Positions 1 through 64,000 of a stretch of 64,000 nt of DNA are shown piece by piece. The stretch covers positions 128,138 through 192,137 of the forward strand of contig JAZRRN010000049.1 of the NCBI GenBank assembly GCA_045650745.1, read 5' to 3'. The notes under the pieces were generated by a model, which was not told the origin of the DNA, searched no databases, and saw only the letters and a program-made list of their open reading frames with translations. The stretch comes from Candidatus Caccovivens sp. GTDB taxonomy: Bacteria > Bacillota > Clostridia > Christensenellales > UBA1242. Made by a program: the position numbers and the translations under genes. How positions within the stretch are numbered: the first letter of the stretch is position 1; the number at the start of each line of letters is the position of its first letter.

Positions 1-3000
1 CAACACAAACACTTTATGCAAGATGGACTGAACATACTTACACAATCACTTACACAAAAAATGCAACTGATGCACAAATTGATAAGACATCAGAAAACTT
101 TACAATTTCAACAAATATAACAATGGCGACAACAACTCGCACAGGTTATCAAATGAGTGGTTGGTTGGTTACTTCAAACGGTGGAAATTGGGGAACAGTC
201 AACTCTCAAAAATATTCAAACGGACAGTCAGGCATTAAGGGTATGTATGGAAATGTAACCCTCACTGCACAATGGACTGCAAACACTTATACAATTGCCT
301 TCAACGCAAACAGTGGCTCTGGCACAATGAATTCTGTTTCTGCAAGATATGATCAAACAGTAACATTGCCAGCAAACACATTTACTCGCACAGGTTATTC
401 GTTTACTGGTTGGGCAAAGAGTGCTGGTGGTGCAAAAGTTTACAACGACAGTGCACAAGTTTCAAACTTGTCTTCTTCAAACAATGCAACAGTGACACTT
501 TATGCTTGTTGGACAGCAAAAACTTATACTTTGGTGTTTGATTCAAATGGTGGAAGTGCAGTTGCTTCTGTTTCGGGCAAAGCATACGACACAACTTATG
601 GAACATTGCCTTCTCCAACAAGGGCAGGTTATGATTTCCAAGGTTGGTTTAACACTGAAACATCAAACAACGGATCTGGCACACTCGTAAGATCAGATTC
701 GAGATTTAACACAACAACTGCAACATTTGCAAATGTCGGCACTGCTGGCACAAATGCAACTGTTTATGCACAATGGAAAGAAAAGACCTTGGTTGTTTCA
801 TTCAACGGAAATGGTGGTACTGCTTCGTCAGCATCAAAATCTGTTGTTTACAATTCTGCTTATGGAGATCTTCCAACAGCAACAAGGACAGGTTATTCTT
901 TCAAGGGTTGGTATACAGCAGCGACAGCTGGCACAAACATCACAAAAGACAGCAAAGTGACAGCAACAACTGACCATACCCTTTATGCACAATGGACTGC
1001 ACTTAGATATCAAGTAAAACTTTCAAGTCAACTTACAAGTGGAAGCTTGGGAGATGGCTGGACAGAAAAAATTGTCTATGCAGAATATGACAGTGCAACA
1101 CTTTACGCAGCTGCAACAGGAAGTTCGGCAGCTGGCGAACAAAAACCTACAAGAAGAGGTTACACATTTGCTGGTTGGTTTACAGCAGCAGAAGGTGGAA
1201 TGATGATTGTCAAGGCAGACGCAACAAGCCTTGTTTCATCAGCTTCTGGATATGTAACATCAGGCAAGTGGTCAAGGACATCAACTGATGTTGTTACACT
1301 TTATTCACAATGGACTTCAAATTCTTATACAATCACTTACAACCTCAACGCTTCTGATGCAACATTTATAAACGCTGCAACATCAACACAAGTTTATTCG
1401 ACATCAGCAGGGGTTAAGTTGTATGGATATGGACAAGTGCGCAGAGCAGGTTACACATTCTCATGGAAACCTTCTTACACAGCAGGAAGCGAAGCTGCTT
1501 CTTGTCCAACTTGGGTAAACAACACATCGTTGGCTGTTGATGCTTCACTTACAGGAGTTTATGGAAATGTAACTCTTACAGCACAATGGACAGCAAAAAC
1601 AACAAACATCACACTCGTTTTGCACAATGATGGTGGACAAGGTCCAAGTTCTCACACAGCAACTTATGATCAAAAAGTTGCAACAATTCAAGCACCTGCA
1701 TCAAGACCAGCAACTGTGACAACAGTCGCATGGAGAGCAGGTTGGACATTCCAAGGTTACTACACAGGCACAGAAGGTTCTGGATCAAAACTTATCAACG
1801 CAGACGGCACTGTTGTTGCTGCAGCAGTTGATGGCTGGTTGAAAACTGGTGGAATCTGGGCTTGGGACGGAACTGTAGGAAGTTCGCAAAACTCAAACTC
1901 AGTCGACTTGCATGCCCACTGGACAAGAAATACATATACATTGAATTATACAATGGATATGGGTATATCTCTTGTAAAGATTACAGGATCTTTGAATGAT
2001 GGCGAAAAGACATCAAACGGATCTGTGACAGTGACATTTGGACAACAAGTTACAGTTGTTGCGACTGCATCAGTCGGATTTGACATTTCAAACTTTGCAG
2101 GTGGTTTGACACCTGGCCCTACAGCATCAATTGCCGGAACAGTTTCTGGAAAATCATCAACAATCACACTCACATTTGACGAAACTTTGCTTGGGGCAAC
2201 AAACAATGTTATTTCAAACAACACATATTACATTGCAGCAAAGAGTGTTCCACAACAAGTGGGTTATAGAGTGAGATATATCCTTCAAAACGCAAAAGGA
2301 GAATATGGCACTCCAAGCGAAGCAGGCACATTTACTGCGGCAGCTGGCTCAACTTTGACTTTGGACGATATCAAAGCTAAAGTTTCTGCAGCTTCAACAG
2401 CTGGATACACTTATGCAAGCAACAAATATTACACTCACAACAACGAATCGGCTGCCGGCTCAAACGCATCAACATTTATGGTCGAAGGCGATGGCACACT
2501 TATTGTTGTGTTGTATTACAGCTTCAACAGCTACACAATCACATTTGATGTTGGCGAAGGTCAAGCATTGTCTTCACCTCCAGCAGTTTACAACATTCAT
2601 GGTTATTTCAAGACAAGCGCAAGTGCAACATCTTGGACAGCAAACGGAATTTTGCCAACTCCAATTCGCACAGGATATGACTTCAAGGGTTGGAAAGCAA
2701 ATTCTGTAGGAAACTGGGGAACTTCAGTTTACAATGGTGGAACTTCTCTTACTGGAAAGTATGGAAATGTTACACTTTCAGCAGAATGGAGTGCCCATGT
2801 TTATACAATCACACTCAACAACAATGACACATTGTCATACATTTATGAAAAATATGCTACAGGTTGGTATAGCAATTCAAACGCTACATCTTCAATTTCA
2901 AACATTGCAATCCCAACAAGAGCAGGTTACACATTTGAGGGTTACTTCATACAAAAAGCTGGAGCAGGCGCTCAAATTATTGGATCCAATGGTGGAATCC

Positions 3001-6000
3001 TTGCATCAAACACAACATTTACAGCAGATGCAACAATCTTTGCACACTGGACACCAAAAGTGTTTACAGTGACATTTGATGGAAATGTGGTAGATAACAG
3101 CATTTCAATCACACCTGGATCAAAAGAGATTACATTTGCTGCCGTTTATGGCACACTTGCAACTGCAACAAGAACCGGCTACACACTTGAAGGTTGGTAT
3201 AAAGAAGCGGCTTGCAAAAACAAGGTGACTGCTTCAACAGTTGTTGACACAGCAGACAATCACTTCTTGTTTGCAAAATGGACACCAAACAAATATCTCG
3301 TAAAACTTAATGGAAATGGTGGAACTGTCGGCACACTTTCAAACATCACAGGCATGACAGGCACAGCAAGTCCATTGACTGCAACTTACGACACAACAGG
3401 AAACTTTACTGCTGTGATGACAAGAGCAGGTTACACATTTACTGGTTGGTCAGTTGACCCAATTGGTGACAACACAACCGGCATCACACAAGGCGCAATC
3501 ACAGGTCAAGGTGGAACATTTACTGTTACAAACACAAAGATCCTCAATCTTGTGCCAAGTGGCGAAGCAAATCTTTATGCACAATGGAGTGCTGACTATG
3601 TTGAAATTTCACTCGATCTCAACGCAGACACAGGCTCTACAGTGCCAACAATTTTGCACACAAAGATTTATGCAAAAACAGGTTCTGCTTACAGCGAAGC
3701 TGTGACAGACAAAAACAATCCAAACACAACAAAAGTTGGTTTGATTTCTCCAGACAGATCAGGTTATACATTTGCTGGTTGGTTTGAAGGAAAAACTACA
3801 GGAAGTCAAGTGTTGCCAGTGACTTTGGTTGAAGGAACTTATTCAAGTGGCGCATACAGAAAAACATTGTATGCTCGCTGGACAGCAAACACTTATTCAA
3901 TCACATATGCCAAAAATGATGGCACAGGTGCAACTTATGTTGACACAGTGAGAGCAACATTTGATCAAGACTACACAATCTTGGCAGAAACAAATGCCAA
4001 ATTTGACTTCTTTGTCACAGGACACACATTTGTAAATTGGGCTACATCACCTCAAGGTGGCACAACTTACGCACCAGGTGTGTTTACTTACACAGTGCCA
4101 AACAACTTGACATTGTATGCAATCAGAAATGTAAACTCATACACACTCTACTATGAGGCAAATGATGCAAGATATCAAGGCACAGCCGAACTTTTGGCAG
4201 GCAAGACAGACAGCGAAGTTTATTTGTATACTGCATCTGTTGACATCAGTGCAAGATATAAGAGAATTGGTTACAACTTTGTATCTTGGAACACTCAAGC
4301 TGATGGCACAGGCACAACACTTACAAATGCAAACAACAAAGGTTTGGAAGCGACAAATGGTGGAATCTTTAGAGTTTACGCTATTTGGGAGCCAGGCGAT
4401 GTTGATGTGACTGTTCACCACATGACACAAACAGTTGGTGCAGCAATTGCAGGCGATGTTGCTTTCTCGATTGCAGACCAAACAAACTACATCGAAAACT
4501 CTGCAGAAGTTAAGAAAGAAAAAACTGGACTTACACTCACTCCAGAAAATCTTGCAACTTACTTCAAGACAATTGATGGATTTACAAAAACAAGCACAAC
4601 AGTTTCAAACACAAACGCATACCTTGTTTTGTATGACGGAAGCCTTGAAATCTATTTGCTTTACACAAGAAACACAAGCTCAATGCAAGTGCAAATTGGC
4701 ACAGGTATCAGCTCTGTTGCTGCAACAGGTGATGCAGGCAGAACACTTTCTTCAACAACATCAAATGGTGTTTCAACATTTGAAAACATCTTCTTTGGCG
4801 AAAGTGTGACTGTTTCTGCAGTGCTTAGAGCAGGATATCACACTCCAGTTTTCACAGTTGTTGAAAACTCAATCCCTGCTTTTGCAAACAACACATATTT
4901 GATGCCAAGCACAACAGCAAAACTTGCAGTTGCTGCAACACCAGGAAAAGTTCCTTACAAGATTGAAATCTATTTGATGACAACAGCGGGGGCTTATCTT
5001 GGATCAGCAAGCGAAGTGTTGACAGAAGGTTTGAGCGCAACAGTTGATACAGAATTGGAAATCAATTCGACAGTATATTCAAAAACTGGATTCACTTATG
5101 ATTCAACTCAAGCAAACGAGTTGAAGAAGATGGTGGCTGGTGATGGCTCAACAACATTCAAATTGTATTATTCTAGAAATAAATATACATTTGTTCTTAC
5201 AGCATCATTCAACAATGTTGATGCAACTTCAATTGCTCCAAACACAATCAAAGTAAACGGAACAGTTGTAAGTGCAGCATACAGCAAAGAATATTATTTT
5301 GAAGAACAAGTTGTTCTTTCAGATTTGGTTACATTCTCAGGTTACGAATATGTTGGTTTTGACTTTGCAGGACAACACACAGCAGAAAACGCTTTGACAA
5401 GCAAGACATTTACAATGCTTTCAAAACAAACTGATGTCAAGTTGTATTTCAAGAGCAAAGAATACACAATTTCATATTCTATGAATGGTGGTGTAAACGA
5501 CTCTACAAACCCACAAAAATATGCAACTCAACTTACTGATCAAATTTTCAATTTGGTCAACCCAACGAGAGCAGGTTACAGTTTTGCTGGTTGGACAGAA
5601 ACATTTGCTTCTGCCACAATCGCAGGCCCAAAACTTACAATTTCTGCAAATGCTTACGGTGACTTCACACTCACAGCGACATGGACTCCAATCACATACA
5701 CCATTTCTTACAACACAAATGGTGGCACACTCGCAGCAGGGGCTCCTGTTTCTTACAACATCGAAAGCACGACAACTTTGCCAACAATCACAAAGGTTGG
5801 ACAATCATTTATGGGTTGGAAAGCAACAACAGTTGCTGGCAACTGGGAATTGGACAAAGTTTATGCAAACGGATATTTGCTTACTGGCATGTATGGAAAT
5901 GTTGTCCTTACAGCAGTATGGCAACCAAATGTTTATGAAATTGTGTTTGACGGAAACCAAGGCGATGGCACAACAACTGTTGAATGCTTGCCTCCAAAGG

Positions 6001-9000
6001 CATATATTGCATATGGTTCAACTCAATTCTATACAGGTTGGACACAATCAACTTATCCAAACAATGTTTCTGGCTCAGTAGTTTCACCTATTGCAAAGAG
6101 AAACGGTTATACATTTAAAGGTTGGTACACTTCATCAACTGGTGGCACACAAGTTATCACAAACTTGGGTGCACTCAATGCAGGGGTTTCTGGCATCACA
6201 AGTGCTGCCGGAAATTGGTCTGCTGCAGAAGGAAAAACATTCTATGCACAATGGACAGCAAACAGCATTGAAGTTGCATTTGATGCAAATGTTACAACAA
6301 GTTATCCAACAGACAACTACAATGTTACACCTACAACAAAGACTGTGACATTCAACAACTTCTATGGTGCTTTGGCGACAGCAACTCGCACGGGTTACAC
6401 ATTTGCTGGTTGGTATTCTGATTCAGCTTGCAAAAACCAAGTTGCAGAAAACACACAAGTTGTAAATCACGAAGCGCACACATTGTATGCTAAGTGGACT
6501 GCAAACACACAAACAATTGTTTATACAACAACAAATGTTACTGTTGGTGCATCAAGTCCAACAAGTGTTAAGTCACACGAAGCAAACATCAATGCAACAT
6601 TCACATCAAACACTGGTTATTCAATGCCAGAAAATGTTCAAGTGAAAGTTGGTGGCGTTTTGCTTACTGATGGATACACTTACACAAGAGGCGCTGATTA
6701 CAATTCAGCAACACTTGTTATCGAAAAAGAATATATCAACGCTTCTGTTGAAGTTGTTGTCCCTGGTGTGCCAGGCATCAACGATGTTACATTCAATGTG
6801 ACAAATGTTACTGCTGCTGGCGATGCTACAGCAACCAGTGGTGTTACATACACTGCAACTCTTCACAGAGCGTATGGTTATCATTTGCCAACGACAATTT
6901 CGGTTACTGTCCTTGGCGAAGTAAAAGTTGCCGGCACAGATTATTCTTACACAATCTCTGCTGACCAACAAACAGCAACAATAATTATTGTTGGCTCAAA
7001 AATCATCGGACCAGTCGTTATTACAGCGGCAGGTATCGCAAAAGATGTTGTTGTTACTTTCAATCCAAACCTTGGCACAGTAAGTCCAACAACAATGACA
7101 ACAAAATTCAACGAAAATTATCCTACACTTCCTGTCCCTGTAAGAAGAGGTTACACATTTGGTGGTTGGTATACTCAAGCTTATGCTGTTGATGCAACAC
7201 CAACAACTGAAGCTGTGACTTCAAGCACAAAAGTGACAAACGAAGAAGCACACACACTCTATGCTTACTGGATTTCAAAAACTGTTTCAGTAAGAGTGCA
7301 AAACTTGTCTGGCACTTCTGCAGAAGGAAATGTTATGGGCACAAGCACTTGGACATTCACACAATCATTCAAGACTGGTGAAATCGTTCAATTTGCTCAC
7401 GATGCAAAACTTGATGCTTACGGAACCCCATTGTATTCATTTGCTAAATATGTCAAAGGCACAACTTGGTCAGGAGACACACTCACTTCTTACACAATCA
7501 CTGCTGATGACACAGAAGCAGGCGTTCAACTTGAATTTAGAGTTTGCTATGCAATCCAAATCAATTTGTATGCAGTCACAAATGGCGTTGCGCTTGATGC
7601 GTCTGGTGGTAGCGTAAAAACTCACGAAGGTGGCGAAGTAGGTGCAACAAGCACAAACTCTTGGGCGTACGGCGAAGTTATGTCATTCACTCCAGAAGCA
7701 ATCGCAGAACCTGGCTATACATTTGAAGGTTGGTATGCAAATCAAGAATGTACAGGTGATGTGGTTTCAACTCTTGCCAAACCAACACTCCAATTTGGCA
7801 CAAGTGGACACTTGGCATACTATGCAAAATTTGTTTCAACACCATACACAATCACTTATGTGCTCAATGGTGGCGAATTTGCTCCAGGATTTACACCTGT
7901 CGAAATTTATAATGTAATCACAAAGGTTACACTTCCAGTCGAAGCAAATGTTGTCAGAACAGGTTACACATTTGTTGCGTGGAAAGAAAACGAAAACTTG
8001 AGTGGAACTGCTGTTACAGAAATCCCACTTGGCACAATCGGAAACAAAACTTTCTATGCTGAGTACACTCCAAATTCTTACACAATTTCGCTCGATCAAA
8101 ACAGTGCGACAACTGATGGAACATTAAGTGTTGTTGCTGTTTACGAACAAACAAAATCATTTGCAATCACAGCACCACAAAAAGTTGGTTATGCATTTGA
8201 TGGTTGGTCAATCACCCGTGACGGAAAAGATATCCTTATCGATGATCAAGGAAATCTCGTTGCAAGCATGACTGGCTATACAACAAGTGATGGCAGATGG
8301 CAAAGAGCAGAATCTATCCAACTCTATGCAGTTTGGGCAGTAAACTCTTATGCAATTCAATTTACTTTGGACAGTTCGACAAGAATTGCTCAAATCACAA
8401 TCAATGATCAAGTTTACACAGAAAGTGGATCTGCATTGATTGTTTATGGCACAAGGGCAGAAATTTCTATCGTGCCAAGTGTTGGCTATGTTATTCAATC
8501 TGTAAAGGGTGGCACAAACCCTTCAGCACTTGAAAATGTCGGCACAATCGCACTTGATAGAACTGCATTCTCATACACAATCGAAAAATTCAACTATGTT
8601 GCAGCCGTAAACAAAGGCGTTGCATATTATCTTGATGTGCAAAGCAGAGATATGAAATATACAATTTCATTCAATGCAAATGGTGGCGTTGGCACAATGG
8701 AAAACCTTGATATGGAATACCATGTTGACAAGGCGCTTCCAACAACAAGTTTTGTGCGCACAGGTTACACATTTGCAGGTTGGGCAACATCATCAACTGG
8801 CGAAGTAATTTTGGCAGATGGTGCAACTGTTACCGAATCTTTGGCTACAACAGAAGGTCAAGAAGTTACACTTTATGCAATTTGGTCAGAACACTCTTAT
8901 ACATTGACATTTATGGGAGTGCATAATGCATTTGATGTGAAAGTTGCTGCGGCTGATGGAAATGTTTATAAAACAGTTTCAATCACAAGTGAAGCAAATT

Positions 9001-12000
9001 CAATCGAAGGCATCAAATATAGCGACATTGTTGTTGCTGGCGCAAGTGGTGTAGGCTTTACACCTGCAGGATTGCAACTTGGCTCTGACATCAAGGGATC
9101 TGATCCATCAAGAGTAGGTTATACTTGGGGTATCCAAAGTGGTGCAACAAGACATTTGTATGCAATCACAACAGACTCTTCAAGCGTTTACTTGGGTGGC
9201 AAGTCATTCAGCAATCACTGGACATCAAGTGCTGTGACAACAGGACAACGCACAGAAGGTTATGCTTTTGCACAACTTACATCAACAAAAAATGGTTCTG
9301 TAAGAATTGAAGTTCTTTGGACAGCAAATCCTTACACAATCACATTGGATCAAAACACAGCAACCACAGAAGGAACAAAAACTGTTGTTGCAACTTATGA
9401 CAGTGCTTCTTTGAATGTGCCAATCAGCAACCCAACCAAGACAGGTTACACCTTTAGAGGTTGGACATCTTTGAGAGATGGCGAAATTGTTGTGATTGAC
9501 ACAGCAGGACATTTAGTAGAAAATGTCGAAGGCTTTACAGGTGCAAACGGAATTTGGAAGAAAGCCGAAAATGCAACTTTGTTTGCAAAGTGGACTCCAA
9601 ATGAATATGTTGTGACCTTCGAGCCAAACGGTGGCACAGTTGACATCGCAACAAAGACAGTTGTGTTTGATGCTGCTTATGGCACACTCGCAGTTGCTCA
9701 AAGAATTGGTTACACATTTGACAATTGGTATTTCGAACCTGCATTTACAACAACTTTGACAGAAGAAACAATTGTAAAAACTCCTGCAAACCACACTGTT
9801 TATGCAAAATGGATACCAAATCCAGACACACCTTACACAATCTATCACTATAAAGAATCAATCGGAGTTGAAAACCCATCAACTTCAAACCCAGCTCATT
9901 GGGACGATCCTGAAGTAGAAGTTTTGAAAGGTGTTACTGACACAATGGTTACACCTGCCGTTAAAAATTATATTGGTTTTGTTGCTCCTGCAACTCAAAC
10001 AATTTTGATTAAGCCAGACGGCACAGGTGAAGTTCATTATTATTACACTAGACTTCAATATCAACTCACACTCAAAGCAAAATTTGATGGCGAAGTTAAT
10101 CCAACTCTTGACATCAACAAGGTTGACTTGACGATTGCAGGAGTTGCAAACTCACAAATTTCTGCATATCAATCAAACATTGATTACGGTTCAGAAATCG
10201 TAGTTTCAAATATGGATCTCTATCCAGGTTATACTTACGAAGGTTTTGTTGTTGAAAGATTTGTAAGTTCTGCTTGGGTGACAGATGCAGAAGCAAATAT
10301 TGATTCTTATTTGATGACAGAATTTGACACAACAATTTATTTGTTGTTTGAAGGAAGAGATTTTGTGATCGAATTGGATTTCGTTGAAGGCACAAGCATT
10401 CAACAACCAACAATCGAATATAGCACAAAGATCTCAAATCAAGTGTTTGCTTTGGCTCCAGTCGTAAGACCGGGCTACACATTTGTAGAATGGGCTTTCG
10501 CTTGGAAAGATGCCACAGATCACAGCACACAAACTCCAGCAGTTGCAACAGGAAATATCGAACTTGCTGCAAATGTATATGGAGACATCACACTCACAGC
10601 TGTATGGCAACCAAACACTTACACAATCACATACTATCCAAACAGTGGAACAGGAAACGAAGTTACGGATTCTGTTGTGTTTGACTCGAAATATACAGTT
10701 AGACCAGCAAACCTTTACTACAAGACAGGTTACACATTTGTTGGATGGAACACTCTTGCAAACGGTTCTGGCAATGGCTGGACTGCAGGAGAAGAAATCA
10801 CTTGGCAAGTGGTTGGAAATGTTGATCTTTATGCACAATGGGAAACAATTGTTTATTCAATCAAATTCCATGGCACTGGCGAAAACGTCAGAGGATCTAT
10901 GGAAGACATGACATTGGATTATGATGTTGCATACAACTTGACAACAAATGCTTTCACTCGAGCAGGTTATATCTACAAAGGTTGGGCAACAGAAGAAGAT
11001 GGCGAACTTGTTTATGAAGATGGACAACAAGTTTTCAACTTGACTATCGTTCCAAACGATGTTATCCACTTGTACACAGTTTGGGAAGCAAGAACTGACA
11101 CTCCATACATCACAAAAGTTTATTTGATGGACAAAGACGGAAACTATTCTGCAAGTCCAACATCAGTTATCACAAAGCAAGGTGTAACTGACACTGTGAT
11201 CAACTTCACAACAACAGGAACTTCTGTGACAATGGATGCAGTGAGAAAGCGTCTCGAAACAGGAGAAGAAACTCATGAAACTTCGGTTTACGAATATGTT
11301 GGTTTCTCTTATGACGAAGCAAAAACTGGCATCACAAGTGACACAAATGACATCACAATCAAGATCACTTTGATCAATGATGGTGATGGCGAAATTGAAG
11401 AATTTAGAGAAATTTCTCTCTACTTCGCAAGAAATAAATATACCTTGACCGTAAATCCAAATGGTGGAACTTACAACGAAACTGGCGCAGAAACTGTTTA
11501 CAATCAATATTATCAAACAACAGTTGAAATCGCCGACCCTGTAAGAATTGGCCACACATTTGACGGTTGGGAAAGAAGTGCAAACTTCCATGGTGTGTTT
11601 GAAAACGGCGTTTACACATTCAATGCCGGAGATGACACATTGACAGCAAAATGGATTGTAAACAGATATAAGGTTGTGCTCAACATCAATGATGCAACAT
11701 TCTCAAACGGAACAACATCTGTTGAAAATGTAAACAACATTGCAAATGCAAGCCTTGTAAACGGAACAATCACTTTGTATATTGATTACGGCACAAAATA
11801 TCAAACTCTTTATACTGAAGAGAAGGGTAACACAACCGTAAATTATGCAGACTTTACAAGCGTAAATGTTTCAAGACTTGGTTACACATTTGTTGGATTC
11901 TATGACAGAAACATTGCTTTGGGTGGCACTGTTGATGGTGCAACTCAAATCACAACAGAAACGCTGTTTGAATATACAGGCAACGATACTGTTTTGTATG

Positions 12001-15000
12001 CATTCTGGACAAGAAACCAAGACACTCCATATGTTGTAAATCATTATCAAGAAAAGAAGCATATTGACAACGCTGACATTTCAAATTCTACACATTGGGA
12101 TTTGGTAAAAGAAGAAAACTTGACTGGAGAAACAGATTCTACAAAAACTCCAGCAGTTGAAACATACAAAGGCTTTACTTCTCCAACAGCACAAACAATT
12201 GTGATTGATGCGAGAGGAACAACCGTTGTAAACTATTTCTACACAAGAAATCAATATTATGTTGACATTAGCGGTAGTTTTGCTTTTGATGGAACAGAAA
12301 CAATCGTCGAAGGACTCAACACATCTGTCGTTGATGTTTTGGCTGACACAAGCTTGCTTGCAGGAGCTTCTGATTTCAACAAACTTGTTGACTTTGGAAC
12401 TCGCATCACACTCTCAAACTTGCAAGTTGGTGGAGGTTGGACATTCAAGGGTATTGTGTGGAACTACACAGCTGTTGAAGACAGCGAAACAGCAGTTGAA
12501 GGAAATGTAAATCCACTTCTTGACATTGTTGTTGAAGAAGAATCACAACTTGAAATTGTGTTGAAGTTTGAAGGTAATGTTTATGCAATTGATTATGATC
12601 TTGATCATGGCACTGCAGAAAACGAAACTCAATATCAAACATCACTCAATGACCGTTCGATCACTGTAAACACACCAGTGCGCACAGGTTGGACATTTAT
12701 GGGTTGGAGACATGTTTGGAAAGGCGACGATGAACACTCATCAAATCTCCCTACACTCACACAAGTCAACGACTCTTCAGTGCTTGCAATTTTGGCAAAC
12801 ACTTATGGTTCGATTGCAATTACTGCAACATGGAAAGCAAACGAATATACAATCACACTCAATCAAAACAGTGCCGATGTCGAAGGCACAACAAGTGTTG
12901 TTGCAACTTATGACAGCAACACATTGAGCAAGGCAATCTCAAACCCAAGACGCACAGGATACACATTCCTTGGTTGGGCTAAGACTCAAAACGGAAACGA
13001 TTTGATCATTGATGTTGCCGGCAAATTGATTGCAAACACAGACTACACTGGCGAAAATGGCATTTGGCAACATGTCGGCGATGTAGAATTGTTTGCAGAA
13101 TGGAAAGTTCACAAATATACAATCAAGTTCCACGCAAACACTGGCGCAGGAACTATGGCTGATCTTCAAATGACATACAACACTGCACAAACACTCACAC
13201 CAAACGGATTCACAAAACTCGGTTATGATTTCACTGGTTGGGCAACAAGTGCAAGTGGAAATGTTGTTTACACAGATCAACAAGAAGTCATAAATCTTAC
13301 TGCAGTAGATGGTGATGTGCTCAACTTCTATGCAGTTTGGGTTGCAAGAAATGATATTGAATACAGCATCGAAATTTATCAAATGGACACTGCTGGCAAT
13401 TATCCAGAAACTGTCGAACCTATTGTAAGAAATGACGGAACTACTGACACAAATCTTAGAATCGAACAAATCACCGAAGGTGCAAAAACAACAGCAATCT
13501 CAATCAACGAGGTTACTTACTCTTTCGCCGGCTTTGTTGTAGACACTGATCTCTCAACTTTGGGAAATATCAATGTCAATGCTGACGGAAGTGCAATCGT
13601 GAAACTCTACTTTATCAGAAATACATACACACTCACAATCCGTGTACAAGCAGGAACAACTGTAAAAGTTAAAGAATCTGCTGTAGTTGATGGAACACAA
13701 CTTACTATGTATTTTGAAGAAGAGTTTACGCTTGAAACAATCCTTTGGGAAGGTTACACATGGGAAGGATATTCTGCGACAGGCACACCACTTCTCAAAC
13801 TTGTGGCAGATGCTATGGGTGCTCAAACAGCACAAATGGGCATGGGCGATGCAGAAATCACATCTCAAGCGACAATTGATTCTTACAAATTGACAATCAA
13901 ACCAAATGGTGGTGTATACGAAGGTAGTACAACTGACATTGTGATCGAACAAACTTATGGCTCGACATACACAGTTGCAAATCCAACAAGAGTTGGTTAC
14001 ACATTCATGGGTTGGGTTGTTGACCCTGAAGCAAACTCAAACAGACTTGATGCAGGGGTTTATACTTTCGGTGTTGGTGTAAACACAACAGGAGTTGGCG
14101 ATGACACTATCACAGCTCAATGGAAAGTAAACAGATATAAAGTTGTTCTTGATCTCAACGACAGCAAAGCTGGAAACGGAACAACAAGAGCAGTCACAAC
14201 AATCGGCACAGAAGTCGGTGGACTTGTTGAAATGTATGTGACCTATGACACAAACTATGATGCAATGTATTTGCAAGAAGAAGGTGGCGAACCTATCGCT
14301 GTTGAAGACTTTACTGACACAGTTATCACAAGAAATGGTTACAGATTTGTTGGCTTCTACACAGAAAGAAACTTGCTTGCAGCAAATGACAACAAGGGCA
14401 CACAAATCACAAATTCAACACACTTCTTGACTGCAAATGATGACACAATAATCTATGCTAAGTGGGAATACAAACTTGTAAACTACACAGTAGAACACTA
14501 TCAAGCAAACATTGGCGTTTATAGTGACCTTGACACAACAAACAGCACTCTTGCAAAAGACGAACACGGAAATGATCTTGTTGAAGTCTTCCAAGCATAC
14601 ACAGACAGCACACAAACACCAGCAGTAAAAACATTTGAAGGATTTACTTCTCCAAACGCTCAATCTGTTGTTGTTGATGCAAACGGTGTGACACTTGTAA
14701 GATACTTCTACGCAAGAAATTCTTACATCTTCGTATTGCTTGCAGGAAACGGTGTTGCTTCTGTTGGTGCAAGTGGAACTGGTGTAAAACTTGACGCAAC
14801 AAGCACAGAAGTTGCAAGAAGATATGATGTTCAATATGATGCAGAAGTTTCTTTGACTGCAACAAACAAAACAGGTTACACATTGACAGGTTGGGATACA
14901 GCTTCTGGAATCTCAATTGTTGATGACAAATTTGCAATGCCTGCAAAACTTGTAAATGTTACTGCAACAGCACAACCAAACAGATACAAAGTTGTGTTTG

Positions 15001-18000
15001 ACACAAATTCTACAGATGAAGTCACAGCATCACAACCAGTGACAAATGGAAAAATCACTTTGTATGCAGAATTTGACAGCACATGGGCAGTGCTTTACAC
15101 AAACAAACAAGTTACAGCTGGCGAGCAAGAAGTGTTGTTTGATGCTCTCAATCCACAACGCATCGGACACACATTCAATGGTTGGTATACAACTGCATAT
15201 GCAGCAGATGGCACGGTTGACCTTGCAACTCGCATCTACAGCACAACTGGATTTGCGACAGCAAATGATGACACTGTGATTTATGCAAATTGGACAATCA
15301 ACACATATACACTCACAATTGACTATCTCTACTTTGATGGCACAGAAGCAAAACCTACATTTGAAAGAGTGCTTAAATTTAGAGAAAGCATTAGCGTTGA
15401 CAGTGCACTTATCTATGGATACACTGCCGACTTTACAAACATCACAATCGACTCAATGCCTGCAAATGATGTTGAAAAGACTGTTGTATACAGTGCAAAC
15501 AAATACAACATCACTTATGATTTGGCAAAAGGTAAGTGGTCAGAAGGCGAAACACCAATGACTGAATACACAATTAGAGATTCGATTGTGTTTGCACAAG
15601 CAGAAAGACTTGGTTACACATTTATCGGTTGGAAAGTTACAAGCGAATATGCTGATTTGGTTGACGGAAACTTTGTGAAAGATACAATCTATACAGAATC
15701 TTCAGTAAATGTTGGAATGTATGGACATGTTGCATTTGAAGCACAATGGGAAGCAAACCGAACAACCCCATATATGGTTTATTTGCACAAGATGAACACT
15801 GTTGGTGGATATGACGCATCTGGACTTTCAAGTGAAGAAAGAAGAGATGGTATCACAGACCAATATCTTGAAACAGAGATCAACGCAGATTTGACAATTG
15901 TCACAATCAATGAAGTTGCATACTCATTTGATGGATTTACAATCGACACTGTGACAACAGGAGATATAAGCGAAATCCTTGTTGAACCAGATGGTTCTGC
16001 ACAAATCCACATTTACTTTGCTAGAAATACTTACACATTGACAATTTATGCTCAAGAAGGAACAACTGTAAAAGTTAAGGGAGTTCAAGTTGAAGACGCT
16101 TCAGAACACACATTGTATTTTGAAGAAGAATTTGCACTTGAAACAATCCTTTGGGAAGGTTACACATGGCAAAACTATGTTGCTGGTGGCACACCATTGC
16201 TTGCTCTTACAGAAGATCAAATGGGATCTCAAATTGTCAAGATGGGTATGGGAGATGCGACAATCACATCTCAAGCAAAAATCAACACTTACACACTTAC
16301 AATTGATCCAAACGCAGGTCAATATAATGCAAGTGAAGAAGTGTTTGTTGTGACACAAAACTATGGCAGCACATATCAACTTGCTGTTGCTGGCAGGGTT
16401 GGTTACACATTTGTAGGTTGGAAGTTTACAACCGAAGCAAACGCTGGCAGATTGGTTGGCGACACTTACACATTTGGTATTGGCGTAAACACAACAGGTG
16501 TTGGCGATGACACAATCACAGCACAATGGAAAGCAAACAGATACGAAGTTGTCCTCAACTTCAACGATTCACACTTCAATGCAGGATCTACTGTTGCTGA
16601 CATCACAGAAGTTAAGACAAGCGAAGGCAACTCGCTCGTTGCAACAAATGGATTGTTGAGTTTGTATGCTATCTACGATGTAAACTATTCAAGACTTTAT
16701 GTAAACGATGATGAAACTGCTCCAAACGGCGCAGAATATGTTACATTTGCAGACTTTGCTCACCCTGCAGTTGACAGAGTTGGTTACGAATTTGTGACAT
16801 TTGCATCTTCAACTGAAGAAGATGGAGAAGTGGTGGATTCTTCGACAGTATGTCAAACAGCTGGAAGTGTGACTATTTACGCAATCTGGCAAGTTGAATC
16901 ATACACATTGACAATCGACAAGACATTGCCAAAAGTTTCGGTGGTAGTTGAAAATGCAACTGAAATTGGCACTGATCAATATACAGTTGTGTTTGACACA
17001 ACAATCAAATTGACAGCAACAATGGATATCGGTTATCACTTCAACAAGTGGACAGAGGACGAATATGATCTTTCTACTGCACTTGAATTGACTTACACAT
17101 ACTTGCAAGACAACGACACAACAATCACAGCAAATGTTGCTCCAAACACATACGAAATTTCATACCATGCAAACACAGGCGTTGGATCAATTCAATCTAC
17201 TCCTGCGACATATGATGTTGAAGTTGTTTTGAGTGATGGAACTGGATTTACAAAACTTGGTTACACACAAGTTGGTTGGGAATGCGAAGGTCAATCTTAT
17301 GAGTTGGCTGACACAGTTATCAACTTGACAACACAAGACAACGGTGTTGTGACAATGATGGCTGTTTGGAGAGCAAACACATACAATGTTTCATTTGAAA
17401 CAAACAACGGAAGTGCAGTTGCTGACACATCTGCAACTTACGACCAAGCAAAACCAATTGCAGAAACAACTTTGAGAGCTGGTTACAGATTCCTTGGTTG
17501 GTCGACAGTAAACGGAAAAGAATCAAATCATACAGAATTGACTGCCGAACAACTTGCAGGCAAAGATGTGACAACATATTTGGTTGAAAACAGCAAGGCA
17601 AATGGAATTTACTTGTACAATGAAGTTTACTATATGTTCAACTTGAGTGCCGAACACGGTGGCGAAGTTGTTGTTTATGCAATCTGGACTCCAGATTATG
17701 CTCCATACAGATTGGAATATTATTTGGAAGGATTGGACGGCAATTATGTGCTTGATACAGAAATTGTAGAAACAGGTCTTGAAATTGACAGAAATTCTAC
17801 AACAATCACTGATCAATTTACAGAAACAGTGGTTTCAATTCCACAACTCACTTACTATGGATTTACTCTTGATCTCAACAATCCAAACACAATTTTGACA
17901 GGAGCTGTCATTGGTGATGGATCACTTGTTTTGAGAGTATATTACACAAGAAACACATACAGCATTGACTTTGTTATTCCTTCACTTGGTGTTGACAGCG

Positions 18001-21000
18001 TTTCAGCAACAAGCGAACATGAAGTTGATGAAGATGTGTTCAAATACAACAGTTCGGTTACTGTTGGTGTTGTTCAATCAAAGGGTTACAGATTGGACGG
18101 CATCGTATGCGGATTGTTGGAAGTTGAAGCTGCAGAATTGCCTTACACATTCTTGCTTCACGAAGATATGGCATTTGAAGTTAAAGTTACTGCATTGCCA
18201 TTTGAATATATTGTAAAATACAGATTTGAATCTTTGGACGATACAACTCTTTACGAAGAAAATCTTGCTCTTGTGACAGACAAGACAAAGATTGATCTTG
18301 TTGATGTGCTTATTGACTATGACAAGATTGCTGACGACATTGAAGATGTGGCAGGATTTAGTTATGAAAGATTTGAAGGTGGCATCGTAAAACCGGTTGT
18401 TGACCCAGGCGATCAAAATTTGATTGTTACAATTTATTATTCAAGAAATTATTATGCACTTTCATTGCAACTTACAACAGGTATTTCACAACTCGAGGCA
18501 ATCACAGATACTTTGAAGGTTATCGAAGAAACTGAAAATGTTGCTGAAGGCACAAAACTTTATTCTGTAAGATACGAAGCAAGAGTAGATCTTGTCTATG
18601 ACACCGAACCTGGCTATGCTTATGGCAGTTGGTCAGATGAAATTGTTGTGGGTGAAGATCCTGATTGGTATATTGCATCTATGCCATCAGAAAACTTGAG
18701 CATCTATATGAATGGACGCACATTGCCTGCAGATGTAACAATCAAATATTTCTTTAGAGATATGGCAGACAGCAAGTGGGTTTATGATGCAGATGAAGAT
18801 CAAGTTGTAAAACACTTGTATACAGCAAGCGAAATTGAAAGCGTTGAAGGTCTTGGACTTAAGACATACGATGGATTTACATTCTCTACTTTCCAAACAG
18901 GAGTTATTGTCAAAGGTGACGGAACTTCTACATTGGATGTATTCTATTCAAGAAATTCTATCCAAGTTTCAGTTTCAATGACAGAAGGTGTTGCTTCAGT
19001 AAGAGCTTTTGTCAACGAAGAAGGTGGCGCTTATAGATTGGACTTCAACTTTACAGAAGATGGACAATTCTCGTTGAAATATGGCGCAACTGCAACATTG
19101 ACTTATGTGTTGTCAACAGATGGCTACAGATGGGTTGATTTTGAAGGCGCAACAAAAGTTGGAAATGCTTACACAATTACTGCAGGCATCGAAGACATTT
19201 CTGTGAGAGCTGTTGCTGAAAACAAAGTTTACACAATCACATTCTACGGATACGACACTGATGTTGATGTTGTGACACAACAAGCAACATACAACAGAAC
19301 TGTGATTTTGACACCAAACACATTTACAAGAGTGGGATATACTTACAAAGAATGGAACACTGTTGCAGATGAAAGTGGCGTTGTTTACACAGATCAACAA
19401 GAATTTAACTATTTGCTCACAGCAGATCTCGAATTGCACGCAATTTGGTCTCCTATTGCATACAAAGTTGCTTATGATGGCAATATGGCAACAGGTGGCG
19501 AAATGGAAGGACATGACGAAATCTTCTATGATGCACCATTCACACTTAAGAAAAACTTGTATGTTCGCACAGGTTACACATTTAAGGAATGGAACAGAAA
19601 TGCAGACGGCACAGGCGAATCTTTTGCAGACGAACAAGAGGGCGTTGTAAACCTCACTTCAACAGCAGGAGAAACTGTTGTGTTGTATGTAATCTGGAAT
19701 GAAAACACATATACTTTGGCATACAATTCAAACTATTCATCTGTTTGTGCAAAAGAAGATGTTTTGAGTGATGCCGAAACATATCTCTATACAGCGAATG
19801 TTGCGATTAAGCATGCTGATGACCTTGGTTATTTTGTTGAAGGATACACATTTGTTGGCTGGACAATTTCAATTGAAGGGGTTGAAACTGTTGTTTATGC
19901 AGATGACATTCTTCGTTCGCTTACAAGCACACCAAATGGAAGCGTGATTGCACACGCAATTTGGGAAGCAAACAAATATATCATCAAGTTTAATCCAAAC
20001 ACTGGTATAGGCGAAATGGAAGATGTGAAAGCAACTTATGACGAAACTCTTACACTTCCAAAATCAACATTCACAAAGATTGGTTACACATTTGACGGCT
20101 GGAACAGCAAAGCAGATCGTTCGGGTGATGAATATGCGGATGAAGCAGAAGTTATCAACCTTGCTCCAGAAGGTGAATTTGTCCTTTATGCACAATGGAA
20201 GACAATCACTTACACAATCACATATCTTGCAAATCTTGAAGGTTTTGCTGGTGGATTTGAAGGTGTTGAGGGCGAAACTTATACATCAACATTTACAATC
20301 GAAGATGAAGTTCATCTTGTTATCGAACCATTCTTGTCAAAGATTGGACACACATTGCTCGGTTATACTTTTGAAGAGTCAGAAGGAAATTGGCAAGTGG
20401 TGTTCTCAGGAGATATTGACCTCAATACTCTTGAAGACGAAATCCTTGATGTTGGCATTTATGGAAATGTTACATTGAAGGCAAAATGGTTTGTAAACTC
20501 TTATGATTTGACTGTTGTTTACAACTATCAAAACGGAACAACTGCTGCAGAAACAGTAGTTCAGTCAATCAAATATATGCAACCATATGAAGTTGCATCT
20601 CCAATCATCACTGGATATACAGCTGACATTTTGGTTGTTGAAGGAATTATGGACGAACTCGGCAAGACAATTGTCGTAACATACATTCCAAACAAATATA
20701 AGATCACATTTGATCTCAACAATGCAATCGGAACTGGTGCAACAACAATTGAATATACAGAAGCAATCGTAACTTACGACAGCAAGTATGCTCTTGCAAC
20801 AGTTGAAGGGGTTGAAAGAGGACTTGTCTTCCCAACAAGAAGAGGTTATGACTTTGTTGGCTGGTATTTCGATCAAGCACTTACATTGCTTGTTGTAAAC
20901 AATGACACTGTAAAGATTGTAGAAGACACAACTCTTTATGCTAAGTGGCAAGCAAGAAATGACACCAAGTTTACAGTGCTTTACAATTTTGAAAGCTTGG

Positions 21001-24000
21001 ACGGAAAGTCTTATGAATTTAAGGCTGAAGTTCCATCTTTGGAAGGTCAAGGCTACACCGACACTATGGTTACCGAACAAATGGTGGTAGATTTGACAGG
21101 TGGAGCATTGCCAACTTTGGCAGGATTTGCTTATACTCACACAATCTACGCATCACTTGATGCAGATGTGCAAGCACAAATCAATGTTTACTATTCAAGA
21201 AGCTACTTTGATTTGGATCTTTCAACAACAATCGGTATCACAACATTTACTGCTTCGGCACAACAACAACCTGATGCAGATCAAGAAGAAACTTTCTACA
21301 TCACAAATGTTGGCGAAGGAAACTATTATGTAAGATTTGAAACAACAATCATTCTTGCATACACAATCGACAACCCTGGTTATGAATTTGTTGCTTATTC
21401 GAGCGAACAAGTTGATGCAGCAAGTGGACAATTTGATATGATTGCCGAAAGAGTTGAAGTTTTGGCTTCAGCAAGACCAAAACCATACACAATCACCTTT
21501 ATTGGAAACAATGGTGCAACAGAAGATGGAGACACAACATATCTTCAATCTGGCACAAACATCTATCGCGAAACAATCGTGCTTGATGCAACTCAATTTA
21601 CTCGCACAGGTTACACCTTTGCAGGTTGGGCATTGACAGAAGAAAAGGCTGATGCAAGAGAATATGATTATGCTGATCAAGCAGAATTTATGTTGGAAGT
21701 ATACAGCGAAAATGTAAATCTCTGGGCTGTTTGGGAACCTATCCCATACAAGTTCTGGATTGACGGAACTGCTGGTATTGATGCAACACAAGTTACAATC
21801 TTCGTCGATGGAGAGTTGTTCCCATACGAAGAAGAAATGATTGTTTACTACGATCAAATCGTGAGAATTTATCACACATACACAATTGAGGAAGAAACAA
21901 AATCTGCACTCAAGGGTGGTTATGACTTTACAAGCTTCAATCTTGGTGACGAAGTTCAATCAACAGGTGCGTTCTACGAATTTATTTTCCACGGCGAAAC
22001 TTTGGTGACTTTGGTTGCAACACCAAGAAATGACACTAAGTTTAGAGTTGTTTACAAACTCGAAAATGTAGCTAGAGATGGTTATGAAGTAGATGAAGAA
22101 ATCATTGCAGAAGGCACAACTGACAAACTTGTGACTTATGACTATTTGGTAGAACTTGGTTTGGTGCGCACTTACACAGGTTTCGACTATTCGACATTTG
22201 TTGATGAAAATGATCAAGAAGAAATCTTCATTATCTACAGCAACGACAATCCTGAAGGTTATGCAGTTGTTTGCATCAAATATGTGAGATTGCACTACAG
22301 TTTGATCCTCAACACATCTGTTGGAGTTCAAACATTTGTGCCAAATGTAAAAGATGCAAGCACAATCACACAACTTCCAGATCAATATCGTGTATACTAT
22401 CAAGCTTCATTTGAATTGCAACTTGATATGTATCCTGGTTACAGATTCCTTGACTTTGTGGTTACTGCTCAAGAAGCACAAGGATCAGAAAGTCTTGGCA
22501 CAACAGAAGCTGTCCAACTTGAATTGAGAGAAGATGGATATTATTATGGTGCAAAACTTATTTTGAGTTTTGTTGCAAATGCAGAAACTGGCTATTATGA
22601 TGTGATCATGGCGCCTTATGACATCACAATCACAACTCAGTCAGAACCTATCGTTTACACATTCACATATCACAGATATCTCAACGAAGAAGATGAAGAA
22701 ACATTCAGTGAAGAAGTGACATTCAACACTGCATACACAATTTACTATCCTTCAAACATCAAAGAAGGTTGGTCAAAACTTGGTTATGACTTTATCGGTT
22801 GGGCAACAACAAAAGAAGAAGCGATTGCACAAATCCCTGTTTACACTTATGATGAAACATTGGCAGATTTGCAATTCGAACATTATCTTGATCCAAACGA
22901 TACAGAACTTTGGGCTGTTTGGATTCCTGCTGACAATACTTACAAGATTGAATACTATTTTGAAAACATTGACGGAACATATAGTTTGCACGAAGACAAA
23001 ACTGCCGACAAGATTGGCAAGACAGATTCGACTGCAAATTACGAATTGCTTCCAGTGGAAGAAGTTGTTGGATTTGAGTTCTTCCCAGATCACGAAGATT
23101 CAATTTTGAGTGCAAACATTGATCCTGCAGGAGATATGGTGCTCAAGGTTTACTACAAGCGTATTTGGTATGATGTTGTTGTAAATTATGACATCGGCAT
23201 CGAATATATCAGAGTGGCAGCTGGTGCAAATGCTACTGTTGAAGAAGAAACAACAGGCAAGATTGTTGTAAAAGTAAAATATGGTGCACATGTAACTGTT
23301 TCATACAGAGAAAACCCTGGTTATACATTTGTTGAATATGTTGAAAAGACAGAAATGGGAGTTGAAGTTGACGGCACATTTGAAATGCCAGCAGGCAATG
23401 TAGAATTTGACGCAATTTCTCAACCAAACATCTACACTTTGACATTCAAAAATGGATTTAAGCCAGAGCTTGCAGATGATTACACACAACAATATGTGTT
23501 TGCAACATATATGCCTTTGGAACCAAACAGATTTGTTAGAGCAGGTTACACATTTATTGGTTGGGACATCACAATTGGCGAAGAAACAACTCGCTACGAA
23601 GATTGTCAATCATTGCTTTACAACCACCCAGATGACTTGGAAGCAATTGCTGTTTGGGAAGCAAATCCAGACACTCCTTATGTTGTTGAATATTACACAC
23701 AAAAAATTGATGGAACCTTTGTGTTGGCAGAAAGTGTAAATCTTGTAGGTAGAACAGACACAGAAATCACCGAAGAAATTGTGTTTGCTGCTTATATCAA
23801 CACTTCAATCAACAAGCAAGGTTACGCATACAGCAGAATGAGAGATGATGCTCCACTCATCAATGGTGATGGAAGCACAGTTACTGGTGTCGAATATGTT
23901 TTGGTTGACATGGATGTAAGATTCAGTATGTCAAAACCAAACACTGATCCACCAGAACCAATGGCTGGACTTGACAATGTAGTTATCAACTACTTGGATC

Positions 24001-27000
24001 CAAATGGTGATGTTGAAAACTATTTGGTTGAAACAGAAGAAATTGTTCCAATCAAATATACTTCAACACTCAAAATCAAGGTGACAGCAAAAGAAGGATA
24101 TCAACTTTTGAGAATTGTCATCACAACAGCAACAACAAGAATTGAGTATTTGAGGACTGATGTTGGCGAAGATGGATTCTTCACTTATACAGTGCCTTCA
24201 GAAAGTGTTACTGTAAAAATTGAAGTAGAACCTAAAGAGTATTCAATCACATACTACAAAAACTTCAAAGAAGAAGGTGAATTTACAACTCAAAGAGTGA
24301 GATATCTTGAAAGAGTTGTGTTCAACGGTTACTTCTCTGAAACAGGTTATACTTTGCTCGGTTGGTCAACAGATCCATTGGCTACAGAAGCAGAATATCG
24401 CATCAACCATGTGCTCGAACAATATACTTGGACAGAAGATATTGCTATGCATGCAATTTGGCTTGAAAACGAATATACAATCGTTTACAACTCAAACACT
24501 GCAGCAGGCGAAATCGAATCTGTTGTTGTCAAGTATAGCGAAATTTACAAACTTGCAAGTGCAAGTGCGTTTACAAAGACAGGTTACAAATTTGTTACAT
24601 GGACAACAGATACAGCAGATGCAAATCAAGTTGTTGAAGTGCCAGATGTATCACAAATTGAAAACAGAGGCATTTACAAAAACCTTGCAGATGATGCATA
24701 CTATGCAACAAAGATGGTGACAGGCACAATTGGTGACGACACTGTCGAATTGTATGCAGTTTGGACTCCAATCGAATATACAATCAAATATGCTTATGAT
24801 GAAACGGAACAACAAACCCTTTCACTTGGCACATTCAAATATGATCAAACCTACAAACTCAGAGCATTTGAAGTTGTTGCTTGGGTAAACAGAGGTTATG
24901 ACTTTATTGGATGGAAATACACAACAGATGATGGCGAACAAGTCAACATCTATTGTGAAGAAAATGGCATTCCTGAAGTTACAAATCTTACAACACAAGA
25001 CGGAAAAGTTGTGATGTTGTATGTGATTTGGGGACTTGGAGATTCTCCATTTACAATCAGAATCTTGAAAGAAACTCTCGATGGAGTTTATGGAGAAACT
25101 GAAGGAAACTATATTGATATTACTGGAAACGAAATTCAAACAGAATCAATCGTGACTAGTGACATTGCTTACCACTACTTCGTGGCAGGCACAGATTATG
25201 ACAAACTTGAAGGTTATGCTTACACAAGCAGCAGACAAGATTCTCAAGCAATCTCTGCTGTTGGAAACACAATTGTAAAAGTGTATTTTGCAAGAAGATA
25301 TTACAACTTGACAATCACCAAAAACGCAACAGTGACTGATGTTGAGCTTGTATCTTCAGGCACAAACACACACTACTTGATCAACAATACCGTAAACGAA
25401 AGAGTTTATGCAGTTAAGTATGGCGACAGAGTGACTTTGGGCTTGAGTGAGGCCGAAGGTTACAGCGATGGATATTTTGAAGTTGACTTGGCAAACAGTG
25501 TCGAAGGAACTGTTTTGGAAGCTGACGGAAAATCATTGACTATCGGACCTGGCGACATTACAATCAAAGCAAACGCAGTTGCAAGTGGTGACACATTGTT
25601 TACAATCAAGATTTACAAAGAAACCCTTTCTGGCGAATATAAGACACCTGCTTACACAACATATTCAACAGGCGCAACTGAGAGTGTGGTTGACGTTGAT
25701 GCTGTGAGAGAACTTGTTGAAAACGAACCAGGATATGATTTCACAGGCTTTAGTTTTGGTTTTGTAGACGAAAATGTTGTCATCATGGGTAACGGACAAA
25801 CAGTCGTAGGAGTTTACTTCACAAGAAACAGCTACAAGTTGTCAACAAAAGCGACAAACTATCGTGCAGTTGTCAACTTGTCAGATGAAGCAAATTACAG
25901 ATACGAAGCAGAAGCAAGCGTAACAGGAGTGCTCAACAGAGGTTACTCACTTGCCGAAAAAGATATCTGGGTTGAAGACTTGGAAGGAAACAAACTCGAA
26001 GTTGAATTGTCTGTAACAATTGCCGAACTTGGAAATGGAACAAAACAATATGCAGTGTTTATCAAAAATATGCCTGCAGCTGATGCAGTGGTTGTGTTTG
26101 CTTCAACAAACAACACAGACACCAAGTTTACAGTTGTTTATATGTTCCAAGACATAACTCTTACAAACTATCTTGAAGATGTAAGATATCCAAGAGTAGT
26201 TAAGACTGGCGAAACAGAACATGTCTTGACAAGAGAAGACATTGGATTTGACGAACTTGTTGTAGATGGATTCAATCCAGCATACAGCTCAATCGACGGA
26301 GAAATTGTTGAAATTCTTGGTGATGGCTCTGTAGTCGTTTACATTTACTTCAACAGAGATCAATATGTTTTGACATTGACTTTTGAAGATCCAATGAACG
26401 GTTTGATTGTAGACAGTCTTAGCGTTACTGGACACGGTATTCAAGAGCTTACAACCTTGGCTTGGTATGTATATTCAGGTCAAACAGTAACAATCGAATT
26501 TGAGCTTGATGCAGGATTTACATTTGGTGGATTTGAAGTCAACGGAGTCAAGAGAGAAGAAACTGCAACAAGATTGAGAGTTGTCATCTCTGATTCTGAC
26601 ATGGATGTCACAGTTTACATCGTGGCTCAAACTGACATTGAATACAGAATTGAATATTACAGACAAGAATTGGTTGACAATCAAGCTTCTGACAAATACA
26701 ACAGAGTTCACTACATCAACTTGCACGGAACTGCAAACGAATATCTTGCTCCAGAAGCATTCCTTGAAATGTATGTCGAAAACCTTGAATCAATCGAAGG
26801 TTACAGACCTGAAATGTTTAAGGGATTGAGATTTGACCATTACGAAGTTTCAATCAAGGGACTTCCAACAGACCACCCAGTGGTTTCTGGTGATGGTTCA
26901 ACAATCATTAGATTCTATTACAACAGAATCATGATCAATGTTTCGTTTGAATATGACAGCGAGTTTACTGCAAATCATCTCGAATCACTTTCTGGTGATG

Positions 27001-28046
27001 GAGAATATGCATACGGAAGTGAAGTGACTCTTGAAGCTGTCGCAAGACCTGGTTATGTGTTTGACCACTGGACAATCAATGGACAAACAATCATGACTGC
27101 GACTTACAGATTTACAATCAATCAAGAAGCTGACATTGTTGCACTTGTTGCCACAAGACTTGGTGAGGCAGAATATACTCTCGAACACTACTACGAAATT
27201 TTGGGAGATTCTGGACACGAACTCAAGTATACTGACAAAAACAAGGGCACAACCGAATCTGTGATTGATGTTATGGCAGCTCTTAGAGAAGACCCTGGTT
27301 ATTCATTCTCTTACTGTGAAAACGGTGCAGAAAATGCAATCATCATGGGAGACGGATCTACGGTTGTAAGAATCTACTATATTATCAACTATGTTGAATT
27401 TAAGGTTACATTCTCTGAAGGTGTAGAAAGCGTGCTTGTTGAAGGTTATGGCGATTCAAACTATCTTGAATTGTTAAACTACAACGAATACACAAAGATT
27501 TACACTTACAGAGCAAAATACACAAAGAGATTGAGTTTGACAGTCGAACTTAAATCTGGTTACAAGATGATGGGCTGGATCGTTGATGACAATCAACAAC
27601 CAGAACCAAACTCAAATGTGGCTCGTGGTTTCTTGTTTGATGTTAGACCTGTTGACTTTGTGTTGACAGCAGTTGCAGAAACAAAGAAGATCGTGATTAT
27701 CTACGATCCAAACAACAATATCTCAAGTGAAGTTATCGACAATGACGAAGTGTTGTATAGAACCTACGCTATTTTGAGAGCAAACACATTTGAAAACGGA
27801 AACAAATTGTTCCTTGGTTGGTCTCTCAGCAACGATGGTGATGTTGCATTCTTCGACGGAGAAGAAATCTTCATCAACTTTGAAGATACTTTGACTTTGT
27901 ATGCTGTATGGCGTGATCAACCTGGATCAATGTGGTGGATCTGGCTTGTAGTTGGGGGTGTCGGTGCGTTGGGCATTGCCGTTGTGGTTGTGCTTATCAT
28001 AAGAAAACGCAGAAAAGACAGAGCCAAGATTATGAGCAAACAATAA
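1..28046 (+). CDS. Giant modular cell-surface protein, 5'-partial (open at window edge; at least 9,347 codons visible): Listeria-Bacteroides/Flg_new repeats plus MucBP-like and Ig-like modules, C-terminal TM tail anchor
   Basis: Frame 3 is open from nt 3 to TAA at 28044-28046, with no stop before the first ATG at 123. All other-frame ORFs inside are <190 aa. Many tens of ~70-80 aa units carry the signature R[TA]GY.F.GW ... [TV]LYA.W..N.Y.I, typical of Flg_new (PF09479/TIGR02543-type) repeats. The C-terminus reads PGSMWWIWLVVGGVGALGIAVVVVLIIRKRRKDRAKIMSKQ. A rho-independent terminator follows. Confidence 0.9.
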   Translation, partial: TQTLYARWTEHTYTITYTKNATDAQIDKTSENFTISTNITMATTTRTGYQMSGWLVTSNGGNWGTVNSQKYSNGQSGIKGMYGNVTLTAQWTANTYTIAFNANSGSGTMNSVSARYDQTVTLPANTFTRTGYSFTGWAKSAGGAKVYNDSAQVSNLSSSNNATVTLYACWTAKTYTLVFDSNGGSAVASVSGKAYDTTYGTLPSPTRAGYDFQGWFNTETSNNGSGTLVRSDSRFNTTTATFANVGTAGTNATVYAQWKEKTLVVSFNGNGGTASSASKSVVYNSAYGDLPTATRTGYSFKGWYTAATAGTNITKDSKVTATTDHTLYAQWTALRYQVKLSSQLTSGSLGDGWTEKIVYAEYDSATLYAAATGSSAAGEQKPTRRGYTFAGWFTAAEGGMMIVKADATSLVSSASGYVTSGKWSRTSTDVVTLYSQWTSNSYTITYNLNASDATFINAATSTQVYSTSAGVKLYGYGQVRRAGYTFSWKPSYTAGSEAASCPTWVNNTSLAVDASLTGVYGNVTLTAQWTAKTTNITLVLHNDGGQGPSSHTATYDQKVATIQAPASRPATVTTVAWRAGWTFQGYYTGTEGSGSKLINADGTVVAAAVDGWLKTGGIWAWDGTVGSSQNSNSVDLHAHWTRNTYTLNYTMDMGISLVKITGSLNDGEKTSNGSVTVTFGQQVTVVATASVGFDISNFAGGLTPGPTASIAGTVSGKSSTITLTFDETLLGATNNVISNNTYYIAAKSVPQQVGYRVRYILQNAKGEYGTPSEAGTFTAAAGSTLTLDDIKAKVSAASTAGYTYASNKYYTHNNESAAGSNASTFMVEGDGTLIVVLYYSFNSYTITFDVGEGQALSSPPAVYNIHGYFKTSASATSWTANGILPTPIRTGYDFKGWKANSVGNWGTSVYNGGTSLTGKYGNVTLSAEWSAHVYTITLNNNDTLSYIYEKYATGWYSNSNATSSISNIAIPTRAGYTFEGYFIQKAGAGAQIIGSNGGILASNTTFTADATIFAHWTPKVFTVTFDGNVVDNSISITPGSKEITFAAVYGTLATATRTGYTLEGWYKEAACKNKVTASTVVDTADNHFLFAKWTPNKYLVKLNGNGGTVGTLSNITGMTGTASPLTATYDTTGNFTAVMTRAGYTFTGWSVDPIGDNTTGITQGAITGQGGTFTVTNTKILNLVPSGEANLYAQWSADYVEISLDLNADTGSTVPTILHTKIYAKTGSAYSEAVTDKNNPNTTKVGLISPDRSGYTFAGWFEGKTTGSQVLPVTLVEGTYSSGAYRKTLYARWTANTYSITYAKNDGTGATYVDTVRATFDQDYTILAETNAKFDFFVTGHTFVNWATSPQGGTTYAPGVFTYTVPNNLTLYAIRNVNSYTLYYEANDARYQGTAELLAGKTDSEVYLYTASVDISARYKRIGYNFVSWNTQADGTGTTLTNANNKGLEATNGGIFRVYAIWEPGDVDVTVHHMTQTVGAAIAGDVAFSIADQTNYIENSAEVKKEKTGLTLTPENLATYFKTIDGFTKTSTTVSNTNAYLVLYDGSLEIYLLYTRNTSSMQVQIGTGISSVAATGDAGRTLSSTTSNGVSTFENIFFGESVTVSAVLRAGYHTPVFTVVENSIPAFANNTYLMPSTTAKLAVAATPGKVPYKIEIYLMTTAGAYLGSASEVLTEGLSATVDTELEINSTVYSKTGFTYDSTQANELKKMVAGDGSTTFKLYYSRNKYTFVLTASFNNVDATSIAPNTIKVNGTVVSAAYSKEYYFEEQVVLSDLVTFSGYEYVGFDFAGQHTAENALTSKTFTMLSKQTDVKLYFKSKEYTISYSMNGGVNDSTNPQKYATQLTDQIFNLVNPTRAGYSFAGWTETFASATIAGPKLTISANAYGDFTLTATWTPITYTISYNTNGGTLAAGAPVSYNIESTTTLPTITKVGQSFMGWKATTVAGNWELDKVYANGYLLTGMYGNVVLTAVWQPNVYEIVFDGNQGDGTTTVECLPPKAYIAYGSTQFYTGWTQSTYPNNVSGSVVSPIAKRNGYTFKGWYTSSTGGTQVITNLGALNAGVSGITSAAGNWSAAEGKTFYAQWTANSIEVAFDANVTTSYPTDNYNVTPTTKTVTFNNFYGALATATRTGYTFAGWYSDSACKNQVAENTQVVNHEAHTLYAKWTANTQTIVYTTTNVTVGASSPTSVKSHEANINATFTSNTGYSMPENVQVKVGGVLLTDGYTYTRGADYNSATLVIEKEYINASVEVVVPGVPGINDVTFNVTNVTAAGDATATSGVTYTATLHRAYGYHLPTTISVTVLGEVKVAGTDYSYTISADQQTATIIIVGSKIIGPVVITAAGIAKDVVVTFNPNLGTVSPTTMTTKFNENYPTLPVPVRRGYTFGGWYTQAYAVDATPTTEAVTSSTKVTNEEAHTLYAYWISKTVSVRVQNLSGTSAEGNVMGTSTWTFTQSFKTGEIVQFAHDAKLDAYGTPLYSFAKYVKGTTWSGDTLTSYTITADDTEAGVQLEFRVCYAIQINLYAVTNGVALDASGGSVKTHEGGEVGATSTNSWAYGEVMSFTPEAIAEPGYTFEGWYANQECTGDVVSTLAKPTLQFGTSGHLAYYAKFVSTPYTITYVLNGGEFAPGFTPVEIYNVITKVTLPVEANVVRTGYTFVAWKENENLSGTAVTEIPLGTIGNKTFYAEYTPNSYTISLDQNSATTDGTLSVVAVYEQTKSFAITAPQKVGYAFDGWSITRDGKDILIDDQGNLVASMTGYTTSDGRWQRAESIQLYAVWAVNSYAIQFTLDSSTRIAQITINDQVYTESGSALIVYGTRAEISIVPSVGYVIQSVKGGTNPSALENVGTIALDRTAFSYTIEKFNYVAAVNKGVAYYLDVQSRDMKYTISFNANGGVGTMENLDMEYHVDKALPTTSFVRTGYTFAGWATSSTGEVILADGATVTESLATTEGQEVTLYAIWSEHSYTLTFMGVHNAFDVKVAAADGNVYKTVSITSEANSIEGIKYSDIVVAGASGVGFTPAGLQLGSDIKGSDPSRVGYTWGIQSGATRHLYAITTDSSSVYLGGKSFSNHWTSSAVTTGQRTEGYAFAQLTSTKNGSVRIEVLWTANPYTITLDQNTATTEGTKTVVATYDSASLNVPISNPTKTGYTFRGWTSLRDGEIVVIDTAGHLVENVEGFTGANGIWKKAENATLFAKWTPNEYVVTFEPNGGTVDIATKTVVFDAAYGTLAVAQRIGYTFDNWYFEPAFTTTLTEETIVKTPANHTVYAKWIPNPDTPYTIYHYKESIGVENPSTSNPAHWDDPEVEVLKGVTDTMVTPAVKNYIGFVAPATQTILIKPDGTGEVHYYYTRLQYQLTLKAKFDGEVNPTLDINKVDLTIAGVANSQISAYQSNIDYGSEIVVSNMDLYPGYTYEGFVVERFVSSAWVTDAEANIDSYLMTEFDTTIYLLFEGRDFVIELDFVEGTSIQQPTIEYSTKISNQVFALAPVVRPGYTFVEWAFAWKDATDHSTQTPAVATGNIELAANVYGDITLTAVWQPNTYTITYYPNSGTGNEVTDSVVFDSKYTVRPANLYYKTGYTFVGWNTLANGSGNGWTAGEEITWQVVGNVDLYAQWETIVYSIKFHGTGENVRGSMEDMTLDYDVAYNLTTNAFTRAGYIYKGWATEEDGELVYEDGQQVFNLTIVPNDVIHLYTVWEARTDTPYITKVYLMDKDGNYSASPTSVITKQGVTDTVINFTTTGTSVTMDAVRKRLETGEETHETSVYEYVGFSYDEAKTGITSDTNDITIKITLINDGDGEIEEFREISLYFARNKYTLTVNPNGGTYNETGAETVYNQYYQTTVEIADPVRIGHTFDGWERSANFHGVFENGVYTFNAGDDTLTAKWIVNRYKVVLNINDATFSNGTTSVENVNNIANASLVNGTITLYIDYGTKYQTLYTEEKGNTTVNYADFTSVNVSRLGYTFVGFYDRNIALGGTVDGATQITTETLFEYTGNDTVLYAFWTRNQDTPYVVNHYQEKKHIDNADISNSTHWDLVKEENLTGETDSTKTPAVETYKGFTSPTAQTIVIDARGTTVVNYFYTRNQYYVDISGSFAFDGTETIVEGLNTSVVDVLADTSLLAGASDFNKLVDFGTRITLSNLQVGGGWTFKGIVWNYTAVEDSETAVEGNVNPLLDIVVEEESQLEIVLKFEGNVYAIDYDLDHGTAENETQYQTSLNDRSITVNTPVRTGWTFMGWRHVWKGDDEHSSNLPTLTQVNDSSVLAILANTYGSIAITATWKANEYTITLNQNSADVEGTTSVVATYDSNTLSKAISNPRRTGYTFLGWAKTQNGNDLIIDVAGKLIANTDYTGENGIWQHVGDVELFAEWKVHKYTIKFHANTGAGTMADLQMTYNTAQTLTPNGFTKLGYDFTGWATSASGNVVYTDQQEVINLTAVDGDVLNFYAVWVARNDIEYSIEIYQMDTAGNYPETVEPIVRNDGTTDTNLRIEQITEGAKTTAISINEVTYSFAGFVVDTDLSTLGNINVNADGSAIVKLYFIRNTYTLTIRVQAGTTVKVKESAVVDGTQLTMYFEEEFTLETILWEGYTWEGYSATGTPLLKLVADAMGAQTAQMGMGDAEITSQATIDSYKLTIKPNGGVYEGSTTDIVIEQTYGSTYTVANPTRVGYTFMGWVVDPEANSNRLDAGVYTFGVGVNTTGVGDDTITAQWKVNRYKVVLDLNDSKAGNGTTRAVTTIGTEVGGLVEMYVTYDTNYDAMYLQEEGGEPIAVEDFTDTVITRNGYRFVGFYTERNLLAANDNKGTQITNSTHFLTANDDTIIYAKWEYKLVNYTVEHYQANIGVYSDLDTTNSTLAKDEHGNDLVEVFQAYTDSTQTPAVKTFEGFTSPNAQSVVVDANGVTLVRYFYARNSYIFVLLAGNGVASVGASGTGVKLDATSTEVARRYDVQYDAEVSLTATNKTGYTLTGWDTASGISIVDDKFAMPAKLVNVTATAQPNRYKVVFDTNSTDEVTASQPVTNGKITLYAEFDSTWAVLYTNKQVTAGEQEVLFDALNPQRIGHTFNGWYTTAYAADGTVDLATRIYSTTGFATANDDTVIYANWTINTYTLTIDYLYFDGTEAKPTFERVLKFRESISVDSALIYGYTADFTNITIDSMPANDVEKTVVYSANKYNITYDLAKGKWSEGETPMTEYTIRDSIVFAQAERLGYTFIGWKVTSEYADLVDGNFVKDTIYTESSVNVGMYGHVAFEAQWEANRTTPYMVYLHKMNTVGGYDASGLSSEERRDGITDQYLETEINADLTIVTINEVAYSFDGFTIDTVTTGDISEILVEPDGSAQIHIYFARNTYTLTIYAQEGTTVKVKGVQVEDASEHTLYFEEEFALETILWEGYTWQNYVAGGTPLLALTEDQMGSQIVKMGMGDATITSQAKINTYTLTIDPNAGQYNASEEVFVVTQNYGSTYQLAVAGRVGYTFVGWKFTTEANAGRLVGDTYTFGIGVNTTGVGDDTITAQWKANRYEVVLNFNDSHFNAGSTVADITEVKTSEGNSLVATNGLLSLYAIYDVNYSRLYVNDDETAPNGAEYVTFADFAHPAVDRVGYEFVTFASSTEEDGEVVDSSTVCQTAGSVTIYAIWQVESYTLTIDKTLPKVSVVVENATEIGTDQYTVVFDTTIKLTATMDIGYHFNKWTEDEYDLSTALELTYTYLQDNDTTITANVAPNTYEISYHANTGVGSIQSTPATYDVEVVLSDGTGFTKLGYTQVGWECEGQSYELADTVINLTTQDNGVVTMMAVWRANTYNVSFETNNGSAVADTSATYDQAKPIAETTLRAGYRFLGWSTVNGKESNHTELTAEQLAGKDVTTYLVENSKANGIYLYNEVYYMFNLSAEHGGEVVVYAIWTPDYAPYRLEYYLEGLDGNYVLDTEIVETGLEIDRNSTTITDQFTETVVSIPQLTYYGFTLDLNNPNTILTGAVIGDGSLVLRVYYTRNTYSIDFVIPSLGVDSVSATSEHEVDEDVFKYNSSVTVGVVQSKGYRLDGIVCGLLEVEAAELPYTFLLHEDMAFEVKVTALPFEYIVKYRFESLDDTTLYEENLALVTDKTKIDLVDVLIDYDKIADDIEDVAGFSYERFEGGIVKPVVDPGDQNLIVTIYYSRNYYALSLQLTTGISQLEAITDTLKVIEETENVAEGTKLYSVRYEARVDLVYDTEPGYAYGSWSDEIVVGEDPDWYIASMPSENLSIYMNGRTLPADVTIKYFFRDMADSKWVYDADEDQVVKHLYTASEIESVEGLGLKTYDGFTFSTFQTGVIVKGDGTSTLDVFYSRNSIQVSVSMTEGVASVRAFVNEEGGAYRLDFNFTEDGQFSLKYGATATLTYVLSTDGYRWVDFEGATKVGNAYTITAGIEDISVRAVAENKVYTITFYGYDTDVDVVTQQATYNRTVILTPNTFTRVGYTYKEWNTVADESGVVYTDQQEFNYLLTADLELHAIWSPIAYKVAYDGNMATGGEMEGHDEIFYDAPFTLKKNLYVRTGYTFKEWNRNADGTGESFADEQEGVVNLTSTAGETVVLYVIWNENTYTLAYNSNYSSVCAKEDVLSDAETYLYTANVAIKHADDLGYFVEGYTFVGWTISIEGVETVVYADDILRSLTSTPNGSVIAHAIWEANKYIIKFNPNTGIGEMEDVKATYDETLTLPKSTFTKIGYTFDGWNSKADRSGDEYADEAEVINLAPEGEFVLYAQWKTITYTITYLANLEGFAGGFEGVEGETYTSTFTIEDEVHLVIEPFLSKIGHTLLGYTFEESEGNWQVVFSGDIDLNTLEDEILDVGIYGNVTLKAKWFVNSYDLTVVYNYQNGTTAAETVVQSIKYMQPYEVASPIITGYTADILVVEGIMDELGKTIVVTYIPNKYKITFDLNNAIGTGATTIEYTEAIVTYDSKYALATVEGVERGLVFPTRRGYDFVGWYFDQALTLLVVNNDTVKIVEDTTLYAKWQARNDTKFTVLYNFESLDGKSYEFKAEVPSLEGQGYTDTMVTEQMVVDLTGGALPTLAGFAYTHTIYASLDADVQAQINVYYSRSYFDLDLSTTIGITTFTASAQQQPDADQEETFYITNVGEGNYYVRFETTIILAYTIDNPGYEFVAYSSEQVDAASGQFDMIAERVEVLASARPKPYTITFIGNNGATEDGDTTYLQSGTNIYRETIVLDATQFTRTGYTFAGWALTEEKADAREYDYADQAEFMLEVYSENVNLWAVWEPIPYKFWIDGTAGIDATQVTIFVDGELFPYEEEMIVYYDQIVRIYHTYTIEEETKSALKGGYDFTSFNLGDEVQSTGAFYEFIFHGETLVTLVATPRNDTKFRVVYKLENVARDGYEVDEEIIAEGTTDKLVTYDYLVELGLVRTYTGFDYSTFVDENDQEEIFIIYSNDNPEGYAVVCIKYVRLHYSLILNTSVGVQTFVPNVKDASTITQLPDQYRVYYQASFELQLDMYPGYRFLDFVVTAQEAQGSESLGTTEAVQLELREDGYYYGAKLILSFVANAETGYYDVIMAPYDITITTQSEPIVYTFTYHRYLNEEDEETFSEEVTFNTAYTIYYPSNIKEGWSKLGYDFIGWATTKEEAIAQIPVYTYDETLADLQFEHYLDPNDTELWAVWIPADNTYKIEYYFENIDGTYSLHEDKTADKIGKTDSTANYELLPVEEVVGFEFFPDHEDSILSANIDPAGDMVLKVYYKRIWYDVVVNYDIGIEYIRVAAGANATVEEETTGKIVVKVKYGAHVTVSYRENPGYTFVEYVEKTEMGVEVDGTFEMPAGNVEFDAISQPNIYTLTFKNGFKPELADDYTQQYVFATYMPLEPNRFVRAGYTFIGWDITIGEETTRYEDCQSLLYNHPDDLEAIAVWEANPDTPYVVEYYTQKIDGTFVLAESVNLVGRTDTEITEEIVFAAYINTSINKQGYAYSRMRDDAPLINGDGSTVTGVEYVLVDMDVRFSMSKPNTDPPEPMAGLDNVVINYLDPNGDVENYLVETEEIVPIKYTSTLKIKVTAKEGYQLLRIVITTATTRIEYLRTDVGEDGFFTYTVPSESVTVKIEVEPKEYSITYYKNFKEEGEFTTQRVRYLERVVFNGYFSETGYTLLGWSTDPLATEAEYRINHVLEQYTWTEDIAMHAIWLENEYTIVYNSNTAAGEIESVVVKYSEIYKLASASAFTKTGYKFVTWTTDTADANQVVEVPDVSQIENRGIYKNLADDAYYATKMVTGTIGDDTVELYAVWTPIEYTIKYAYDETEQQTLSLGTFKYDQTYKLRAFEVVAWVNRGYDFIGWKYTTDDGEQVNIYCEENGIPEVTNLTTQDGKVVMLYVIWGLGDSPFTIRILKETLDGVYGETEGNYIDITGNEIQTESIVTSDIAYHYFVAGTDYDKLEGYAYTSSRQDSQAISAVGNTIVKVYFARRYYNLTITKNATVTDVELVSSGTNTHYLINNTVNERVYAVKYGDRVTLGLSEAEGYSDGYFEVDLANSVEGTVLEADGKSLTIGPGDITIKANAVASGDTLFTIKIYKETLSGEYKTPAYTTYSTGATESVVDVDAVRELVENEPGYDFTGFSFGFVDENVVIMGNGQTVVGVYFTRNSYKLSTKATNYRAVVNLSDEANYRYEAEASVTGVLNRGYSLAEKDIWVEDLEGNKLEVELSVTIAELGNGTKQYAVFIKNMPAADAVVVFASTNNTDTKFTVVYMFQDITLTNYLEDVRYPRVVKTGETEHVLTREDIGFDELVVDGFNPAYSSIDGEIVEILGDGSVVVYIYFNRDQYVLTLTFEDPMNGLIVDSLSVTGHGIQELTTLAWYVYSGQTVTIEFELDAGFTFGGFEVNGVKREETATRLRVVISDSDMDVTVYIVAQTDIEYRIEYYRQELVDNQASDKYNRVHYINLHGTANEYLAPEAFLEMYVENLESIEGYRPEMFKGLRFDHYEVSIKGLPTDHPVVSGDGSTIIRFYYNRIMINVSFEYDSEFTANHLESLSGDGEYAYGSEVTLEAVARPGYVFDHWTINGQTIMTATYRFTINQEADIVALVATRLGEAEYTLEHYYEILGDSGHELKYTDKNKGTTESVIDVMAALREDPGYSFSYCENGAENAIIMGDGSTVVRIYYIINYVEFKVTFSEGVESVLVEGYGDSNYLELLNYNEYTKIYTYRAKYTKRLSLTVELKSGYKMMGWIVDDNQQPEPNSNVARGFLFDVRPVDFVLTAVAETKKIVIIYDPNNNISSEVIDNDEVLYRTYAILRANTFENGNKLFLGWSLSNDGDVAFFDGEEIFINFEDTLTLYAVWRDQPGSMWWIWLVVGGVGALGIAVVVVLIIRKRRKDRAKIMSKQ
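3..9815 (+). repeat. Near-continuous array of Flg_new-type protein repeats (N-proximal visible part of the giant ORF)
   Basis: Translation shows back-to-back units ending in motifs such as TLYAQWTANTYTI, TLYACWTAKTYTL and TLYSQWTSNSYTI. Only a few other inserts interrupt them, for example Ig-like units around 6.5-7.05 kb. Boundaries are approximate. Confidence 0.7.
13341..14165 (+). repeat. Internal paralogous segment, copy 1 (pairs with 15750-16568)
   Basis: The peptide run ...YFEEEFTLETILWEGYTWEGY...MGMGDAEITSQA...GVGVNTTGVGDDTITAQWKVNRYKVVL is matched almost motif-for-motif by copy 2. DNA identity is also visible, for example the shared stretch gtaaacacaacagg.gttggcgatgacac.atcacagc.caatggaaag.aaacagata. 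Confidence 0.7.
15750..16568 (+). repeat. Internal paralogous segment, copy 2 (pairs with 13341-14165)
   Basis: The peptide run ...YFEEEFALETILWEGYTWQNY...MGMGDATITSQA...GIGVNTTGVGDDTITAQWKANRYEVVL is collinear with copy 1 at about 2.4 kb offset. Confidence 0.7.
27930..28043 (+). other. C-terminal transmembrane helix plus basic tail (tail anchor) of the giant protein
   Basis: MWWIWLVVGGVGALGIAVVVVLII is followed by RKRRKDRAKIMSKQ. No LPXTG-like motif precedes it. Confidence 0.7.
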
Positions 28047-28053
28047 AAAAAAT

Positions 28054-28083
28054 GAGTGAGGATTTTTCCTCACTCTTTTTTTT
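28054..28083 (+). terminator. Rho-independent terminator of the giant gene
   Basis: GAGTGAGG (28054-28061) pairs with CCTCACTC (28068-28075), followed by a T8 run. Confidence 0.85.
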
Positions 28084-28168
28084 AAAAGTTGCAAAAAATC
28101 GCAAAAAAATTGTTGTTTTGTTTTGTTTTTTGGGAAAAATGTTATAAACTACAAGAAGGAGGAACTAA

Positions 28169-29296
28169 ATGAAAAAATTAAACATAGTTCAATACGGATG
28201 CGGAAAAATGAGCGTCTACACAATGCGCTACGTGTTTGAAAAAGGCGCAAAAATCGTTGGAGCTTTTGACATTAACGAAAATGTTATTGGCAAAGATATT
28301 GGCGAAATCATTGGAGATGGAAAAAAATATAAAGTAAAGGTTGACAATGCACAAAATTTTGAAAACTTTCTCAAAACTCATGATGTAGATTGTGTTATTG
28401 TTACAACAATGAGTTTGCTTGCAGACATCGAAGAAACATTTCTTGTTTGTGCAAGATGTGGCGTAAATGCTATCTCAACTTGCGAAGAAGCTTTCTTCCC
28501 ACAAAACAGCAATCCAAAAGCATTTGAAAAAATCAATCAACTTGCAATTGAAAATGGTTGCACAATTTGTGGAAGTGGTTATCAAGATGTTTTCTGGGGC
28601 AACCTTATCAGCGTGCTTGCAGGTGCAACACACAAAATCACAAAAATCAAAGGAAAGAGCAGTTACAATGTTGAAGACTATGGCATTGCGCTTGCAAAAG
28701 TTCATGGTGCTGGACTTTCTGTTGAAGATTTTGAAAAAGAAGTTGCTGCTGCAGACAACATTTCAGAAGCTGCAAGAAAGAAACTTATCAACGCAGGCGA
28801 ATTTGTCCCAAGTTATATGTGGACAGTAAATGGTTGGCTTGCTAGCAAGCTTGGCTTGACAGTGAAAAAACAAACACAAAAATGTATTCCACACATCGCA
28901 AAAAAAGCACTCAAGAGTTCAACTCTTGGTATGACAATTCCAAAAGGTGCTTGCACAGGAATGAGCGCTGTTGTTGTTACAGAAACTAAAGAAGGCATCA
29001 CATTGGAAACAGAATGTATCGGAAAAGTTTATGACAACACAGAATTTGACTGCAACGACTGGACAATTGAAGGCGAACCAAACACAAGAGTTGTGATTGA
29101 AAGACCTGCAACTGTCGAACTTACTTGTGCAACAGTTGTAAACAGAATTCCAGATTTGATGATGGCACCAGCTGGATATTTCACAACAGAATTTATGCCA
29201 GAAAACTTCTATAAGACAGAATCTTTGGAAAAATATGTTCTTGATCTTGAAGGTTGCTGCTGCGAAGGCGAATGCGACTGCCACGATCATAAGTAA
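28169..29296 (+). CDS. NAD(P)-binding DapB-like oxidoreductase (amine dehydrogenase / 2,4-diaminopentanoate dehydrogenase-like family) with Cys/His-rich C-terminal tail
   Basis: SD AAGGAGG lies 7 nt upstream. The N-terminal Rossmann-type motif is MKKLNIVQYGCGKMS...IVGAFD, and the length is about 375 aa. The tail reads EGCCCEGECDCHDHK. The family call is from remembered similarity, not a search. Confidence 0.45.
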   Translation: MKKLNIVQYGCGKMSVYTMRYVFEKGAKIVGAFDINENVIGKDIGEIIGDGKKYKVKVDNAQNFENFLKTHDVDCVIVTTMSLLADIEETFLVCARCGVNAISTCEEAFFPQNSNPKAFEKINQLAIENGCTICGSGYQDVFWGNLISVLAGATHKITKIKGKSSYNVEDYGIALAKVHGAGLSVEDFEKEVAAADNISEAARKKLINAGEFVPSYMWTVNGWLASKLGLTVKKQTQKCIPHIAKKALKSSTLGMTIPKGACTGMSAVVVTETKEGITLETECIGKVYDNTEFDCNDWTIEGEPNTRVVIERPATVELTCATVVNRIPDLMMAPAGYFTTEFMPENFYKTESLEKYVLDLEGCCCEGECDCHDHK

Positions 29297-29305
29297 TCAA
29301 AAAGC

Positions 29306-29338
29306 AAAATTGTTCGATTTTGGTCGAACAATTTTCTT
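29306..29338 (+). terminator. Rho-independent terminator
   Basis: AAAATTGTTCGA (29306-29317) pairs with TCGAACAATTTT (29324-29335) as a 12-bp stem, with T-rich 3' flank. Confidence 0.75.
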
Positions 29339-29370
29339 AATGCCCAAATTTGACTATGGAGAAAAAAGAT

Positions 29371-30009
29371 ATGAAAAAGAAAGGTTTGTTGATTTCGTTT
29401 GAAGGTGGCGAAGCTTGTGGCAAAGGCACCCAAATTAAAAAAATAAAACAATATTTCGAAGATAACAATATTGATTATCTTATCACAAGAGAGCCAGGTG
29501 GCACCGAAGTTGGTGAGCAACTGAGAAATTTGTTGTTGCATTCAAAAGCAGATATGTCATCAGAAGTTGAATTTTTGATTTTCAGCGCAAGCAGAAGACA
29601 AATTGTCGAAAAAGTTATTGCCCCAGCGTTGGCAGAAGGCAAGGTGGTTGTTTTGGACAGATTTTATGATTCGAGTTATGCATATCAAGGATATGCTGGA
29701 AACATCAAAATTGACGATATAAAAGCCATCACAGATTTTGCGATTGCCGGATACGAAACTGATTTGACATTTTTGCTTGATGTCGATTATGACGAAGCGA
29801 TGCGCAGAAAAATGAGCGATGAAAATCTGAAAAATCTTGATCGTATGGAATTGAAAGGAAGAGAATATCATGAAAATGTTCGTGCAGGATATTTGCAACT
29901 CGCAAAAGACAATCCATACCGAATTTTTGTTGTTGATGCTCTGCAAACACAAGATGCTGTTTTTGAGTGTATTAAAAACAGACTTGAAGAAGAACTCAAA
30001 AAAATGTAA
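29371..30009 (+). CDS. tmk: Thymidylate (dTMP) kinase
   Basis: P-loop ISFEGGEACGKGTQ, plus the TREPGGT motif and DRF..S..AYQG. The start is placed at the ATG 8 nt after GGAG. The ORF track begins 21 nt earlier at 29350. Confidence 0.9.
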   Translation: MKKKGLLISFEGGEACGKGTQIKKIKQYFEDNNIDYLITREPGGTEVGEQLRNLLLHSKADMSSEVEFLIFSASRRQIVEKVIAPALAEGKVVVLDRFYDSSYAYQGYAGNIKIDDIKAITDFAIAGYETDLTFLLDVDYDEAMRRKMSDENLKNLDRMELKGREYHENVRAGYLQLAKDNPYRIFVVDALQTQDAVFECIKNRLEEELKKM

Positions 30010-30021
30010 AACAAACAAAAA

Positions 30022-30044
30022 AACGCGAATTTTCGCGTTTTTTT
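30022..30044. terminator. Bidirectional rho-independent terminator between convergent tmk and the hydrolase gene
   Basis: AACGCG/CGCGTT hairpin flanked by an A-run on the 5' side and a T-run on the 3' side. Confidence 0.75.
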
Positions 30045-30067
30045 AATGCTTTTTGTTGTTTTTCAAA

Positions 30068-31558
30068 CTAAAAGTTGAAGAAGTCAACAACATCTTGCCA
30101 AACTTCGGCTTTGTCAGTTTCATTCAAAATTTCGTGTCTGTCGTTTTTGTAAATCTTAATTTTTGAGTCAATGTTGTTTTTTAAATAGAAGTTGTGCAAT
30201 GCTTCAACATCTTTTCCACCATTGTTTACAGGGTCTTGATCTCCTGCAATAAAGAAGATTTTTTTGTTGCCGACTTTTGCGATTCCGTTGTTTACTCTTG
30301 TGAGGTTGTTCAACATGCTCTTATAGAAACTGAATGGGAAACTGCCGCCGCAATATTCGTCTTCTTGATATGCTTTGAAAACTTCTTCGTCTTTTGTGAG
30401 CCAGTTTCCGTTTTCAAACTTTTTGCCATAAGCTTTGATGCACATTTTTTCCACGAGTCCACCACGCTTGTTGTGATTTTTGAAAGGTGACATAATGTTG
30501 ATCAAAAGGTTGCCAAGTTTTATAATGCCGGCATCGCCACTTGCAGTGCCACACAAAACTGCCTTTTCAACAATTGGCGAACATTGGATAAGTTTTTGTG
30601 TAAGCATTGAGCCATAAGAATGGCCAAACAAATAGATAGGCAAGTTGTAAGAATTTGCAACTTCGCTGATGATGTTGAGTTGGTCATTGATTGTTTCTGC
30701 AAATATATCATTTTCACCAAAACCCAAATCGTTTTTAGATGGTGCTGTCAAACCATGTCCACGCAAATCGCTTGCAACAACGATAAAATCATTTTTGTTG
30801 AGATATTCTGCAAATGCTTTGTATCTCAAACTGTGTTCTTGCATTCCGTGAAGAAGAATGATCACTGCTTTTGGATTTTTTGTGTTGTCATACAAATAAA
30901 CATTGAGTGGAAGATCGTTGTATCCAGCAATTGTAAAGTTTGCTGCTTCATACACTTCGACTGTCTTTTCTGCTTTTTCAACTTTCTTTGTAGGTGTTTT
31001 TTTGCTTGCAACTTTTGCTGCTTTTTTAGGTGCTTTCTTTTTTGCAGTGGTTTTCTTTGTTGAGTTTTCCACAACAACAGAGTTATCCACAGGTTTTTCG
31101 TCTACTTTGCTAGAAACTTTTTCTTCAACCTCACCCTTTTTAGCTGTTGTTTTTTTAACTGGTTTTGCAGCAGGCGCTTTGGTTGGTTGTGCTTTTTCTT
31201 GCTTTTTAGGCTCTTCAACCTTTACTTCTTCCACTTTCGCCTTTGGTGTAGGTTTCTTTGCAGCAGATTTTACAGAAGTTTTTGCAGCTTCAACCTTTTT
31301 AGTTGCTGGTTTTTTTACAGAAGTTGTCTTCTTTTCCACAACCTTTGCTTCAGTTTTTTGAGCAGCTGGTTTTGGTTCAACTTTTTCTGTCACTTTTTTT
31401 GCAGCAGGTTTTGTTGTTTTTGTTGCTGCAGTTTTTGTTTCTGCCTTCTTTGCAGCTCCAGTTGTCTTTTTTGCAGCTGGTTTTGCTGTGGCAGGTTTCT
31501 TTTCTGCAGTTTCAACCTTTTTTGTTGTAGGTTTTTTAGTTGTCTTTTTTTCTTCCAT
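30068..31558 (-). CDS. Alpha/beta hydrolase (lysophospholipase / monoacylglycerol-lipase-like) with ~195-aa Lys/Ala/Thr/Pro-rich N-terminal extension
   Basis: The start is set at the ATG (31558) preceded by GGAGGA. The C-terminal half has ILLHGMQEHSLRY...DLRGHG and the nucleophile elbow GHSYGS. The N-terminal half is KK(P/T)A(T/A)KK-type low complexity. Confidence 0.75.
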   Translation of the reverse strand: MEEKKTTKKPTTKKVETAEKKPATAKPAAKKTTGAAKKAETKTAATKTTKPAAKKVTEKVEPKPAAQKTEAKVVEKKTTSVKKPATKKVEAAKTSVKSAAKKPTPKAKVEEVKVEEPKKQEKAQPTKAPAAKPVKKTTAKKGEVEEKVSSKVDEKPVDNSVVVENSTKKTTAKKKAPKKAAKVASKKTPTKKVEKAEKTVEVYEAANFTIAGYNDLPLNVYLYDNTKNPKAVIILLHGMQEHSLRYKAFAEYLNKNDFIVVASDLRGHGLTAPSKNDLGFGENDIFAETINDQLNIISEVANSYNLPIYLFGHSYGSMLTQKLIQCSPIVEKAVLCGTASGDAGIIKLGNLLINIMSPFKNHNKRGGLVEKMCIKAYGKKFENGNWLTKDEEVFKAYQEDEYCGGSFPFSFYKSMLNNLTRVNNGIAKVGNKKIFFIAGDQDPVNNGGKDVEALHNFYLKNNIDSKIKIYKNDRHEILNETDKAEVWQDVVDFFNF

Positions 31559-31663
31559 AAAATCCTCCGAAAGTGCATAGATTTGCTGTATATATAAAGA
31601 TTGTAGCACAAAGTTTGTTTTTATTAAAACAAAATAAAAAAGTTTCAACAATTTTTAATCAAG

Positions 31664-31690
31664 AAAACAAAAAAAACAGGCAATGCCTGT
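31664..31690 (-). terminator. Rho-independent terminator after the DUF2188-like gene
   Basis: Minus strand reads AACAGGCATTGCCTGTT followed by a T-run. Confidence 0.7.
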
Positions 31691-32238
31691 TATTTTTTCT
31701 TTTGGAATTTTCCATCTTTTTTGTGAACAACAAAGTTTACATCGTTTGATTTTGACAATTGTTCAACTCTGTCCAACGCTTCTTGCTTTGTCACGAAAGA
31801 TGCAATAGTGCGTTTTGCACCATCTTTTTTGATAAGCCACAATCTTGCTTCTTTGTCATAAACAATGCGATAGATTGGCTTTCTTGAAGAATCTTTTTCT
31901 GCTTTTGTTTCTGCCTTTGCAGCTGTTTTCTTTTCTGCAGTTTTTGCAGGAGTTGCTGCTTTCTTTGGCGCAGTTTTTCCACCAGCAGCTTTCAAAGGGA
32001 TTCTTTTTTCAGTTGCAGGTTTTGCTTCTGGCTTTTCTTCTGTTTTTGCCTCTGCTTTTGGTTGTGCTTTTGGAGCTGTCTTTTTCGCAGAAGTTGTTGT
32101 CTTTTTTTTAACAGGTTTTTCAGCAGGTTCTACAACAGTTTCATCTGCTGTCACAACTCTAACTTCTTGTTTCTTTTGTTGTGCTTCTTGTTGTTTGATT
32201 TCTTCTTGTTTTTTCTTTTTTCTTGAAAATGGCCACAT
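31690..32238 (-). CDS. DUF2188-like small protein with Lys/Ala/Pro-rich N-terminal extension
   Basis: SD AGGAG. The C-terminal ~60 aa (IYRIVYDKEARLWLIKKDGAKRTIASFVTKQEALDRVEQLSK...VVHKKDGKFQ) matches the DUF2188 pattern. The N-terminal ~118 aa is K/A/P/T/E low complexity. Confidence 0.6.
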   Translation of the reverse strand: MWPFSRKKKKQEEIKQQEAQQKKQEVRVVTADETVVEPAEKPVKKKTTTSAKKTAPKAQPKAEAKTEEKPEAKPATEKRIPLKAAGGKTAPKKAATPAKTAEKKTAAKAETKAEKDSSRKPIYRIVYDKEARLWLIKKDGAKRTIASFVTKQEALDRVEQLSKSNDVNFVVHKKDGKFQKKK

Positions 32239-32268
32239 AATTTTTCTCCTATGTTTTATTTCTATTCA

Positions 32269-32297
32269 CATTATAAAACTTTTTTGATTGTTTTGCA
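32269..32297 (-). promoter_or_regulatory. Sigma-70-type promoter TTGCAA-17-TATAAT for the 31690-32238 gene
   Basis: -35 at 32297-32292, -10 at 32274-32269, 17-nt spacer. Confidence 0.6.
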
Positions 32298-32307
32298 AGG
32301 CAAAGTT

Positions 32308-32841
32308 TTATTTGTTTAAAATTTCTTTTTGATACAAATCTAAACTTTCTTGAATGATTTGCAATGCATATTGACGATCGCCAAGCTCTTTGACTTCAAC
32401 ATTTTTGTTTTCGAGTTGTTTGTAAACTTTCAAAAAGTGCATAAGTTCGTCAAAAATGTGTTGTGGAAGTTCGCTGATGTCGGTGTAACCATTGTATTGT
32501 GGGTCGCCATAAGGGATTGCAATGACTTTTTCGTCTCTATCGTTTCTGTCAGTCATGATCACAACTCCGATTGGAAAGCATCTTACCAAACAAAGTCTTT
32601 CGAGTGGTTGACTGCAAAGCACAAACACATCAAGTGGGTCTTTGTCGCCACAATATGTGAGCGGAATGAAGCCATAGTTCATAGGATAGTGGGTGCTTGT
32701 GTAAAGCACTCTGTCCATAATAAGACAGCCGGTTTCTTTGTCGAGTTCGTATTTTGTTTTGTCTCCTTGCTGAATTTCGATGCAAGCGACAAAATCTTCG
32801 GGAGTAACTCTTTTTGGATTTATATCCTTCCAAATGTTCAT
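32308..32841 (-). CDS. ppa: Inorganic pyrophosphatase, family I
   Basis: KYE.D...G...DR......YP.NYGFIP.T...D.DPLD motif set, ~177 aa, SD AAGGAG. Confidence 0.9.
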   Translation of the reverse strand: MNIWKDINPKRVTPEDFVACIEIQQGDKTKYELDKETGCLIMDRVLYTSTHYPMNYGFIPLTYCGDKDPLDVFVLCSQPLERLCLVRCFPIGVVIMTDRNDRDEKVIAIPYGDPQYNGYTDISELPQHIFDELMHFLKVYKQLENKNVEVKELGDRQYALQIIQESLDLYQKEILNK

Positions 32842-32862
32842 GATTTTCTCCTTTAAGTGAGA

Positions 32863-33609
32863 TTATTTTTCGAGATTGTTGTCTTTTTTATTTTTATTTT
32901 TTCGATTTAGATATATCTGTTTTGTTTTTGCATAAAAATTATCAAATTTTTGTTCAGCTTTTTTGCCAAGTTTGCAATATTTGACAACAAAGAATGTTGG
33001 GACCATAATTGCAAATGATGCAACAAAGTCAATCCAATAGTGTTGTTTTGTAAACACTGTTGACATACAAACCAAAATGCCGATTATTGTGCCAATGATG
33101 CGATATGACCAATGCATTTCTTTTGTGTCGATGCAAGCAAGGCAGCAAGCCAAGCCCATGTAACAATGTTGAGAAGGAAACACATTTGTTGGGTGACTTG
33201 CATTCCAAGTCCAAACCACAAGTTTGTCTGTAAACGAATCTGGTGTGAAGTCAGGTTTGACAAATCTTGATTGGAAGAAGAAATAGATGATGCCCGAAAT
33301 CAAGAAACTTACCACCAAAGTCAAAAAGATGTTGTAAAGTTTTGTTTTGTTTTTGTATGCCAAATAGAAAAATGTCAAAAGTCCAGCAGGGAATGTAAGG
33401 TAATATATGTAAACAAATGCTGGCACGAGTGGGATTTTGTCATCAAGTGGTGTGTGTGGCCAAGTTGTGCCATAATGCCAATCGCCAGGTTGAGTTCCGT
33501 TTGTGATGACTTGGTTGAGATACCAACTGAGCAAAAGCGAAACTATAAAAAGCACCAACGGAAAAATTGAATAGCTGATTTTTTTGATAAAGTTTATGAT
33601 TTTAGTCAT
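32863..33609 (-). CDS. PAP2-superfamily (PAP2_3 / sphingomyelin-synthase-like) integral membrane protein
   Basis: Multi-TM protein with FPSQH and TKQHYWID motifs that resemble PAP2 C2/C3 motifs. The start overlaps the XRE stop by 8 nt. Confidence 0.5.
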   Translation of the reverse strand: MTKIINFIKKISYSIFPLVLFIVSLLLSWYLNQVITNGTQPGDWHYGTTWPHTPLDDKIPLVPAFVYIYYLTFPAGLLTFFYLAYKNKTKLYNIFLTLVVSFLISGIIYFFFQSRFVKPDFTPDSFTDKLVVWTWNASHPTNVFPSQHCYMGLACCLACIDTKEMHWSYRIIGTIIGILVCMSTVFTKQHYWIDFVASFAIMVPTFFVVKYCKLGKKAEQKFDNFYAKTKQIYLNRKNKNKKDNNLEK

Positions 33610-34249
33610 CGGATTGTCCTTCTTTTGTTTCTAATTCTTTTTGAGCAAGTTTTTTTCTTTTTTTAATTTTGATTTGAGACCACAAAATCCATACAACTTG
33701 TGCAGGAATGCCAATGAAGTAAAGTGGCCAAAGATTGATTATGCTCAAAAATTGCAAATGGAATGAGAGCAGCAGTGTCCAAGTGAAAACAGACAGTGCT
33801 ACAAAGTTGAAGATTGGTTTGCCCCAAAGTGCGTTGCAAATCAAAAGAGAGATGGAGCATGTTGGGATTGCCCAGATAAACAATGTCCACACAATTTTGT
33901 CTGCAAAAATACGCAAAAAGACATAAAGCAAAATTGCCACCAGCCACACGCAACTTGCCGAAAGCAAAGTGATGACAATTCGGTTGGTTGTCCAATTGCT
34001 TTCTTTGGTTTTTGCCACGATTGCGAGTTTGTTTTTGAGGTTGTCTTCAATCAAACTGTTCATGTTGATGTTGTAAAATTTGCTGAGTTGCCAAAGGGTT
34101 TCAACATCAGGGACTGCGTCGCCATTTTCCCATTTTGAAACAGTTTTGTCAGAATAACTCAACTTTTGAGCAAGTTCGCTTTGGGTGAGTTTGTTTGCTT
34201 TTCGCAAATATGCAAGATTTTCTGCCAAGTTTTTAAATTTGTTTTCCAT
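33602..34249 (-). CDS. XRE-family HTH transcriptional regulator with C-terminal multi-TM domain
   Basis: The N-terminus LRKANKLTQSELAQKLSYSDKTVSKWENGDAVPDVETLWQLSKFYNINMNSLI is a classic HTH_3. About 4 hydrophobic helices follow. Confidence 0.85.
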   Translation of the reverse strand: MENKFKNLAENLAYLRKANKLTQSELAQKLSYSDKTVSKWENGDAVPDVETLWQLSKFYNINMNSLIEDNLKNKLAIVAKTKESNWTTNRIVITLLSASCVWLVAILLYVFLRIFADKIVWTLFIWAIPTCSISLLICNALWGKPIFNFVALSVFTWTLLLSFHLQFLSIINLWPLYFIGIPAQVVWILWSQIKIKKRKKLAQKELETKEGQSDD

Positions 34250-34255
34250 AGCAGC

Positions 34256-34284
34256 ATTTTAGCATAAAATTGCCTAAAATACAA
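34256..34284 (-). promoter_or_regulatory. Promoter TTGTAT-17-(TGc)TAAAAT placed 6 nt before the XRE ATG (apparent leaderless mRNA)
   Basis: -35 at 34284-34279 and -10 at 34261-34256. ATG is at 34249 and no SD lies between. Confidence 0.5.
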
Positions 34285-34295
34285 GCAAAAACCAA

Positions 34296-34369
34296 CAAAT
34301 TCTCTTCTGATGAGAGTTGAGAAAAGTGCATTCTCTCGTAATTAGAGAGTTTAAATTTTCTCTCTTTTT
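34296..34369. promoter_or_regulatory. Array of CTCTC/GAGAG inverted repeats in the divergent XRE/GT8 control region (candidate operators)
   Basis: GAGAG at 34312-16 and 34345-49. CTCTC at 34333-37 and 34360-64. TTCTCT at 34300-05. GAGAGTT occurs twice, 33 nt apart. Confidence 0.35.
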
Positions 34370-34407
34370 GCAATCTCAAAGAGTAGAATGGAAAACGGTT
34401 AATTCTA

Positions 34408-34437
34408 TTGAATTTTGTGCATAATCATTGTTAGAAT
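34408..34437 (+). promoter_or_regulatory. Candidate promoter TTGAAT-18-TAGAAT for the GT8 gene
   Basis: -35 at 34408-13 and -10 at 34432-37. SD AAGGAGG lies upstream of the ATG at 34483. Confidence 0.4.
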
Positions 34438-34482
34438 GAGGACAACACGAAGGCCAGAAAGGCGTTCGTAAAGGAGGTTATT

Positions 34483-35322
34483 ATGAAAAAAGAAATCGTA
34501 TCCTTGGTTTTTTCCGTTGACAACAACAGTTTGCCATTTTTTGGCGTAACACTCAAAAGTATTTCGTCAACTTGTGATAAGAAAAGAATTTATGATATTT
34601 ATGTTTTGCATGCAGGACTTGATGCAAAAAATCAAAAAAGAGCAAAAAAAGATTTGCCACTAAACTTCAACATTCAATTTGTTGATGTTTCCGAACAATT
34701 GAAAAATGAAGAATGTGCCATCTTGAAAAATTATGGTCAAGCAAAAACAAACTTCTTCAAAATTTTTGCTGCACAAATTTTCGCAAATTTGGACAAGGTG
34801 TTGTATTTGGATTCGGATCTTGTTGTTTTGGAAGATATCAGCAAACTTTATGACACCAACATAAAAGACAAGCTTGTTGGCGCTGTTATGGATTTGTCTG
34901 TCGAAAACTCTAAAAAAGAAACAGAAGAAGTTGAAAAAGCATACAACATTGATCCTTCAAGATATTTCAACACAGGGGTTTTGCTTATGAATCTTAAACA
35001 AATGCGCAAAATCAACTTCCAACAACGATATCTCAAAACTTTGCAAGATTTGGATTCGGTTGTTTCGCCAGAACAAGATTGCTTCAATGTTGTGTGCAAA
35101 TATCAAGTGAGTTACATTGATTTTTATTGGAATGTTATGCCGATAGAAGATGTTTGCCCAGATGATGAAGTCAAACTTATCAACTACAGCAAATTGTGGA
35201 AACCTTGGATTTGCGAAAAAACAAAATTCAGCAAAGAGTTTTGGAATGTTGCCTTTGAAAGTCAATATTATGAAGATGTGCTCAGTGTCAAATTGAAATA
35301 TTCAAAAGGTTTTGTATGTTAA
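34483..35322 (+). CDS. Glycosyltransferase family 8
   Basis: YLDSDLVV (DxD), FNTGVLLMNLKQMR and EQDCFN motifs, ~279 aa. Confidence 0.8.
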   Translation: MKKEIVSLVFSVDNNSLPFFGVTLKSISSTCDKKRIYDIYVLHAGLDAKNQKRAKKDLPLNFNIQFVDVSEQLKNEECAILKNYGQAKTNFFKIFAAQIFANLDKVLYLDSDLVVLEDISKLYDTNIKDKLVGAVMDLSVENSKKETEEVEKAYNIDPSRYFNTGVLLMNLKQMRKINFQQRYLKTLQDLDSVVSPEQDCFNVVCKYQVSYIDFYWNVMPIEDVCPDDEVKLINYSKLWKPWICEKTKFSKEFWNVAFESQYYEDVLSVKLKYSKGFVC

Positions 35323-35326
35323 AAAA

Positions 35327-35352
35327 AGTGGACAAACTTGTCCACTTTTTCT
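35327..35352. terminator. Bidirectional terminator between GT8 and gatB
   Basis: AGTGGACA/TGTCCACT stem with an A-run upstream and a T-run downstream. Confidence 0.8.
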
Positions 35353-35389
35353 TATTTTTACAGATATTTTGTCAGTTTTTGAAAACTTA

Positions 35390-36805
35390 TCAACCAAACA
35401 ATTTTGCAATCAAGGCTTTTACCAATTCGCCATTTGCTTTGCCGGCTGTGTTTTTCATAACATAACCAACGATAAAACCGATAACTCTTTGAGGTTCTTT
35501 CTTGTAGTCTTCAACTGCTTTTGGATTGCTGTCTTTGAATGCTTGCAAGAGTGATGTGATTTGTTCTTCTGAAATTGTTGTCAAAAGTCCAAGTTCTTTT
35601 GCAAGAGTCATAGGATCTTTTCCTGTTTGAGCAACTTGGTCAAGAAGTTGAAGTCCAACAGTTTTGTTGATTTTCTTTTCGTCAACCATCTTGATGATTT
35701 CTGCAAGTGGTTGTTCGGCGATAGGAAATTCGAAAACTTCTTCTTCCTTTACGAGCTTGAGAAGGTCTGTCAAAATCCAGTTGCTGATTTTCTTTGGTGC
35801 ATCATAGCAAGCAACACATTTTTCGAAATAATCTGAAATATATTTGCTTGATGTCAAGATGCCTGCATCGTATGCTGGCAAACCAAACTTTGTTTGATAC
35901 ATTTCTCTTCTTTCAACTGGAAGCATTGGCATTTCGCCTTTGATGCGAAGCACATCTGCCAAGTCAACTTCGATTGGCAAAATGTCTGGATCTGGGAAGT
36001 AGCGATAATCTTGTGCTTGTTCTTTTGATCTCATTGCTGTGTTTTTGCCTTTGTCGTCGCTCCATTTTCTTGTTTCTTGAATGACTCTTTCGCCACTGCC
36101 CAAAACTTCGGATTGTCTTTTGATTTCATATTCGATTGCACGAGTTACACTCTTGAAAGAGTTGAGGTTTTTCATTTCAGTTCTTGTTCCAAACACTGGC
36201 GAACCTTTTGGTTTGAGTGACAAGTTGACATCGCATCTCATTCCACCTTCTTCCATTTTACATTCGGCAACATTTGCAAAAACAAGAGCTTCTCTGACTT
36301 TTTTCAAAAAGTCGTCAACTTCTTCTGCTGTTGAAAAATCTGGTTCGGTTACGATTTCGATAAGTGGTGTTCCACCACGGTTGTAGTCAACCAAAGTGCC
36401 AACGCTTTTGCTGATGTGAGTGAGTTTGCCAGCATCTTCTTCCAAATGGATTCTGTTGAGGCGAACTTCTTTTCCACTGTCAAGTTTTACTGATCCACCT
36501 TCGCAAAGAGGGTGAACCATTTGGCTGATTTGATATGCTTTTGAAAGGTCAGGATAGAAATAGTTTTTTCTTTCCATAACTGCATAGTCAGCAATCTTGC
36601 AACCAAAGCAAAGGCCTGCTTTGATGCAAAGTTCGACTGCTTTTCTGTTTATGATTGGGAGAGCCCCAGGCATGCCTGTGCAGACAGGGCAAGTGTTTTT
36701 GTTTGGATCAGCACCAAATTCGTTTTTGCAACTGCAAAAAATCTTTGTGTTTGTCTTGAGTTCGGCATGAACTTCAAGGCCGATAACTACATCAAATGCA
36801 GACAT
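35390..36805 (-). CDS. gatB: Asp-tRNA(Asn)/Glu-tRNA(Gln) amidotransferase subunit B
   Basis: VIGLEVHAEL.T.TKIFC.C, NT..CPVC.G.PG.LP, and a YqeY-like C-terminus; 471 aa. Confidence 0.95.
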   Translation of the reverse strand: MSAFDVVIGLEVHAELKTNTKIFCSCKNEFGADPNKNTCPVCTGMPGALPIINRKAVELCIKAGLCFGCKIADYAVMERKNYFYPDLSKAYQISQMVHPLCEGGSVKLDSGKEVRLNRIHLEEDAGKLTHISKSVGTLVDYNRGGTPLIEIVTEPDFSTAEEVDDFLKKVREALVFANVAECKMEEGGMRCDVNLSLKPKGSPVFGTRTEMKNLNSFKSVTRAIEYEIKRQSEVLGSGERVIQETRKWSDDKGKNTAMRSKEQAQDYRYFPDPDILPIEVDLADVLRIKGEMPMLPVERREMYQTKFGLPAYDAGILTSSKYISDYFEKCVACYDAPKKISNWILTDLLKLVKEEEVFEFPIAEQPLAEIIKMVDEKKINKTVGLQLLDQVAQTGKDPMTLAKELGLLTTISEEQITSLLQAFKDSNPKAVEDYKKEPQRVIGFIVGYVMKNTAGKANGELVKALIAKLFG

Positions 36806-36807
36806 GT

Positions 36808-38214
36808 CTAGTCCTCCTTAATCTTTTTTGCAACATCATACAAGAGATGTTCGCTGTGTTTTTTTCCAATCACTTGAAGTCCAAGTGGCAATCCGTTTTC
36901 TGCAGTTGCATAAGGTATGCTTATTGCAGGCACGCCAGCAATGCTTGCAGGCACGGTAAACAAATCTTCCAAATACATAGAAATTGGGTCGTTTGCCTTT
37001 TCGCCAATCTTGAATGCTGTGTAAGGTGTTGTAGGGGTGATGATTGCATCGCAATCTGCAAATGCATCTTCAAATTCTTGTCCAAGCCAAGTTTGAAGTT
37101 TGCGAGCTTTGTTGTAATATGCGTCAAAGTATCCACTTGAAAGCACGAAGTTTCCAAGAATAATTCTTCTTTTTACTTCTTTGCCAAAACCTTCGCTTCT
37201 GCTTTTGATGTAAACATCTTCCAAAGTTTTTGTGTCTGTCGCTCTTGTTGTGTATTTGACTCCATCAAAACGAGCAAGGTTTGAAGTTGCTTCGGCAGGA
37301 GTAAGCACATAATAGCAAGGCAAACTGCTTTCAATGTGTGGAATGTCAACTTCAACAAATTCAAATCCTTTTTGTTTAAGTCTTTCGATTTCTTTTTCAA
37401 AATAAGTTGCACTAGCAGATTTTTTGATTGAGTCTGCAAGTTGTTTGCAAAGTCCAAGTTTGTAAGTTGATTTTGTTTCAGCTTTTTTCAAGTCGATTGA
37501 AGTTTGGTCGTTTTCGTCTTTTCCGGCCATAATATCAAAAACATATTGGTTGTCTTCAACTGTTTTTGTGATTGGGCCAGCTTGATCTGTTGAGCTTGCA
37601 AAAGCCACAAGGCCAAATCTTGAAATTGCACCATAAGTTGGTTTGATGCCAACCACACCGTTAAACGAACTTGGTTGTCTTACAGAGCCACCAGTGTCTG
37701 TGCCGATTGCAATAGGTGCAAGGTCTGCTGCAACTGCCACAGCACTTCCACCACTGCTTCCACCAGAAACATAGTTTGGGTCGATTGCATTTTTGCAAGG
37801 ACCGTAAGCGCTGTTTTCGCAACTTCCACCCATTGCAAATTCGTCCATGTTTGCACGGGCGATAATGATTGCACCTTCTGCTTCAAGTTTTTTGACGATT
37901 GTTGCAGAGTAAGGAGAAACAAAATCTTGCATAAACTTGCTTGCGCAAGTCATCTTTTTGCCTTTGTTGAGAATGTTGTCTTTGATGATGATTGGCACAC
38001 CAGCAAGTTTGCCAAGTGTTTGTCCTTGAGCGATTTTGCTGTCAACTTCTTTTGCTTTTTCTATTGCATCATAAAAGATTTCCAAAACAGCGTTGAGGTC
38101 TTGCTTCTTTTCGCATTGTGAGATGTAAAAAGAAACAACTTCTTCGCTTGTAAATTTTTGCGTTTTAATCCCTTCGACCAATTCTTTTACGGTCAATTGT
38201 GTAAAATCTGTCAT
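36808..38214 (-). CDS. gatA: Asp-tRNA(Asn)/Glu-tRNA(Gln) amidotransferase subunit A
   Basis: Amidase signature GGSSGGSAVAVAA...DTGGSVRQP. The start is set at MTDFTQ, whose ATG overlaps the gatC stop as TAATG. The ORF track extends 10 codons further. Confidence 0.95.
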   Translation of the reverse strand: MTDFTQLTVKELVEGIKTQKFTSEEVVSFYISQCEKKQDLNAVLEIFYDAIEKAKEVDSKIAQGQTLGKLAGVPIIIKDNILNKGKKMTCASKFMQDFVSPYSATIVKKLEAEGAIIIARANMDEFAMGGSCENSAYGPCKNAIDPNYVSGGSSGGSAVAVAADLAPIAIGTDTGGSVRQPSSFNGVVGIKPTYGAISRFGLVAFASSTDQAGPITKTVEDNQYVFDIMAGKDENDQTSIDLKKAETKSTYKLGLCKQLADSIKKSASATYFEKEIERLKQKGFEFVEVDIPHIESSLPCYYVLTPAEATSNLARFDGVKYTTRATDTKTLEDVYIKSRSEGFGKEVKRRIILGNFVLSSGYFDAYYNKARKLQTWLGQEFEDAFADCDAIITPTTPYTAFKIGEKANDPISMYLEDLFTVPASIAGVPAISIPYATAENGLPLGLQVIGKKHSEHLLYDVAKKIKED

Positions 38215-38492
38215 TATTCCACCACCATTGGAGTTACATAGCAACCATCTTTTTTCTTTGGTGCGTTTGCAACTACATCACATTGTTCTTTTGCGACAAC
38301 TTCGTCTTCACGAAGTTGAGACAAGCAAACTGCTTTCGACTTGTCTTCAAGTTCTGGCAAATCAAGTTGAGTGATTTGGTCAACAAAGCCAATGATGTTG
38401 GCAAAATCTTTTTCAAACTTTTCTTTTTCGGCATCATCAATTTTGAGTTTGCTTAATGCCTGCAAATATTCGATATCAAATTTTTGTTCCAT
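38214..38492 (-). CDS. gatC: Asp-tRNA(Asn)/Glu-tRNA(Gln) amidotransferase subunit C
   Basis: 92 aa with the LREDE motif, positioned immediately upstream of gatA. Confidence 0.9.
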   Translation of the reverse strand: MEQKFDIEYLQALSKLKIDDAEKEKFEKDFANIIGFVDQITQLDLPELEDKSKAVCLSQLREDEVVAKEQCDVVANAPKKKDGCYVTPMVVE

Positions 38493-38502
38493 TTTCTGCT
38501 CC

Positions 38503-39804
38503 TTAAGGTTTCAATCTGCTTGGTCCACGGAAGAGGAATATGCTGTCTTTGAGTGATTGCAAATCCAAAAGTTTTGAAATAAATCTGTCAATTCCAAAAC
38601 CAATTCCGCCGTGTGTAGGGCAACCATACTTGAAAAATTCGAGATAGTCAGCCATTTTAGAACTGTCGATGCCGTGTTCTTCGATTTGTTGTTTGAGTTG
38701 AGCATATCTATGTTCTCTCACAGCACCACTGTTCATTTCCCAACCTCTATATAACATATCAAAACCCATACAGTCAAACGAATCATCTGTGATTTTCTTT
38801 GAATAGAATGCTCTTGCTTCTGCTGGATAATCTGTGATAAACACAAATTCGCTGTCAAGATAATCTCTTGTATATTCGCAAATCAACTTTTCAGCTTCTG
38901 GGTCAAGGTCGAGTTGTTTTTCTTCTGGTGTTTCAATTCCATAAACATCTCTAAAGATTTGGAAAACTTCTTTAAGTTTAAGTCTTGGGATTTTTGTTGG
39001 CACTTTGACTTCGATATCAAAAATTTCTTTGATTTGTGTGCCATAAGTTTCTTTGATTTTTCTCATAACATAAAGCATCCAATCTTCTTCAACATCAATG
39101 ACATCGTGATGTGATTTTACATGGGCGATTTCAAAGTCCAAGCAAACAGCTTCGGCTGTGTGTCTTGCAGTAAATGATTTTTCTGCTCTGTAATATGGTC
39201 CAATTTCAAACACTTTGTCAAAACCACTTGCAATCGCCATTTGTTTGTAGAATTGTGGACTTTGTGTCAAATATGCTTTTTGTCCATAATAGTCAAGAGT
39301 GAAAACTTCTGCACCACCTTCAGAGCATTGAGAAGTGATTTTTGGTGAGTGGATTTCGATGTAGCCACGATCAACAAAATATTCTCTCATCTTTGCTTCT
39401 GCAAAAGTTCTGATTTGGAAAATCAATCTTTGTTTTTGTTGTCTAAGATCAATCCATCTGAAATCCATTTTAAGTTCGCCAGCAGTTTGTTCGTCAATAG
39501 GCAAATCTTCTGCCAAGCTTTCAATTTCGATGCCAGAAGGCACGAGTTCGATTTGTCCCAATTTTACGCATGGGGCAGAAACAACTTTTCCCCAAATTGT
39601 CACAACGCTGTGACGAGAAATTTTGTCAAAGTCTGCCGATGCGAGTTCGGCAATCTTGTCTTTTTCAATTGCGACTTGAATGCTTCCTGTTGTGTCTGTC
39701 ACAACGAGAAACATCATTGTTTTTTGTTCTCTAATTTTTTCGATCCAACCTGAGATTTTGCAAATTTCATCAACTTGGACATCTTTAATATAAGTTCTTT
39801 TCAT
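38503..39804 (-). CDS. aspS: Aspartate--tRNA ligase, archaeal/eukaryal-type (AspRS2; probably non-discriminating, Asp-tRNA(Asn)-forming)
   Basis: 433 aa, class IIb. The runs IEIHSPKI...EGGAEVF...QSPQFYKQ, FRAE, GG.REHR, and the C-terminus PTHGGIGFGIDR...FRGPSRLKP align with my recollection of Pyrococcus/Thermococcus-type AspRS rather than AsnRS. It is directly coupled to gatCAB. Confidence 0.8.
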   Translation of the reverse strand: MKRTYIKDVQVDEICKISGWIEKIREQKTMMFLVVTDTTGSIQVAIEKDKIAELASADFDKISRHSVVTIWGKVVSAPCVKLGQIELVPSGIEIESLAEDLPIDEQTAGELKMDFRWIDLRQQKQRLIFQIRTFAEAKMREYFVDRGYIEIHSPKITSQCSEGGAEVFTLDYYGQKAYLTQSPQFYKQMAIASGFDKVFEIGPYYRAEKSFTARHTAEAVCLDFEIAHVKSHHDVIDVEEDWMLYVMRKIKETYGTQIKEIFDIEVKVPTKIPRLKLKEVFQIFRDVYGIETPEEKQLDLDPEAEKLICEYTRDYLDSEFVFITDYPAEARAFYSKKITDDSFDCMGFDMLYRGWEMNSGAVREHRYAQLKQQIEEHGIDSSKMADYLEFFKYGCPTHGGIGFGIDRFISKLLDLQSLKDSIFLFRGPSRLKP

Positions 39805-39957
39805 TTTTTATCTTCCTTTTTTATTTTTATTTGTTTGATTTTTTTTTGGTTTTACGGAAACCATCACCGTCCTAAATTTTTATATCTACACTGCCCTTTG
39901 GGGCATTATTAAATTTGTGATAAAACTTTGTTTTCATATTTTCTCCTGATTATAAAC

Positions 39958-39990
39958 AAAAAAGAGCAGATGTGGGTTCCATCTGCTCTT
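39958..39990 (-). terminator. Intrinsic terminator of the aspS-gatCAB leader (attenuator)
   Basis: Minus strand reads AAGAGCAGATG-GAACCCA-CATCTGCTCTT, a perfect 11-bp stem running into a T-run. It lies ~150 nt upstream of the aspS ATG. Confidence 0.85.
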
Positions 39991-40017
39991 AGTTGAAGTT
40001 TTTATTTTCCGTTTTGA

Positions 40018-40104
40018 TTAAACGGCATAACAAAAGGAACCCATTATAGCTAATGTGTTGAAATTGTTATTATTGTTATTAACCAAAACAAACAATTTTG
40101 ACAT
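40018..40104 (-). CDS. Leader peptide MSKLFVLVNNNNNNFNTLAIMGSFCYAV (28 codons, 7 Asn, 6 consecutive)
   Basis: SD AAGGAG (40118-40113) lies 8 nt before the ATG at 40104. The Asn run AAT AAC AAT AAT AAC AAT is at 40080-40063. TAA is at 40020-40018. The ORF is sandwiched between a consensus promoter and the terminator. Confidence 0.6.
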   Translation of the reverse strand: MSKLFVLVNNNNNNFNTLAIMGSFCYAV

Positions 40105-40138
40105 AAGTCTGGCTCCTTAAATTTTTATTTGCGATGTT

Positions 40139-40167
40139 ATTATACCACTGCTGAGAGATTATGTCAA
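40139..40167 (-). promoter_or_regulatory. Consensus sigma-70 promoter TTGACA-17-TATAAT driving the leader/aspS-gatCAB operon
   Basis: -35 at 40167-40162 and -10 at 40144-40139. Both hexamers match consensus perfectly with a 17-nt spacer. Confidence 0.8.
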
Positions 40168-40284
40168 CACTTTTTTCGCTTTTCCGTTTTGAAAAAACGC
40201 TCTCGTATGCTATATATAATATATATTATTAGTCAAATTTTTTTCATTTATTAAGCGTAAAAATTTTGACTTTGGGAGAAATTT

Positions 40285-41742
40285 ATGAAAAATTTTGGAG
40301 TGTTGTGCCATGTTACATGCCTTCCTGCAAAAACAGGGCTTGGTGATTTTGGCAAAAGTGCATTTGAGTTTTTGGATTTTTTGAAAGAGCAAAATCTCAA
40401 CTTGTGGCAAATTTTGCCACTCAACAATGCAAACGAATTCAACTGCCCGTATGGTCCACTCAGCACTCAGGCGATTGATGAAATGTTTGTTGATCTTGAT
40501 GATTTGAAAGACAGGGGGTTGCTTGAAGAGAAAGAGTATAAGCACCTTTACAAATTCAAAAAAACAAAAAAGGTTAAGTTTGCCAAAATAAGACCAGAAA
40601 AAGAGAGATTGTTTGCCCTTGCTTATTCGAGAATTGACAAAAAGACAATCGCAAAACTTGAAGAGGTTGCAAAAGAGAAAAAGCACTTTTTTGAGTATGC
40701 ATATTATCGCACCATGCTTGCAAAGTTTGGTCAAAAGAGTTGGCGTTTTGTTGAAGATAAATATTGGAATATTTATGGAAAGACCGGCCAAAAGTTTGCA
40801 AAAGAAAACCAAGCTGATATTTTGAAGTTTGTGTTTTTTCAATATGTTTTGCATGAGCAATGGGCAAAGATAAAAAACTATGCAAACAAACTTGGCATAA
40901 AGATTTTGGGCGATGTGCCAATGTATTGCGACAAAGACAGCGTTGATGTTTTTGCTGGCAAAGCGTGGTTTAAGTTGGACGACAATTGCATGCCAACAGT
41001 CACAGCAGGTTGTCCACCAGATGTGTTTTCTGATGTTGTGCAAGATTGGCAAACTTGCATTTATCAATGGGAGAAAATGAAAAAAGACAACTTCTCATAC
41101 ATGACAAACAGATTGTGTTTGCTTTTGGATAAATACGACCTGTTGAGACTTGATCATTTTGCAGGTTATGTGAGATATTACGAGCACGCAAAAGCGCCGG
41201 GCACAAAAACTCAATATGTCGATGGTGGTGGAAGCGAATTTTTTGCACAACTTAAAAAACTTGTCGATTTCAAAAAGCTTTTTGTGGAAGATTTAAGTGA
41301 CGAAAAAAGTGCGACAGGCAAGGTAATAAAAGAGTTTTCACTTCGCAAAATGAATGTTTTGCAATATGGTTTTGATACAGACAAAAACAATCCACATTTG
41401 CCACAAAATGTAAAAGCAAACATTGTGTATTACACCGGCACCCACGACAGCGCAACCTTTTTGGGATATTTGAAAAAACAAAACAAACAACAGATTGAAA
41501 AGATAAAAAACTTGATTGCATCTCAAGCAAAAAATCATAAAGAGTTGCAACTTGACTGCATCAGAAGCATGCTTGATTCAAAAGCGCAATATGTTGTTTT
41601 GCAAGCGCAGGACTTTATGTTTCAAGATGACCGTTGGCGTATGAACTATCCGGGCGTTGCAGCAGGTTGTTGGGAATATAGATTGTGCAACGACTATCAA
41701 AAAAAGATGGCAAAAATGCTGGCACAACTTGGTCAAAAATAA
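40285..41742 (+). CDS. malQ: 4-alpha-glucanotransferase (amylomaltase, GH77)
   Basis: The N-terminus FGVLCHVTCLPAKTGLGDFGKSAFEFLDFLKEQNLNLWQILPLN is typical of GH77; 485 aa. Confidence 0.85.
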   Translation: MKNFGVLCHVTCLPAKTGLGDFGKSAFEFLDFLKEQNLNLWQILPLNNANEFNCPYGPLSTQAIDEMFVDLDDLKDRGLLEEKEYKHLYKFKKTKKVKFAKIRPEKERLFALAYSRIDKKTIAKLEEVAKEKKHFFEYAYYRTMLAKFGQKSWRFVEDKYWNIYGKTGQKFAKENQADILKFVFFQYVLHEQWAKIKNYANKLGIKILGDVPMYCDKDSVDVFAGKAWFKLDDNCMPTVTAGCPPDVFSDVVQDWQTCIYQWEKMKKDNFSYMTNRLCLLLDKYDLLRLDHFAGYVRYYEHAKAPGTKTQYVDGGGSEFFAQLKKLVDFKKLFVEDLSDEKSATGKVIKEFSLRKMNVLQYGFDTDKNNPHLPQNVKANIVYYTGTHDSATFLGYLKKQNKQQIEKIKNLIASQAKNHKELQLDCIRSMLDSKAQYVVLQAQDFMFQDDRWRMNYPGVAAGCWEYRLCNDYQKKMAKMLAQLGQK

Positions 41743-41748
41743 AAAAAT

Positions 41749-41774
41749 AGAGGCAAAATTTTGCCTCTTTTTTG
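41749..41774. terminator. Bidirectional terminator between malQ and the convergent minus-strand operon
   Basis: AGAGGCAAA/TTTGCCTCT stem with an A-run upstream and a T-run downstream. Confidence 0.8.
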
Positions 41775-41778
41775 TTGG

Positions 41779-42183
41779 TTAGTTTATTTTTGAAAAGTCG
41801 TTTCCAATTATTGTAGGGTTGAAACCTATCAGCTCGTCTTTCAGCATATTGTCAGGGATTTCGTTGACGAAGTAAATCTTTTTGTTCATTCTGAAAGCAT
41901 CATAAATTTCCAAAAATGTAGCCCCACCAATGTAGTTTGCTTGTCCGTTTTTGTTGAAGTTGAGCACCAAAACGGCATCAACATTTTTTATTGCTTCTTC
42001 CGATTGCCTATACATTTGAGCTTTGAAGATATGGTGTTGTGCAGTGCCACGATATTTTGCCTCTGTCTCTGGGGCGTCCCAGCAGTTTGGCATAAACACT
42101 TCGTGTCCCAAATTTTCTAAACTTTGTTTATATTCTGTCAAATTTCCATAAAAAGCTTTGCTGCATATCAACATTATTTTCAT
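41779..42183 (-). CDS. Nucleoside 2-deoxyribosyltransferase-like (flavodoxin-like fold) small protein
   Basis: 134 aa. The pattern AVLVLNFNKNGQANYIGGATFLEIYDAF..NKKIYFVNEIP resembles the NDT/DUF4406 clan. The call is from memory only. Confidence 0.35.
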   Translation of the reverse strand: MKIMLICSKAFYGNLTEYKQSLENLGHEVFMPNCWDAPETEAKYRGTAQHHIFKAQMYRQSEEAIKNVDAVLVLNFNKNGQANYIGGATFLEIYDAFRMNKKIYFVNEIPDNMLKDELIGFNPTIIGNDFSKIN

Positions 42184-42215
42184 GACTTTCTCCTGTTGGT
42201 GTTATGTCTGCAAAA

Positions 42216-42878
42216 TCAAAGCAAGTTTAATGTTGCCAAGTTTTTGTCAGTGTAATTTTTGATTGTCAGTTTTGTGATTTCTTTTATTTTGTCGGCATTT
42301 TTCTTGTTGTATTTGTGCACAAGTCCACAACTGTCGATGTTGAGAGAATGAGCACTTGTCAGTGATGCAAACGAATCTTCAAACAAGAAAATGTCTTCTG
42401 CTTTGCACTTCAATTGTTTCAAGCACTCTTCATAAAATTGCACGCTTCTTTTTGGTTGCGCCAAACTTTCTTCGGTGTAAATGTGATCAAAATGTCCATC
42501 AAGGCCATAATGTTTGAGCGCAATTTCCAAAAGATATTTGCTGGTTGCAGAAACCAAGACAAGCGAATATCCTTTTGCTTTGAGATTGTTGAGAAGTTCT
42601 CTTGCGCCATTTATAAGTTTGATTTTGTGGGTGTAATAATATTCCATGCGATTGTTCCAAAAATCAACAACTTCTTGTGCTTGCACATTTTGCAATTTTG
42701 TAAGATCAATAAAGAGTTGGGCAATCTCATGATTGCTGAGACCTTTTCGCAAAGTGAGAATGTCTTTCACAAACTTGACATTCCAATGTTTGAAGGCTTC
42801 TTTGTGCATAACCTTATACCAAAGTGTGAGAGAGTCAACAAGTGTGTTGTCAAAGTCGAAGAGAATATATTTTTTCAT
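42216..42878 (-). CDS. HAD-superfamily hydrolase
   Basis: Motif I ILFDFDNTLVDS. The start is set at MKKYILF (ATG at 42878). The ORF track adds 6 codons. Confidence 0.75.
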   Translation of the reverse strand: MKKYILFDFDNTLVDSLTLWYKVMHKEAFKHWNVKFVKDILTLRKGLSNHEIAQLFIDLTKLQNVQAQEVVDFWNNRMEYYYTHKIKLINGARELLNNLKAKGYSLVLVSATSKYLLEIALKHYGLDGHFDHIYTEESLAQPKRSVQFYEECLKQLKCKAEDIFLFEDSFASLTSAHSLNIDSCGLVHKYNKKNADKIKEITKLTIKNYTDKNLATLNLL

Positions 42879-42889
42879 AAGCCGTCCTT

Positions 42890-43657
42890 TTAGCAAGTTA
42901 AAATTTCTTTGGATTCATCATACAACAATTTTACAAAAGAAGCAAATTCTTCTTTTGAAAATTGCGAACCTCTTGGTGGAAAACATTCCAAGCAGTTTGA
43001 AATGTTTTTGTCTGTTGTGAGTTGTTTTGCAAACCAAACAAGATCTATCTCTCCATCTTTTGGACAACGGTGATCGTCTTGACCAAAATTGTTGTGTATG
43101 TGTGAGCAAGCTACATACGGCTTGCATTGTTCAAACAATTGTTTTTCATCCGTATAACAATGGGCATGTCCAACATCAAAACAAACGGCAACATTTTTCA
43201 AGCCAAGTTGCAAAATGCGGAAAAGGTTTGTGCAGTTTCTTACATTTTCAAGGCACAAAACGGTTTCTTGGTTGACAAAATTTTTCATCATCTTTTCAAA
43301 CTTGTCAAGTTGTGGTTGTGCCAACAAAGGTGGATTGTCTCCTTTGGAAGCGTGAGCCACAACATATTTTATTTGCAACAAATTTGCTTCGGCAAGTTTT
43401 TGCGAGATGTAGTCAAAATATTCGTTTGTGTTTGGGTCGCAGATAGAGTTTGACAGGTGATAATCCAAGTGAACTTGTTTGACAGTCAACCCAATTTCTC
43501 GGGCATAACTGATGATGTCAACATAGTTTTCGTCGTTGCGATTGTGCTTGTCGTCAAGATAAAGAGCAACTTCTGTGAAACCTGCTTGTTTGTAGATTTC
43601 AAGTCGATCTTTGTATGTTAAATCAGAACACAAATTCAAATCATAAATGCCAAACAT
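42890..43657 (-). CDS. Sugar-phosphate isomerase/epimerase (xylose-isomerase-like TIM barrel) family protein
   Basis: 255 aa with FDVGHAH and ...HIHNN... metal-ligand-like motifs; SD AGGAG. Confidence 0.55.
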   Translation of the reverse strand: MFGIYDLNLCSDLTYKDRLEIYKQAGFTEVALYLDDKHNRNDENYVDIISYAREIGLTVKQVHLDYHLSNSICDPNTNEYFDYISQKLAEANLLQIKYVVAHASKGDNPPLLAQPQLDKFEKMMKNFVNQETVLCLENVRNCTNLFRILQLGLKNVAVCFDVGHAHCYTDEKQLFEQCKPYVACSHIHNNFGQDDHRCPKDGEIDLVWFAKQLTTDKNISNCLECFPPRGSQFSKEEFASFVKLLYDESKEILTC

Positions 43658-43674
43658 ATCCTATCTCCTTTGAT

Positions 43675-44181
43675 TTAGTTGTCCAAAACGCAAATGTCTT
43701 TCAAGTTGCGATACTGTTCGTTGTAGTCAAGTCCAAAACCAACCACAAACAAATCTTCGATTGTTTTTCCAACATAGTCAGCATCAAATTTGACCTTTCT
43801 TCTGCTTGGTTTGTCGAGCATGGCAACAAATGTCAACGAATGGGGATTTCTTTTTTCGAGTTCTGCCTTCAAACAACTGAGTGTTGTGCCGGTGTCAACA
43901 ATGTCTTCGACAATAATGACATCTCTGCCGGCAATGTCAAAATCCAAATCTTTTTTGATGTTGATTTTGCCAGTGCTTTCTGTGCCAACATAACTTTTGA
44001 CTTGAATATAGTCAGCTTCAATTTGCATGTCAAGGTGCTTCATAAGCTCGCTGTGAAAAGGTGCTGCACCTTTAAGCACGCAAGAAACGATAGGGTTTTT
44101 GCCAGCAAACTTTTCGGTAAGTTGTTTGCCAATAGTTTTACACATGTCCACAATTTCGCTATGAGAAATCAAAACTTTCAT
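43675..44181 (-). CDS. hpt: Hypoxanthine(-guanine) phosphoribosyltransferase
   Basis: PRPP motif VIIVEDIVDTGTTL; 168 aa. The start overlaps the upstream stop as ATGA. Confidence 0.9.
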   Translation of the reverse strand: MKVLISHSEIVDMCKTIGKQLTEKFAGKNPIVSCVLKGAAPFHSELMKHLDMQIEADYIQVKSYVGTESTGKINIKKDLDFDIAGRDVIIVEDIVDTGTTLSCLKAELEKRNPHSLTFVAMLDKPSRRKVKFDADYVGKTIEDLFVVGFGLDYNEQYRNLKDICVLDN

Positions 44182-45272
44182 AATCTTTCTCCTTTTGTGA
44201 GATAGTCAATTGCATAATCAAGTTGAGGGTCGGTGTTGTTTTGAATATTTTCGATTGTTTTTTCAATTAGCACATCAGGAGCAATCGAACCTTCATAGCC
44301 GAAGATTTCGCTAAAATCCCAAAGACGAATAGAATAACAAAATTTTTTACCTTCCACTTCAGCCATTTCGTTGTAGCCATAAGATTTGGCCGCACCACCG
44401 GTTGGCTCGCCAATCAAAAGGGTGTTGAAATCTTTTTTAAATCTTGCAACGGCAAATCTGCCACTTGAAAAGACTCCACCATCAACAAGCAAAACTCCAT
44501 GCAGTTGTTTTTCTTTTACCAAATCTTGAAAAGGATTGAGGATTTCGGAGTTGCCACCGTTGTTTCCTCGCAAGTCAAGGATATATTTTGTTGTGACGGT
44601 TTCTTCGATTTTGGTTGCGATTTGTTTGACAAAATCTTCAAAAGACAGTTCGGTATCGTTTCGACAAGCAGCATATCTTACATACAAAATGTTGTTGTCT
44701 AAAATGTTGAAGTAATAGCTTTTTCGGGTTGATCTTTTTTCCTTTTGCTTTTCTTCAAATTCGGTATCATACAAAAAGTTTACTTCAACAAATTCTGTCG
44801 AGTTTTGGTTTGCCAATTCAAATTTAAGTGGTGGACAGGACAAGCCAAGCATTTGATAGAAATATCCGTTTTGAAAACCTCTTTCGATCTTAACTTTCTT
44901 CCAAGGTTGGGTTTCAAAGTTTGACATTTGCACGATTTGTTCCACCAATTCTCTTACAAGGATTCCGTTTATTGAAACAACTTTTTTCCAAGTTTTGTTG
45001 TCTTTGAGATACAAGTTTTGTTGGTTGAAAATTACAGAGTGAGAAAGTTCAATGTGTTTAACAAAATAAGATGTGTGTGCATCTTTGAAAAGTGCAAAAA
45101 GTTTCAACATTTCTCTGTCAAAACCTGTTTGGTCAAGATTGTTCCAATCAACGCTGTCAATATATTGCTCGACTTCCTCTTTTGAAATGTCGTGAAAAAG
45201 ATTTAAGTGTCCAGTTTTACACTTTTCCACAATTTGTGTTGCAATAATTTTATTGTTGACAGTGTTGTTCAT
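44178..45272 (-). CDS. S41-family peptidase-like protein
   Basis: LDLRGNNGGN and IGEPTGGAA motifs. The start is set at MNNTVNN (45272) behind AGGAG. The longer ORF-track start would run through the tRNA gene. Confidence 0.6.
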   Translation of the reverse strand: MNNTVNNKIIATQIVEKCKTGHLNLFHDISKEEVEQYIDSVDWNNLDQTGFDREMLKLFALFKDAHTSYFVKHIELSHSVIFNQQNLYLKDNKTWKKVVSINGILVRELVEQIVQMSNFETQPWKKVKIERGFQNGYFYQMLGLSCPPLKFELANQNSTEFVEVNFLYDTEFEEKQKEKRSTRKSYYFNILDNNILYVRYAACRNDTELSFEDFVKQIATKIEETVTTKYILDLRGNNGGNSEILNPFQDLVKEKQLHGVLLVDGGVFSSGRFAVARFKKDFNTLLIGEPTGGAAKSYGYNEMAEVEGKKFCYSIRLWDFSEIFGYEGSIAPDVLIEKTIENIQNNTDPQLDYAIDYLTKGERL

Positions 45273-45328
45273 GTCGCTCCTAAAAAACAACTCAGCCGAC
45301 CCAATAAGGGGACGACTGAGTCTAGTGT

Positions 45329-45405
45329 TGGTGCGTCGCAAGGGATTCGAACCCCTGACCTTTCGTTCCGTAGACGAACGCTCTATCCAGCTGAGCTAGC
45401 GGCGC
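45329..45405 (-). tRNA. tRNA-Arg (anticodon ACG)
   Basis: Minus strand reads GCGCCGCTAGCTCAGCTGGATAGAGCGTTCGTCTACGGAACGAAAGGTCAGGGGTTCGAATCCCTTGCGACGCACCA. It folds as a cloverleaf with anticodon stem TTCGT/ACGAA, loop CTACGGA, a GTTCGAATC T-loop, and an encoded CCA. Confidence 0.95.
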
Positions 45406-45425
45406 ATATTTTTGCTTGCGAAAGC

Positions 45426-45455
45426 ATTATATCACAATCAATATTGATTTGTAAA
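45426..45455 (-). promoter_or_regulatory. Promoter TTTACA-18-(TGa)TATAAT upstream of tRNA-Arg, with a 14-bp palindrome in the spacer
   Basis: -35 at 45455-45450 and -10 at 45431-45426. The palindrome AATCAATATTGATT is at 45436-45449. Confidence 0.55.
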
Positions 45456-45511
45456 GTTATTTTTCAAAAACATGAAGTTTTCTATTTTAATTCAAGTATA
45501 ATAAGAGTGTT

Positions 45512-45544
45512 AAAAATGAAAAACCCCTTAATCAAAAGGGGTTT
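45512..45544 (-). terminator. Rho-independent terminator after the lipoprotein gene
   Basis: AAACCCCTT/AAGGGGTTT stem, followed by a T-run on the minus strand. Confidence 0.8.
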
Positions 45545-45566
45545 AATCAATATCGTTTAAAACAAA

Positions 45567-46592
45567 TTATTTAACAGTCACACTAAAATATTCAGGATTG
45601 TATGGTTCGTCAAACTTGTCGTTGTCTGTTGAGTTCCAATCTCCTTTTGCACAGTTGGTAAATGTGTTGTTTTGCAACAATACCGTGTTTATTTCTACAT
45701 TTGTGCTGTCAAGAACAATAGCAGGTTTTTCAGTTAAGCCAACAAAAGTGTTGTCTTTAATGGTTATATCTGCTCCAGAAGTTACGACTTTAATGCCTCT
45801 TGTGGTGTTGTTAAATGTGCATCCTTCTATTACAAAAGTGTCAACAAAATCCATATTTGTACCACCGTCTCCACCAACATAGCCTGCCCAAATAGAATAT
45901 CTGCTTGCGATGTTGAAATCAAATACGCAATTTTTTATTGTGGCTTTTGTGCCACGATTGAATTGAACACAATTTGTAAAGGTGCAGTTTTCAATAAACA
46001 ATTCGCCACATTGAAATTCGGTGTTTGTAAGAGTGTAATGACTGCTTGATGTTTTTCTAGTATCATTGATTTTCAATCCGACCACACTTATCTTTCCAGT
46101 TGCCGCAGTCGCATTTTGATTGCTGTGATGTTTTGTTCTAAACACAGCTGTATCAGCAGTTGTAGTGTCGCCTGTTACAAGTGTCAATTCAGGATTTTGT
46201 CCCAAACCCACCAAATATACTTCTGTCGCAGAACCTTTTGCCAAATCGGCAGCACCGCCGGCTGTCCCAGCCACTGCCGCATCATAATCAACAGATCCTG
46301 AAATGATAAAAGTCATTTTGCCATCAATTGGTTGAACATTTTCATCAAACAGAATGCCATCAAGAGTTTGAGCAGATTCGCCAGTTTTTAAATATTCGCT
46401 GCCGACCCCTTTTATCAAATAGCCTCCACACCCCTCACAAAAATCAATTTTTTCATTTCCTGCAAGAACTTCAAATGTGTGCGTGTGTGCTGGTTCCGCT
46501 GGTGGGTTGTTGTCATTAGAACATGCAACACAAACAGCACCTACAAGCATTATTGACAAAACCATAATAAATGTTGTTAGTTTTTTGTACAT
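45567..46592 (-). CDS. Lipoprotein with right-handed parallel beta-helix repeats
   Basis: Signal peptide plus lipobox MYKKLTTFIMVLSIMLVGAVCVAC|S. Repeated [IV]ENCTF.N / IKNCVF / IEGCTFNN / IKDNTF units are typical of pectate-lyase-fold repeats. Confidence 0.75.
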   Translation of the reverse strand: MYKKLTTFIMVLSIMLVGAVCVACSNDNNPPAEPAHTHTFEVLAGNEKIDFCEGCGGYLIKGVGSEYLKTGESAQTLDGILFDENVQPIDGKMTFIISGSVDYDAAVAGTAGGAADLAKGSATEVYLVGLGQNPELTLVTGDTTTADTAVFRTKHHSNQNATAATGKISVVGLKINDTRKTSSSHYTLTNTEFQCGELFIENCTFTNCVQFNRGTKATIKNCVFDFNIASRYSIWAGYVGGDGGTNMDFVDTFVIEGCTFNNTTRGIKVVTSGADITIKDNTFVGLTEKPAIVLDSTNVEINTVLLQNNTFTNCAKGDWNSTDNDKFDEPYNPEYFSVTVK

Positions 46593-46612
46593 AGTTTTCT
46601 CCTATATAAGCA

Positions 46613-46640
46613 ATTATATAATAAGGGGGGGGGAATGCAA
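46613..46640 (-). promoter_or_regulatory. Candidate promoter TTGCAT-16-TATAAT of the lipoprotein gene with a C9 tract in the spacer
   Basis: -35 at 46640-46635 and -10 at 46618-46613. The spacer is T + C9 + TTATTA. SD AGGAG and the ATG at 46592 lie 20 nt downstream. Confidence 0.5.
46625..46633. repeat. G9/C9 homopolymer tract
   Basis: ggggggggg on the plus strand. It is the only G/C homopolymer longer than 5 that I saw in the window. Confidence 0.95.
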
Positions 46641-46702
46641 GCAAACGAAGAAAGAATTAAGCGTTTTAGCGGGTTTTTATCAAAAATTTGTCGAAGGAAA
46701 GT

Positions 46703-48514
46703 TTAATTTTGCAGAAAGTTTTTGATTTCGACTGCAAGTGATTGATGTATACCTTTGATTTGGCAGAGTTCTTCAACGCTTGCATTTTTTATTGCTTCGG
46801 TTGTGCCAAAAGCGTTGAGCAGGGCATTGATTTTTACTTTGCCAAGTCCTTTAATGTCTTCCAAGGTTGAGGCTGTTTGCGATTTTGTTCGCACAGTGCG
46901 ATGGAAGGTGATTGCAAAGCGGTGAGCTTCATCTCTAAGTCGTTGCAGAAGTTTGAGTTCGGCGCTGGCGTACTTCAAAATCACAGGGTGTGATTGTTGT
47001 GGCACAAAAACTTCTTCCAATCTTTTTGCAAGAGAGATCATCTCTATTTGGTTTTCAAGCCCAAAGGTTTGCAAAATTTCATAACAAGAAGAAAGTTGCC
47101 CTTTGCCACCGTCAATGACAAGCAAATCTGGTTTTTCTTTGAAACTTTCACCATTTTGATCGACATATCTTTGCAATCTTCGAGAAAGGGTTTCTTTAAG
47201 ACACTCAAAATCGTTGTTGCCGGCAACTGTTTTGATTTTGAATTTGCGATATGCTTTTTTGTCGGCCGTTCCGTTTGTGAAAATGACCATAGATGCAACT
47301 TTGTTTGTGCCACCGATATGCGAAATGTCATAACATTCAATGCGCTTTGGCAAAGTTTTGAGTTTTAGATTTTTTTGAAGTTGTGAGATTGCGCCAATGC
47401 TTGTGTTGTAAGCAATTTTTTCCTTTTCTAAATGCTTTTCCAAATATTCTTTTGCATTTTCTTTTGCCATGTTCAAAAGTGTCAAGTTTGCTGCGTGTGG
47501 GTTTGAGACAATGCTTATCTTTTTGCCTAAGAAATCTGAAAGTAGTTGACTGTCAAGTTGGTGGCTGACCACAATTTCATTTGGAACAATCACATTTTGA
47601 TAATATTGACAAACAAAATTGAAAAGAGTTTGTTCTTGTTCGAGTTCGGCATCGCTTTGTGCAAAATTGGTTATGCCAAGGATTTTGCCTCCACGAATTA
47701 CAATCAAACTTACAACGCCGCTAAGGCCATCGCTGTAATATGCCCAAATGTCTTTGTCGACATCTTTTGCAAGGTTTGCAACAATGCGAGATTTGAGTTT
47801 TGAAATCATCTTCAAGTTGTCACGCAACTGAATGGCTCTTTCAAAGTTTTCAAGGTTGGATGCGGTTTGCATTTTTTGCATAAGGATTTGTTCGATTTCT
47901 TCGTCGTTTCCGTTTAAGAAATTGATTGCTTTTTTGACTTCTTCAAAATATTCTTCTTTTGTTGTTTTTTGAGTGCAAGGGGCAAGACAAAGGCCGAGAG
48001 AATAGTTGAGGCACTCTCTTTTTGCACAAGTGGTTGTTGTTATTTTTGAAGTGCATGTGCGAAGTTTGAATGCAGAACCGATTGTTTTCAAAATTTCTCT
48101 TGGGTCAATGCCAGAAATGTATGGTCCAAAATATCTTGCACCATCATTCTTTTTGACCTTTCGCACGATTTCTAAACGGGGAAAATCTTCTTTAAGATCT
48201 ATTTTAATGTATGGAAAAGCCTTTCCATCTTTGAGAAGTATGTTGTAAAATGGTTGATGTTTGTGGATAAGGTTGCTTTCAAGTCCCAGAGCATCAAGTT
48301 CGCTCATTGCAATAAAATAATCAAAGTCGTCAACATTGTTGACCATAGCCTGAACTTTGCTTGGTTTTGGCGACGAGCGAAAATACTGACTAACCCTGTT
48401 TTTCAGGTTTTTAGCCTTTCCGATGTATATGATATTTCCACCGACATCTCGCATGATATATACGCCGGGTTTTGTCGGCAAAGTTTGCAATTTTTGCTTT
48501 ATTCTGTCGTTCAT
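46703..48514 (-). CDS. uvrC: Excinuclease ABC subunit C
   Basis: GIY-YIG N-terminus PGVYIMRD..GNIIYIGKAKNLKNRVSQYF, the UvrBC domain, and an Endo V-like/HhH C-terminus. The start is set at MNDRIKQKL. An alternative start lies 6 codons upstream at 48532. Confidence 0.92.
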   Translation of the reverse strand: MNDRIKQKLQTLPTKPGVYIMRDVGGNIIYIGKAKNLKNRVSQYFRSSPKPSKVQAMVNNVDDFDYFIAMSELDALGLESNLIHKHQPFYNILLKDGKAFPYIKIDLKEDFPRLEIVRKVKKNDGARYFGPYISGIDPREILKTIGSAFKLRTCTSKITTTTCAKRECLNYSLGLCLAPCTQKTTKEEYFEEVKKAINFLNGNDEEIEQILMQKMQTASNLENFERAIQLRDNLKMISKLKSRIVANLAKDVDKDIWAYYSDGLSGVVSLIVIRGGKILGITNFAQSDAELEQEQTLFNFVCQYYQNVIVPNEIVVSHQLDSQLLSDFLGKKISIVSNPHAANLTLLNMAKENAKEYLEKHLEKEKIAYNTSIGAISQLQKNLKLKTLPKRIECYDISHIGGTNKVASMVIFTNGTADKKAYRKFKIKTVAGNNDFECLKETLSRRLQRYVDQNGESFKEKPDLLVIDGGKGQLSSCYEILQTFGLENQIEMISLAKRLEEVFVPQQSHPVILKYASAELKLLQRLRDEAHRFAITFHRTVRTKSQTASTLEDIKGLGKVKINALLNAFGTTEAIKNASVEELCQIKGIHQSLAVEIKNFLQN

Positions 48515-48612
48515 AAAAACATTGTAGAGCATTTTTTTTCAAAAAACAACCAAATATAATAGAAAAAATATTATATAAATATTTGTTTTTTATTTTATTT
48601 TACCGAAAATTG

Positions 48613-48641
48613 TTGCAAAATAAGTTTGTATTTGTTAAAAT
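48613..48641 (+). promoter_or_regulatory. Promoter TTGCAA-17-(TGt)TAAAAT for the 48671 membrane-protein gene
   Basis: -35 at 48613-18 and -10 at 48636-41. Confidence 0.55.
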
Positions 48642-48670
48642 GATAAAAACTATTTAAGGGAGGGTTGCAG

Positions 48671-51118
48671 ATGCAAACTTCAATGTTATTGGGTATGTTC
48701 GACTGGATTGGAGAGTTTTTTAAGGAACTTTTCAACCTTATTCCAAAAATTATGTACTTGCTTTATGCGTCAATTGCGTGCGTAATCGATGTGTTGCAAC
48801 TCTTTTTCCGTAAACTTGCCGGACTTGATGTTTATTATGTAGACGGCGAAGCAATTACTGGAGACTTGGTTACAAACTTTATTACCGGGATTTTAGGTAT
48901 CAATGCAGAAGGCCTTACATATTCGGCACTTTCAACCGTATTCTGGTCAATGTTGATTTTCGGTATTATCATTTGCTTCATTTCAACATTTATCGCAATC
49001 ATCAAAAGTCACTATACTTATGATGACAAAGCAGCAAAAGGTCCAATGCAATATGTTTACACAGGTGTAAAAGCAATCATCAACATGGTTGCAGCACCAA
49101 TCATCATTGTTTTGGCATTGTTTGTTTCAGAAGCATTGTTGTCAGCACTTGACACCATCACTTCTACCGGAAGTGGATCGGTCGCAGCGATGTATGGCGA
49201 TGCAGTAGATCAGTTGTCGCTGGTTGACACGGTTAAGGGTGCGACCGGAAAGGCAAAAGAAAAAACTTACATATTCTATGATATATTCGGATTCCAAGCA
49301 GGCATTTTGTATGGTCCATCTGGAGGACCTGCAGAAGGCACTTCAAACGAAAAGAAGAAAGAGATTGCAAAGATTGCATCTAAAAACGAAACTTTCTCAG
49401 GATCACTCTTCAAAGTGGCAGCATTCAATGCAAACAGAGCGAGACTTGGACAAATCAACACAACAGGAGCATTTACAGGAAACGCTGGTTCAAGCTGTAC
49501 TTTGTTTAGAAATGCAAAGAGTCAGGAACACTTGGCAGAGATGATTGACATGGCGTTTGCTTGCAACTTGAGAGCTGACAAAGGTTACACATTGGACTAC
49601 ACACCATTTGCAGAAACAGGTGGGGGCATCGTGTCAATGAAATACTTTACAAACTTCTTGTCCCTCAGGGGAACTCACTTCAGTAAGTTTAACATTGGTG
49701 CCGTTTGGTACTATTATGACTTGTGGCAATTCAACTTTATCGTTGGTTTTGCAGGTTGTATCGTTTGTACTTCAATTTTCATAAACATTATCCTTGGTCT
49801 TATGACAAGATTGTTTATGTGTATCGGACTCTTCCTTATCGCATCTCCATTGTTTGGTCTTGCACCAATGGATGGAGGAAAAGCAGGAAAGAGCTGGAGA
49901 GAAAGCTTTACAAAGCAGGTTCTCATGACGTATGGTTCTGTCGTCGGCATGAACTTGATGCTGATGATCCTGCCATATATGAACACAATTGACTTCTTCA
50001 ATGTGGCAATCGCAGACTATTTTGCAAGAACATTGCTTATCATTGTTGGTCTTATCACAATCAAAGCATTCATCGGTGTATGTTCGAGCTTGGTTGGTGG
50101 TGAAGATGCCAACAAGACAGGTGACGGAATTAAGAAAGAAGTTGCTTCAGTTGCCGGAAAAGCAACAAGCATGACTGTTGGTGCTGCAAAACTTGGTGTC
50201 AAAGGTACAGCGCTTGCTGCAAAGGGATTCAACCAATCAGTTGCTTTGGGTGCTGCTGGTGTAAGAGCTGCAGCAGGTGGAATCGATGCACTTCGTGCTG
50301 GCGCAAAAGGTAGAGAAGCTACTAGATTGCATACAGAGTTCAACCTCAACAGACAAACTAGAGCAGGCACTGCTGGTGCAACAGCAAGAAGCACAGCCGT
50401 TGGCCGTATGACAATGGGTGCATCTGGCAGAGCTGGAAGAAGAGAAGACAATCAAGCAAGACAAGATTTGATGGCTGCAGGATACAGCAGAAGAACAGCA
50501 AATCAAATGGTTAGAGATATGCGTGCTGAAGTAAATGCTGGCCGTGGCGCAACAGCCGCAGCAACAGCAAGAAGCAACGCAGCATCTACACTTGCAAGCA
50601 CAAGAAACGCTGCTCGTAACGCATCTGCTCAACTTAGAACAAGATCTACAACAAGACTTAGCAGAGCTGCTACAAGTGTTGGAAACAACCAAATTGCTCA
50701 AGCAGTATGGAGACCAATGAGAGCAGTTGGATCTGCAGTTGCTCATCCAAGAACAACTCTCAGAGCAATGGGCACAGGCATCGCAAATGCAGGAAGAAGT
50801 GTAAACAGAGCAATCAACAGTCAAACAATTGGTGGAACAATTGGTGGAGCACTTGGTTTTGCAGGTGGTGCATTAACAGGAGATGACTTCACAAAAGAAT
50901 TTATGCACGAATCTGGCATTAAGAGAAAACCTGACCATGCTAGAGATACAGCAAACAACACAGCTGCTACTAGACAAGCCGCACAAGGCATGGCTAGACA
51001 ACAAGCCGAAGCTAGATATCAAGCTTGGTTGGCTACTCCAGCTGGTACTAGAGCAGGTATCCCAGCAAGAAATGCTGAAAGAGCTCGTATTTACAGAGAA
51101 TATGGTTTGACTCCATAA
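48671..51118 (+). CDS. Polytopic membrane protein with ~330-aa Arg/Ala/Gly/Thr-rich C-terminal tail (function unknown)
   Basis: SD GGGAGGG lies 6 nt before the ATG at 48671; the ORF-track TTG at 48665 abuts the SD. The first ~480 aa have multiple hydrophobic helices. The remainder is low complexity, for example GATARSTAVGRMTMGASGRAGRRE and AATARSNAASTLASTRNAARNASAQLRTRS. A terminator follows. Confidence 0.7.
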   Translation: MQTSMLLGMFDWIGEFFKELFNLIPKIMYLLYASIACVIDVLQLFFRKLAGLDVYYVDGEAITGDLVTNFITGILGINAEGLTYSALSTVFWSMLIFGIIICFISTFIAIIKSHYTYDDKAAKGPMQYVYTGVKAIINMVAAPIIIVLALFVSEALLSALDTITSTGSGSVAAMYGDAVDQLSLVDTVKGATGKAKEKTYIFYDIFGFQAGILYGPSGGPAEGTSNEKKKEIAKIASKNETFSGSLFKVAAFNANRARLGQINTTGAFTGNAGSSCTLFRNAKSQEHLAEMIDMAFACNLRADKGYTLDYTPFAETGGGIVSMKYFTNFLSLRGTHFSKFNIGAVWYYYDLWQFNFIVGFAGCIVCTSIFINIILGLMTRLFMCIGLFLIASPLFGLAPMDGGKAGKSWRESFTKQVLMTYGSVVGMNLMLMILPYMNTIDFFNVAIADYFARTLLIIVGLITIKAFIGVCSSLVGGEDANKTGDGIKKEVASVAGKATSMTVGAAKLGVKGTALAAKGFNQSVALGAAGVRAAAGGIDALRAGAKGREATRLHTEFNLNRQTRAGTAGATARSTAVGRMTMGASGRAGRREDNQARQDLMAAGYSRRTANQMVRDMRAEVNAGRGATAAATARSNAASTLASTRNAARNASAQLRTRSTTRLSRAATSVGNNQIAQAVWRPMRAVGSAVAHPRTTLRAMGTGIANAGRSVNRAINSQTIGGTIGGALGFAGGALTGDDFTKEFMHESGIKRKPDHARDTANNTAATRQAAQGMARQQAEARYQAWLATPAGTRAGIPARNAERARIYREYGLTP

Positions 51119-51135
51119 TCTAAACAATAAGAAAA

Positions 51136-51161
51136 GGCGGAATTGATTTCCGTCTTTTTTT
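51136..51161 (+). terminator. Rho-independent terminator
   Basis: GGCGGAA/TTCCGTC stem with one G-U pair, followed by T7. Confidence 0.75.
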
Positions 51162-51233
51162 GTTATCTTTTTGAAAAAGGTGTTTTTTGAGAGATTTTTA
51201 TTCGACTTTCAAATATTTGCCACAAATAGAATT

Positions 51234-51261
51234 TTGATTTGAGTTTGTTTTGTTATATAAT
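51234..51261 (+). promoter_or_regulatory. Promoter TTGATT-16-TATAAT for the GrpB gene
   Basis: -35 at 51234-39 and -10 at 51256-61. SD AGAGG precedes the GTG start at 51279. Confidence 0.5.
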
Positions 51262-51278
51262 GTTGACAAGAGGTCTAT

Positions 51279-51800
51279 GTGGTAACAATTATAAATCAAG
51301 ATTATTTAGCAAACAAAAAGCGATATTTCGAAGTTGAAAAGTGGCTTAAACAAATTGTTGGAGGTCAAGTTGAAATCGAGCATGTTGGGTCGACAGCAAT
51401 CCCAGATATAAAAGGGAAAAATATTATTGACATATTGATTGGTGCAAATGATAAGGTGCAGTTTGAAAAATTTGCACAATCATTGACGTCAAGTGGGTAT
51501 TTCGGCAGCGAAAAGAGCAAGACGGACATATATCAGTTTTTTGCATCACGACAAGAAGAAACAGGTGATGGAGATGTACACATTCATTTGGTTGTTGTTG
51601 GGACGGATCGTCATGATGAGTTTTTGATTTTGCGAGATTTTTTGTTGGCAAACGAAAATGAGGTACAACAATATTCTCAACACAAAGAAGAGATTTTGGC
51701 TTTAAGTAAAATTGACAGAAAAACTTACCGAGAGATAAAAAGCAAATATGTGACAGCTCTTATTCAACGAGCAAAGGATTGGCATAACAAGCAAATTTGA
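51279..51800 (+). CDS. GrpB-family (UPF0157, nucleotidyltransferase-like) protein
   Basis: Motif IEHVGSTAIPDIKGKNIIDILIG; 173 aa; GTG start. Confidence 0.75.
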   Translation: MVTIINQDYLANKKRYFEVEKWLKQIVGGQVEIEHVGSTAIPDIKGKNIIDILIGANDKVQFEKFAQSLTSSGYFGSEKSKTDIYQFFASRQEETGDGDVHIHLVVVGTDRHDEFLILRDFLLANENEVQQYSQHKEEILALSKIDRKTYREIKSKYVTALIQRAKDWHNKQI

Positions 51801-51821
51801 AACAACGAAGGGAATGTGTAT

Positions 51822-52478
51822 ATGAAATTGATAACAATTCAAACAAAAAAAGCATACGAAAACTTTCTCAAAGAAGGTTTTTTGATTGCAGATTCGCAAT
51901 ATATAAATAGATTAAAATATGGTGTGCCATATCAATATATTGTTGACAATATGCAACATATCGAAAATCCACACAAAGCAGAGTTTCCTCTTTGGACATG
52001 GGTAAAATATGGTGGTTTTGTTTCGCCACCCAAAAACAAATTGTTGGGATTTTTTGCAAAAGATGAAGATGAAATCGTGAGAATAACTTTTGAAAAACCA
52101 GACAAAGATGTGTTGGTGAGCGATTATGTGAAATATCATTTCTTGCTTACAAACGAATATTTGCCAAGTGGGTTGAACGATTTGAAAGCAGCCAAAAAGA
52201 AGATTCAAGATGCAGGCATTTCAAAAGAAGATCTTTTGGCGTATGTGAGAAGGGATAAATTTGACATTTATCGCAAAGATAGAAAATTTGAAGAAATCAA
52301 TCAAATGATTCGAGAAAGTTACAAAAAAATCTTTTCAGATTTGGGAGATTTCAGACAGGGCACAGTTTGGTCAATTGAAAAAAGCGAAGTAAAAAAAGTT
52401 GAAATAATTTGTCGCAAAGATTGCACAAAGAAAGCATCTGTTGATTATCGAAAGCAGTATATAAAAAATCTGAAATAA
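51822..52478 (+). CDS. DUF3841-like hypothetical protein
   Basis: MKLITIQTKKAYE... and ...FPLWTWVKYGG resemble the DUF3841 pattern, recalled from memory only. An alternative GTG start is at 51816. Confidence 0.45.
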   Translation: MKLITIQTKKAYENFLKEGFLIADSQYINRLKYGVPYQYIVDNMQHIENPHKAEFPLWTWVKYGGFVSPPKNKLLGFFAKDEDEIVRITFEKPDKDVLVSDYVKYHFLLTNEYLPSGLNDLKAAKKKIQDAGISKEDLLAYVRRDKFDIYRKDRKFEEINQMIRESYKKIFSDLGDFRQGTVWSIEKSEVKKVEIICRKDCTKKASVDYRKQYIKNLK

Positions 52479-52631
52479 AAAGGAGACAGAAATAAAAAAC
52501 ACTCTTTAAAAATGTTGTTGAAAAACATTAGTTTGCTTGATTTTGAGTTTTTTTGATATTTCTTTACTTTTGATGCCAGTTTGATATATTATGTTTATAT
52601 AAATAAACTTCACTATATAAGAGGAAAGCAA

Positions 52632-55600
52632 ATGAGAAAAAAGCATTTTATTTTTGTTTTGTGTTGCATGATGTTCTGTTGGGCAGTGACAGCCTTTTTG
52701 TCAATGCCTACACAAATGACTCTTGCTCAAGAAAATGTTCATAGTCAAGAGGTTTCTGACTTTTTGAGATTTGAACAGGCGATCATCGACTTAAACAATT
52801 CGAAAGATCAACAAGTGATTTCTCAACAGGTTGCTTTGGCAGAAGTAGAGATTGAAGAAGATATTGTTTGTGAAGATGTCCAAAGTGTCGATTTTTCGTT
52901 GAAGAGGTTGATTGTTCAAGGAAATGTGACAAACACTTATGGGGCGACTGATAAATTGTCGTTTAGCAACCTGAATGTTTTGTGTTACAAGACCGAAAAA
53001 GAAACAAAAGATGCGTTTGAAAAACTTGCGCAAAATTCAAACCTTGATGTTGTTGTTGACAAAATTGAAAAAGTTGATGGATATGCTCAACAAGATTATA
53101 CTTACACCAACAAAAACTGGGGCGCAGAGGCTATTGATGTTGGGGGTTACAAGCAATTTCTTGTTGACAGCGATGTGCAAGATGAAGTTGTGGTTGTTGT
53201 TATGGACACAGGCATCAATACATCTCATTCAATGTTTGCAAACAGATTGCTTAAAGACAGAGTAGGAAAAATAAGAGGCTTTTCTTATTATGATTCAAAA
53301 TACAAATACAGCTATCGAAATTTAGGTTTTGATGTTGATGATTTGACAACACAAGACATTGATGAAAGTGATTTAAACAAATATAGTTTTGAAGATGATC
53401 ATGGACACGGCACACATGTTGCAGGCATCGTTTGTGATCTTACACCAAAAAATGTAAAGATTTTGCCAATCAAAGTTGGAAATGATGAGGGGTTTTCTTC
53501 AACATCAATTTTTTTGGCAGCTTATTTGAGAGTGATCAACATTTATTCAAAACAATATAAAATTGCTTGCACAAACTTGAGTTTTTCCGGAGCTGGAAAA
53601 TCAAGCGAGGCTGACAAAAATCAATTTAACGAACAATGCTATCAACCAATGAAAGAACTTGGAATCTTGGCAATCACAGCAGCAGGAAATGAAAGCGAAG
53701 AGATCAATATTGAAGGGTTGGAAGCGATTGTTGTTTCTGCTTTGAAACAATCAGAAGGCGAATATAAATTTGAAAATGAATATTCAAACTATGGAAAAAT
53801 GATTGACATTTCTGCACCAGGAACAGATATTGAATCTGCTTGGATTGCAGGAAACGCAGCAAACTCGACATACGAGACCCATTCAGGGACTTCAATGGCA
53901 TCACCACAAGTTGCTGGGGTTGTTGCATTGTTGGCTCTTCACCCAGATTATCAAGGTTTTACAGCAGAAGAAATGGAGCAAAAGTTGTATGATCTTGCTG
54001 TTGATTTGGGCGATTGGGGAAGAGATGATTATTATGGCTACGGCATGGCAAACATCAAATATTTTGAGGCTGAGGAGTTTGATGAAACTTTGTCTTTTTA
54101 TCGTGACAATGTTTTGATTGAAGTGCACCCAAATTGGGAAAACTTTGAAACAGACTTTACTCTTAAAATAGAATGTTCAGATGCAAGTTATCAAATCATT
54201 TACACAACAAATCAAGCACTTCCAACACTGACAAATGCGACTGTTTATTCAAATCCAATGACAGTCAGCGACACAATTTATTTGAATGTTATGGGGGTGA
54301 AAATTGACAACGGAATAGTTGTTGCAAAGACAGATGTTTACAATGTGGCATTTTTCGATTCTCGCAATCCATTGGAACAATATTTTGAAATTTCAAACGG
54401 CACATTGAGAAAGTATACTGGACACTTTGACAATTTGGTTATCCCAACTGTTATGAAGGGACAAACAGTCAAAACTGTTGGCAATAGCTTGTTTTTGTGG
54501 AACAATCTTCAGTCAATCACTTTGCCAGAAACCGTAACAAGCATTTCAGGATATGCATTTCAAAACTGCAAAGACCTTGTTTATGTTGATGCTCCAAGTG
54601 TTGCAGAAATTTATCTTGCAGGATTTAGTGGTTGCGATTCTTTGACAATGATCTGCGACAGAAATCCAGTGCAAGGAGAAACAGAAGGTGTTTTCTTGCC
54701 AAATCTTACAACTACAAAAGGGTTTGTGTTTAATATTTGCAAAAATCTTCAATCTGTAAATTTGTCAAAATTGACCACTGCCGGAGAATATGATTTTCAA
54801 GCATGCTATCAATTGACATCTGTATATTTGCCAGCAGTAAAAGTGTTTGAAGAAGGCATGTTTGCTTTTTGTGAAAACCTTACTGGAACATTTTTCTTTG
54901 GCAAAGATGTTGAAACAATTGAAACACGAGCTTTTTCACACACAAAGATAAAAAGATTTGAGATTGCAAAAGGAAACACAAACATTTACACTGATGGGCT
55001 TGGCGTTTACACAAAAGACACACTTGTTTGTTTTGCTGCAGGAAACACAAACATCAATTATGAAATTTTGGGCAGTGTTTCAATTGGAGGAGAAATCTGC
55101 ACAATCACAAAACTCGGAGAAGTTGCTTTGGGGTTGGTGGAACTCAACAAATTGACAATCCCTGAAACGATTAACATTATTGGTGCGTGGGTGGGCTCAG
55201 AATCTAAAATCCACCACTTGTATTTTGATGCTAAAAACTGTTCGGAAGATGGATATTATAAGACAATAAGTGGCGTTACAGGCAGATGCCCACCTTGGGA
55301 CACTTTTTCTATCATAGAAATCGGCCCAAATGCAACAAGGGTGCCATTGAGAATTTTTCAAGATGTTTATTTTGATGAGTTGATTATCAATTCTCGAGCA
55401 ACATATTTTGAAACTGCAAGTTTGTATAGATTTAGAGATCAAGGAGTTTTAAACAAACTCGTGTTCAATTTTGCTGACAAGATTGATTCAAGTTATTTGA
55501 ATATGGTTGTTGGGACATCAGCACTTTGCACTTACAATGACATCAATTATATTTATTCAAAAGCAGAAGTGCCAGTCAGTTCTTCATCATATTTATCAAG

Positions 55601-58046
55601 TTTGAGATATTCAACATACGACGGAGAGTATTATATTTACAGCAAATCTCCAATTGTGACTGAAGAAAAATTTGTCATCAGTGCCACCTCAAACACTTAT
55701 GGAAAGATTTCACCTTCGGGAGACAATTATTTCACAAAAAACAGTTCGGCAACATTTATGTTTGAAGCAAATACAGGTTGTTATGTTGCAAGCATAAAGG
55801 TTGATGGTGTGGCATTGTCTGTTGAAGAAGTTGAAATAGCAAGCACAAATGGTTACACATTTGAAAATATTGAAAGTGACCACACAATTGAAGTTGTGTT
55901 TGCGAGAAGAATTTACAGAATTTCAGTCGTTCAGTCGCCAAACGGACTTATAAGTGGTGCGGCAGATGGATATTATTATGGCGAAGTAGCAACCTTTACG
56001 ATCACGCCAAGTGTAGGCTATTATGTCGAATGTTTGATTGTAGATGGCGAAGAAGTTTATGAGCATCCAACCTGGCACAAATTTTTGTATATCACAGAAA
56101 ACCATACAATAAGTGCAAAGTTTTCTCCAAAACCAAACACTGGATACACTGCCAAACATTGGGTTGAAAGTTTGACCGAAGAAGGGGCAACTCGTTTTGG
56201 TCAAAAGTATTACAACTTGATCACAACAGATTCGTCATACGCCGGCACGACTGCAGAAATGACAGCTGTTGTGGCAGGAAGTTATGAAGGTTTCACTGTT
56301 CAACAATTTGAGCAAAAAGTTATTTTGGGAGATGGAAGCACGGTTGTTGATGTGCTTTACAACAGAAATGCATATACTGTAAACCTTGCAAAAGGCGAAG
56401 GCGTGACAGCTGTTTCTGGAGATGGAACTTATTTGTTTGGACAAACAGTGACACTGACTGCAATTCTTGCAGAAGGATATGATTTTTCAGTTTGGACAAG
56501 TTCAAACCATTCGGTTGTTGCAAACGGAAATGTTGCACAATATTCGTTTGCAATGCCTGCAAGTTCGGTTGGATTTACTGCAAATGCGGCAATAAGACAG
56601 CTTGCTGTGTCAATAAGCGCAACAACAAATGGCAGCATTAGTCCTGCAACAACTCAAACTGTGAGTTACGGTGATGATTTGTTGCTGACTGTTGAGGCAG
56701 ATTATGGTTACGAATTGAAAGAACTTTTAGTTAATGGGGTTGATGTTTCGAATTTGGTTGAAGATGGAAAATATACCATTGAAAATATCAAACAAACCTA
56801 TATTGTTGTGGCAAACTTTGGTTTGGTAAAACACACAATCACAGCAACTTCAAACTTTGGTGGAGAAGTTGGTCCAGAAGGGACAATATTTGTGATTCAT
56901 GGAGAAATGCAAAACTATACCTTCTCGCCAAGCGAAGGTTACAGGGTTAAAGATGTCAAGGTTAACGGAGTGTCTGTTGGCAGTGTTGAAAATTATTTGT
57001 TTGAAAGAGTGTTGACAGATCAAACTGTTGAAGTCGAATTTGAAAAACTTGTTTTCACAATCGAAGTTGTTTGTGGTGACAACGGAAGTGTGGGACCAAA
57101 CGGTCTTGTAAGTGTTGAATATGGAAACAGCAAAACTTTTGCGATCACACCAGATGAAGGTTATGGAATTTTGACAGTTGAGTTGAATGGTGAAAGTTTG
57201 GCTATTACAACACAAATCATTGTAGAAAATGTTACAGAAAACAAAACTTTGAGAGTTGTGTTTGCTCAAATGTTTTTGCTTTCTGCCGAAAGTGATGAAA
57301 ACGGATCGATCACACCATCTGAAATTGTTATTTGGGGTGGACAAAAGAGATTTGATTTTCAACCAAACAAGGGATATCAAGTCAAAGATGTCAAAGTTGA
57401 TGGCGTAAGCATCGGGGCAGTTGATTTTTACACATTTGTCAATGTTGATAGAACGCACAGAATTTCAGTAGAATACGAAATCAAAAAACTCAACATTGTT
57501 TTGTATGTTGACGGATGCGGCATTGTTGAATGCGAAAACTTGTTGGAAGATGTGCTTTACGGAGATTCGAGATCTTTTGCTGTCACAGCTGACAAAGGTT
57601 GGAAACTGAGAAGCGTTTTTGTCAACGGAGAAACATTTGAAGTTTTAAATGGAAACCTAGAAATAGACCATGTGACAGAAAATTTGACAATCCAAGTGAT
57701 TTTTGAAAAGAGTTACACAAAAACTGCAGTGTTGATTGTAGTGATTGTTGGATCTGTTATGGTTTTAGGTCTTGTGGCATTTGTGACAATCAATGTCAAC
57801 AAGAGATTAAAGAAAAAGAAAATGGACAGCATGCTAAACGACTCAATGGGTCAAGGTGGTGTTCAACAAGCGCAAGCGACTGCATATATGACGCCACACC
57901 CAATGGTTAATCATGCATTGAATTTGGCTTCACAAAATCAACAAGACTTTGTTAAGTATTGTGAAGCAAACAAACTTGACCACAAGCAAAACTATGTCAA
58001 TGCGGCATTGAGTTATTATCAATCTCGCATAAAAACTAAAAAATAA
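52632..58046 (+). CDS. Secreted, TM-anchored multidomain surface protein: subtilisin-like S8 protease + BspA-type leucine-rich repeats + MucBP-like/Ig-like modules
   Basis: The start is set at MRKKHF behind AGAGGAAAG. Signal peptide ...AFLSMPTQMTLA|QE. S8 triad motifs are VVMDTGIN, HGHGTHVAG and HSGTSMASPQVAG. The LRR run is of the type ...VKTVGNSLFLWNNLQSITLPETVTSISGYAFQNCKDLVYV.... Repeated ~85-aa Ig-like units are of the type GS[IV][GS]P.G...V..G....F.F.P..GY.V.DV.V[ND]G. The TM helix is TAVLIVVIVGSVMVLGLVAFVTINV, followed by an ~85-aa tail. Confidence 0.88.
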   Translation: MRKKHFIFVLCCMMFCWAVTAFLSMPTQMTLAQENVHSQEVSDFLRFEQAIIDLNNSKDQQVISQQVALAEVEIEEDIVCEDVQSVDFSLKRLIVQGNVTNTYGATDKLSFSNLNVLCYKTEKETKDAFEKLAQNSNLDVVVDKIEKVDGYAQQDYTYTNKNWGAEAIDVGGYKQFLVDSDVQDEVVVVVMDTGINTSHSMFANRLLKDRVGKIRGFSYYDSKYKYSYRNLGFDVDDLTTQDIDESDLNKYSFEDDHGHGTHVAGIVCDLTPKNVKILPIKVGNDEGFSSTSIFLAAYLRVINIYSKQYKIACTNLSFSGAGKSSEADKNQFNEQCYQPMKELGILAITAAGNESEEINIEGLEAIVVSALKQSEGEYKFENEYSNYGKMIDISAPGTDIESAWIAGNAANSTYETHSGTSMASPQVAGVVALLALHPDYQGFTAEEMEQKLYDLAVDLGDWGRDDYYGYGMANIKYFEAEEFDETLSFYRDNVLIEVHPNWENFETDFTLKIECSDASYQIIYTTNQALPTLTNATVYSNPMTVSDTIYLNVMGVKIDNGIVVAKTDVYNVAFFDSRNPLEQYFEISNGTLRKYTGHFDNLVIPTVMKGQTVKTVGNSLFLWNNLQSITLPETVTSISGYAFQNCKDLVYVDAPSVAEIYLAGFSGCDSLTMICDRNPVQGETEGVFLPNLTTTKGFVFNICKNLQSVNLSKLTTAGEYDFQACYQLTSVYLPAVKVFEEGMFAFCENLTGTFFFGKDVETIETRAFSHTKIKRFEIAKGNTNIYTDGLGVYTKDTLVCFAAGNTNINYEILGSVSIGGEICTITKLGEVALGLVELNKLTIPETINIIGAWVGSESKIHHLYFDAKNCSEDGYYKTISGVTGRCPPWDTFSIIEIGPNATRVPLRIFQDVYFDELIINSRATYFETASLYRFRDQGVLNKLVFNFADKIDSSYLNMVVGTSALCTYNDINYIYSKAEVPVSSSSYLSSLRYSTYDGEYYIYSKSPIVTEEKFVISATSNTYGKISPSGDNYFTKNSSATFMFEANTGCYVASIKVDGVALSVEEVEIASTNGYTFENIESDHTIEVVFARRIYRISVVQSPNGLISGAADGYYYGEVATFTITPSVGYYVECLIVDGEEVYEHPTWHKFLYITENHTISAKFSPKPNTGYTAKHWVESLTEEGATRFGQKYYNLITTDSSYAGTTAEMTAVVAGSYEGFTVQQFEQKVILGDGSTVVDVLYNRNAYTVNLAKGEGVTAVSGDGTYLFGQTVTLTAILAEGYDFSVWTSSNHSVVANGNVAQYSFAMPASSVGFTANAAIRQLAVSISATTNGSISPATTQTVSYGDDLLLTVEADYGYELKELLVNGVDVSNLVEDGKYTIENIKQTYIVVANFGLVKHTITATSNFGGEVGPEGTIFVIHGEMQNYTFSPSEGYRVKDVKVNGVSVGSVENYLFERVLTDQTVEVEFEKLVFTIEVVCGDNGSVGPNGLVSVEYGNSKTFAITPDEGYGILTVELNGESLAITTQIIVENVTENKTLRVVFAQMFLLSAESDENGSITPSEIVIWGGQKRFDFQPNKGYQVKDVKVDGVSIGAVDFYTFVNVDRTHRISVEYEIKKLNIVLYVDGCGIVECENLLEDVLYGDSRSFAVTADKGWKLRSVFVNGETFEVLNGNLEIDHVTENLTIQVIFEKSYTKTAVLIVVIVGSVMVLGLVAFVTINVNKRLKKKKMDSMLNDSMGQGGVQQAQATAYMTPHPMVNHALNLASQNQQDFVKYCEANKLDHKQNYVNAALSYYQSRIKTKK

Positions 58047-58052
58047 AAAAAA

Positions 58053-58078
58053 GAGTGAGAATTTTCTCACCTTTTTTT
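58053..58078. terminator. Bidirectional terminator between convergent genes
   Basis: GTGAG.AATTTT.CTCAC hairpin with an A-run upstream and T7 downstream. Confidence 0.7.
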
Positions 58079-58083
58079 ATTAG

Positions 58084-58527
58084 TTAAATTGTTTCGATGT
58101 CAAAGTTTAAGGCTTGTGCTCTTTTTACAAACTTGACAATGTTGAAGATGCCCCATTGTGTGCAAACCACAACCTTTTGATTTTGCAAGGTCAAAACATC
58201 TTCGTCTTTCATAAAATATCTTTTTGGTCCATCGCTGATTTTGCTGGCATTGTCGAAAAGCTCCACCACGCCCAATGATCCTTGCAACGACTTGTCAAAA
58301 ACTTTGCACAACTCTTCATAAGTTGGGTTGTTTTGTGCGACATATTTTTTGATTATCGCCAAAACAAGACGGTTTTTAGGAAAAACCTTTCCTTCAAACA
58401 TATATTTCGTTTTGTCTCTGTTGACAGATTCTTGTTTTGCGACAAAATCTTCTTGCTTTTGGAAAACAATGCGTTCCAACTCTTCAATTCTTTTCTTTAA
58501 ATTTGCTATTTCCAATTCGTAATTCAT
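58084..58527 (-). CDS. Hypothetical protein (N-terminal coiled coil; conserved-looking C-terminal domain)
   Basis: The start is set at MNYELEIANLKKRIEELE (58527). There is no SD, and a -10 box sits 6 nt upstream. I recognise no family. Confidence 0.55.
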   Translation of the reverse strand: MNYELEIANLKKRIEELERIVFQKQEDFVAKQESVNRDKTKYMFEGKVFPKNRLVLAIIKKYVAQNNPTYEELCKVFDKSLQGSLGVVELFDNASKISDGPKRYFMKDEDVLTLQNQKVVVCTQWGIFNIVKFVKRAQALNFDIETI

Positions 58528-58533
58528 ACCAAT

Positions 58534-58562
58534 ATTATAGCAAATGTGGCGCAAAAAGTAAA
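58534..58562 (-). promoter_or_regulatory. Promoter TTTACT-17-(TGc)TATAAT, 6 nt from the ATG at 58527 (apparent leaderless mRNA)
   Basis: -35 at 58562-58557 and -10 at 58539-58534. Confidence 0.45.
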
Positions 58563-58570
58563 TAAAAACC

Positions 58571-58620
58571 ACAAAAAACTAAAAATATTTTAGAAAAACT
58601 AGAAAAAACTAGAAAAAACT
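58571..58620. repeat. Helically phased A-tracts / 10-nt tandem repeat (agaaaaaact)
   Basis: The sequence reads acaaaaaact aaaaatattt tagaaaaact agaaaaaact agaaaaaact. A5-6 tracts recur every ~10 nt and end immediately upstream of the -35 of the 58683 gene. Confidence 0.8.
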
Positions 58621-58621
58621 A

Positions 58622-58650
58622 TTTACAAACCAAAAAACTTGTGTTATAAT
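58622..58650 (+). promoter_or_regulatory. Promoter TTTACA-17-(TGt)TATAAT for the NUDIX gene
   Basis: -35 at 58622-27 and -10 at 58645-50. Confidence 0.65.
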
Positions 58651-58682
58651 GTGGTCATCAAAACAATAAAGGAGAAAAACAA

Positions 58683-59087
58683 ATGAAACAAATCAAAACA
58701 GTTGCTGGAGTTATCAAAAACGAAAAAGGGGAAATCTTGTGCACATTGAGAGATCAAGGAAAATACGAATATGTTTCTTTCAAATGGGAGTTTCCGGGTG
58801 GAAAGATTGAAGAAGGCGAAACAAACCAACAAACACTTGCAAGAGAATTGAGAGAAGAGTTGGAAATTGAAGTTGAAATCGGAGATTTCTTCTATCAAGT
58901 CGAACATGACTATCCAGATTTTCACTTGTCTATGGCCGTTTACGAATGCGAATTGATTTCAAAAGAAATGAAGATGAATGTTCACAAAGGTCTCAAATGG
59001 CTTGCACCAAAAGACATTATGTCTTTGGAATGGGCAGCAGCAGATATCCCTGTTGCAGAATTGATCTACAAAAACCACCAAAACTAA
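58683..59087 (+). CDS. mutT: NUDIX hydrolase, MutT-like (8-oxo-dGTP/(d)NTP pyrophosphohydrolase)
   Basis: Nudix box GGKIEEGETNQQTLARELREELEIEV preceded by WEFPGG; 134 aa; SD AAGGAG. Confidence 0.85.
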   Translation: MKQIKTVAGVIKNEKGEILCTLRDQGKYEYVSFKWEFPGGKIEEGETNQQTLARELREELEIEVEIGDFFYQVEHDYPDFHLSMAVYECELISKEMKMNVHKGLKWLAPKDIMSLEWAAADIPVAELIYKNHQN

Positions 59088-59093
59088 CAAAAA

Positions 59094-59127
59094 AGAGAGG
59101 CACCTTACCCACCTCTCTTTTTCTTTC
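59094..59127 (+). terminator. Rho-independent terminator
   Basis: AGAGAGG (59094-59100) pairs with CCTCTCT (59112-59118), followed by a T-rich run. Confidence 0.7.
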
Positions 59128-59249
59128 ATCATGCACCAATCCTCTCGCCGGAGCGAACAAATTTCAGGTTGAACTAAAAGTTGACAACAACAAAATTATA
59201 GTAAACATACTCCAAATGAGAAAAAATCTCACAAAAGTGTCATAAAGTA

Positions 59250-59277
59250 TTGATTTTTTACAAATTTATGGTATACT
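59250..59277 (+). promoter_or_regulatory. Promoter TTGATT-16-(TGg)TATACT for the AAA-ATPase/RloB pair
   Basis: -35 at 59250-55 and -10 at 59272-77. Confidence 0.5.
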
Positions 59278-59317
59278 AAGTGTGAGAACTTATCATAATA
59301 TATAAAGGAGGTGTACT

Positions 59318-60565
59318 ATGATAATACAATTTAACTTCAAAAATTTTAGATCTTTTAAGGATAAAAATACAATAGATATGCGAGCTACAAAAATTACAGA
59401 ATATAAAGACCAGATTGTAGAGGTTAATGATTTAAAGTTATTGCCAATTGCTACATTTTATGGTGCAAATGCTAGTGGTAAATCAAATGTTTATTATGCT
59501 CTTGAATTTATGAGGACGATGGTATTGAGGTCTTTTTCTTTTGGGGGTACTTCTAAAGAAACAAGTGAAATTTTTTATGATTTTAACAATAATGTGCAAT
59601 TTGCTTTTGATGACGAAGCAAATAAGGCAGATACTGAATTTGAAATTATTTTTACAACTAAGTATAACGAAAAGAGTTATGTCTTTGATTATGGTTTTTC
59701 TCTCAATCCAGATAACATAATAAAAAGTGAATGGTTGAAAACGAAAGCACCATCATCAAAATCATTTAAAGATATATTTGCTAGAAATGAACAAGAAATA
59801 AATTTATGTGGGCTGACAAAAGAATATGCCAACATGATTAGATTAACATTAGAGAAAGAAGTTTTAATATTATCATTAGGTTCAAAACTTAAAATCGAGA
59901 TTTGCAAAATTGTTAGAGAGTGGTTTGAAAAAATAGAATGTTTGAATTTTTCAGGCGGTTTAAATGCTTTATTTGCTAGTGAAAGGTCTCCTAAGCAGTT
60001 TGAAAAAGAAGAAATTCAAAAAAATATTTTAGATTTTATTTCTAGTTTTGATGATTCAATCAAAGGTTTTAGAAAAATTGATGACGAAAAGAAAAAGTTT
60101 TCTAATTATCCTGTTAATGCACTGCATGATACGATTGATAATTCAGGGCAAAAAGAGTTGTCATTAGATAATGAATCTGCAGGAACTAGAAAGATGATTA
60201 GTTTATATTCGCCAATTAAAGACGTTTTGGGCAATGGCGGAGTGTTGCTTGTTGATGAATTAAATGCAAGATTGCACCCACTTTTAGTTCGAAATATTAT
60301 AAGAGAATTTGCAAATAAAGGAACAAACCCACTTGGTGCACAATTACTATTTACAACACATGATACATTTCATTTAGGAGATAATTTATTAAGAAGAGAT
60401 GAAATATGGTTTGTAGAAAAAAATAAAGGAATTTCTAATCTTTATTCTCTTGCTGATTTTGAATATAACGGGACAAAGATAAGAAAAGATGCTGATTTAG
60501 AAAAAAATTATTTGCTAGGAAAATATGGTGCGATTCCTGACTTGAAGCCATTTAATTTGAAATAG
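59318..60565 (+). CDS. AAA_21/AAA_15-type (ABC/SMC-like) ATPase, AbiLi-like
   Basis: The N-terminus MIIQFNFKNFRSFKD is typical. Walker A is GANASGKSN and Walker B is LLVDELNARLHP. A late H-loop-like THD is present. SD AAGGAGG. Confidence 0.8.
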   Translation: MIIQFNFKNFRSFKDKNTIDMRATKITEYKDQIVEVNDLKLLPIATFYGANASGKSNVYYALEFMRTMVLRSFSFGGTSKETSEIFYDFNNNVQFAFDDEANKADTEFEIIFTTKYNEKSYVFDYGFSLNPDNIIKSEWLKTKAPSSKSFKDIFARNEQEINLCGLTKEYANMIRLTLEKEVLILSLGSKLKIEICKIVREWFEKIECLNFSGGLNALFASERSPKQFEKEEIQKNILDFISSFDDSIKGFRKIDDEKKKFSNYPVNALHDTIDNSGQKELSLDNESAGTRKMISLYSPIKDVLGNGGVLLVDELNARLHPLLVRNIIREFANKGTNPLGAQLLFTTHDTFHLGDNLLRRDEIWFVEKNKGISNLYSLADFEYNGTKIRKDADLEKNYLLGKYGAIPDLKPFNLK

Positions 60566-60576
60566 TGAGGTAAAAA

Positions 60577-61215
60577 ATGGCAAACAAAAGAGAAATCTTA
60601 GCACCTAGAAGGTCCGGATTCAAGAGTCAAAATTTACCCAGATACTTAATTGTCGTTGATACAGAGCAAACGGAATTTAATTACTTAAACGGATTAAAAA
60701 ACACAATCCCACGACATCTTGTTGATAGAGTTGATATCCAAATAAAAAATACTAGTACTGATAATTTAGTGGACTATTGCTTAAATATGTGTAGAAAAAA
60801 TCCGAATTATGTAACTCCTTGGATTGTTTTCGATAGAGATAGAGTGGTAAATTTTGATGAAATAATCCGTGATGCATATAGTCATAAAATTAATGTTGCA
60901 TGGTCTAATCCTTGTATTGAAACTTGGTTTTTTAGTTATTATGATAAACCACAAAATATTTCTGAGTCTACTATTTGTGTGTCAAAGTTTAAAGAAAAAT
61001 TTAAACAGGAGACCGGACAAGAATATAAAAAGAATGACAAAAACATATATAGAAAGTTAAATCGAACAGGGTCTCAAGATAAGGCAATAAAATATCATGA
61101 TGTTAAATTTAGAAATTATAGACAAGATGCGACTCCTCCATCGGAGATGTTTTCTTGTTCCACAATGTATATGTTAATTTCTGAACTACTTGAAATTATT
61201 AGTAAATTGAAATAA
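60577..61215 (+). CDS. RloB-family (Toprim-like) protein, AbiLii-like
   Basis: The N-terminus ...PRYLIVVDTEQTEFNYLNGL resembles the RloB signature (ilIvcEGekTEpnYf). It is 212 aa and lies 11 nt after the ATPase gene. Confidence 0.6.
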   Translation: MANKREILAPRRSGFKSQNLPRYLIVVDTEQTEFNYLNGLKNTIPRHLVDRVDIQIKNTSTDNLVDYCLNMCRKNPNYVTPWIVFDRDRVVNFDEIIRDAYSHKINVAWSNPCIETWFFSYYDKPQNISESTICVSKFKEKFKQETGQEYKKNDKNIYRKLNRTGSQDKAIKYHDVKFRNYRQDATPPSEMFSCSTMYMLISELLEIISKLK

Positions 61216-61395
61216 ATACATGGCAATACTTACCATTTTACAGATGGCAATTCGCATTAAAAAGTTAACTGATTTAATTCAAAATATTTTTCTTCTAATT
61301 AAAAAGGAGGTAACTATTATGGCTTATGAAGTTAATAAACTTCTTGTTGTTTGCGTGTGAATTGGGTATTGCCGGACGCGAGTCACAAGAAGTTT

Positions 61396-61423
61396 ACCAG
61401 AGTTTTTCTCTGGTTTTTATTTT
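61396..61423 (+). terminator. Rho-independent terminator downstream of the ATPase/RloB pair and the micro-ORF
   Basis: ACCAGAG (61396-61402) pairs with CTCTGGT (61408-61414), followed by TTTTATTTT. Confidence 0.7.
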
Positions 61424-61624
61424 GAAAAATTTCTAAAAACAAATAAATTTAATTTTGTTTGTTTTTTATTTTGAAAATTCAATACTTGATTAATATGTCG
61501 TGTAAAAAAATATTTTTCATAGTTTCAAAAAATCTAGTAAAATATAAAAAATTTATAAAAAACAAAACAAATATAAAAAATATGTGTTATAATATATCTT
61601 ATATTGGAGAATTAAAGGAATTTT

Positions 61625-62827
61625 ATGAAAAAGACGATTTGTGAATTATTCGCTGGTGTTGGCGGGTTTAGATTAGGATTTGAAAGACAATCACAAGATT
61701 GGGAAACTGTTTGGTTTTCTCAATGGGAACCAGGTGCTAAAAATCAATGGGCTCATCAATGTTATGTAAGTCATTGGGGCGATATTGATAATAACACAGG
61801 CATTGATATAGCAGAAGTAAATAAAAGCGAAATACCAAACCATAACTTATTGGTTGGTGGTTTTCCATGCCAAGATTATTCTGTTGCTCATAGTTTAAGT
61901 AGTAGTCATGGTATTGAAGGAAAGAAAGGTGTTTTATGGTGGCAAATAAGGGATATTTTAGAAGAGAAACAACCACCTTTTGTTTTGCTTGAAAATGTAG
62001 ATAGATTATTGAAATCTCCAGCAAAACAAAGAGGTAGAGATTTTGGTATTATTTTATCTTGTTTTGCTCAACTAAATTATTCTGTAGAATGGAGAGTTGT
62101 TAATGCTGCAGAATTTGGTGCTGCGCAAAGAAGACGAAGAATTTTCATTTTTGCTTACAAGAATACTACAAATTGGGCTAATAATAAAACAAATGAAACT
62201 TATAAAGATATTATTCTAAATACAGGACTTTTTGCAAGAGCATTTCCTATTGCAGAAAATGGTGCTATTAAAAATGAAGAGTTTAGATTTGATGACTTGT
62301 TGAAAGTATCAAACGAATTCAAATATGATTTTAAAAATGCTGGAGTTATGTCAAATGGAAATATTTATTCTTGTGATGTTAAAGCTCAAACAGAAGAAAG
62401 CACCCCATTAATTAATATTATAGAGCATAATGTTGATGAAGAATTTTATATAACCAATAATCTTGAGAAGTGGCAATATTTAAAAGGATCCAAAAAAATA
62501 AATAGAACCAGCAAAGATGGACATTCTTATGTGTTTAGCGAAGGATCTATCGCTTTCCCTGATTCATTGGATATGCCAGCTAGAACAATGCTAACATCAG
62601 AGTCTACACTAAATCGTAGCACTCATGTTATTAGAGATGTTGAGACAAATAATTTGAGACTAATTACACCTGTTGAAGCTGAAAGAATACAGGGATTTGA
62701 TGATAACTGGACAAATACAGGCATGCCAAAGAAAATGAGATATTTTTGCATGGGAAATGCCTTGGTTGTTCCAATGATAACAAGAATGGCAAATATACTT
62801 GAAGATATTTTTAATGAGGAGGATTAA
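61625..62827 (+). CDS. DNA (cytosine-5)-methyltransferase, M.Sau3AI-like
   Basis: Motif I ELFAGVGGFRLGFE, IV GGFPCQDYS, VI ENVDRLL, VIII QRRRRIFIF, IX TPVEAERIQGF, X GNALVVP. The QWEP...GKKGVLWWQI...SPAKQRGRDF runs match my recollection of M.Sau3AI. Confidence 0.9.
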   Translation: MKKTICELFAGVGGFRLGFERQSQDWETVWFSQWEPGAKNQWAHQCYVSHWGDIDNNTGIDIAEVNKSEIPNHNLLVGGFPCQDYSVAHSLSSSHGIEGKKGVLWWQIRDILEEKQPPFVLLENVDRLLKSPAKQRGRDFGIILSCFAQLNYSVEWRVVNAAEFGAAQRRRRIFIFAYKNTTNWANNKTNETYKDIILNTGLFARAFPIAENGAIKNEEFRFDDLLKVSNEFKYDFKNAGVMSNGNIYSCDVKAQTEESTPLINIIEHNVDEEFYITNNLEKWQYLKGSKKINRTSKDGHSYVFSEGSIAFPDSLDMPARTMLTSESTLNRSTHVIRDVETNNLRLITPVEAERIQGFDDNWTNTGMPKKMRYFCMGNALVVPMITRMANILEDIFNEED

Positions 62828-62828
62828 A

Positions 62829-64000
62829 ATGCAACAATACTCCACAAAAAGAGAAATATTAGAAAGAGCTCAACAATTAATAGGGATTCAATTTAAAGAC
62901 ATAGATACAAAAGGTATTTTATCTTCTGGCAAAGGTGCAATTGGAAATTTAATTCAAGAATGCTGGTTTAATATTCCTGTCAATAGCGACCCACGACCGG
63001 ATTTTATTGATGCAGGTATTGAGTTAAAAGCACACCCTTTTCGTTACAATAAAAAGGGAGAGGTTGTCGCAAAAGAAAGACTTGTCTGTGATATTATAAA
63101 TTACATGGAAGAATATAATAAAACATTTGAAACAAGTGCATTTTACTTGAAATGTCATGATATGTTATTACTTCCATATGAAGACAAAATTAATATAAGT
63201 AAAGAATATTTTTCAGTCGCAAAAGCTGTATTATTTTCTTTTCCTGAAGAAGATTTAAAAATAATAAGAGATGACTGGGCAAAAATTATATCTAAAATCA
63301 AGGCAGGAATTGCTGAACAAATATCTGAAGGTGATACTTTATATTTAGGAGCTTGCACAAAAGGTGCAAACGCAAATAGTTTAAGAAAACAACCTTTTTC
63401 TTCCGTTTTAGCAAAACAAAGAGCATATTGTTTAAAAACATCTTATATGACTTATGTTTTGCAAAACTACATCTTTGGAAATATTCAAAACGAAAGAATT
63501 ATTTCAGATGTTTCGCTATTACAAGATAAAACATTTGAACAATATGTCGTCGAACAAATAGATAAATATAAAAACTATTCAGTTGATGAACTATGTGAGT
63601 GTTTTGATATTGATAAAAGAAAACCTATAAAAAATAAAGAATCTATCTTGGCATTTAATATTCTCGGAGTAAAAAGCAATAAAGCTGAAGAATTCATAAA
63701 GGCAGGAATTAATGTAAAAACTATTCGATTAAACTATAACAATATGATTACTGAAAGTATGTCTTTTAGAACATTTAAGTTCAAAGAAATAGTTGACCAA
63801 AAATGGGAAGATTCAGATTTGCAAAATTATTTTTCTGAAACTAGGTTTTTATTTGTTATTTATAAGCAAGATGAGAAAGGTGTTTTAAGATTAAAAGGTT
63901 GCCAATTTTGGAATATGCCATATGATGATTTAGAGATTGAAATGAAACAAGTATGGGAGAAAACTAAACAAGTTATTTCTGATGGTTCGAGTTTTAGAAA
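62829..64000 (+). CDS. Type II restriction endonuclease, Sau3AI/MutH family (3'-partial, runs off window)
   Basis: This ORF is not in the ORF track because no stop lies in the window. The ATG at 62829 lies behind GAGGAGGA. My translation is MQQYSTKREILERAQQLIG...GKGAIGNLIQE...PDFIDAGIELKAHP...KERLVCDIINY...LSEGDTLYLGACTKGANANSLRKQPFS..AKQRAYCLKTSYM...ESMSFRTFKFKEIVDQKWEDS...ETRFLFVIYKQDEKG. These runs are collinear with Sau3AI as I remember it. Confidence 0.85.
   Translation, partial: MQQYSTKREILERAQQLIGIQFKDIDTKGILSSGKGAIGNLIQECWFNIPVNSDPRPDFIDAGIELKAHPFRYNKKGEVVAKERLVCDIINYMEEYNKTFETSAFYLKCHDMLLLPYEDKINISKEYFSVAKAVLFSFPEEDLKIIRDDWAKIISKIKAGIAEQISEGDTLYLGACTKGANANSLRKQPFSSVLAKQRAYCLKTSYMTYVLQNYIFGNIQNERIISDVSLLQDKTFEQYVVEQIDKYKNYSVDELCECFDIDKRKPIKNKESILAFNILGVKSNKAEEFIKAGINVKTIRLNYNNMITESMSFRTFKFKEIVDQKWEDSDLQNYFSETRFLFVIYKQDEKGVLRLKGCQFWNMPYDDLEIEMKQVWEKTKQVISDGSSFR

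Follow-up and report, generated by a model that had tools for sequence, protein, structure and literature searches.

The DNA analysed in this study (hereafter the window, meaning the whole stretch of 64,000 nucleotides) carries on its minus strand a cluster of co-oriented genes whose products match, at equivalog level, the curated families for aspartate--tRNA(Asn) ligase, GatC, GatA and GatB (Table 1). The gatC-gatA-gatB segment (35390..38492) encodes the Asp-tRNA(Asn)/Glu-tRNA(Gln) amidotransferase, and its matches (TIGR00135, TIGR00132 and NF004012) all exceed their cutoffs. The original prediction had read the downstream genes as an archaeal-type aspS followed by gatCAB, and this reading was borne out by the curated families. 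The divergent gene upstream of the leader encodes a 4-alpha-glucanotransferase. The window AspRS is 99% identical to proteins of Clostridia bacterium MAGs, and among the species representatives of the genome collection the closest is an uncultured Catabacter MAG (locus L001), the AspRS of which is 70% identical.

The region ahead of aspS contains a promoter, a short upstream ORF (uORF1) and an intrinsic terminator, the last of which lies between uORF1 and the structural genes. The leader promoter is the sole 12/12 match in 39000-41000 according to the promoter scan, and the Shine-Dalgarno sequence (SD) and ATG of uORF1 lie approximately 35 nt downstream of it. Six Asn codons stand in tandem in uORF1, and a seventh follows shortly after; a run of at least five AAY triplets occurs at one place in the 64-kb window, namely in this leader, where 0.04 such runs would be expected. 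The 186-nt leader folds with a z-score of -5.8 relative to shuffled sequences. When the original prediction was compared with the sequence, the promoter and terminator scans and the ORF list, the promoter, SD, 28-codon uORF, Asn codons and small hairpin were each found on the minus strand where they had been placed, and the perfect 11-bp terminator with its T-run was recovered by the terminator scan.

Table 1 Features of the leader and the operon in the window
Feature	Coordinates	Strand	Basis or remark
Sigma-70-type promoter TTGACA-17 nt-TGnTATAAT (TTGACA, 40167-40162; extended -10 TG, 40147-40146; TATAAT, 40144-40139)	40139..40167	minus	Promoter scan, 12/12 consensus match
SD AAGGAG of uORF1	40113..40118	minus	Sequence; 8 nt ahead of ATG
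Leader uORF1, 28 codons, encoding MSKLFVLVNNNNNNFNTLAIMGSFCYAV	40018..40104	minus	ORF list; homologues in 12 relatives
Putative regulatory codons AAT AAC AAT AAT AAC AAT, TTC, AAC (tandem Asn codons, n = 6, 40080-40063; seventh Asn codon, 40059-40057)	40057..40080	minus	Proposed ribosome stall site
Predicted antiterminator 5' strand (segment 2), UGGGUUCC-U-UUUGUU, including motif GGGUUCCUUUU	40029..40043	minus	Alignment, duplex energy
Small hairpin CCGUUU-AAUCA-AAACGG	40009..40025	minus	Folds; spans uORF1 TAA stop (40020-40018)
Intrinsic terminator, 11-bp stem AAGAGCAGATG/CATCTGCTCTT, loop GAACCCA, T-run (stem, 39990-39962; T-run to 39958)	39958..39990	minus	Terminator scan, folding
ORF2, encoding MKTKFYHKFNNAPKGSVDIKI (SD AGGAGA, 39947-39942; ORF, 39937-39872)	39872..39947, including SD	minus	ORF list; relatives
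In-frame AAT AAT (39910-39905) and hairpin GCCC-CAAA-GGGC (39904-39893) of ORF2	39893..39910	minus	Sequence, relatives
aspS, archaeal-type non-discriminating aspartate--tRNA(Asn) ligase, 433 aa	38503..39804	minus	NF003483, 416 bits, cutoff 353
gatC	38492-38214	minus	Curated-family match above cutoff
gatA (ORF)	38244-36808	minus	Curated-family match above cutoff
gatB	36805-35390	minus	Curated-family match above cutoff

Segment 2 is complementary to the first half of the terminator. The complementarity claimed between 40043-40029 and 39987-39973 is present in the sequence exactly as described: UGGGUUCC (40043-40036) pairs with GGAACCCA (39980-39973), and beyond a U.U mismatch UUUGUU (40034-40029) pairs with AGCAGA (39987-39982). 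The 3' strand of the predicted antiterminator therefore consists of the terminator 5' arm (39987-39980) and loop (39979-39973). In the fold of the RNA before the terminator is completed, the small hairpin is enclosed in the loop that the antiterminator helix closes; its sequence is not kept, and different small hairpins, or a GUUGAUUAAC repeat, take its place in the relatives. In the minimum-free-energy fold of the untranslated RNA, AAGGAGCC in the SD region of uORF1 is paired with GGGUUCCUU.

The conservation of these elements was examined in loci encoding related AspRS proteins. Upstream DNA was recovered for AspRS homologues 62-73% identical to that of the window (L001, L081-L091, L212, L213, L170 and L179), and 12 distinct relatives could be checked, comprising 11 with AspRS in this identity range and locus L169. 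In the former 11 (L001, L081, L082, L083, L084, L086, L089, L091, L170, L212 and L213) aspS is followed by gatCAB in an identical gene order. In all 12 relatives an SD-ATG uORF carrying 6-10 tandem AAY codons is accompanied by the motif GGGUUCCUUUU and a terminator, and a -35 box TTGAC(A/T) lies upstream of the uORF in every one of them. The order of parts in each distinct locus is promoter, uORF, GGGUUCCUUUU, spacer, intrinsic terminator and aspS-gatCAB. The uORFs of the relatives have 17-29 codons (e.g. MFSFVTVNNNNNNNNNTLNLMGSFCVVD, MIRFINNNNNNLNNFTQK and MIRIIDNNNNNNCANNTKNVGFLLYC), and the Asn run is the sole constant part of the peptide. The original prediction had named the absence of the uORF and pairing in relatives as grounds for rejection; the outcome was strongly positive, with the uORF, GGGUUCCUUUU and terminator present wherever upstream DNA could be recovered. 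The third base of the run triplets is C or T and never A or G in 13 of 13 leaders, and the run is in frame with the SD-ATG in the same number.

The distribution of the leader follows the operon. In L169 the same leader precedes a bacterial-type aspS of 577 aa followed by gatCAB, which indicates that the leader tracks operon function and not a single AspRS lineage. AspRS homologues without gatCAB downstream (P0068 and P0076) have no leader, and neither do most of L002-L080. A genome scan with the AspRS alignment returned mostly homologues of 40-47% identity, the peptide patterns being too general, and yielded leaders in L001 and L058 only; gatA lies downstream in 6 of the 80 genome loci, and these two are among the six. 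The aspS-gatA loci L009, L017, L039 and L065 were inspected for a leader and none was found, so the leader is lineage-restricted. A DNA-pattern scan of metagenomes gave, among the matches listed, mostly eukaryote-like low-complexity sequence; L169, L170, L179 and L181 were the real ones. The more distant locus L058 (AspRS 44% identical, gatA downstream) has a uORF encoding MFTLVNNNDNNNDNTI with mixed Asn and Asp codons, and the 14 nt of UUGGGUUUUUAUUG, directly after its stop codon, are perfectly complementary to the terminator loop and 3' arm.

The motif downstream of the Asn run is conserved as RNA. In a MAFFT alignment of whole leaders (A2), the columns of GGGUUCCUUUU are invariant or almost so. 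The motif is translated as M-G-S-F in eight leaders and as V-G-F-L in L213, and it lies 1-2 nt 3' of the stop codon in L082, L086, L089, L170 and L179; this varying frame and stop position relative to the motif points to selection on the RNA. A functional peptide was rejected on the same grounds, and the shared end ...MGSF is taken to mirror conservation of the RNA. The uORF and the motif align well in A2 whereas the terminators do not, and A2 was therefore not used for pair-by-pair covariation counts or for a covariance model; energy and shuffle tests on each sequence were used in place of alignment-based covariation.

Terminator stems are unlike among the relatives (e.g. AAGAGCAGAUG, CGGAGUAGG, AAUAAUGUAAGGG, AAGUGGAAAGG and AGCGAAGCAGG), and each is self-complementary. 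The terminator loop of each relative holds a GAA(N)CC-like sequence complementary to GGUUCC, for which an ordinary terminator would have no use. Pairing of the motif region with the terminator 5' arm and loop gives duplexes of -13 to -22 kcal/mol, which are stronger than those of dinucleotide shuffles (p <= 0.05) in 12 of 15 leaders; the window duplex between segment 2 and the terminator 5' half has an energy of -20.4 kcal/mol (z = -4.3). Nascent-RNA folds were computed on the RNA as it stands just before the terminator 3' arm exists, and the same long-range antiterminator helix is predicted in every relative. In the window this fold has an energy of -22.5 kcal/mol (z = -4.6), and none of 200 shuffles equalled it. 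A wobble-palindromic repeat, GUUGAUUAAC, located after the motif and before the terminator lengthens the predicted helix in several relatives. The significance of the antiterminator is weak in approximately 4-6 of the 15 leaders: the intramolecular helix is not significant against shuffles in L086, L089, L169 and L058 (p ~0.15-0.23) and is borderline in L170 and L213 (p ~0.05).

The original prediction had called for the energies of the terminator and the antiterminator to be compared. The nascent antiterminator fold of the window (-22.5 kcal/mol) is stronger than the terminator stem alone (-16.7 to -16.9 kcal/mol). Leaders were also masked stepwise from the 5' end to mimic a ribosome, and the terminator probability was calculated at equilibrium for each boundary. 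In eight leaders (L001, L081, L082, L089, L091, L170, L212 and L058) this probability collapses solely for boundaries placed between the Asn run and the motif. It is high with the entire leader free, since upstream purines then hold the motif, and high again when the motif is masked. This behaviour follows the 1:2 / 2:3 / 3:4 scheme known from classical attenuators. The terminator is favoured at each masked boundary in the window, L083, L084, L086, L213 and L169. Given that the window terminator wins for all ribosome positions, the switch there would have to be kinetic, the antiterminator being the first structure to form. The two states of the window leader, antiterminator and terminator, lie approximately 2 kcal/mol apart, and the estimated barrier of refolding from antiterminator to terminator is approximately 19 kcal/mol; this small gap and high barrier make plausible a kinetic switch in which the first-formed structure wins.

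The spacing of the elements can be compared with the footprint of a ribosome, which covers approximately 10 nt past its A-site codon. In all leaders 14-26 nt separate the last codon of the Asn run from the motif, so a ribosome stalled on the run would never occlude the antiterminator strand, in agreement with what had been proposed for the window. The uORF stop codon has two placements relative to the motif: 1-2 nt ahead of it, or 21-28 nt past its start. In the five leaders with the former arrangement, a terminating ribosome would cover the motif fully. In the leaders with a downstream stop the ribosome would translate through the motif and, on reaching the stop, would cover the 3' half of it; masking from the stop codon is only partial in these eight, the window included; a window ribosome with the stop codon in its A site would cover UUUGUU and reach just the edge of UGGGUUCC.

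An attenuator is recognised by a leader ORF with its own SD, tandem cognate codons, a terminator and a mutually exclusive, conserved antiterminator, and each of these was found at the locus. We consider it highly probable that the leader is a classical ribosome-mediated transcription attenuator whose specificity (Asn) and whose target, the transamidation operon aspS(ND)-gatCAB, are both new. Transcription would start at the consensus promoter, and a ribosome would load on uORF1. When Asn-tRNA(Asn) is ample, the ribosome would pass the six or seven Asn codons and move onto or past GGGUUCCUUUU to the stop codon; with the segment covered, the terminator 5' arm would pair with its own 3' arm, and RNA polymerase would stop at the T-run around 39958. 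Under a shortage of Asn-tRNA(Asn), the ribosome would stall within the Asn run, no closer than 14 nt to the segment, and the free UGGGUUCC-U-UUUGUU would pair with the emerging terminator loop and 5' arm. The antiterminator would then be kinetically trapped, the terminator could not nucleate, and polymerase would read through into aspS-gatCAB. In the case of no translation, an upstream purine-rich sequence (the SD in the window, the AAY run itself in relatives) would hold the segment, making termination the default. As judged from the sequence and the folding models, the attenuator very probably raises the level of the enzymes that make Asn-tRNA(Asn) when charged tRNA(Asn) runs low. If this GatCAB also has to make Gln-tRNA(Gln), control by Asn alone would be awkward.

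A conditional attenuator could in principle be run by a trans-acting factor or a tRNA-binding RNA, the Asn uORF being incidental; a T-box-like element, an RNA-binding protein and the AspRS or GatCAB proteins themselves are candidates. T-boxes are the usual leaders of aminoacyl-tRNA synthetase genes in Firmicutes, the isolated window leader shows no switching in equilibrium folds, and a T-box controls the tRNA-dependent amidation operon of Clostridium acetobutylicum, going by the titles of Saad et al. (2012, JBC; 2013, PNAS) as cited in PMC4206432. However, an Rfam scan of 33000-43000 at E <= 10 returned no T-box and no other relevant family; the sole overlap with the leader was a chance-level SpF61 match (22 bits against a gathering score of 60, E = 7.4). 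Detection of T-boxes by the Rfam covariance model works, as the T-box of L028 (129.5 bits) demonstrates, and none of 20 more distant aspS loci that were scanned gave a T-box ahead of aspS. In addition, the leader from promoter to terminator is approximately 200 nt long and much of it is the uORF; the SD, ATG and in-frame AAY-only run are kept in the 12 relatives while other parts of the peptide drift, and the spacing of run, motif and stop codon matches ribosome footprints. Control by a factor other than the translating ribosome is consequently regarded as very improbable.

The (AAN)n tract and the terminated leader might instead act as RNA, either as a small RNA or as an Hfq/ARN-type site with constitutive termination, and such activity could replace cis attenuation or add to it. 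The AAYAAY repeats of the leader would suit an A-A-N repeat pattern. Terminated attenuator RNAs can act in trans, as is reported for rnTrpL of Sinorhizobium (PMC7968998). Against this, a protein-binding A-A-N tract needs neither the pyrimidine third bases nor the reading frame with SD and ATG that are kept in 13 of 13 leaders, and the antiterminator logic is conserved as well; there is little chance that this explanation holds, although the leader may have a trans role beside its cis role. Least probable of all is that uORF1 encodes a functional Asn-rich micropeptide or serves as an ermC-like sensor of general translation slowdown. The peptide end ...LMGSF looks conserved in eight leaders, but what is kept is the RNA: GGGUUCC comes after the stop codon in five leaders, and the motif is in another frame in L213. 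The peptide varies from 16 to 29 aa with the Asn run alone constant, and the regulated enzymes make exactly Asn-tRNA(Asn).

Directly after the terminator lies a second small ORF (ORF2) with a strong SD, which was absent from the original description of the locus. All close relatives, and L169 as well, have an ORF2 with an SD and ATG. The sole conserved feature of ORF2 is an in-frame Asn codon abutting a 4-bp hairpin GCCC-N3-6-GGGC, followed by R-A; an Asp codon sometimes lies between the Asn codon and the hairpin. The loop length of this hairpin varies, which suggests selection as RNA, though the hairpin is always in frame. The number of modules ranges from one to three: L213 has three tandem 30-nt modules, L214 has two, and L170 has one, after which comes a second G+C hairpin with an Asp and not an Asn codon ahead of it. 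The strict motif AAY(GAY)GCCC-N3-6-GGGC-RA occurs at this leader position only in approximately 1.3 Mb of collected loci. A second terminator, a conserved long-range pairing to the aspS SD and hungry-codon frameshift products were sought in ORF2 and its surroundings, and nothing consistent was found. The free terminator 3' arm pairs weakly with the ORF2 SD (-3 to -8 kcal/mol), and this pairing was set aside as expected from composition.

ORF2 may be a new ribosome-stall module that acts after read-through. We speculate that it could be a second Asn-dependent stall site with an effect on mRNA stability, Rho access or polymerase pausing. A tentative and rather doubtful extension of the attenuation model is that the whole leader constitutes a two-stage sensor of Asn-tRNA(Asn), with the attenuator acting first and ORF2 second, and that the amidated product is measured while Asp-tRNA(Asn) is ignored. 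If true, sensing of the amidated product would explain why a leader peptide replaces a T-box ahead of a transamidation operon.

The classical leader-peptide attenuators are trpL, hisL, leuL, thrL, pheL and pheM of the E. coli pheST synthetase operon. The window leader shares with them a promoter, a short ORF with tandem cognate codons, mutually exclusive antiterminator and terminator structures ahead of the regulated genes, and, on the proposed mechanism, termination by default when translation does not occur; with pheM-pheST it also shares a target that includes an aminoacyl-tRNA synthetase. It differs from the classical attenuators in its presumed Asn specificity, in its target, which is a tRNA-dependent transamidation operon and not a pathway for a free amino acid, in its low-GC Clostridia host, and in a segment 2 that is anti-SD-like and can pair with the SD of uORF1 itself. 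None of the leader-peptide families in Rfam 15 (His, Leu, Thr, Trp, leu/phe and others) matches the leader, and the literature search found neither an Asn leader peptide nor leader-peptide control of aspS or gatCAB.

The nearest functional parallel is the C. acetobutylicum T-box operon. As far as the cited titles indicate, it contains an extra AspRS and GatCAB for Asn-tRNA(Asn) in Clostridia, nearly the same gene set, and a terminator/antiterminator switch in the 5' leader that answers to the status of tRNA(Asn). The window differs from it in having no T-box RNA, and the proposed sensor is the translating ribosome in place of direct tRNA binding; it should therefore answer only to Asn-tRNA(Asn) delivered by EF-Tu and not to any acylated tRNA(Asn). 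An in-silico survey of T-boxes found none ahead of amidotransferase genes (PMC2494555). Leader peptides that stand in for T-boxes in Firmicutes include the His leader before a hisS paralogue/hisZ in Bacilli (Naville & Gautheret 2010, PMC2965389) and the Leu-rich ilv-leu attenuator peptide reported in Staphylococcus aureus (PMC5794164). The window leader shares with both the rare use of 'regular' leader-peptide attenuation in Gram-positive bacteria, and with the Bacilli His leader a position before a synthetase-family gene. Unlike either, it concerns another amino acid and another operon, has no sequence similarity to them, and is accompanied by a second conserved uORF.

The choice of a leader peptide for this operon has a possible rationale in the two-step route to Asn-tRNA(Asn). 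EF-Tu does not deliver the Asp-tRNA(Asn) intermediate to the ribosome, and a ribosomal sensor would for this reason report the finished Asn-tRNA(Asn). A T-box reads merely charged versus uncharged tRNA and would count misacylated Asp-tRNA(Asn) as 'charged'; a tRNA-binding riboswitch cannot distinguish Asp-tRNA(Asn) from Asn-tRNA(Asn). The leader offers a natural test of this idea for pathways in which aminoacylation takes two steps and a ribosomal sensor would report the final product. It is a compact and well-conserved candidate for an Asn-responsive switch from uncultured gut Clostridia and is suited to reporters. If the proposed attenuation is true, asparagine would become one of the few amino acids known to be sensed through leader-peptide attenuation, and Clostridia would have a second, mechanistically distinct way to regulate tRNA-dependent Asn synthesis, beside the T-box of C. 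acetobutylicum.

The leader with its Asn-run upstream ORF (uORF) was also found before an aspS gene of the bacterial type, at locus L169, where the Asn leader, the nearly invariant motif that forms the 5′ strand of the antiterminator, the terminator and the second uORF (ORF2) are all present. Because the leader here precedes a bacterial-type AspRS and gatCAB, its partner is the transamidation operon and not the archaeal-type AspRS.

The region between motif and terminator varies among relatives. In five of their aspS-gatCAB loci (L001, L081, L091, L170 and L213), the leader contains a direct repeat, GUUGAUUAAC, which is self-complementary when G-U wobble pairs are allowed. One copy lies 3′ of the GGGUUCCUUUU motif and the other just 5′ of the terminator 5′ arm, and the antiterminator helix is predicted to be lengthened by their pairing. 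The window lacks this repeat and carries the CCGUUU/AAACGG hairpin in its place.

ORF2, located between the leader terminator and aspS, is conserved, and its module of Asn codon and hairpin occurs in one to three tandem copies in relatives. Across approximately 1.3 Mb of loci scanned with the strict motif, the Asn-codon/GCCC-N3-6-GGGC arrangement was confined to these leaders. In L170, L213 and another locus with ORF2 modules, L214, a hairpin that resembles a second, weak terminator, AAACAA...UUGUUUGAUUUUU, was detected between ORF2 and aspS, about 40-60 nt upstream of the latter; it is limited to one sub-clade and is absent from the window.

Leader-associated features in the window and in relatives
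Feature	Position	Strand	Remark
TATAAT box	39954-39949, within 39949-39957	-	overlaps 3′ end of terminator T-run
ORF2 including SD	39872-39947	-	conserved uORF 3′ of leader terminator; strong SD
ORF2 hairpin GCCC-N3-6-GGGC	39893-39904	-	in-frame Asn codon directly adjoining
L169 leader	about 290-140 nt upstream of 577-aa aspS	reverse	bacterial-type AspRS, then gatCAB
L058 leader variant	L058 2820-2960		16-codon uORF; Asn and Asp codons mixed (NNNDNNNDN)

The TATAAT box of the window has a TG two bases further upstream, and a perfect TGnTATAAT occupies the corresponding position in L001; conservation of the box does not extend to most relatives. This segment may be a weak internal promoter for basal expression.

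Elsewhere in the window, sub-threshold Rfam matches (psbJ-3, STnc40 and rli43) occur on both strands at 41682-41830. Their apparent cause is a G+C hairpin, GAGGCAAAAUUUUGCCUC, with runs of A and T on its flanks; this structure, which follows malQ, is likely to be a bidirectional terminator. A giant plus-strand ORF (123-28046) encodes 9307 aa; since the three 1000-aa samples taken from it contained Listeria-Bacteroides repeat domains (Flg_new PF09479, Flg_new_2 PF18998), its product is likely to be a very large surface or adhesin protein.

In the more distant lineage represented by L058, the leader variant has a perfect 14-bp antiterminator and no ORF2. An Asp codon also stands immediately 5′ of the Asn run in the L170 and L213 leaders. 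The Asp codons in these three uORFs are a hint that, in some leaders, sensing extends to both products of the non-discriminating AspRS.

Follow-up and report, generated by a model that had tools for sequence, protein, structure and literature searches.

A cytosine tract of strain-dependent length in the putative promoter spacer of a beta-helix protein gene of gut-type Clostridia

Does a run of nine cytosines in front of the gene for a secreted beta-helix protein determine, through its length, how strongly that gene is transcribed? The question follows from the position of the run and from its rarity within the stretch of DNA that was analyzed (64 kb, referred to below as the window; G+C content 37.5%). 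A census of the whole window on the plus strand revealed no run of five or more C's, seven runs of exactly five G's, none of six to eight and a single run of nine, where 0.034 G/C runs of nine or more are expected for independent bases (iid) and 0.015 under a first-order Markov model. The statement in a preliminary description of the locus, that no other G/C run exceeds five, is thus borne out. Perfect TATAAT hexamers occur only 32 times, counted over both strands of the window. Micro-repeat arrays of the contingency type were searched for in the window with TRF and none were found. The longest A/T run of the window is a T9 at 39839-39847, which lies between two divergently transcribed genes, one for a class II aminoacyl-tRNA synthetase (38503-39804, minus strand) and one for a GH77 4-alpha-glucanotransferase (40285-41742, plus strand), and is surrounded by short AT-rich tandem repeats (TRF).

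Read on the minus strand, the run is part of the element TTGCAT-T-C9-TTATTA-TATAAT at 46640..46613, and the sequence around this element is ...gtttgcTTGCATtCCCCCCCCCttattaTATAATtgcttatatAGGAGaaaactATG. From 46660 to 46590 the minus strand reads gtttgc-TTGCAT-t-CCCCCCCCC-ttatta-TATAAT-tgcttatat-AGGAG-aaaact-ATG. The features of the locus are:

46703..48532, minus strand: uvrC, the upstream gene, recognized by the Pfam UvrC domains of an orthologue
46635..46640, minus strand: -35-like hexamer TTGCAT (ATGCAA on the plus strand), 3/6 matches to TTGACA with the TTG core, invariant in 7/7 strains
46619..46634, minus strand: putative promoter spacer T-C9-TTATTA, 16 nt (15, 16 or 18 nt in other strains)
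46625..46633, minus strand: C9 homopolymer (G9 on the plus strand), the length-variable element, from the sequence and the census
46613..46618, minus strand: -10 hexamer TATAAT (ATTATA on the plus strand), 6/6 matches, invariant in all strains
46599..46603, minus strand: Shine-Dalgarno sequence AGGAG, 6 nt 5' of the ATG
46590-46592, minus strand: ATG start codon of the beta-helix gene
45567..46592, minus strand: gene for the beta-helix protein, 341 aa, from the open reading frame and Pfam
45521..45544, minus strand: terminator-like hairpin followed by a T run, closing the transcription unit, from a terminator scan

Of the promoter-like elements 5' of the beta-helix gene, TTGCAT-16-TATAAT is the best, and its spacer contains the whole C9 tract. 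The preliminary description had placed a 9-nt C tract wholly within a 16-nt spacer between TTGCAT and TATAAT, and in this as in all other facts of sequence it was correct. With nine C's in the window, and eight, nine or twelve in the alleles found elsewhere, the tract is an uninterrupted mononucleotide run of a length at which slippage is expected, the threshold for G/C tracts being taken as about 8 nt or more.

Whether the element is indeed the promoter of the gene is a matter on which the preliminary description can be followed in part. In its favour are the perfect -10 hexamer, which ends 20 nt 5' of the ATG, the invariance of both hexamers and the conserved position of promoters in homologues. 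Against this, the -35 hexamer has only three of six matches, and TTGCAT-16-TATAAT is not listed by a consensus promoter scan, which demands at least 4/6 matches in each hexamer; a -35 register moved by 1 nt (CTTGCA) scores equally to TTGCAT. A weak-looking -35 combined with a short leader is nevertheless normal for this organism, because other genes of the window show the same: TTGCAA serves as the -35-like box 5' of two of them, and their spacers measure 16-17 nt and their distances from -10 to ATG 16-31 nt. Moreover, a footprint of the intergenic region among the strains showed that 19 of 37 columns vary just 3' of the uvrC stop, against 5 of 31 across the -35 and the 25 nt upstream of it, with no substitution in either hexamer. 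The more distant homologues (L003, L004, L005, L009 and L010; 55-79% identity, in other genomic contexts) have no tract, and all five carry a sigma-A-like promoter 19-29 nt 5' of the ATG, with a spacer of 17 nt in four and of 18 nt in one. From these comparisons we infer that TTGCAT-N16-TATAAT is the active promoter of the beta-helix gene.

The length of the tract was compared between strains using contigs from public assemblies, which were retrieved via homologues of the protein and the members of their 90% clusters. After contigs that were 100% identical had been merged, the syntenic uvrC-gene-hpt locus was represented by seven distinct haplotypes, including the window; all comparators are short-read metagenome assemblies. 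Among the records from which the contigs derive are the runs SRR12710986 for a C8 strain, SRR12711204 for a C9 strain and SRR12529367 for the C7TC3 strain, and the assemblies ERZ27297774, ERZ28633463 and ERZ27297708. The haplotypes read:

Window: T-C9, spacer 16 nt
L002: T-C9, spacer 16 nt
L014 (identical to L015): T-C9, spacer 16 nt
L012 (identical to L013): T-C8, spacer 15 nt
L019 (identical to L020): T-C8, spacer 15 nt
L001: C12, with the T turned into C, spacer 18 nt
L016 (identical to L017 and L018): T-C7-T-C3 (C7TC3), spacer 18 nt

The canonical spacer of 17 nt is found in none of the seven, and TTGCAT and TATAAT are unchanged in all of them. A uniform tract length across strains had been named beforehand as an observation that would speak against a variable promoter; instead the lengths differ (C8, C9, C12 and C7TC3) between invariant hexamers. 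The contrast with the flanks is most evident in pairs of haplotypes. Between L014 and L019, 79 SNPs were counted over 3,976 nt, and the tract accounts for the only indel. The pair L001 and L002, at 99.4% identity, shares an unaltered protein (P0002) but not the tract, which is C12 in L001 and T-C9 in L002; their three indels all fall within the 110-nt intergenic region and one of them is the tract. Another of these three is a one-base indel in a T run of L002, 3' of the -10 and ahead of the presumed transcription start, where L002 (around its position 207) reads TATAATTT and all other strains read TATAATT. As a control, 11 A/T runs of 6-8 nt were inspected in a 2.35-kb alignment of six strains, and these showed substitutions only and not a single indel, against four states of the C tract in the seven haplotypes. 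The tract is thus polymorphic among close strains with conserved flanks. As the strains diverge by 0.5-10%, the polymorphism proves a propensity for indels that is elevated relative to the flanks, not a rate of the grade known from phase variation.

The intergenic region holds a further kind of variation. In the first 40 nt or so after the uvrC stop, L001, L002, L012, L014, L019 and L016 fall into at least two haplotypes, ...ATTTATC-TGCAACAAG... and ...CTTGTCAAACGGCAAG..., which do not track the similarity of the strains (the 99.4% identical L001 and L002 differ here); this suggests recombination within the intergenic region 3' of the uvrC stop.

Attempts to enlarge the set of strains yielded little. 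An exact-flank DNA pattern gave no matches in the GTDB species genomes, and a protein-profile scan of the same genomes returned only a 73%-identical homologue without the tract, in 'Clostridia bacterium SGB_6659'. A variable-gap pattern had one match in the JGI metagenomes (L011), which was rejected as fortuitous, its spacer being unrelated and devoid of a C tract, and a pattern of the variable-gap type had none in IMG/VR. Judged by these searches, the source organism is rare in the collections and, at the level of the pattern, absent from the JGI metagenomes and IMG/VR. The contig labels XIEF21 and TONG22 resemble, as we presume, those of ruminant-gut metagenome studies.

The 341-aa product begins with a hydrophobic signal that ends in VAC-S, followed by a Pro-rich linker, an HxH...CxxC segment in which H36, H38, C52 and C55 are invariant, and a right-handed beta-helix. 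It matches the Pfam family Beta_helix (PF13229) with an E-value of 3.4e-10 and 40.2 bits, above the cut-off of 25.9, and an AlphaFold (AF2) model built on an alignment of 9 sequences (pLDDT 75, pTM 0.77) has stacked short strands at residues 190-312, so that both the gathering score and the model place it in the PF13229 class. A Foldseek comparison of the model with the PDB retrieved polysaccharide lyases, polygalacturonases, phage tailspikes and the pneumococcal adhesin PfbA; these are generic beta-helix matches, all with E > 0.02, and therefore permit no specific assignment as an enzyme or an adhesin. The protein had been described at the outset as a surface beta-helix lipoprotein. The beta-helix (Pfam and model) and the signal peptide stand, whereas the lipobox-like V-C-V-A-C, with a Cys at -3, fails the strict PROSITE PS51257-type pattern, tested near the N-terminus as {DERK}(6)-[LIVMFWSTAG](2)-[LIVMFYSTAGCQ]-[AGS]-C. 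Among the homologues P0004 alone passes this pattern and P0005 lacks the Cys. On the lipobox-like motif the window protein is a probable lipoprotein. The family is very narrow, with 8 homologues in all among 5.8 billion proteins; look-ups of the exact products of the window gene and P0001 gave no match, and no paralogue of the gene was found within the window.

On the 3' side, the beta-helix gene of the window is followed by a tRNA gene (45332-45405), a gene for an S41-peptidase-like protein (44178-45341) and then hpt. A comparison with L001 and L012 showed that the other strains lack the tRNA and S41-peptidase-like genes (together 44178-45405, minus strand) at their syntenic loci and have hpt directly 3' of the beta-helix gene. 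Divergently from uvrC an 817-aa predicted multi-pass membrane protein is encoded (48665-51118, plus strand), which has a long low-complexity tail rich in Ala, Arg, Gly and Thr, no Pfam match, and TTGCAA-17-TAAAAT upstream of its gene. An uninterrupted frame of 9,307 aa (123-28046, plus strand), which takes up 44% of the window, specifies a giant surface protein with at least 23 Listeria-Bacteroides repeat domains (Flg_new, PF09479) plus Flg_new_2, and has a TTGATA-16-TACAAT element 16 nt 5' of its ATG. Another frame, of 1,821 aa (52581-58046, plus strand), combines an S8 subtilase with BspA-type leucine-rich repeats and with chitobiase C-terminal-like and InlB B-repeat-like domains, and is probably a large surface protease.

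In the reading that we prefer, and to which we assign a probability of roughly 60%, the C tract is a slippage-prone homopolymer in the spacer of a sigma-A-type promoter, and grades the transcription of a gene for a secreted, probably lipid-anchored beta-helix protein in the manner of porA, opc and vlp. Replication slippage would add or remove C's and thereby alter the distance and the rotational phasing between -35 and -10, as a result of which the strength of the promoter, and hence the transcription level of the gene, would differ between cells or strains. The outcome would be a graded dial that is heritable and in principle reversible. The reading supposes that the length changes by slippage, reversibly and at high frequency, that spacers of 15, 16, 17 and 18 nt would give different expression, and that the variable exposure of a surface protein would be of benefit to the cell. 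Spacers of 15, 16 and 18 nt, with none at 17, argue for such a graded 'volume control' over an ON/OFF switch. The original interpretation, in which slippage in the spacer switches the strength of the promoter, is supported in part: the tract does lie inside the spacer and its length varies among strains. As a length-polymorphic promoter-spacer tract the locus is well supported by the strain comparison, and as a locus of phase or 'volume' variation it is plausible.

The closest precedent is porA of Neisseria meningitidis, which also has a G/C homopolymer of some 9-11 nt between -35 and -10, of a length that differs between strains. In the porA promoter 11 G's give high surface expression, 10 G's about 2-fold lower and 9 G's 13-fold lower expression (PMC3639595). 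Changes of 1-2 nt thus grade the expression of the surface protein without a clean ON/OFF switch, and by analogy the same may hold for the window locus. The systems differ in that porA encodes an outer-membrane porin of a Gram-negative pathogen, for which the switching rate, the dependence on mutS and the benefit in immune escape have been measured. The opc gene of the same species has a poly-C tract in its promoter as well, which sets the level of transcription according to Sarkari et al. 1994 as cited in PMC6389960, and which shifts among clones from 11C to 12C or 14C (PMC6389960). It differs from the present case in a longer tract, a promoter without a canonical -35 and experimental proof. 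In the mycoplasmas, indels in the spacer switch the lipoprotein genes vlp, maa2 and vmm ON or OFF (PMC2268961). These genes of Mycoplasma hyorhinis (vlp), M. arthritidis (maa2) and M. mycoides (vmm) share with the window locus a spacer tract and products that are (here probably) lipid-anchored at the surface, and their hosts are low-GC relatives of the Firmicutes. The vlp genes form a multigene family with internal repeats, whereas the gene at the window locus is single-copy and its tract consists of C's, in a genome rich in AT. The vlp spacer tract itself, as Citti and Wise are said to have described in 1995, is poly-A.

Simple-sequence-repeat (SSR) tracts in promoters were found in the literature for Neisseria, Bordetella, Helicobacter, Mycoplasma, Treponema and Mycobacterium, and none were found for Clostridia. 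The only phase variation that we found described for this class is the DNA inversion of Clostridioides difficile. Its invertible promoters (cwpV, flgB, cmrRST and pdcB) resemble the window locus in belonging to the Clostridia, in having surface and signalling targets and in producing stochastic, heritable heterogeneity; the mechanism is different, namely site-specific inversion between inverted repeats, and there are none at the window locus.

An alternative that we consider unlikely is that the tract is mutationally unstable and functionally neutral. Expression would then be independent of its length, either through read-through from uvrC or through a promoter that works equally well with spacers of 15-18 nt. 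No terminator-like site was found between uvrC and the promoter, and read-through could therefore blunt a switch. The weak -35 fits a neutral tract too, as does the scatter of the lengths on both sides of 17 nt without settling there. In addition, promoter-adjacent tracts are not always phase-variable, examples being the T tract of M. agalactiae vpma and the A5/A6 tract of nspA (PMC6389960, PMC2268961), and a position near a promoter is therefore no proof of a function. Neutrality is harder to reconcile with the persistence of the tract in lineages that differ by as much as about 10%, given that G/C runs are otherwise strongly avoided (no other in the 64 kb exceeds five), or with its precise placement, since the hexamers on either side are invariant and the footprint around them is conserved. 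Moreover, in the systems where this was tested, changes of 1-2 nt in the spacer had effects of 2- to 13-fold.

It is improbable that the composition of the block matters and its length does not, as would be the case for a recognition or structural element such as a site for a regulator or a stretch of G:C pairs whose rigidity influences melting. Such an element would account for the retention of the tract in all close strains and of 10 of 11 C's in the interrupted allele, and it agrees with the presence of a G tract in another promoter spacer of a relative (see below). A specific binding site would, on the other hand, poorly tolerate lengths of 8 to 12, and in the more distant homologues the promoter of the gene has an ordinary, AT-rich spacer. 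A structural role in RNA finds no backing either: no RNA structure is predicted, the fold of the intergenic region being no better than that of shuffled sequences (z = +1.0), and Rfam has no match in this region, the sole gathering-level match in the window being a tRNA. On account of both the fold and the Rfam result a leader RNA (riboswitch or attenuator) and an anti-Shine-Dalgarno pairing were rejected.

Could the length differences be artefacts of sequencing or assembly? G/C homopolymers are prone to error and the comparators are all of the short-read metagenome type, while the name of one contig (that of the relative L009) indicates about 2x coverage. Contigs of the same strain that came from two or three pipelines (ENA, Logan) are, on the other hand, 100% identical with the tract length included, as in L012 and L013 and in L016, L017 and L018, the last three sharing the C7TC3 allele. 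These three C7TC3 contigs are identical throughout and may represent one sample, and their agreement therefore attests to a reproducible read-out and not to stability over time. The length differences furthermore accompany distinct SNP haplotypes, no other homopolymer in the alignment has indels, and a step of 3 nt together with point substitutions (T to C and C to T) is atypical of homopolymer miscalls. An artefactual origin is thus very improbable. Two Logan contigs (L013, L015) end close to the locus but not at the tract, and their ends are uninformative on heterogeneity within a sample.

Switching of the promoter region by DNA inversion, to which the phase-variation literature found for Clostridia is devoted (all of it on C. 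difficile and its promoter-region inversions), was rejected as extremely improbable here, since a search for inverted repeats around the 110-nt intergenic region (46593-46702) revealed none and the promoter has the same orientation in all seven haplotypes.

A second tract was encountered in the relative L009 (ENA ERZ28436057, NODE_23608), where positions 2455-2486 read TTGACA-GTAT-G11-CAGTG-TATAAT, that is, perfect hexamers at a spacing of 20 nt; at the coverage of about 2x the exact length of the G11 is uncertain. The tract is located immediately 3' of the gene for the 58%-identical beta-helix homologue, which may be a paralogue or an orthologue, and the putative promoter lies 23 nt 5' of the ATG of a gene for a 224-aa HTH_3 repressor of the XRE/RstR-like type. 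With G8 the spacer would return to 17 nt. An extended -10 was considered for this promoter and rejected, as the TG abuts TATAAT directly and does not form the canonical TGnTATAAT. The case of L009 hints that spacer tracts recur in the lineage. A far bolder proposal would be that poly-G/C spacer tracts serve this lineage of Clostridia for contingency at its promoters in general and not at one locus only, in which case slippage in L009 would toggle a regulator and with it a set of genes, similar to a phasevarion. We regard this as doubtful and offer it as speculation; if true, it would be the first repertoire of SSR phase variation described in commensal anaerobic Clostridia.

The preferred reading, a spacer tract that would grade the transcription of the beta-helix gene, invokes a textbook mechanism and the conceptual gain is therefore modest. 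Its relevance lies in the organism. Nearly all work on SSR phase variation concerns cultured pathogens, and a review from 2025 asks whether phase-variable loci are truly restricted to pathogens or whether this impression reflects a bias of the databases (PMC11868660). Phages or host antibodies could plausibly exert pressure on the beta-helix product, a putative surface protein confined to its lineage. A strain-polymorphic spacer tract in a metagenome-assembled genome (MAG) of uncultured gut-type Clostridia would extend the mechanism to a lineage of commensal anaerobes, and the strain comparison also shows that public metagenome assemblies are sufficient to validate a locus of this type.

Follow-up and report, generated by a model that had tools for sequence, protein, structure and literature searches.

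In type IV secretion the role of inner-membrane translocon is ascribed to VirB6-type proteins, which, to our knowledge, have been described almost exclusively from mobile elements or from loci dedicated to secretion. Extended forms are found in Gram-positive bacteria (gene 49 of pLS20, TcpH of pCW3, ConG of ICEBs1 and Orf15 of Tn916), and the VirB6-1 to VirB6-4 proteins of the Rickettsiales (Anaplasma/Ehrlichia) are said to be tandem, enlarged paralogs with long hydrophilic C-terminal extensions. The MPF_FA VirB6 homologues reach 700-900 aa with added unstructured domains (PMC12857230), and the extended layout is one of at least five hydrophobic helices together with a large central or C-terminal domain that is hydrophilic or unstructured (PMC12857230, PMC8557374). 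What these extended hydrophilic domains do is acknowledged to be an open question (PMC12857230). The protein studied here has the same layout as the Gram-positive extended VirB6 proteins, which have 700-1,000 aa, a multi-TM N-terminal part and a long hydrophilic extension: six TM helices, a 190-aa central domain and a 340-aa tail are found within its 815 aa. The Gram-positive genes adjoin those of the T4CP, VirB4 and VirB3 on plasmids or ICEs, whereas the present gene does not. Canonical VirB6/TrbL proteins (PF04610; TrwI of R388, PDB 7O3V) likewise span the inner membrane with several helices and have a conserved loop that contains Trp, but they are ~300-340 aa long and searches showed no sequence or profile similarity to them; the pLS20 extended VirB6 is also without a profile match to canonical VirB6. 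The mycoplasma ICE proteins described by the models NF045848 and NF045889 (~306-322 positions) are homologous to our protein over the end of its external domain and TM4-TM6 (residues 293-481), whereas the extra N-terminal TM block and the long basic tail are its own. They are found inside ICEs with homologues of VirB4 (CDS17) and VirD4 (CDS5) in wall-less Mollicutes, in contrast to the Clostridia housekeeping locus examined here.

The DNA analysed, hereafter the window, is a stretch of 64,000 nt from Candidatus Caccovivens sp. (GCA_045650745.1 JAZRRN010000049.1:128138-192137), and all positions are counted from its first letter. The 815-aa single ORF proposed in an earlier sequence-only reading was confirmed on the + strand from ATG 48671 to the stop codon (Table 1). 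The frame is open from 48665, ATG 48671 is the start codon that gives 815 aa, and in the alignment the start Met coincides with that of the homologues. The gene was also thought to have its own promoter and terminator, and a promoter-like site and a hairpin with T-run were indeed located on its two sides, the former inside the 138-bp divergent intergenic region common to the gene and uvrC. Pfam annotation agreed that uvrC and GrpB are the neighbours.

Table 1. Coordinates of the gene, its protein segments and the flanking signals in the 64,000-nt window
Feature	Position	Strand	Basis
uvrC, divergent syntenic neighbour (context only)	46703..48532	-	Pfam
Sigma-70-like promoter candidate, TTGCAA-17 nt-TAAAAT, extended -10 TG	48613..48641	+	Consensus match only
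Ribosome-binding site AAGGGAGGG, strong, 5 nt before ATG 48671	48657..48665	+	Read from sequence
CDS, extended-VirB6-like polytopic membrane protein, 815 aa	48671..51118	+	ORF; stop codon 51116-51118
Membrane block 1, TM1-TM3, residues ~23-159	48737..49147	+	Hydropathy; AF2 helices pLDDT 86-98
Alpha/beta domain on the extracytoplasmic side, between TM3 and TM4, residues 160-352, ~190 aa	49148..49726	+	AF2 pLDDT mostly 87-96
Region aligned to the NCBIfam model NF045848 (MMCAP2_0566 family conjugal transfer protein), residues 293-481	49547..50113	+	HMM
Membrane block 2, TM4-TM6, residues 353-475	49727..50095	+	Hydropathy; AF2; K+R density of loops
Cytoplasmic basic Ala/Arg/Gly/Thr-rich tail, residues 476-815	50096..51115	+	Composition; predicted helical or disordered
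Tail island 1, residues ~591-625, contains LMAAGYSRRTANQMVRDMR	50441..50545	+	AF2 blocks pLDDT 76-80
Tail island 2, residues ~728-760, GFAGGALTGDDFxxxFMHxSGIKxKPD	50852..50950	+	Tail alignment; conservation locally up to 0.5
C-terminal helical module, residues 770-815, QGMARQQAExRYQAWL...IYxEYGL	50978..51115	+	AF2 pLDDT 84-92
Intrinsic terminator: 17-bp stem, 5-nt loop, T-run	51126..51164	+	Hairpin plus T-run

Membrane core and its relatives

Although the protein had been taken for an orphan, it belongs to a large conserved family. At least 475 homologues were obtained by a word-indexed search, the N-terminal domain matched 1,505 clusters at 50% identity in an exhaustive phmmer search of public data, and the gene is present in 69 species-level gut Clostridia MAGs; in hundreds of clusters the ORF is undisrupted over its whole length. 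Hydropathy and AF2 give six TM helices in a 3+3 arrangement, with hydrophobic residues at ~23-159 and ~353-475. The helices read earlier in the first ~480 aa are therefore present, but the soluble loop between them measures ~190 aa (residues 160-352, 49.15-49.73 kb) and not ~150. With a deeper alignment, AF2 modelled residues 1-515 at pLDDT 88.4 and pTM 0.85. The K+R density of the loops keeps a positive-inside pattern over 48 members; the N- and C-termini are cytoplasmic and the domain between TM3 and TM4 faces outward. In the same 48 members this external domain is low in K+R (density 0.066) and net acidic, and it carries the conserved motifs TYxxYDxFG, TFSGxLFKxAAYxANRxR, IDxAFAxNL and FSKFNVGLVWYYYDLW. 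Invariant residues are D40 and Q43 in TM1, R47 at the end of TM1 and P143 in TM3 for the first block, and R380 (TM4), D401 and W409 (cytoplasmic loop) and N428 (TM5) for the second.

A profile search for the family, suggested along with the sequence-only reading, gave a match to NF045848 above its curated cut-off (E 1e-28, 100.6 bits against 90; profile positions 140-318 of 322). NF045889 (Mbov_0396 family ICE element transmembrane protein) was matched with E 4.5e-16 and 59.2 bits, which is below its equivalog cut-off of 70 bits, though the protein is homologous nonetheless. All 48 of 48 diverse relatives match both models (best E 6e-39 for NF045848 and 7e-26 for NF045889). Judged by these profile matches, the membrane core and the transmembrane proteins that serve conjugation in mycoplasma ICEs are homologues; which mycoplasma ICE CDS stands behind the two models (perhaps the VirB6-like CDS16) is not stated in PMC3053259, PMC6030558 or PMC12175501. 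A third model, NF045890 (pLS20_p028), is matched by 3 of the 48 relatives (best E 2.7e-7) and not by the window protein itself. On aligning the family against the pLS20_p028 family with hhalign, a probability of 70% was obtained (E 3.9e-5, 154 columns, query 347-509), the aligned part being membrane block 2, with the YYYDLW / PLDxGxAFKxWR stretch, and the tail's first, Ala/Lys-rich part. pLS20_p028 is a 974-aa protein encoded right after a VirD4-like T4CP and described as 'gene 49, putative extended-VirB6' (PMC8557374). The profile alignment thus gives moderate, not decisive, support for a more distant kinship of the core to this extended VirB6.

Other searches returned less. Pfam TrbL PF04610 was not matched by the window protein at E <= 1 or by the 48 members at E <= 5, and hhalign gave a probability of 0.7% against a TrwI-family profile of 34 sequences, nothing significant against TrwI alone, and 2% (not significant) against TcpH. 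The best Pfam match of the window protein was CorA at E 0.54, and the 48 relatives matched no Pfam family. Sequence and profile searches of the PDB yielded low-complexity tail artefacts only (huntingtin polyQ, Mediator 15), PHROGs only weak noise in the tail region, and PADLOC no match. Foldseek found nothing with the full-length AF2 model (pLDDT 65). With the 1-515 model against 350,542 PDB chains, a search that had been recommended for residues 1-480, ranks 1-9 were all R388 stalk-complex entries: five are 7o3v F-J, assigned to TrwI/VirB6 by inference from example chains, and the remaining four are 8rt9_F and 8rtd H, I and L, from entries that also hold TrwJ/VirB5. These PDB matches are weak (E 0.6-2, prob <= 0.72, TM-score <= 0.35 over ~130-140 columns). 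In BFVD an uncharacterised protein of 1,389 aa ranked first (E 1.5e-3, prob 1.00), followed by one of 891 aa that carries the annotation TrbL/VirB6 (E 1.4e-2, prob 0.95, 542 columns). The predicted fold thus appears, weakly, to be closest to VirB6 proteins. The loose VirB6/TrbL likeness of the sequence-only reading is supported in part, by the NF045848 match, the pLS20_p028 link and the weak VirB6-like folds, but not by any Pfam TrbL/VirB6 or TrwI-profile match.

The basic tail

The tail begins at residue ~476 (50.10 kb), in agreement with the earlier estimate that the protein turns strongly basic from ~50.1 kb. Its ~340 aa after TM6 comprise 22% Ala, 12% Arg, 12% Gly and 10% Thr, with a net charge of about +31, and AF2 pLDDT is 37-60 over most of its length. 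Every full-length homologue has such a tail, 220-390 aa long and always net positive. In most orthologues it is rich in Lys (K 10-18%, R 3-7%), K and R being interchangeable among the tails, and the Arg-richness is particular to the window species. The tail sequence diverges very fast, is mosaic-looking and is essentially unconserved. Island 1 is partly conserved among close relatives, with G604 conserved in at least 90% of 119 sequences. The end of the protein had been called ordered-looking, and the last ~45 residues are indeed confidently predicted helices; this module is common to the nearest relatives only, the Y..YGL ending being present in 3 of 118 close homologues.

It may be noted that GC is 0.47-0.50 at 50.0-50.8 kb as against ~0.33-0.41 around. 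The local rise reported from the sequence is therefore real, but not its implied significance. The tail GC is raised because of codon positions 1 and 2 alone (Ala GCN, Gly GGN, Arg AGA/CGN), that is, by amino-acid composition, and GC3 is lower in the tail (0.21) than in the N-terminal domain (0.40). Therefore the rise is not evidence of foreign DNA, and a foreign origin of the GC-rich tail is rejected. Long stop-free antisense frames do lie under the tail (ORFs of 144, 195 and 84 aa). The quasi-repeats read there did not hold up as a repeat array, since the repeats found were limited to three copies of a 25-nt imperfect direct repeat and tandem repeats of 12 nt (x2.8) and 6 nt (x3.7); the tail is of low complexity instead.

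Genomic setting and inheritance

Gene context was covered over 64 kb of the window genome and +/-10 kb around the relatives' loci. The window contains housekeeping genes only, the relatives' loci are conserved housekeeping neighbourhoods, and uvrC is adjacent, usually divergent, in 58 of 76 related loci, including species whose UvrC proteins are only 68-77% identical. The sequence-only reading had seen no other conjugation genes nearby, which we can extend: no T4SS ATPase, relaxase or other conjugation gene is found near the gene in the window or within +/-10 kb at the 76 loci, and VirB4, VirD4, TcpA/B/C/F/G and VirB11 had no tblastn match in the 1.32 Mb of window and 76 loci. Its suggestion that homologues might sit in ICEs was not supported by these neighbourhoods. 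The N-terminal domain had no relatives in PLSDB plasmids or INPHARED phages by tblastn, and a pattern scan of IMG/VR also gave none; an origin as plasmid, phage or ICE cargo is therefore rejected.

The identity of the N-terminal domain tracks that of UvrC. Compared with the closest genome, its dN is <= 0.009 and its dS 0.11-0.29 (dN/dS ~0.03), and the strongest constraint is on the membrane core and external domain, not on the tail. Mosaic recombination is seen in the gene. This is a single-copy chromosomal gene, vertically inherited under very strong purifying selection and not carried on a mobile element. In a sister clade, three tandem paralogs of ~845, 745 and 790 aa are found, and the gene upstream of these operons codes for a bitopic protein, one half of which is strongly acidic (net -8 to -56); apart from it, no convincing conserved partner gene was identified.

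Function and alternative explanations

We consider it quite probable that the gene is chromosomal and passed on vertically, and that its product is homologous to conjugation TM proteins and built as an extended VirB6. The full reading, mechanism included, of a domesticated extended-VirB6-like membrane platform or channel is put forward tentatively, and the channel and exchange mechanism taken by itself is rather doubtful. By analogy with VirB6, an oligomer in the cytoplasmic membrane would form the platform or proto-channel, which the buried invariant polar residues D40, Q43, R380 and N428 may line or gate and of which the outward domain would be the external face. The tail could act as a cytoplasmic electrostatic tether for a polyanion (nucleic acid, an acidic protein or a membrane surface), in which case its composition and charge would matter and its sequence would not.

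The gut Clostridia that carry the gene belong to the Christensenellales, in the Caccovivens / UBA1242-like group, and the window is placed in UBA1242, if the assignment holds, through Caccovivens-labelled relatives at ~50% identity and not by genome-level classification. UBA1242-type genomes are reported to be <1 Mb and without biosynthetic pathways and standard importers, with sporulation genes retained, and the organisms to be probably partner-dependent, hypothetical membrane proteins being proposed as mediators (PMC8035907, PMC12306168). Because of these reported properties, exchange of macromolecules or metabolites with other cells would be the most likely role. The case is one of a VirB6 relative fixed in the chromosome, conserved about as UvrC is and kept or triplicated, in hosts that appear to be among the smallest gut Firmicute genomes. 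If the lineage assignment and the reading are true, a piece of the conjugation machinery has been taken over for a function of the cell, and UBA1242-type organisms gain a concrete candidate for the membrane proteins behind their dependence on other cells. The several hundred sequences with constant core and fast tails would also be a natural experiment on the role of extended-VirB6 tails.

The gene may instead encode one part of a dispersed chromosomal T4SS or conjugation-like apparatus for DNA or protein transfer between cells, with VirB4 and VirD4 elsewhere in the genome. The homology to conjugation TM proteins and the VirB6-like nearest folds agree with this, and the three tandem, long-tailed paralogs of the sister clade recall the Rickettsiales VirB6 paralogs, an analogy drawn from the literature; the Rickettsiales genes, however, belong to a recognisable though scattered virB/D system of Gram-negative intracellular hosts. 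The epibiotic Patescibacteria, with their essential T4SS, are a precedent for a conjugation-type membrane machinery as a core function of a reduced-genome, partner-dependent monoderm, as proposed for the present lineage, but they carry a full set of VirB1/3/4/6/8, VirD4 and pilins in one locus, whereas here a VirB6-like gene alone is seen. T4SS genes normally cluster and none was found in the regions covered, and the published UBA1242 survey makes no mention (zero occurrences) of secretion or conjugation genes, so we regard a dispersed apparatus as unlikely. If complete genomes do carry VirB4/VirD4 elsewhere, the finding would become that of a T4SS conserved on the chromosome of a symbiotic Firmicute lineage, which would be interesting as well. 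The opposite case, a stand-alone conjugation-derived channel that does without the classical T4SS ATPases, serves as an exchange conduit to partner cells and captures cargo or partners with its tail, is more unlikely still; we know of no VirB6-like protein that works without a VirB4 ATPase.

An ordinary solute transporter or ion channel, its conjugation likeness incidental and its tail a regulatory or anchoring appendage, would explain the invariant charged and polar residues inside the TM helices and the housekeeping-like context and conservation, and UBA1242 organisms, with no recognisable standard importers, have many metabolites to take up. Yet no characterised transporter family was matched significantly by Pfam, NCBIfam, PDB sequence or fold (Foldseek gave PDB transporters at E > 3 only), the sole significant family matches are conjugation TM proteins, and an arrangement of 3+3 TM helices, a large external domain and a long tail is unlike the common transporter superfamilies. 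A transporter match with the tail absent or unconserved in orthologues was named at the outset as evidence against the sequence-only reading; of this, only the lack of tail sequence conservation was observed, the tail itself being always present. We give the transporter a small probability, and a similarly small one to a membrane anchor whose core is a scaffold and whose tail tethers the nucleoid, RNA/ribosomes or an acidic partner, for instance in division or sporulation. Such tethering suits a long, basic, Ala/Lys/Arg-rich, helical or disordered tail like histone-H1-like and TolA-like segments, with charge conserved and sequence not, and also the acidic bitopic protein of the three-paralog operons and the retained sporulation genes. 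A core that is a mere anchor is nevertheless hard to explain, because constraint is strongest in the core and external domain and not in the tail.

An exclusion, immunity or phage-interaction protein, with an arms race driving the fast evolution of the tail, is very improbable: the tail is fast-evolving and mosaic-looking and defence islands adjoin some loci, but the part that varies lies in the cytoplasm whereas the domain exposed outside is highly conserved, PADLOC gave no match and the adjoining defence genes vary between loci. That the gene is what a decayed ICE or conjugative element left behind, now without any role in the cell, can hardly be credited and is largely refuted, since the ICE-type family name and homology, the mosaic recombination and a phage-type integrase ~4 kb from the gene in the nearest relative (L001) are outweighed by the uvrC-side position kept across diverged species, the low dN/dS, the intact ORFs, the lack of plasmid, phage or viral-contig relatives and the absence of that integrase from the window and the other loci.

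As regards the remaining neighbours, the three-paralog clade has a variable defence island downstream, and the defence genes beside some loci differ from locus to locus and are not conserved partners. In the uvrC clade, the unknown neighbours are lipoproteins or bitopic proteins without Pfam domains.

Reading frame, tail composition and predicted topology

The gene studied here is a real, expressed-looking gene, and its product is a conserved core chromosomal membrane protein, homologous to transmembrane proteins of conjugation systems and with the extended-VirB6 architecture. It lies in one open frame that may start at a TTG or an ATG (see table). As AAGGGAGGG is found 5 nt upstream of this ATG and the start methionine is that of the homologues, 815 aa was taken as the correct length; the ORF is present as the sequence-only reading had described it, and a promoter-like site and a strong hairpin with a T-run agree with the promoter and terminator of its own that were claimed there. 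Hydropathy and an AlphaFold2 model (residues 1-515, 80-sequence alignment, pLDDT 88.4, pTM 0.85) place three long helices at residues ~23-159, a soluble alpha/beta part at 160-352 and three more membrane helices at 353-475. The polytopic N-terminus was thus recovered, as was the soluble loop, except that it spans ~190 aa and not ~150. Among 48 members the K+R density was high in the loops 112-130 (0.18) and 400-415 (0.19) and in the tail (0.18), and low in 47-84 (0.09), 160-352 (0.07) and 438-449 (0.045), a pattern that fits six predicted TM helices, a cytoplasmic N-terminus and tail, and an outward-facing conserved domain of 190 aa. D40, R380 and N428, which lie inside or at the edge of TM helices, are invariant in 143 sequences; Q43 and R47 are invariant or near-invariant according to the alignment, and D401 and W409 of the cytoplasmic loop almost so.

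The tail (residues 476-815) consists of Ala 22%, Arg 12%, Gly 12% and Thr 10%, with a net charge of +31. Both the rise in GC noticed earlier (maximum 0.50 vs ~0.33-0.41 on both sides) and the long antisense frames (ORFs of 144, 195 and 84 aa beneath the tail) are there, and the rise is due to amino-acid composition; GC3 is 0.21 in the tail vs 0.40 in the N-terminal domain (residues 1-515). Most orthologues are alike in that the GC of the tail equals or exceeds that of the N-terminal domain, yet GC3 is lower in the tail. The GC of the whole window is 0.375. The quasi-repeats reported from the sequence come down to three copies of a 25-nt imperfect direct repeat and two very short tandem repeats; the tail is of low complexity and not a repeat array.

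Coordinates of the gene, its neighbours and the corresponding features in related loci
Sequence	Position	Strand	Feature
Window	1-28046	+	Giant ORF
Window	45329-45405	-	tRNA-Arg(ACG), between S41 peptidase gene and uvrC
Window	45567-46592	-	341-aa lipoprotein with right-handed beta-helix domain, after tRNA-Arg(ACG) and before uvrC
Window	48613-48641		Promoter-like site, 5' of the gene
Window	48665 (TTG) or 48671 (ATG) to 51118	+	ORF of the 815-aa protein
Window	50.2-50.6 kb		GC maximum
Window	51126-51164		Strong hairpin and T-run, 3' of the gene
Window	52581-58046	+	1,821-aa surface protein
Window	59318-62827	+	AAA_21 (AbiEii/OLD-like ATPase), RloB-like protein and C-5 cytosine DNA methyltransferase, consecutive
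L001 (closest relative)	4505-5935		Phage-type integrase and small genes beyond uvrC
L001	10001-12406		Homologue compared with 48671-51118 for dN/dS
L001/L002	12,997-18,801		DUF4238, SMC_N/AAA_21 and Schlafen-group helicase downstream of the homologue
L059, L061, L063-L066, L069	~5,100-12,500		Three tandem paralogs
L062, L065, L068, L071	~7,800-17,200		Three tandem paralogs
L060	~2,170-8,840		Three tandem paralogs
L070, L075			Three-paralog array, partial or truncated

Kinship to conjugation proteins

A Pfam search of the protein gave no family. Among the NCBIfam models, NF045848 ('MMCAP2_0566 family conjugal transfer protein') matched residues 293-481 with E 1e-28 and 100.6 bits against a cut-off of 90, and NF045889 ('Mbov_0396 family ICE element transmembrane protein') gave E 4.5e-16 and 59 bits, under its cut-off of 70; both were matched by all 48 members of the diverse alignment. 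NF045890 ('pLS20_p028 family conjugation system transmembrane protein') was matched by 3 of the 48 (best E 2.7e-7). In the pLS20 record, pLS20_p028 has 974 aa and its gene lies directly downstream of a VirD4-like coupling protein; the pLS20 family paper lists it as 'gene 49, putative extended-VirB6' (PMC8557374). On comparing our family alignment with a pLS20_p028 profile built from 20 sequences, we obtained a probability of 70% (E 3.9e-5, 154 columns), with YYYDLW paired to YYRYSWHP, PLDxGxAFKxWR to LTDLExGQRNKK, and also an Ala/Lys-rich stretch paired after the last TM helix. No significant similarity was obtained to TcpH of pCW3, to TrwI (VirB6 of R388) alone or to a 34-sequence TrwI/VirB6 profile. 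Of the loose VirB6/TrbL likeness proposed earlier, the homology to conjugation proteins stands; by sequence there is no match to canonical VirB6. The pLS20 'extended VirB6' family has no profile match to canonical VirB6 either, which makes the Gram-positive 'VirB6-like' an architectural and positional label at the level of sequence. It may be added that MPF_FA VirB6 homologues have 700-900 residues with additional unstructured domains, that the role of these extensions is stated to be unknown, and that CDS16 of the mycoplasma ICE is a multi-TM protein regarded as VirB6-like (PMC12857230). The extended VirB6-like protein is an already known kind, and the NCBI rule would name ours after the conjugal-transfer family.

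The structural matches are weak but consistent in backing a VirB6 likeness of the model. Of 350,542 PDB chains, the nine that scored best all belong to entries of the R388 stalk complex (E 0.6-2, prob at most 0.72). For five of these (7o3v F-J) the assignment to TrwI/VirB6 is deduced from example chains, and the other four (8rt9_F, 8rtd H, I, L) are from entries in which TrwJ/VirB5 is present too. In BFVD, an uncharacterised 1,389-aa protein ranked first (E 1.5e-3, prob 1.00, 491 columns) and an 891-aa 'TrbL/VirB6 plasmid conjugal transfer protein' second (E 1.4e-2, prob 0.95, 542 columns), both from one contig set. A0A8S5RVT2, A0A8S5RVB3 and A0A8S5RVN7 of 'Siphoviridae sp. ctHip2' (the 1,389-aa unknown, the 891-aa TrbL/VirB6-annotated protein and an 'Autolysin E') resemble, as a set, a conjugative T4SS module rather than genes of a phage, and a conjugative element may thus have been misclassified in this record.

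Family, chromosomal setting and evolution of core and tail

The protein, first read as an orphan, has at least 475 homologues in a word-indexed search (among the 120 matches listed, all have E < 1e-189 and nearly all 700-890 aa). An exhaustive phmmer search of residues 1-515 against 1.84 billion cluster representatives gave 1,505 clusters at E <= 1e-3, 880 at <= 1e-10 and 310 at <= 1e-30, the full-length matches among those listed being mostly of 700-1,000 aa. Scanning one genome per GTDB species, we found the gene in 69 MAGs at species level; every one of them derives from the gut of animals or humans, and their labels are Clostridia, 'Candidatus Caccovivens' or uncultured Christensenella or Catabacter. 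In GTDB, Caccovivens corresponds to genus UBA11517 of family UBA1242, order Christensenellales (PMC8035907). UBA1242 genomes are described as under 1 Mb, without amino-acid, nucleotide or lipid biosynthesis and without standard sugar, amino-acid or peptide importers, with sporulation genes kept, and a partner-dependent lifestyle is proposed (PMC12306168). The window is presumed to come from this family too, judging by the relatives named above, its low GC and the genes around.

The genes of the 64-kb window are all of housekeeping or surface-protein type (gatA/gatB, asnS, malQ, tmk, ppa, uvrC, GrpB, DUF3841, an S8-LRR surface protease and a giant repeat protein). In relatives of 42-77% overall identity uvrC adjoins the gene in 58 of 76 loci, mostly divergently, and YqeY, metallophosphoesterase and Spo0A recur downstream. 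Of two members at still greater distance, one has secA/glmS/gerA as neighbours and the other rplK/rplA/nusG/secE. With tblastn queries from pLS20, pCW3 and R388, no match to VirB4, VirD4, VirB11 or TcpA/B/C/F/G was seen in 1.32 Mb (window and loci), in keeping with the earlier statement that conjugation genes are absent here. Searches with the N-terminal domain also gave no relative among 72,556 plasmids and 50,697 phage genomes or in IMG/VR. We conclude that the gene belongs to the chromosome, is inherited vertically and is not ICE cargo; the homologues in the loci covered sit in conserved chromosomal settings and not in ICEs as had been considered. The insertions of L001/L002 are missing from the window, where GrpB and DUF3841 are present instead; the regions on either side of the conserved gene look like hotspots of variable or defence genes (also in L066).

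A sister clade at 29-41% identity has three paralogs in tandem (~845, 745 and 790 aa), preceded by tatD, ksgA and an HD-domain gene and by a highly variable bitopic protein. This protein has 400-1,050 aa and no significant Pfam match; in most cases it has one TM helix and an N-terminal half of strongly acidic character (net -8 to -56). One idea is that it might be a partner of the basic tails.

The N-terminal domain is as conserved as UvrC (identities of 67% and 72%, respectively, in L003, 68% and 74% in L010, and 54% and 68% in L050). Against L001, uvrC has dS 0.265 and dN 0.02, codons 1-300 of our gene dS 0.11-0.29 and dN <= 0.009, codons 301-500 a dS of just 0.015, and codons 531-815 dS 0.95-1.5 and dN 0.33-0.76. 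One probable reading is that TM4-TM6 recombined recently and that a divergent allele has replaced the tail. The L001 protein (P0002) is 98.8% identical to ours in the N-terminal domain and 47.6% in the tail, and P0002 and another homologue, P0003, share 86% of the tail and only 88% of the N-terminal domain. From such alignments the pattern is read as a mosaic of segments exchanged by recombination, with the tail as a fast-evolving module. A net positive tail of 220-390 aa is found in all full-length family proteins; tails become unalignable once N-terminal-domain identity drops to 60-70%. Lys and Arg can replace each other (R 13.6% and K 1.4% in ours, K 10-18% in most others). What near relatives share of the tail is limited to three islands (residues ~591-625, ~728-760 and the C-terminal helices at 770-815), and 3 of 118 close homologues end in Y..YGL.

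Possible function and other genes of the window

We infer the function, and the protein is more than an ordinary hypothetical membrane protein. It may form a VirB6-like oligomeric platform or channel, with a tail that would work through charge. Its role may be exchange with other cells, in view of what is reported on the biology of UBA1242 and of the analogous case of Patescibacteria, in which a T4SS is essential. Alternatively, it could belong to a dispersed T4SS whose other components are encoded at distant sites of the genome, act as a tether centred on the tail, or be an exclusion protein. A plain transporter is another reading, for which there was no positive match. A decayed ICE remnant is contradicted by the synteny and purifying selection. 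What appears to be undescribed is a core gene of this kind that stands alone, keeps its synteny, is under strong constraint, has been triplicated in one clade and belongs to an apparently reduced-genome gut family; targeted full-text searches gave no account of a solitary core VirB6-like gene in such a lineage.

Close to the gene, the 1,821-aa protein (S8 subtilase, BspA-type leucine-rich repeats, InlB B-repeat-like domains, C-terminal TM anchor) is another large adhesin- or protease-like protein, and the three consecutive genes at 59318-62827 are probably a defence or restriction-modification islet. Counted from ATG 123, the giant ORF encodes 9,307 aa; since no stop interrupts the frame between there and the start of the window, the protein is longer still. 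It is rich in Thr/Val/Ala/Gly/Tyr; its first 3,000 aa include at least 13 Listeria-Bacteroides (Flg_new) repeats, and RKRRKDRAK comes after a C-terminal TM anchor. The gene would make up ~3% of the genome if this is under 1 Mb like UBA1242, its presumed family, and in the relative L005 a 14,191-aa gene holds the same position, just before tmk.

Follow-up and report, generated by a model that had tools for sequence, protein, structure and literature searches.

The window, i.e. the whole 64,000-nucleotide stretch of DNA analysed here, carries a two-gene module on the + strand in which ORF A (59318-60565) encodes 415 aa and ORF B (60577-61215) encodes 212 aa, with an 11-nt spacer between them. 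The module forms a discrete ~2.3-kb cassette (about 59140-61449) that contains a putative promoter of its own, the two genes, a structured 3' tail and a terminator. The features of the cassette and of the restriction-modification (R-M) genes next to it are as follows:

59137..59317, + strand: left end of the cassette and 5' leader; homology to six other loci (L001-L004, L094 and L095) begins at 59137-59156.
59217-59231: inverted repeat TGAGA-N5-TCTCA, from reading of the sequence only.
59250-59277: putative sigma-70-like promoter TTGATT-16-TGnTATACT, from a consensus scan only.
59305-59311: putative ribosome-binding site (RBS) AAGGAGG, taken directly from the letters alone.
59318..60565, + strand: abiLi-like gene (ORF A) for a predicted 415-aa Rad50/SMC-type ABC ATPase of the AAA_21/AAA_15 kind (Pfam, PADLOC, alignment and AF2 model).
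60566..60576, + strand: intergenic spacer of 11 nt with the RBS GAGG at 60567-60570 (sequence and terminator scan).
60577..61215, + strand: abiLii-like gene (ORF B) for a 212-aa RloB-family protein, a putative Toprim-type metal-dependent nuclease effector.
61216..61425, + strand: conserved structured 3' tail of the operon, ~210 nt, present in 7/7 cassette copies.
61625..62827, + strand: type II C5 cytosine DNA methyltransferase, a neighbour outside the module (PF00145, 6e-67; TIGR00675, 8e-73; PADLOC MTase_II, 3e-170).
62829..64000, + strand, cut by the window end: Sau3AI/MutH-like type II restriction endonuclease, a neighbour outside the module (PF02976 MutH, 9e-36, in two stretches).

The original prediction had placed the module at 59318-61215 with an 11-nt gap and a 212-aa second ORF, and these values as well as the motifs that it quoted were exact to the base. 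A terminator scan of 60566..60576 detected no terminator between ORF A and ORF B; thus, the abiLi-like and abiLii-like genes form one operon. In comparisons with homologous copies, dN/dS was 0.03-0.06 for ORF A and 0.07-0.10 for ORF B at dS values of up to 0.7-1.0, demonstrating that both are under strong purifying selection. Because homologues of the module proteins moreover number hundreds to thousands, we conclude that ORFs A and B are real genes and not chance ORFs.

ORF A starts with MIIQFNFKNFRSF and contains a Walker A motif (G49ANASGKS56), a signature-like motif (E286-S-A-G-T290), a Walker B/D-loop region (LLVDELNARLHP; residues 310-321, Walker B D313-E314) and an H-loop (T346-T-H-D349), all of which are invariant across a 31-sequence alignment. 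The C-terminal tail, which ends in YGAIP, is also strongly conserved; the last 60 residues are invariant and are modelled with low confidence. ORF A matched PF13304 (AAA_21) at 3.6e-24 and 86.8 bits (gathering score 27), and its top PADLOC match was AbiLi (PDLC02335; 8.6e-86, 285.9 bits), followed by AriA at 3e-26; matches to PtuA and NsnB were weak, with NCBIfam PtuA scoring 19.4 bits where the cut-off is 500. In Foldseek searches, the AF2 model of ORF A (pLDDT 70.6) matched Rad50 (3QKT; 8e-8), an SMC head (4I99; 6e-7), GajA (3e-6) and the AriA structures 8V46 and 8UX9 (E about 3e-4). A long coiled coil is absent. The four motifs together with the modelled Rad50/SMC head fold identify ORF A as a predicted ABC/Rad50-SMC-like ATPase of the AAA_21/AAA_15 kind, as had been proposed from the sequence.

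ORF B matched PF13707 (RloB) at 4.8e-30 and 105.6 bits (gathering score 31.5), with residues 23-204 covering positions 1-195 of the 195 positions of the profile, and PF13707 is present in 306/306 ORF B homologues. The sole PADLOC match of ORF B was AbiLii (PDLC02337; 2.3e-18). Candidate catalytic residues are E33, which lies in the segment RYLIVVDTEQTEFNYLNGL (residues 22-40), D86-x-D88 (D86-R-D88) and E115 (in WSNPCIE, past strand 4); all are invariant among 40 ORF B homologues, and their equivalents are retained in lactococcal and Klebsiella AbiLii-like proteins.

Toprim domains are recognized by a conserved Glu in the turn between strand 1 and helix 1, a DxD motif after strand 3 and an alpha/beta core with the strand order b2-b1-b3-b4. 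In the AF2 model of ORF B (pLDDT 89.6), the core elements are ordered b-a-b-a-b-a-b, E33 is located just past strand 1 (22-27) and D86-R-D88 at the end of strand 3 (80-86). Thus, as modelled, ORF B has the element order and the placement of the Glu and DxD of a Toprim domain, and RloB has been described as a Toprim member with a Glu after strand 1 and a DxD after strand 3 (PMC12065111). Fold and profile searches gave a different picture from the acidic residues: Foldseek of the ORF B model against the PDB placed its best match (E 0.037) among flavodoxin-like folds, which are unrelated; searches of PDB sequences with the ORF B sequence and profile gave no match; the Toprim Pfam families were not matched at E≤10 by the 40 RloB homologues; and hhalign comparisons of RloB with the C-terminal regions of P2 Old and 23 class-1 OLD proteins gave probabilities of 0.1-0.4. 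Of the proposed assignment of ORF B to an RloB/Toprim-like family, the RloB part was therefore upheld; for the Toprim part, the acidic residues were found in the model while the fold searches lacked a significant match. In total, we regard ORF B as a putative Toprim-type nuclease effector.

The association of the two proteins extends far beyond this locus. Among 82 RloB matches (81 loci and the window), an ATPase gene lies directly upstream in 79, and the three exceptions comprise two start-calling artefacts, in which the ATPase is still adjacent, and one contig end. The gap between the two genes is mostly -11 to +11 nt. The pairing of ATPase and RloB and their order are, therefore, near-universal. 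The module also conforms to the PADLOC definition of AbiL, i.e. adjacent AbiLi and AbiLii matches on the same strand with the ATPase first, and PADLOC or DefenseFinder would label it AbiL; it sits in a small defence island. These were the best PADLOC matches of both proteins, bearing out the AbiLi/AbiLii architecture originally suggested. We conclude that the module very probably belongs to the AbiL family (AbiL/RloA-RloB).

The cassette is present at 77-97% nucleotide identity in the six other loci. The left flanks of the seven copies are all unrelated to one another, and the right flanks are of four kinds; between the window and L002-L004, similarity is confined to the cassette, plus the R-M genes in L004. 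The GC content of the window falls to 0.28-0.30 from 59300 onward, and relatives of the module were found on 191 plasmids, in 10 phage or prophage records and in 6 IMG/VR contigs. Integron attC-like or tRNA-like cassette ends were rejected, as convincing core sites were lacking and the junctions contained no tRNA. The cassette has travelled from one defence island to another among gut anaerobes, and the locus shows directly that cassettes of this sort are exchanged as whole units among islands with type II R-M, type I R-M, HNH or Fic neighbours. One carrier MAG is labelled as belonging to another phylum, which, provided that the MAG was binned correctly, would imply transfer across phyla. The locus gives a cleanly delimited and self-contained ~2.3-kb cassette with precise ends.

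This patchy and variable context, in which unrelated flanks surround copies of 77-97% identity, bears on whether the pair could be a housekeeping system for DNA repair or chromosome maintenance, with an SbcC/RecF/Rad50-like ATPase and a nuclease. The top structural matches of the ATPase are the heads of Rad50 and SMC, and some homologues adjoin mutS2/RNase H or sit between hrcA-dnaK-dnaJ and lepA. In fact, most of the distant homologues are solitary inserts amid housekeeping genes and not in obvious islands; however, they are variable two-gene inserts and not conserved housekeeping operons. The anomalously low GC content, the lack of a long coiled coil in the ATPase, the AbiL models as best PADLOC matches and the decayed copies found elsewhere (184-aa ATPase fragments in L085-L087) also argue against a housekeeping role, which we consider very improbable. 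The absence of AAA_21 and RloB matches, or homologues consistently in housekeeping contexts, had been named beforehand as observations that would count against a defence module; both HMMs match, and the distant copies are the variable inserts described above.

Because decayed copies occur, we also considered that the module might be a relic that has lost its activity and travels with the R-M system. However, neither ORF is truncated, the catalytic motifs are all intact, dN/dS is 0.03-0.10, and the putative promoter, both RBSs and the terminator are conserved among the cassette copies. A relic is hence extremely unlikely, and the module, as far as its sequence indicates, appears intact and has the look of an expressed operon.

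As originally noted, the module lies directly beside an R-M system, with the C5 methyltransferase and the MutH/Sau3AI-like endonuclease following it; the full-length orthologue of the endonuclease in L004 has 452 aa (PADLOC REase_II, 2.7e-110). Just upstream of the cassette are the PADLOC candidates PDC-S07 and PDC-S57. The neighbours of the cassette, here and in the other loci described below, are defence-like. The arrangement raises the possibility that the module is an accessory of the Sau3AI-type R-M system, a second line fired by a phage anti-restriction protein, which would be a special case of the defence reading. The first description of RloAB placed these genes within type I R-M loci of Campylobacter (PMC13064643, PMC10440598), what PARIS senses is an anti-restriction protein, Ocr (PMC11464382), and in L001 a type I R-M system lies about 5 kb downstream of the cassette, together with an HTH-Fic and an RnlA-like protein as neighbours. 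However, the cassette moves independently: the Sau3AI-type pair is joined to it only in the window and in L004 and is missing in L001, L002, L003, L094 and L095, among which L002, L003 and L095 have HNH neighbours. In the wider clade, an R-M marker was detected within 8 kb in at least 6 of 80 loci, a lower bound because the marker set was limited; this count does not support R-M adjacency as a general rule of the wider family. Moreover, we know of no anti-restriction trigger for any AbiL system. Overall, an R-M-linked accessory function is unlikely.

The 3' tail (61216..61425) is an additional feature of the cassette. Its minimum free energy is -54.2 kcal/mol (z = -4.95), 97.3% of cells in the consensus structure are paired, and six pairs have changed on both sides compared with 2.3±1.1 in shuffles. 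The folded structure includes an 11-bp stem (61337-61347 with 61385-61395) and pairing of a Shine-Dalgarno sequence (SD) GGAGG (61306-61310) with UCUUC (61291-61295), and an intrinsic terminator (61396-61414) followed by a U-run closes the tail. The tail diverges about half as much as the third codon positions of the adjacent genes. No Rfam family matches it, neither tblastn nor a covariance model detected it in the 80+ loci of the ~45% clade, and a 31-nt degenerate pattern did not find it in IMG/VR; by these searches, the tail appears specific to this cassette clade.

A 46-codon ORF (61220..61360) runs through the tail and ends in frame as a 13-codon mini-ORF (61319..61360; MAYEVNKLLVVCV). 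Its frame is open in 7/7 copies; a normal protein gene was nevertheless rejected, as dN/dS is 0.8-1.8 and the start is lost in L003 and is GTG in L094. Similarly, the variable columns in this region fall 14:12:15 on the three codon positions, i.e. there is no coding pattern in the tail. The 13-codon mini-ORF with its invariant SD is a possible coding unit. A functional role of the tail as a third component of the module, either as a translation-sensing RNA switch for phage-induced host shut-off or through control of the RloB level by a cis-regulator or an RNA antitoxin, is a speculative suggestion that we hold to be doubtful. If true, the module would be a protein-protein-RNA variant of an ATPase-plus-Toprim system, and the tail would offer a handle on the control of nuclease expression or activation; no description of such an RNA component was found in the literature examined on AbiL, PARIS or OLD systems.

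Known since 1999, AbiL is common on plasmids, in prophages and on chromosomes. In Lactococcus, it acts by abortive infection (Deng 1999, as related in PMC13064643). The selected function of the module is probably defence against phages or mobile elements, and we favour with good confidence the reading that it is a functional AbiL-family defence module. A mechanism can be proposed by analogy with PARIS (AriA/AriB), in which AriA sequesters AriB and tRNA is cleaved (PMC11464382), and with the NetFlax RloB-like:AAA toxin-antitoxin pair. The Rad50/SMC-like ATPase would oligomerise and keep the RloB nuclease inactive; on sensing a phage product or a phage-induced change, it would release or activate the nuclease through ATP binding or hydrolysis; the RloB nuclease may then cut nucleic acid of the host, the phage or both, RNA (tRNA or another kind) being a somewhat likelier target than DNA; and translation and growth would stop, so that the infection aborts. 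That sequestration and release of this PARIS-like kind take place has a chance that we put at slightly below even. PARIS may be a weak guide, because the predicted structures of AbiLii and AriB superimpose poorly (FEMS 2026 review, PMC13064643).

The same analogy opens the alternative that the pair is a toxin-antitoxin addiction system, with RloB as toxin and the ATPase as antitoxin, which stabilises the cassette or the island and for which defence is incidental or absent. In E. coli, the NetFlax RloB-like:AAA pair was validated as a toxin with its antitoxin, and anti-phage activity could not be demonstrated for the AAA-neutralised NetFlax pairs in this host (PMC10440598); the cassette, moreover, is small and mobile, and many copies are on small plasmids. 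By contrast, lactococcal AbiL confers phage resistance (Deng 1999, as cited in PMC13064643), and PARIS, Gabija and Septu, which are related systems of an ATPase and a nuclease, all serve in defence. The two roles do not preclude each other; addiction as the function for which the module was selected is quite unlikely, and a defence module of the AbiL family remains our preferred interpretation.

Compared with known systems, the module is of an already known kind, ordinary, and adds little to the concept. Its ATPase is related to those of Septu, retron Ec78 PtuAB and Menshen NsnB/NsnC. Septu (PtuA/PtuB) membership was rejected, as the partner of the ATPase is an RloB protein without an HNH domain whereas in Septu an HNH nuclease takes this place. 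In Menshen, an RloB domain serves as effector in some of the NsnC proteins (PMC12065111); however, Menshen has three genes and the module two, and it was not assigned to Menshen. Similarly, OLD and GajA have fused ATPase and Toprim domains, and Gabija adds the GajB helicase, whereas the module consists of two separate proteins without an adjoining UvrD-like helicase; thus, neither Gabija nor class 1-2 OLD membership was accepted.

PARIS is likewise a split system pairing an ABC ATPase with a Toprim-type nuclease, with ATPases of the AAA_15/21 group, and is the best available mechanistic model; AbiL is in the same ATPase tree as PARIS (Burman et al. 2024). The module is not PARIS itself, as its effector is RloB (PF13707) and not DUF4435 (PF14491), the latter being unmatched in 40 RloB homologues at E≤10. 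Also, ORF A, with about 415 aa, lacks clear equivalents of the AriA insertions. In the NetFlax pair TOPRIM_OLD(D44, RloB-like):AAA(D29) from Clostridium algidicarnis, which shares both its two-domain architecture and its bacterial class with the module, the RloB-like protein is toxic in E. coli, and the AAA partner neutralises this toxicity (PMC10440598); for that pair, toxin-antitoxin behaviour has been shown and phage defence has not been demonstrated.

RloA/RloB of Campylobacter jejuni, named as 'restriction-linked ORFs' (Miller et al. 2005), has in common with the module a PF13707 protein, an AAA ATPase partner and an R-M neighbour. However, the C. jejuni genes are inside type I hsd loci, whereas the module adjoins a type II Sau3AI-like R-M system, a linkage that is missing in 5/6 related loci.

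Finally, AbiL (AbiLi/AbiLii) of the Lactococcus lactis plasmid pND861 (Deng, Liu & Dunn 1999) has the same operon order, i.e. an AAA_15/21 ABC ATPase followed by an RloB-type protein. In the identity comparison, the pair of the lactococcal prophage proPhi7, annotated as 'abortive phage resistance protein', served as a stand-in for the pND861 proteins. This pair scored 4.4e-76 for PADLOC AbiLi and, for ORF56, 4.7e-18 for AbiLii, and a Klebsiella plasmid AbiLii-like protein scored 1.5e-21 against AbiLii; hence, the AbiL scores of the module are at least as good as those of the proPhi7 pair, with AbiLii scores being comparable. ORF A is 26% identical to the proPhi7 ATPase over its full length (E 2e-25) and ORF B 22% identical to the proPhi7 RloB over 109 aa (E 0.006); a tblastn search with the ORF B protein matched no Lactococcus plasmid. 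The acidic motifs are common to the lactococcal AbiL-like pair and ORF B although the sequences are very distant. The module differs from lactococcal AbiL in its gut-anaerobe host, its chromosomal location beside a type II R-M system and its 3' tail, a feature that its more distant relatives lack.

The original prediction described an AAA-ATPase gene and an RloB-like gene, 11 nt apart and beside a restriction-modification (R-M) system, as an AbiL-type module. Both ORFs were found at exactly the coordinates claimed, the 11-nt spacer carries a GAGG ribosome-binding site, all the peptide motifs quoted are present in the sequence, and the R-M genes lie downstream. In the list below, the cassette is the ~2.3-kb block comprising a 5' leader, both genes, a 3' tail and a terminator.

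58084-58572, minus strand: 161-aa ORF; matches the C-terminal part of PADLOC PDC-S57 (1.4e-12), no Pfam match
58683-59087, plus strand: NUDIX protein immediately upstream of the cassette; full-length match to PADLOC PDC-S07 (4.7e-46)
59318..60565, plus strand: ORF A, abiLi-like ATPase gene, 415 aa
60577..61215, plus strand: ORF B, abiLii-like RloB gene, 212 aa
61216-61425, plus strand: structured 3' tail from the abiLii stop to the terminator, ~210 nt, kept in seven of seven cassette copies
61625..62827: C5 DNA methyltransferase, downstream of the module
62829 to beyond the window end: MutH/Sau3AI-like restriction endonuclease, next after the methyltransferase

The ORF A protein contains a Walker A motif (G49-ANASGKS-56) and a Walker B/D-loop (LLVDELNARLHP, residues 310-321), while residues 22-40 of the ORF B protein (RYLIVVDTEQTEFNYLNGL) form the RloB N terminus. 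The proposed AAA_21 and RloB assignments were borne out by Pfam, with ORF A matching AAA_21 (3.6e-24, 86.8 bits, cut-off 27) and ORF B matching RloB along the entire length of the profile (4.8e-30, 105.6 bits, cut-off 31.5). Similarly, the AbiL-type pairing is reflected in PADLOC, in which AbiLi is the top match of ORF A (8.6e-86; second, AriA, 3e-26) and AbiLii the sole match of ORF B (2.3e-18); an NCBIfam search of the pair returned no specific model. The same AbiLi/AbiLii models matched ORF55/56 of the lactococcal prophage proPhi7, annotated 'abortive phage resistance protein', at 4.4e-76 and 4.7e-18, and a Klebsiella plasmid pair annotated abiLI at 1.3e-82 and 1.5e-21. Because these scores are comparable, the window pair is as good a member of the model families as the named examples, although its identity to the proPhi7 pair is low (26% for the ATPase and 22% for RloB). 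We conclude that the pair is very probably an AbiL-family module.

In an alignment of 31 homologues, Walker A, an ESAGT signature-like motif, Walker B (D313-E314), the H-loop (TTHD) and a long C-terminal tail ending in YGAIP are invariant in the ATPase. All 40 RloB homologues aligned share E33, D86, D88 and the WSNPCxE115 motif, and equivalents of the acidic residues are retained in the far more distant lactococcal and Klebsiella proteins. Moreover, dN/dS against the six other cassette copies is 0.03-0.06 for ORF A and 0.07-0.10 for ORF B, with dS up to 0.7-1.0. Finally, the ATPase gene lies directly upstream on the same strand in 79 of the 82 RloB matches (81 loci and the window); in two of the exceptions it is still adjacent, an over-extended RloB start call causing a large apparent overlap, and the third is at a contig end. 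Judged by motif invariance, dN/dS and pairing, both genes appear to be functional. ATPase residues 356-415 (RRDEIWF...LYSLADF...NYLLGKYGAIP) are among the most invariant of the family and yet have a pLDDT of only 30-46; these C-terminal ~60 residues may fold only upon oligomerisation or partner binding.

The AF2 model of RloB (pLDDT 89.6, pTM 0.84) has an N-terminal half with the order b-a-b-a-b-a-b, in which E33 directly follows strand 1 and D86xD88 ends strand 3. This predicted placement corresponds to the Toprim signature that the Menshen study (PMC12065111) reported for RloB domains. A Foldseek search of the model against the PDB gave only insignificant, flavodoxin-like matches, profile searches with RloB of PDB sequences and Pfam returned no Toprim relative, and hhalign of RloB against P2 Old, an OLD-family nuclease, and 23 class-1 OLD C-terminal regions did not reach significance.

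The block at ~59140-61449 is also present in six other loci with 77-97% nucleotide identity, i.e. two ENA gut metagenomes (L001, L095), Clostridia metagenome-assembled genomes (MAGs) from sheep and roe deer (L002, L003), a MAG labelled Candidatus Gastranaerophilales (L004) and a Logan contig (L094). The seven left flanks are unrelated to one another; on the right, four types of flank occur: a Sau3AI-type R-M system (window, L004); a small ORF with an HNH protein (L002, 9085-10375; L003; L095); HTH-Fic, then an RnlA-like/RNase HII protein and a type I R-M system (L001); and a tRNA-like sequence (L094). The block has its own signals, namely a promoter-like TTGATT-16-TGnTATACT (59250-59277), a strong ribosome-binding site and a terminator. 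Thus, it is a discrete, mobile cassette, and its precise delimitation is one useful extra of this locus.

At the left end (window 59089-59160 and the junctions in L001-L004 and L095), the sequence TTGGCGG(A/G)GCG|AACAAAG is conserved. L001, L002, L004 and L095 each have a hairpin, unrelated in sequence, no more than a few nt upstream of this end; the closest hairpin in the window lies ~30 nt upstream, and that of L003 is weak. The gene next to the L004 hairpin is divergently oriented, so that this hairpin cannot be its terminator. The hairpins might reflect an insertion-site preference. Two loci, L002 (10483-10570) and L095 (6138-6225), have a tRNA-Ser(tga) gene 1.6-2.3 kb beyond the 3' side of the cassette, and in L094 a tRNA-like 3' fragment, truncated by the contig end, lies ~190 nt downstream. 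An inverted repeat, TGAGA-N5-TCTCA (59217-59231), just upstream of the abiL promoter -35, is retained as TGAGAAA-N-TTTCTCA in L094, the most divergent copy, and may be an autoregulation operator. Defence-like neighbours of cassette copies include a 602-aa RnlA-toxin-like/RNase HII fusion (L001, 5751-7559) and a KAP NTPase (L094, 501-1841). The 12.7-kb L004 / L082 contig (GCA_045606885.1, JAZUSV010000211.1) carries the cassette and the same R-M system (96% identity), and its ATPase protein does not differ from that of the window. Clostridia MAGs contain the other close copies, and the L004 copy reflects transfer between phyla or else erroneous binning.

The 3' tail has diverged about half as much as third codon positions in the adjacent genes (0.11-0.12 versus 0.27 in L001 and L095; 0.22 versus 0.42-0.46 in L094) and, in the farthest comparison, has changed less than the 5' leader has (0.22 versus 0.37). 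A 46-codon ORF in the tail (61220..61360) is open in all copies; it was rejected as an ordinary protein gene, with a dN/dS of 0.8-1.8 and variable sites of 14:12:15 by codon position, and its start codon is lost or altered in two copies. The tail folds at -54.2 kcal/mol compared to -37.0±3.5 in shuffled controls (z = -4.95). The consensus structure has 97.3% of cells paired. Within it, an invariant GGAGG (61306-61310) and UCUUC (61291-61295) form a Shine-Dalgarno-sequestering helix; a 13-codon mini-ORF (61319..61360) follows GGAGG, and its 3' half forms with 61385-61395 an 11-bp stem directly adjoining the terminator hairpin (61396-61414). Pair changes on both sides number six, compared to 2.3±1.1 after shuffling (1 of 500) and 0-1 for slid controls, in statistics based on seven related sequences from which the structure was itself derived. 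Rfam gave no match to the tail, and a covariance-model search found only the seven cassette loci, more distant relatives being without the tail. We interpret the tail as an operon cis-element specific to this lineage, possibly a regulatory switch; this clade-specific conserved RNA is the other useful extra of the locus.

The endonuclease is complete in L004 (452 aa; PADLOC REase_II, 2.7e-110). Because both genes upstream of the cassette match PADLOC candidate-defence models beside AbiL and R-M, the 3' end of the window resembles a small defence island, which would comprise four modules (PDC-S07, PDC-S57, AbiL and R-M) if the PDC candidates are real. GC content is 0.28-0.30 from 59300 onward versus 0.36-0.47 further upstream. 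Elsewhere in the window, a 9307-aa ORF (123-28046, plus strand) with at least 13 Listeria-Bacteroides repeat (Flg_new) domains in its first 4500 aa (2e-196) encodes a giant surface-type protein; an 1821-aa protein (52581-58046, plus strand) has a subtilase (Peptidase_S8) domain, BspA-type LRR_5 repeats, Flg_new_2 repeats and a C-terminal membrane anchor-like segment.

Across the wider clade (~45% identity; for the most part Lachnospiraceae and other Clostridia), most pairs stand alone as inserts amid housekeeping genes, with one copy adjoining a Cas12a locus, one near HipA, and some decayed; an R-M marker from a limited set lies within 8 kb in at least 6 of 80 loci. Relatives occur in 191 plasmid records, 10 phage or prophage records and 6 IMG/VR contigs. 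In L090 (6727-14193), a distant AbiL-like pair lies between an upstream Y1 transposase gene and, directly downstream, Cas12a-Cas4-Cas1-Cas2. In three metagenome contigs (L085-L087, 7444-8660), the RloB gene accompanies merely a 184-aa ATPase fragment, between hrcA-grpE-dnaK-dnaJ and hemN/lepA; this is apparently a decayed copy in which a putative toxin gene has outlived its partner.

In total, the original prediction was correct in observation and interpretation, and modules of the AbiL kind are already known. Given the architecture, motifs, purifying selection, mobility and defence-type neighbourhood established here, we consider it likely that the module serves defence. In Lactococcus, AbiL brings about abortive infection (Deng 1999, as described in PMC13064643), and in E. 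coli the toxicity of an RloB-like protein from Clostridium algidicarnis is neutralised by the AAA protein paired with it (PMC10440598). The Toprim nuclease of PARIS, AriB, stays sequestered by AriA until AriA senses a phage protein, and AriB, once freed, cleaves tRNA; AbiL was placed within the same ATPase tree (PMC11464382). By analogy, the window ATPase would hold RloB inactive and, on sensing infection, release it to cut RNA or DNA, leading to cell arrest. Poor superposition of the AbiLii and AriB models is stressed in a 2026 review (PMC13064643), and we only tentatively extend the PARIS-like scheme to the window pair.
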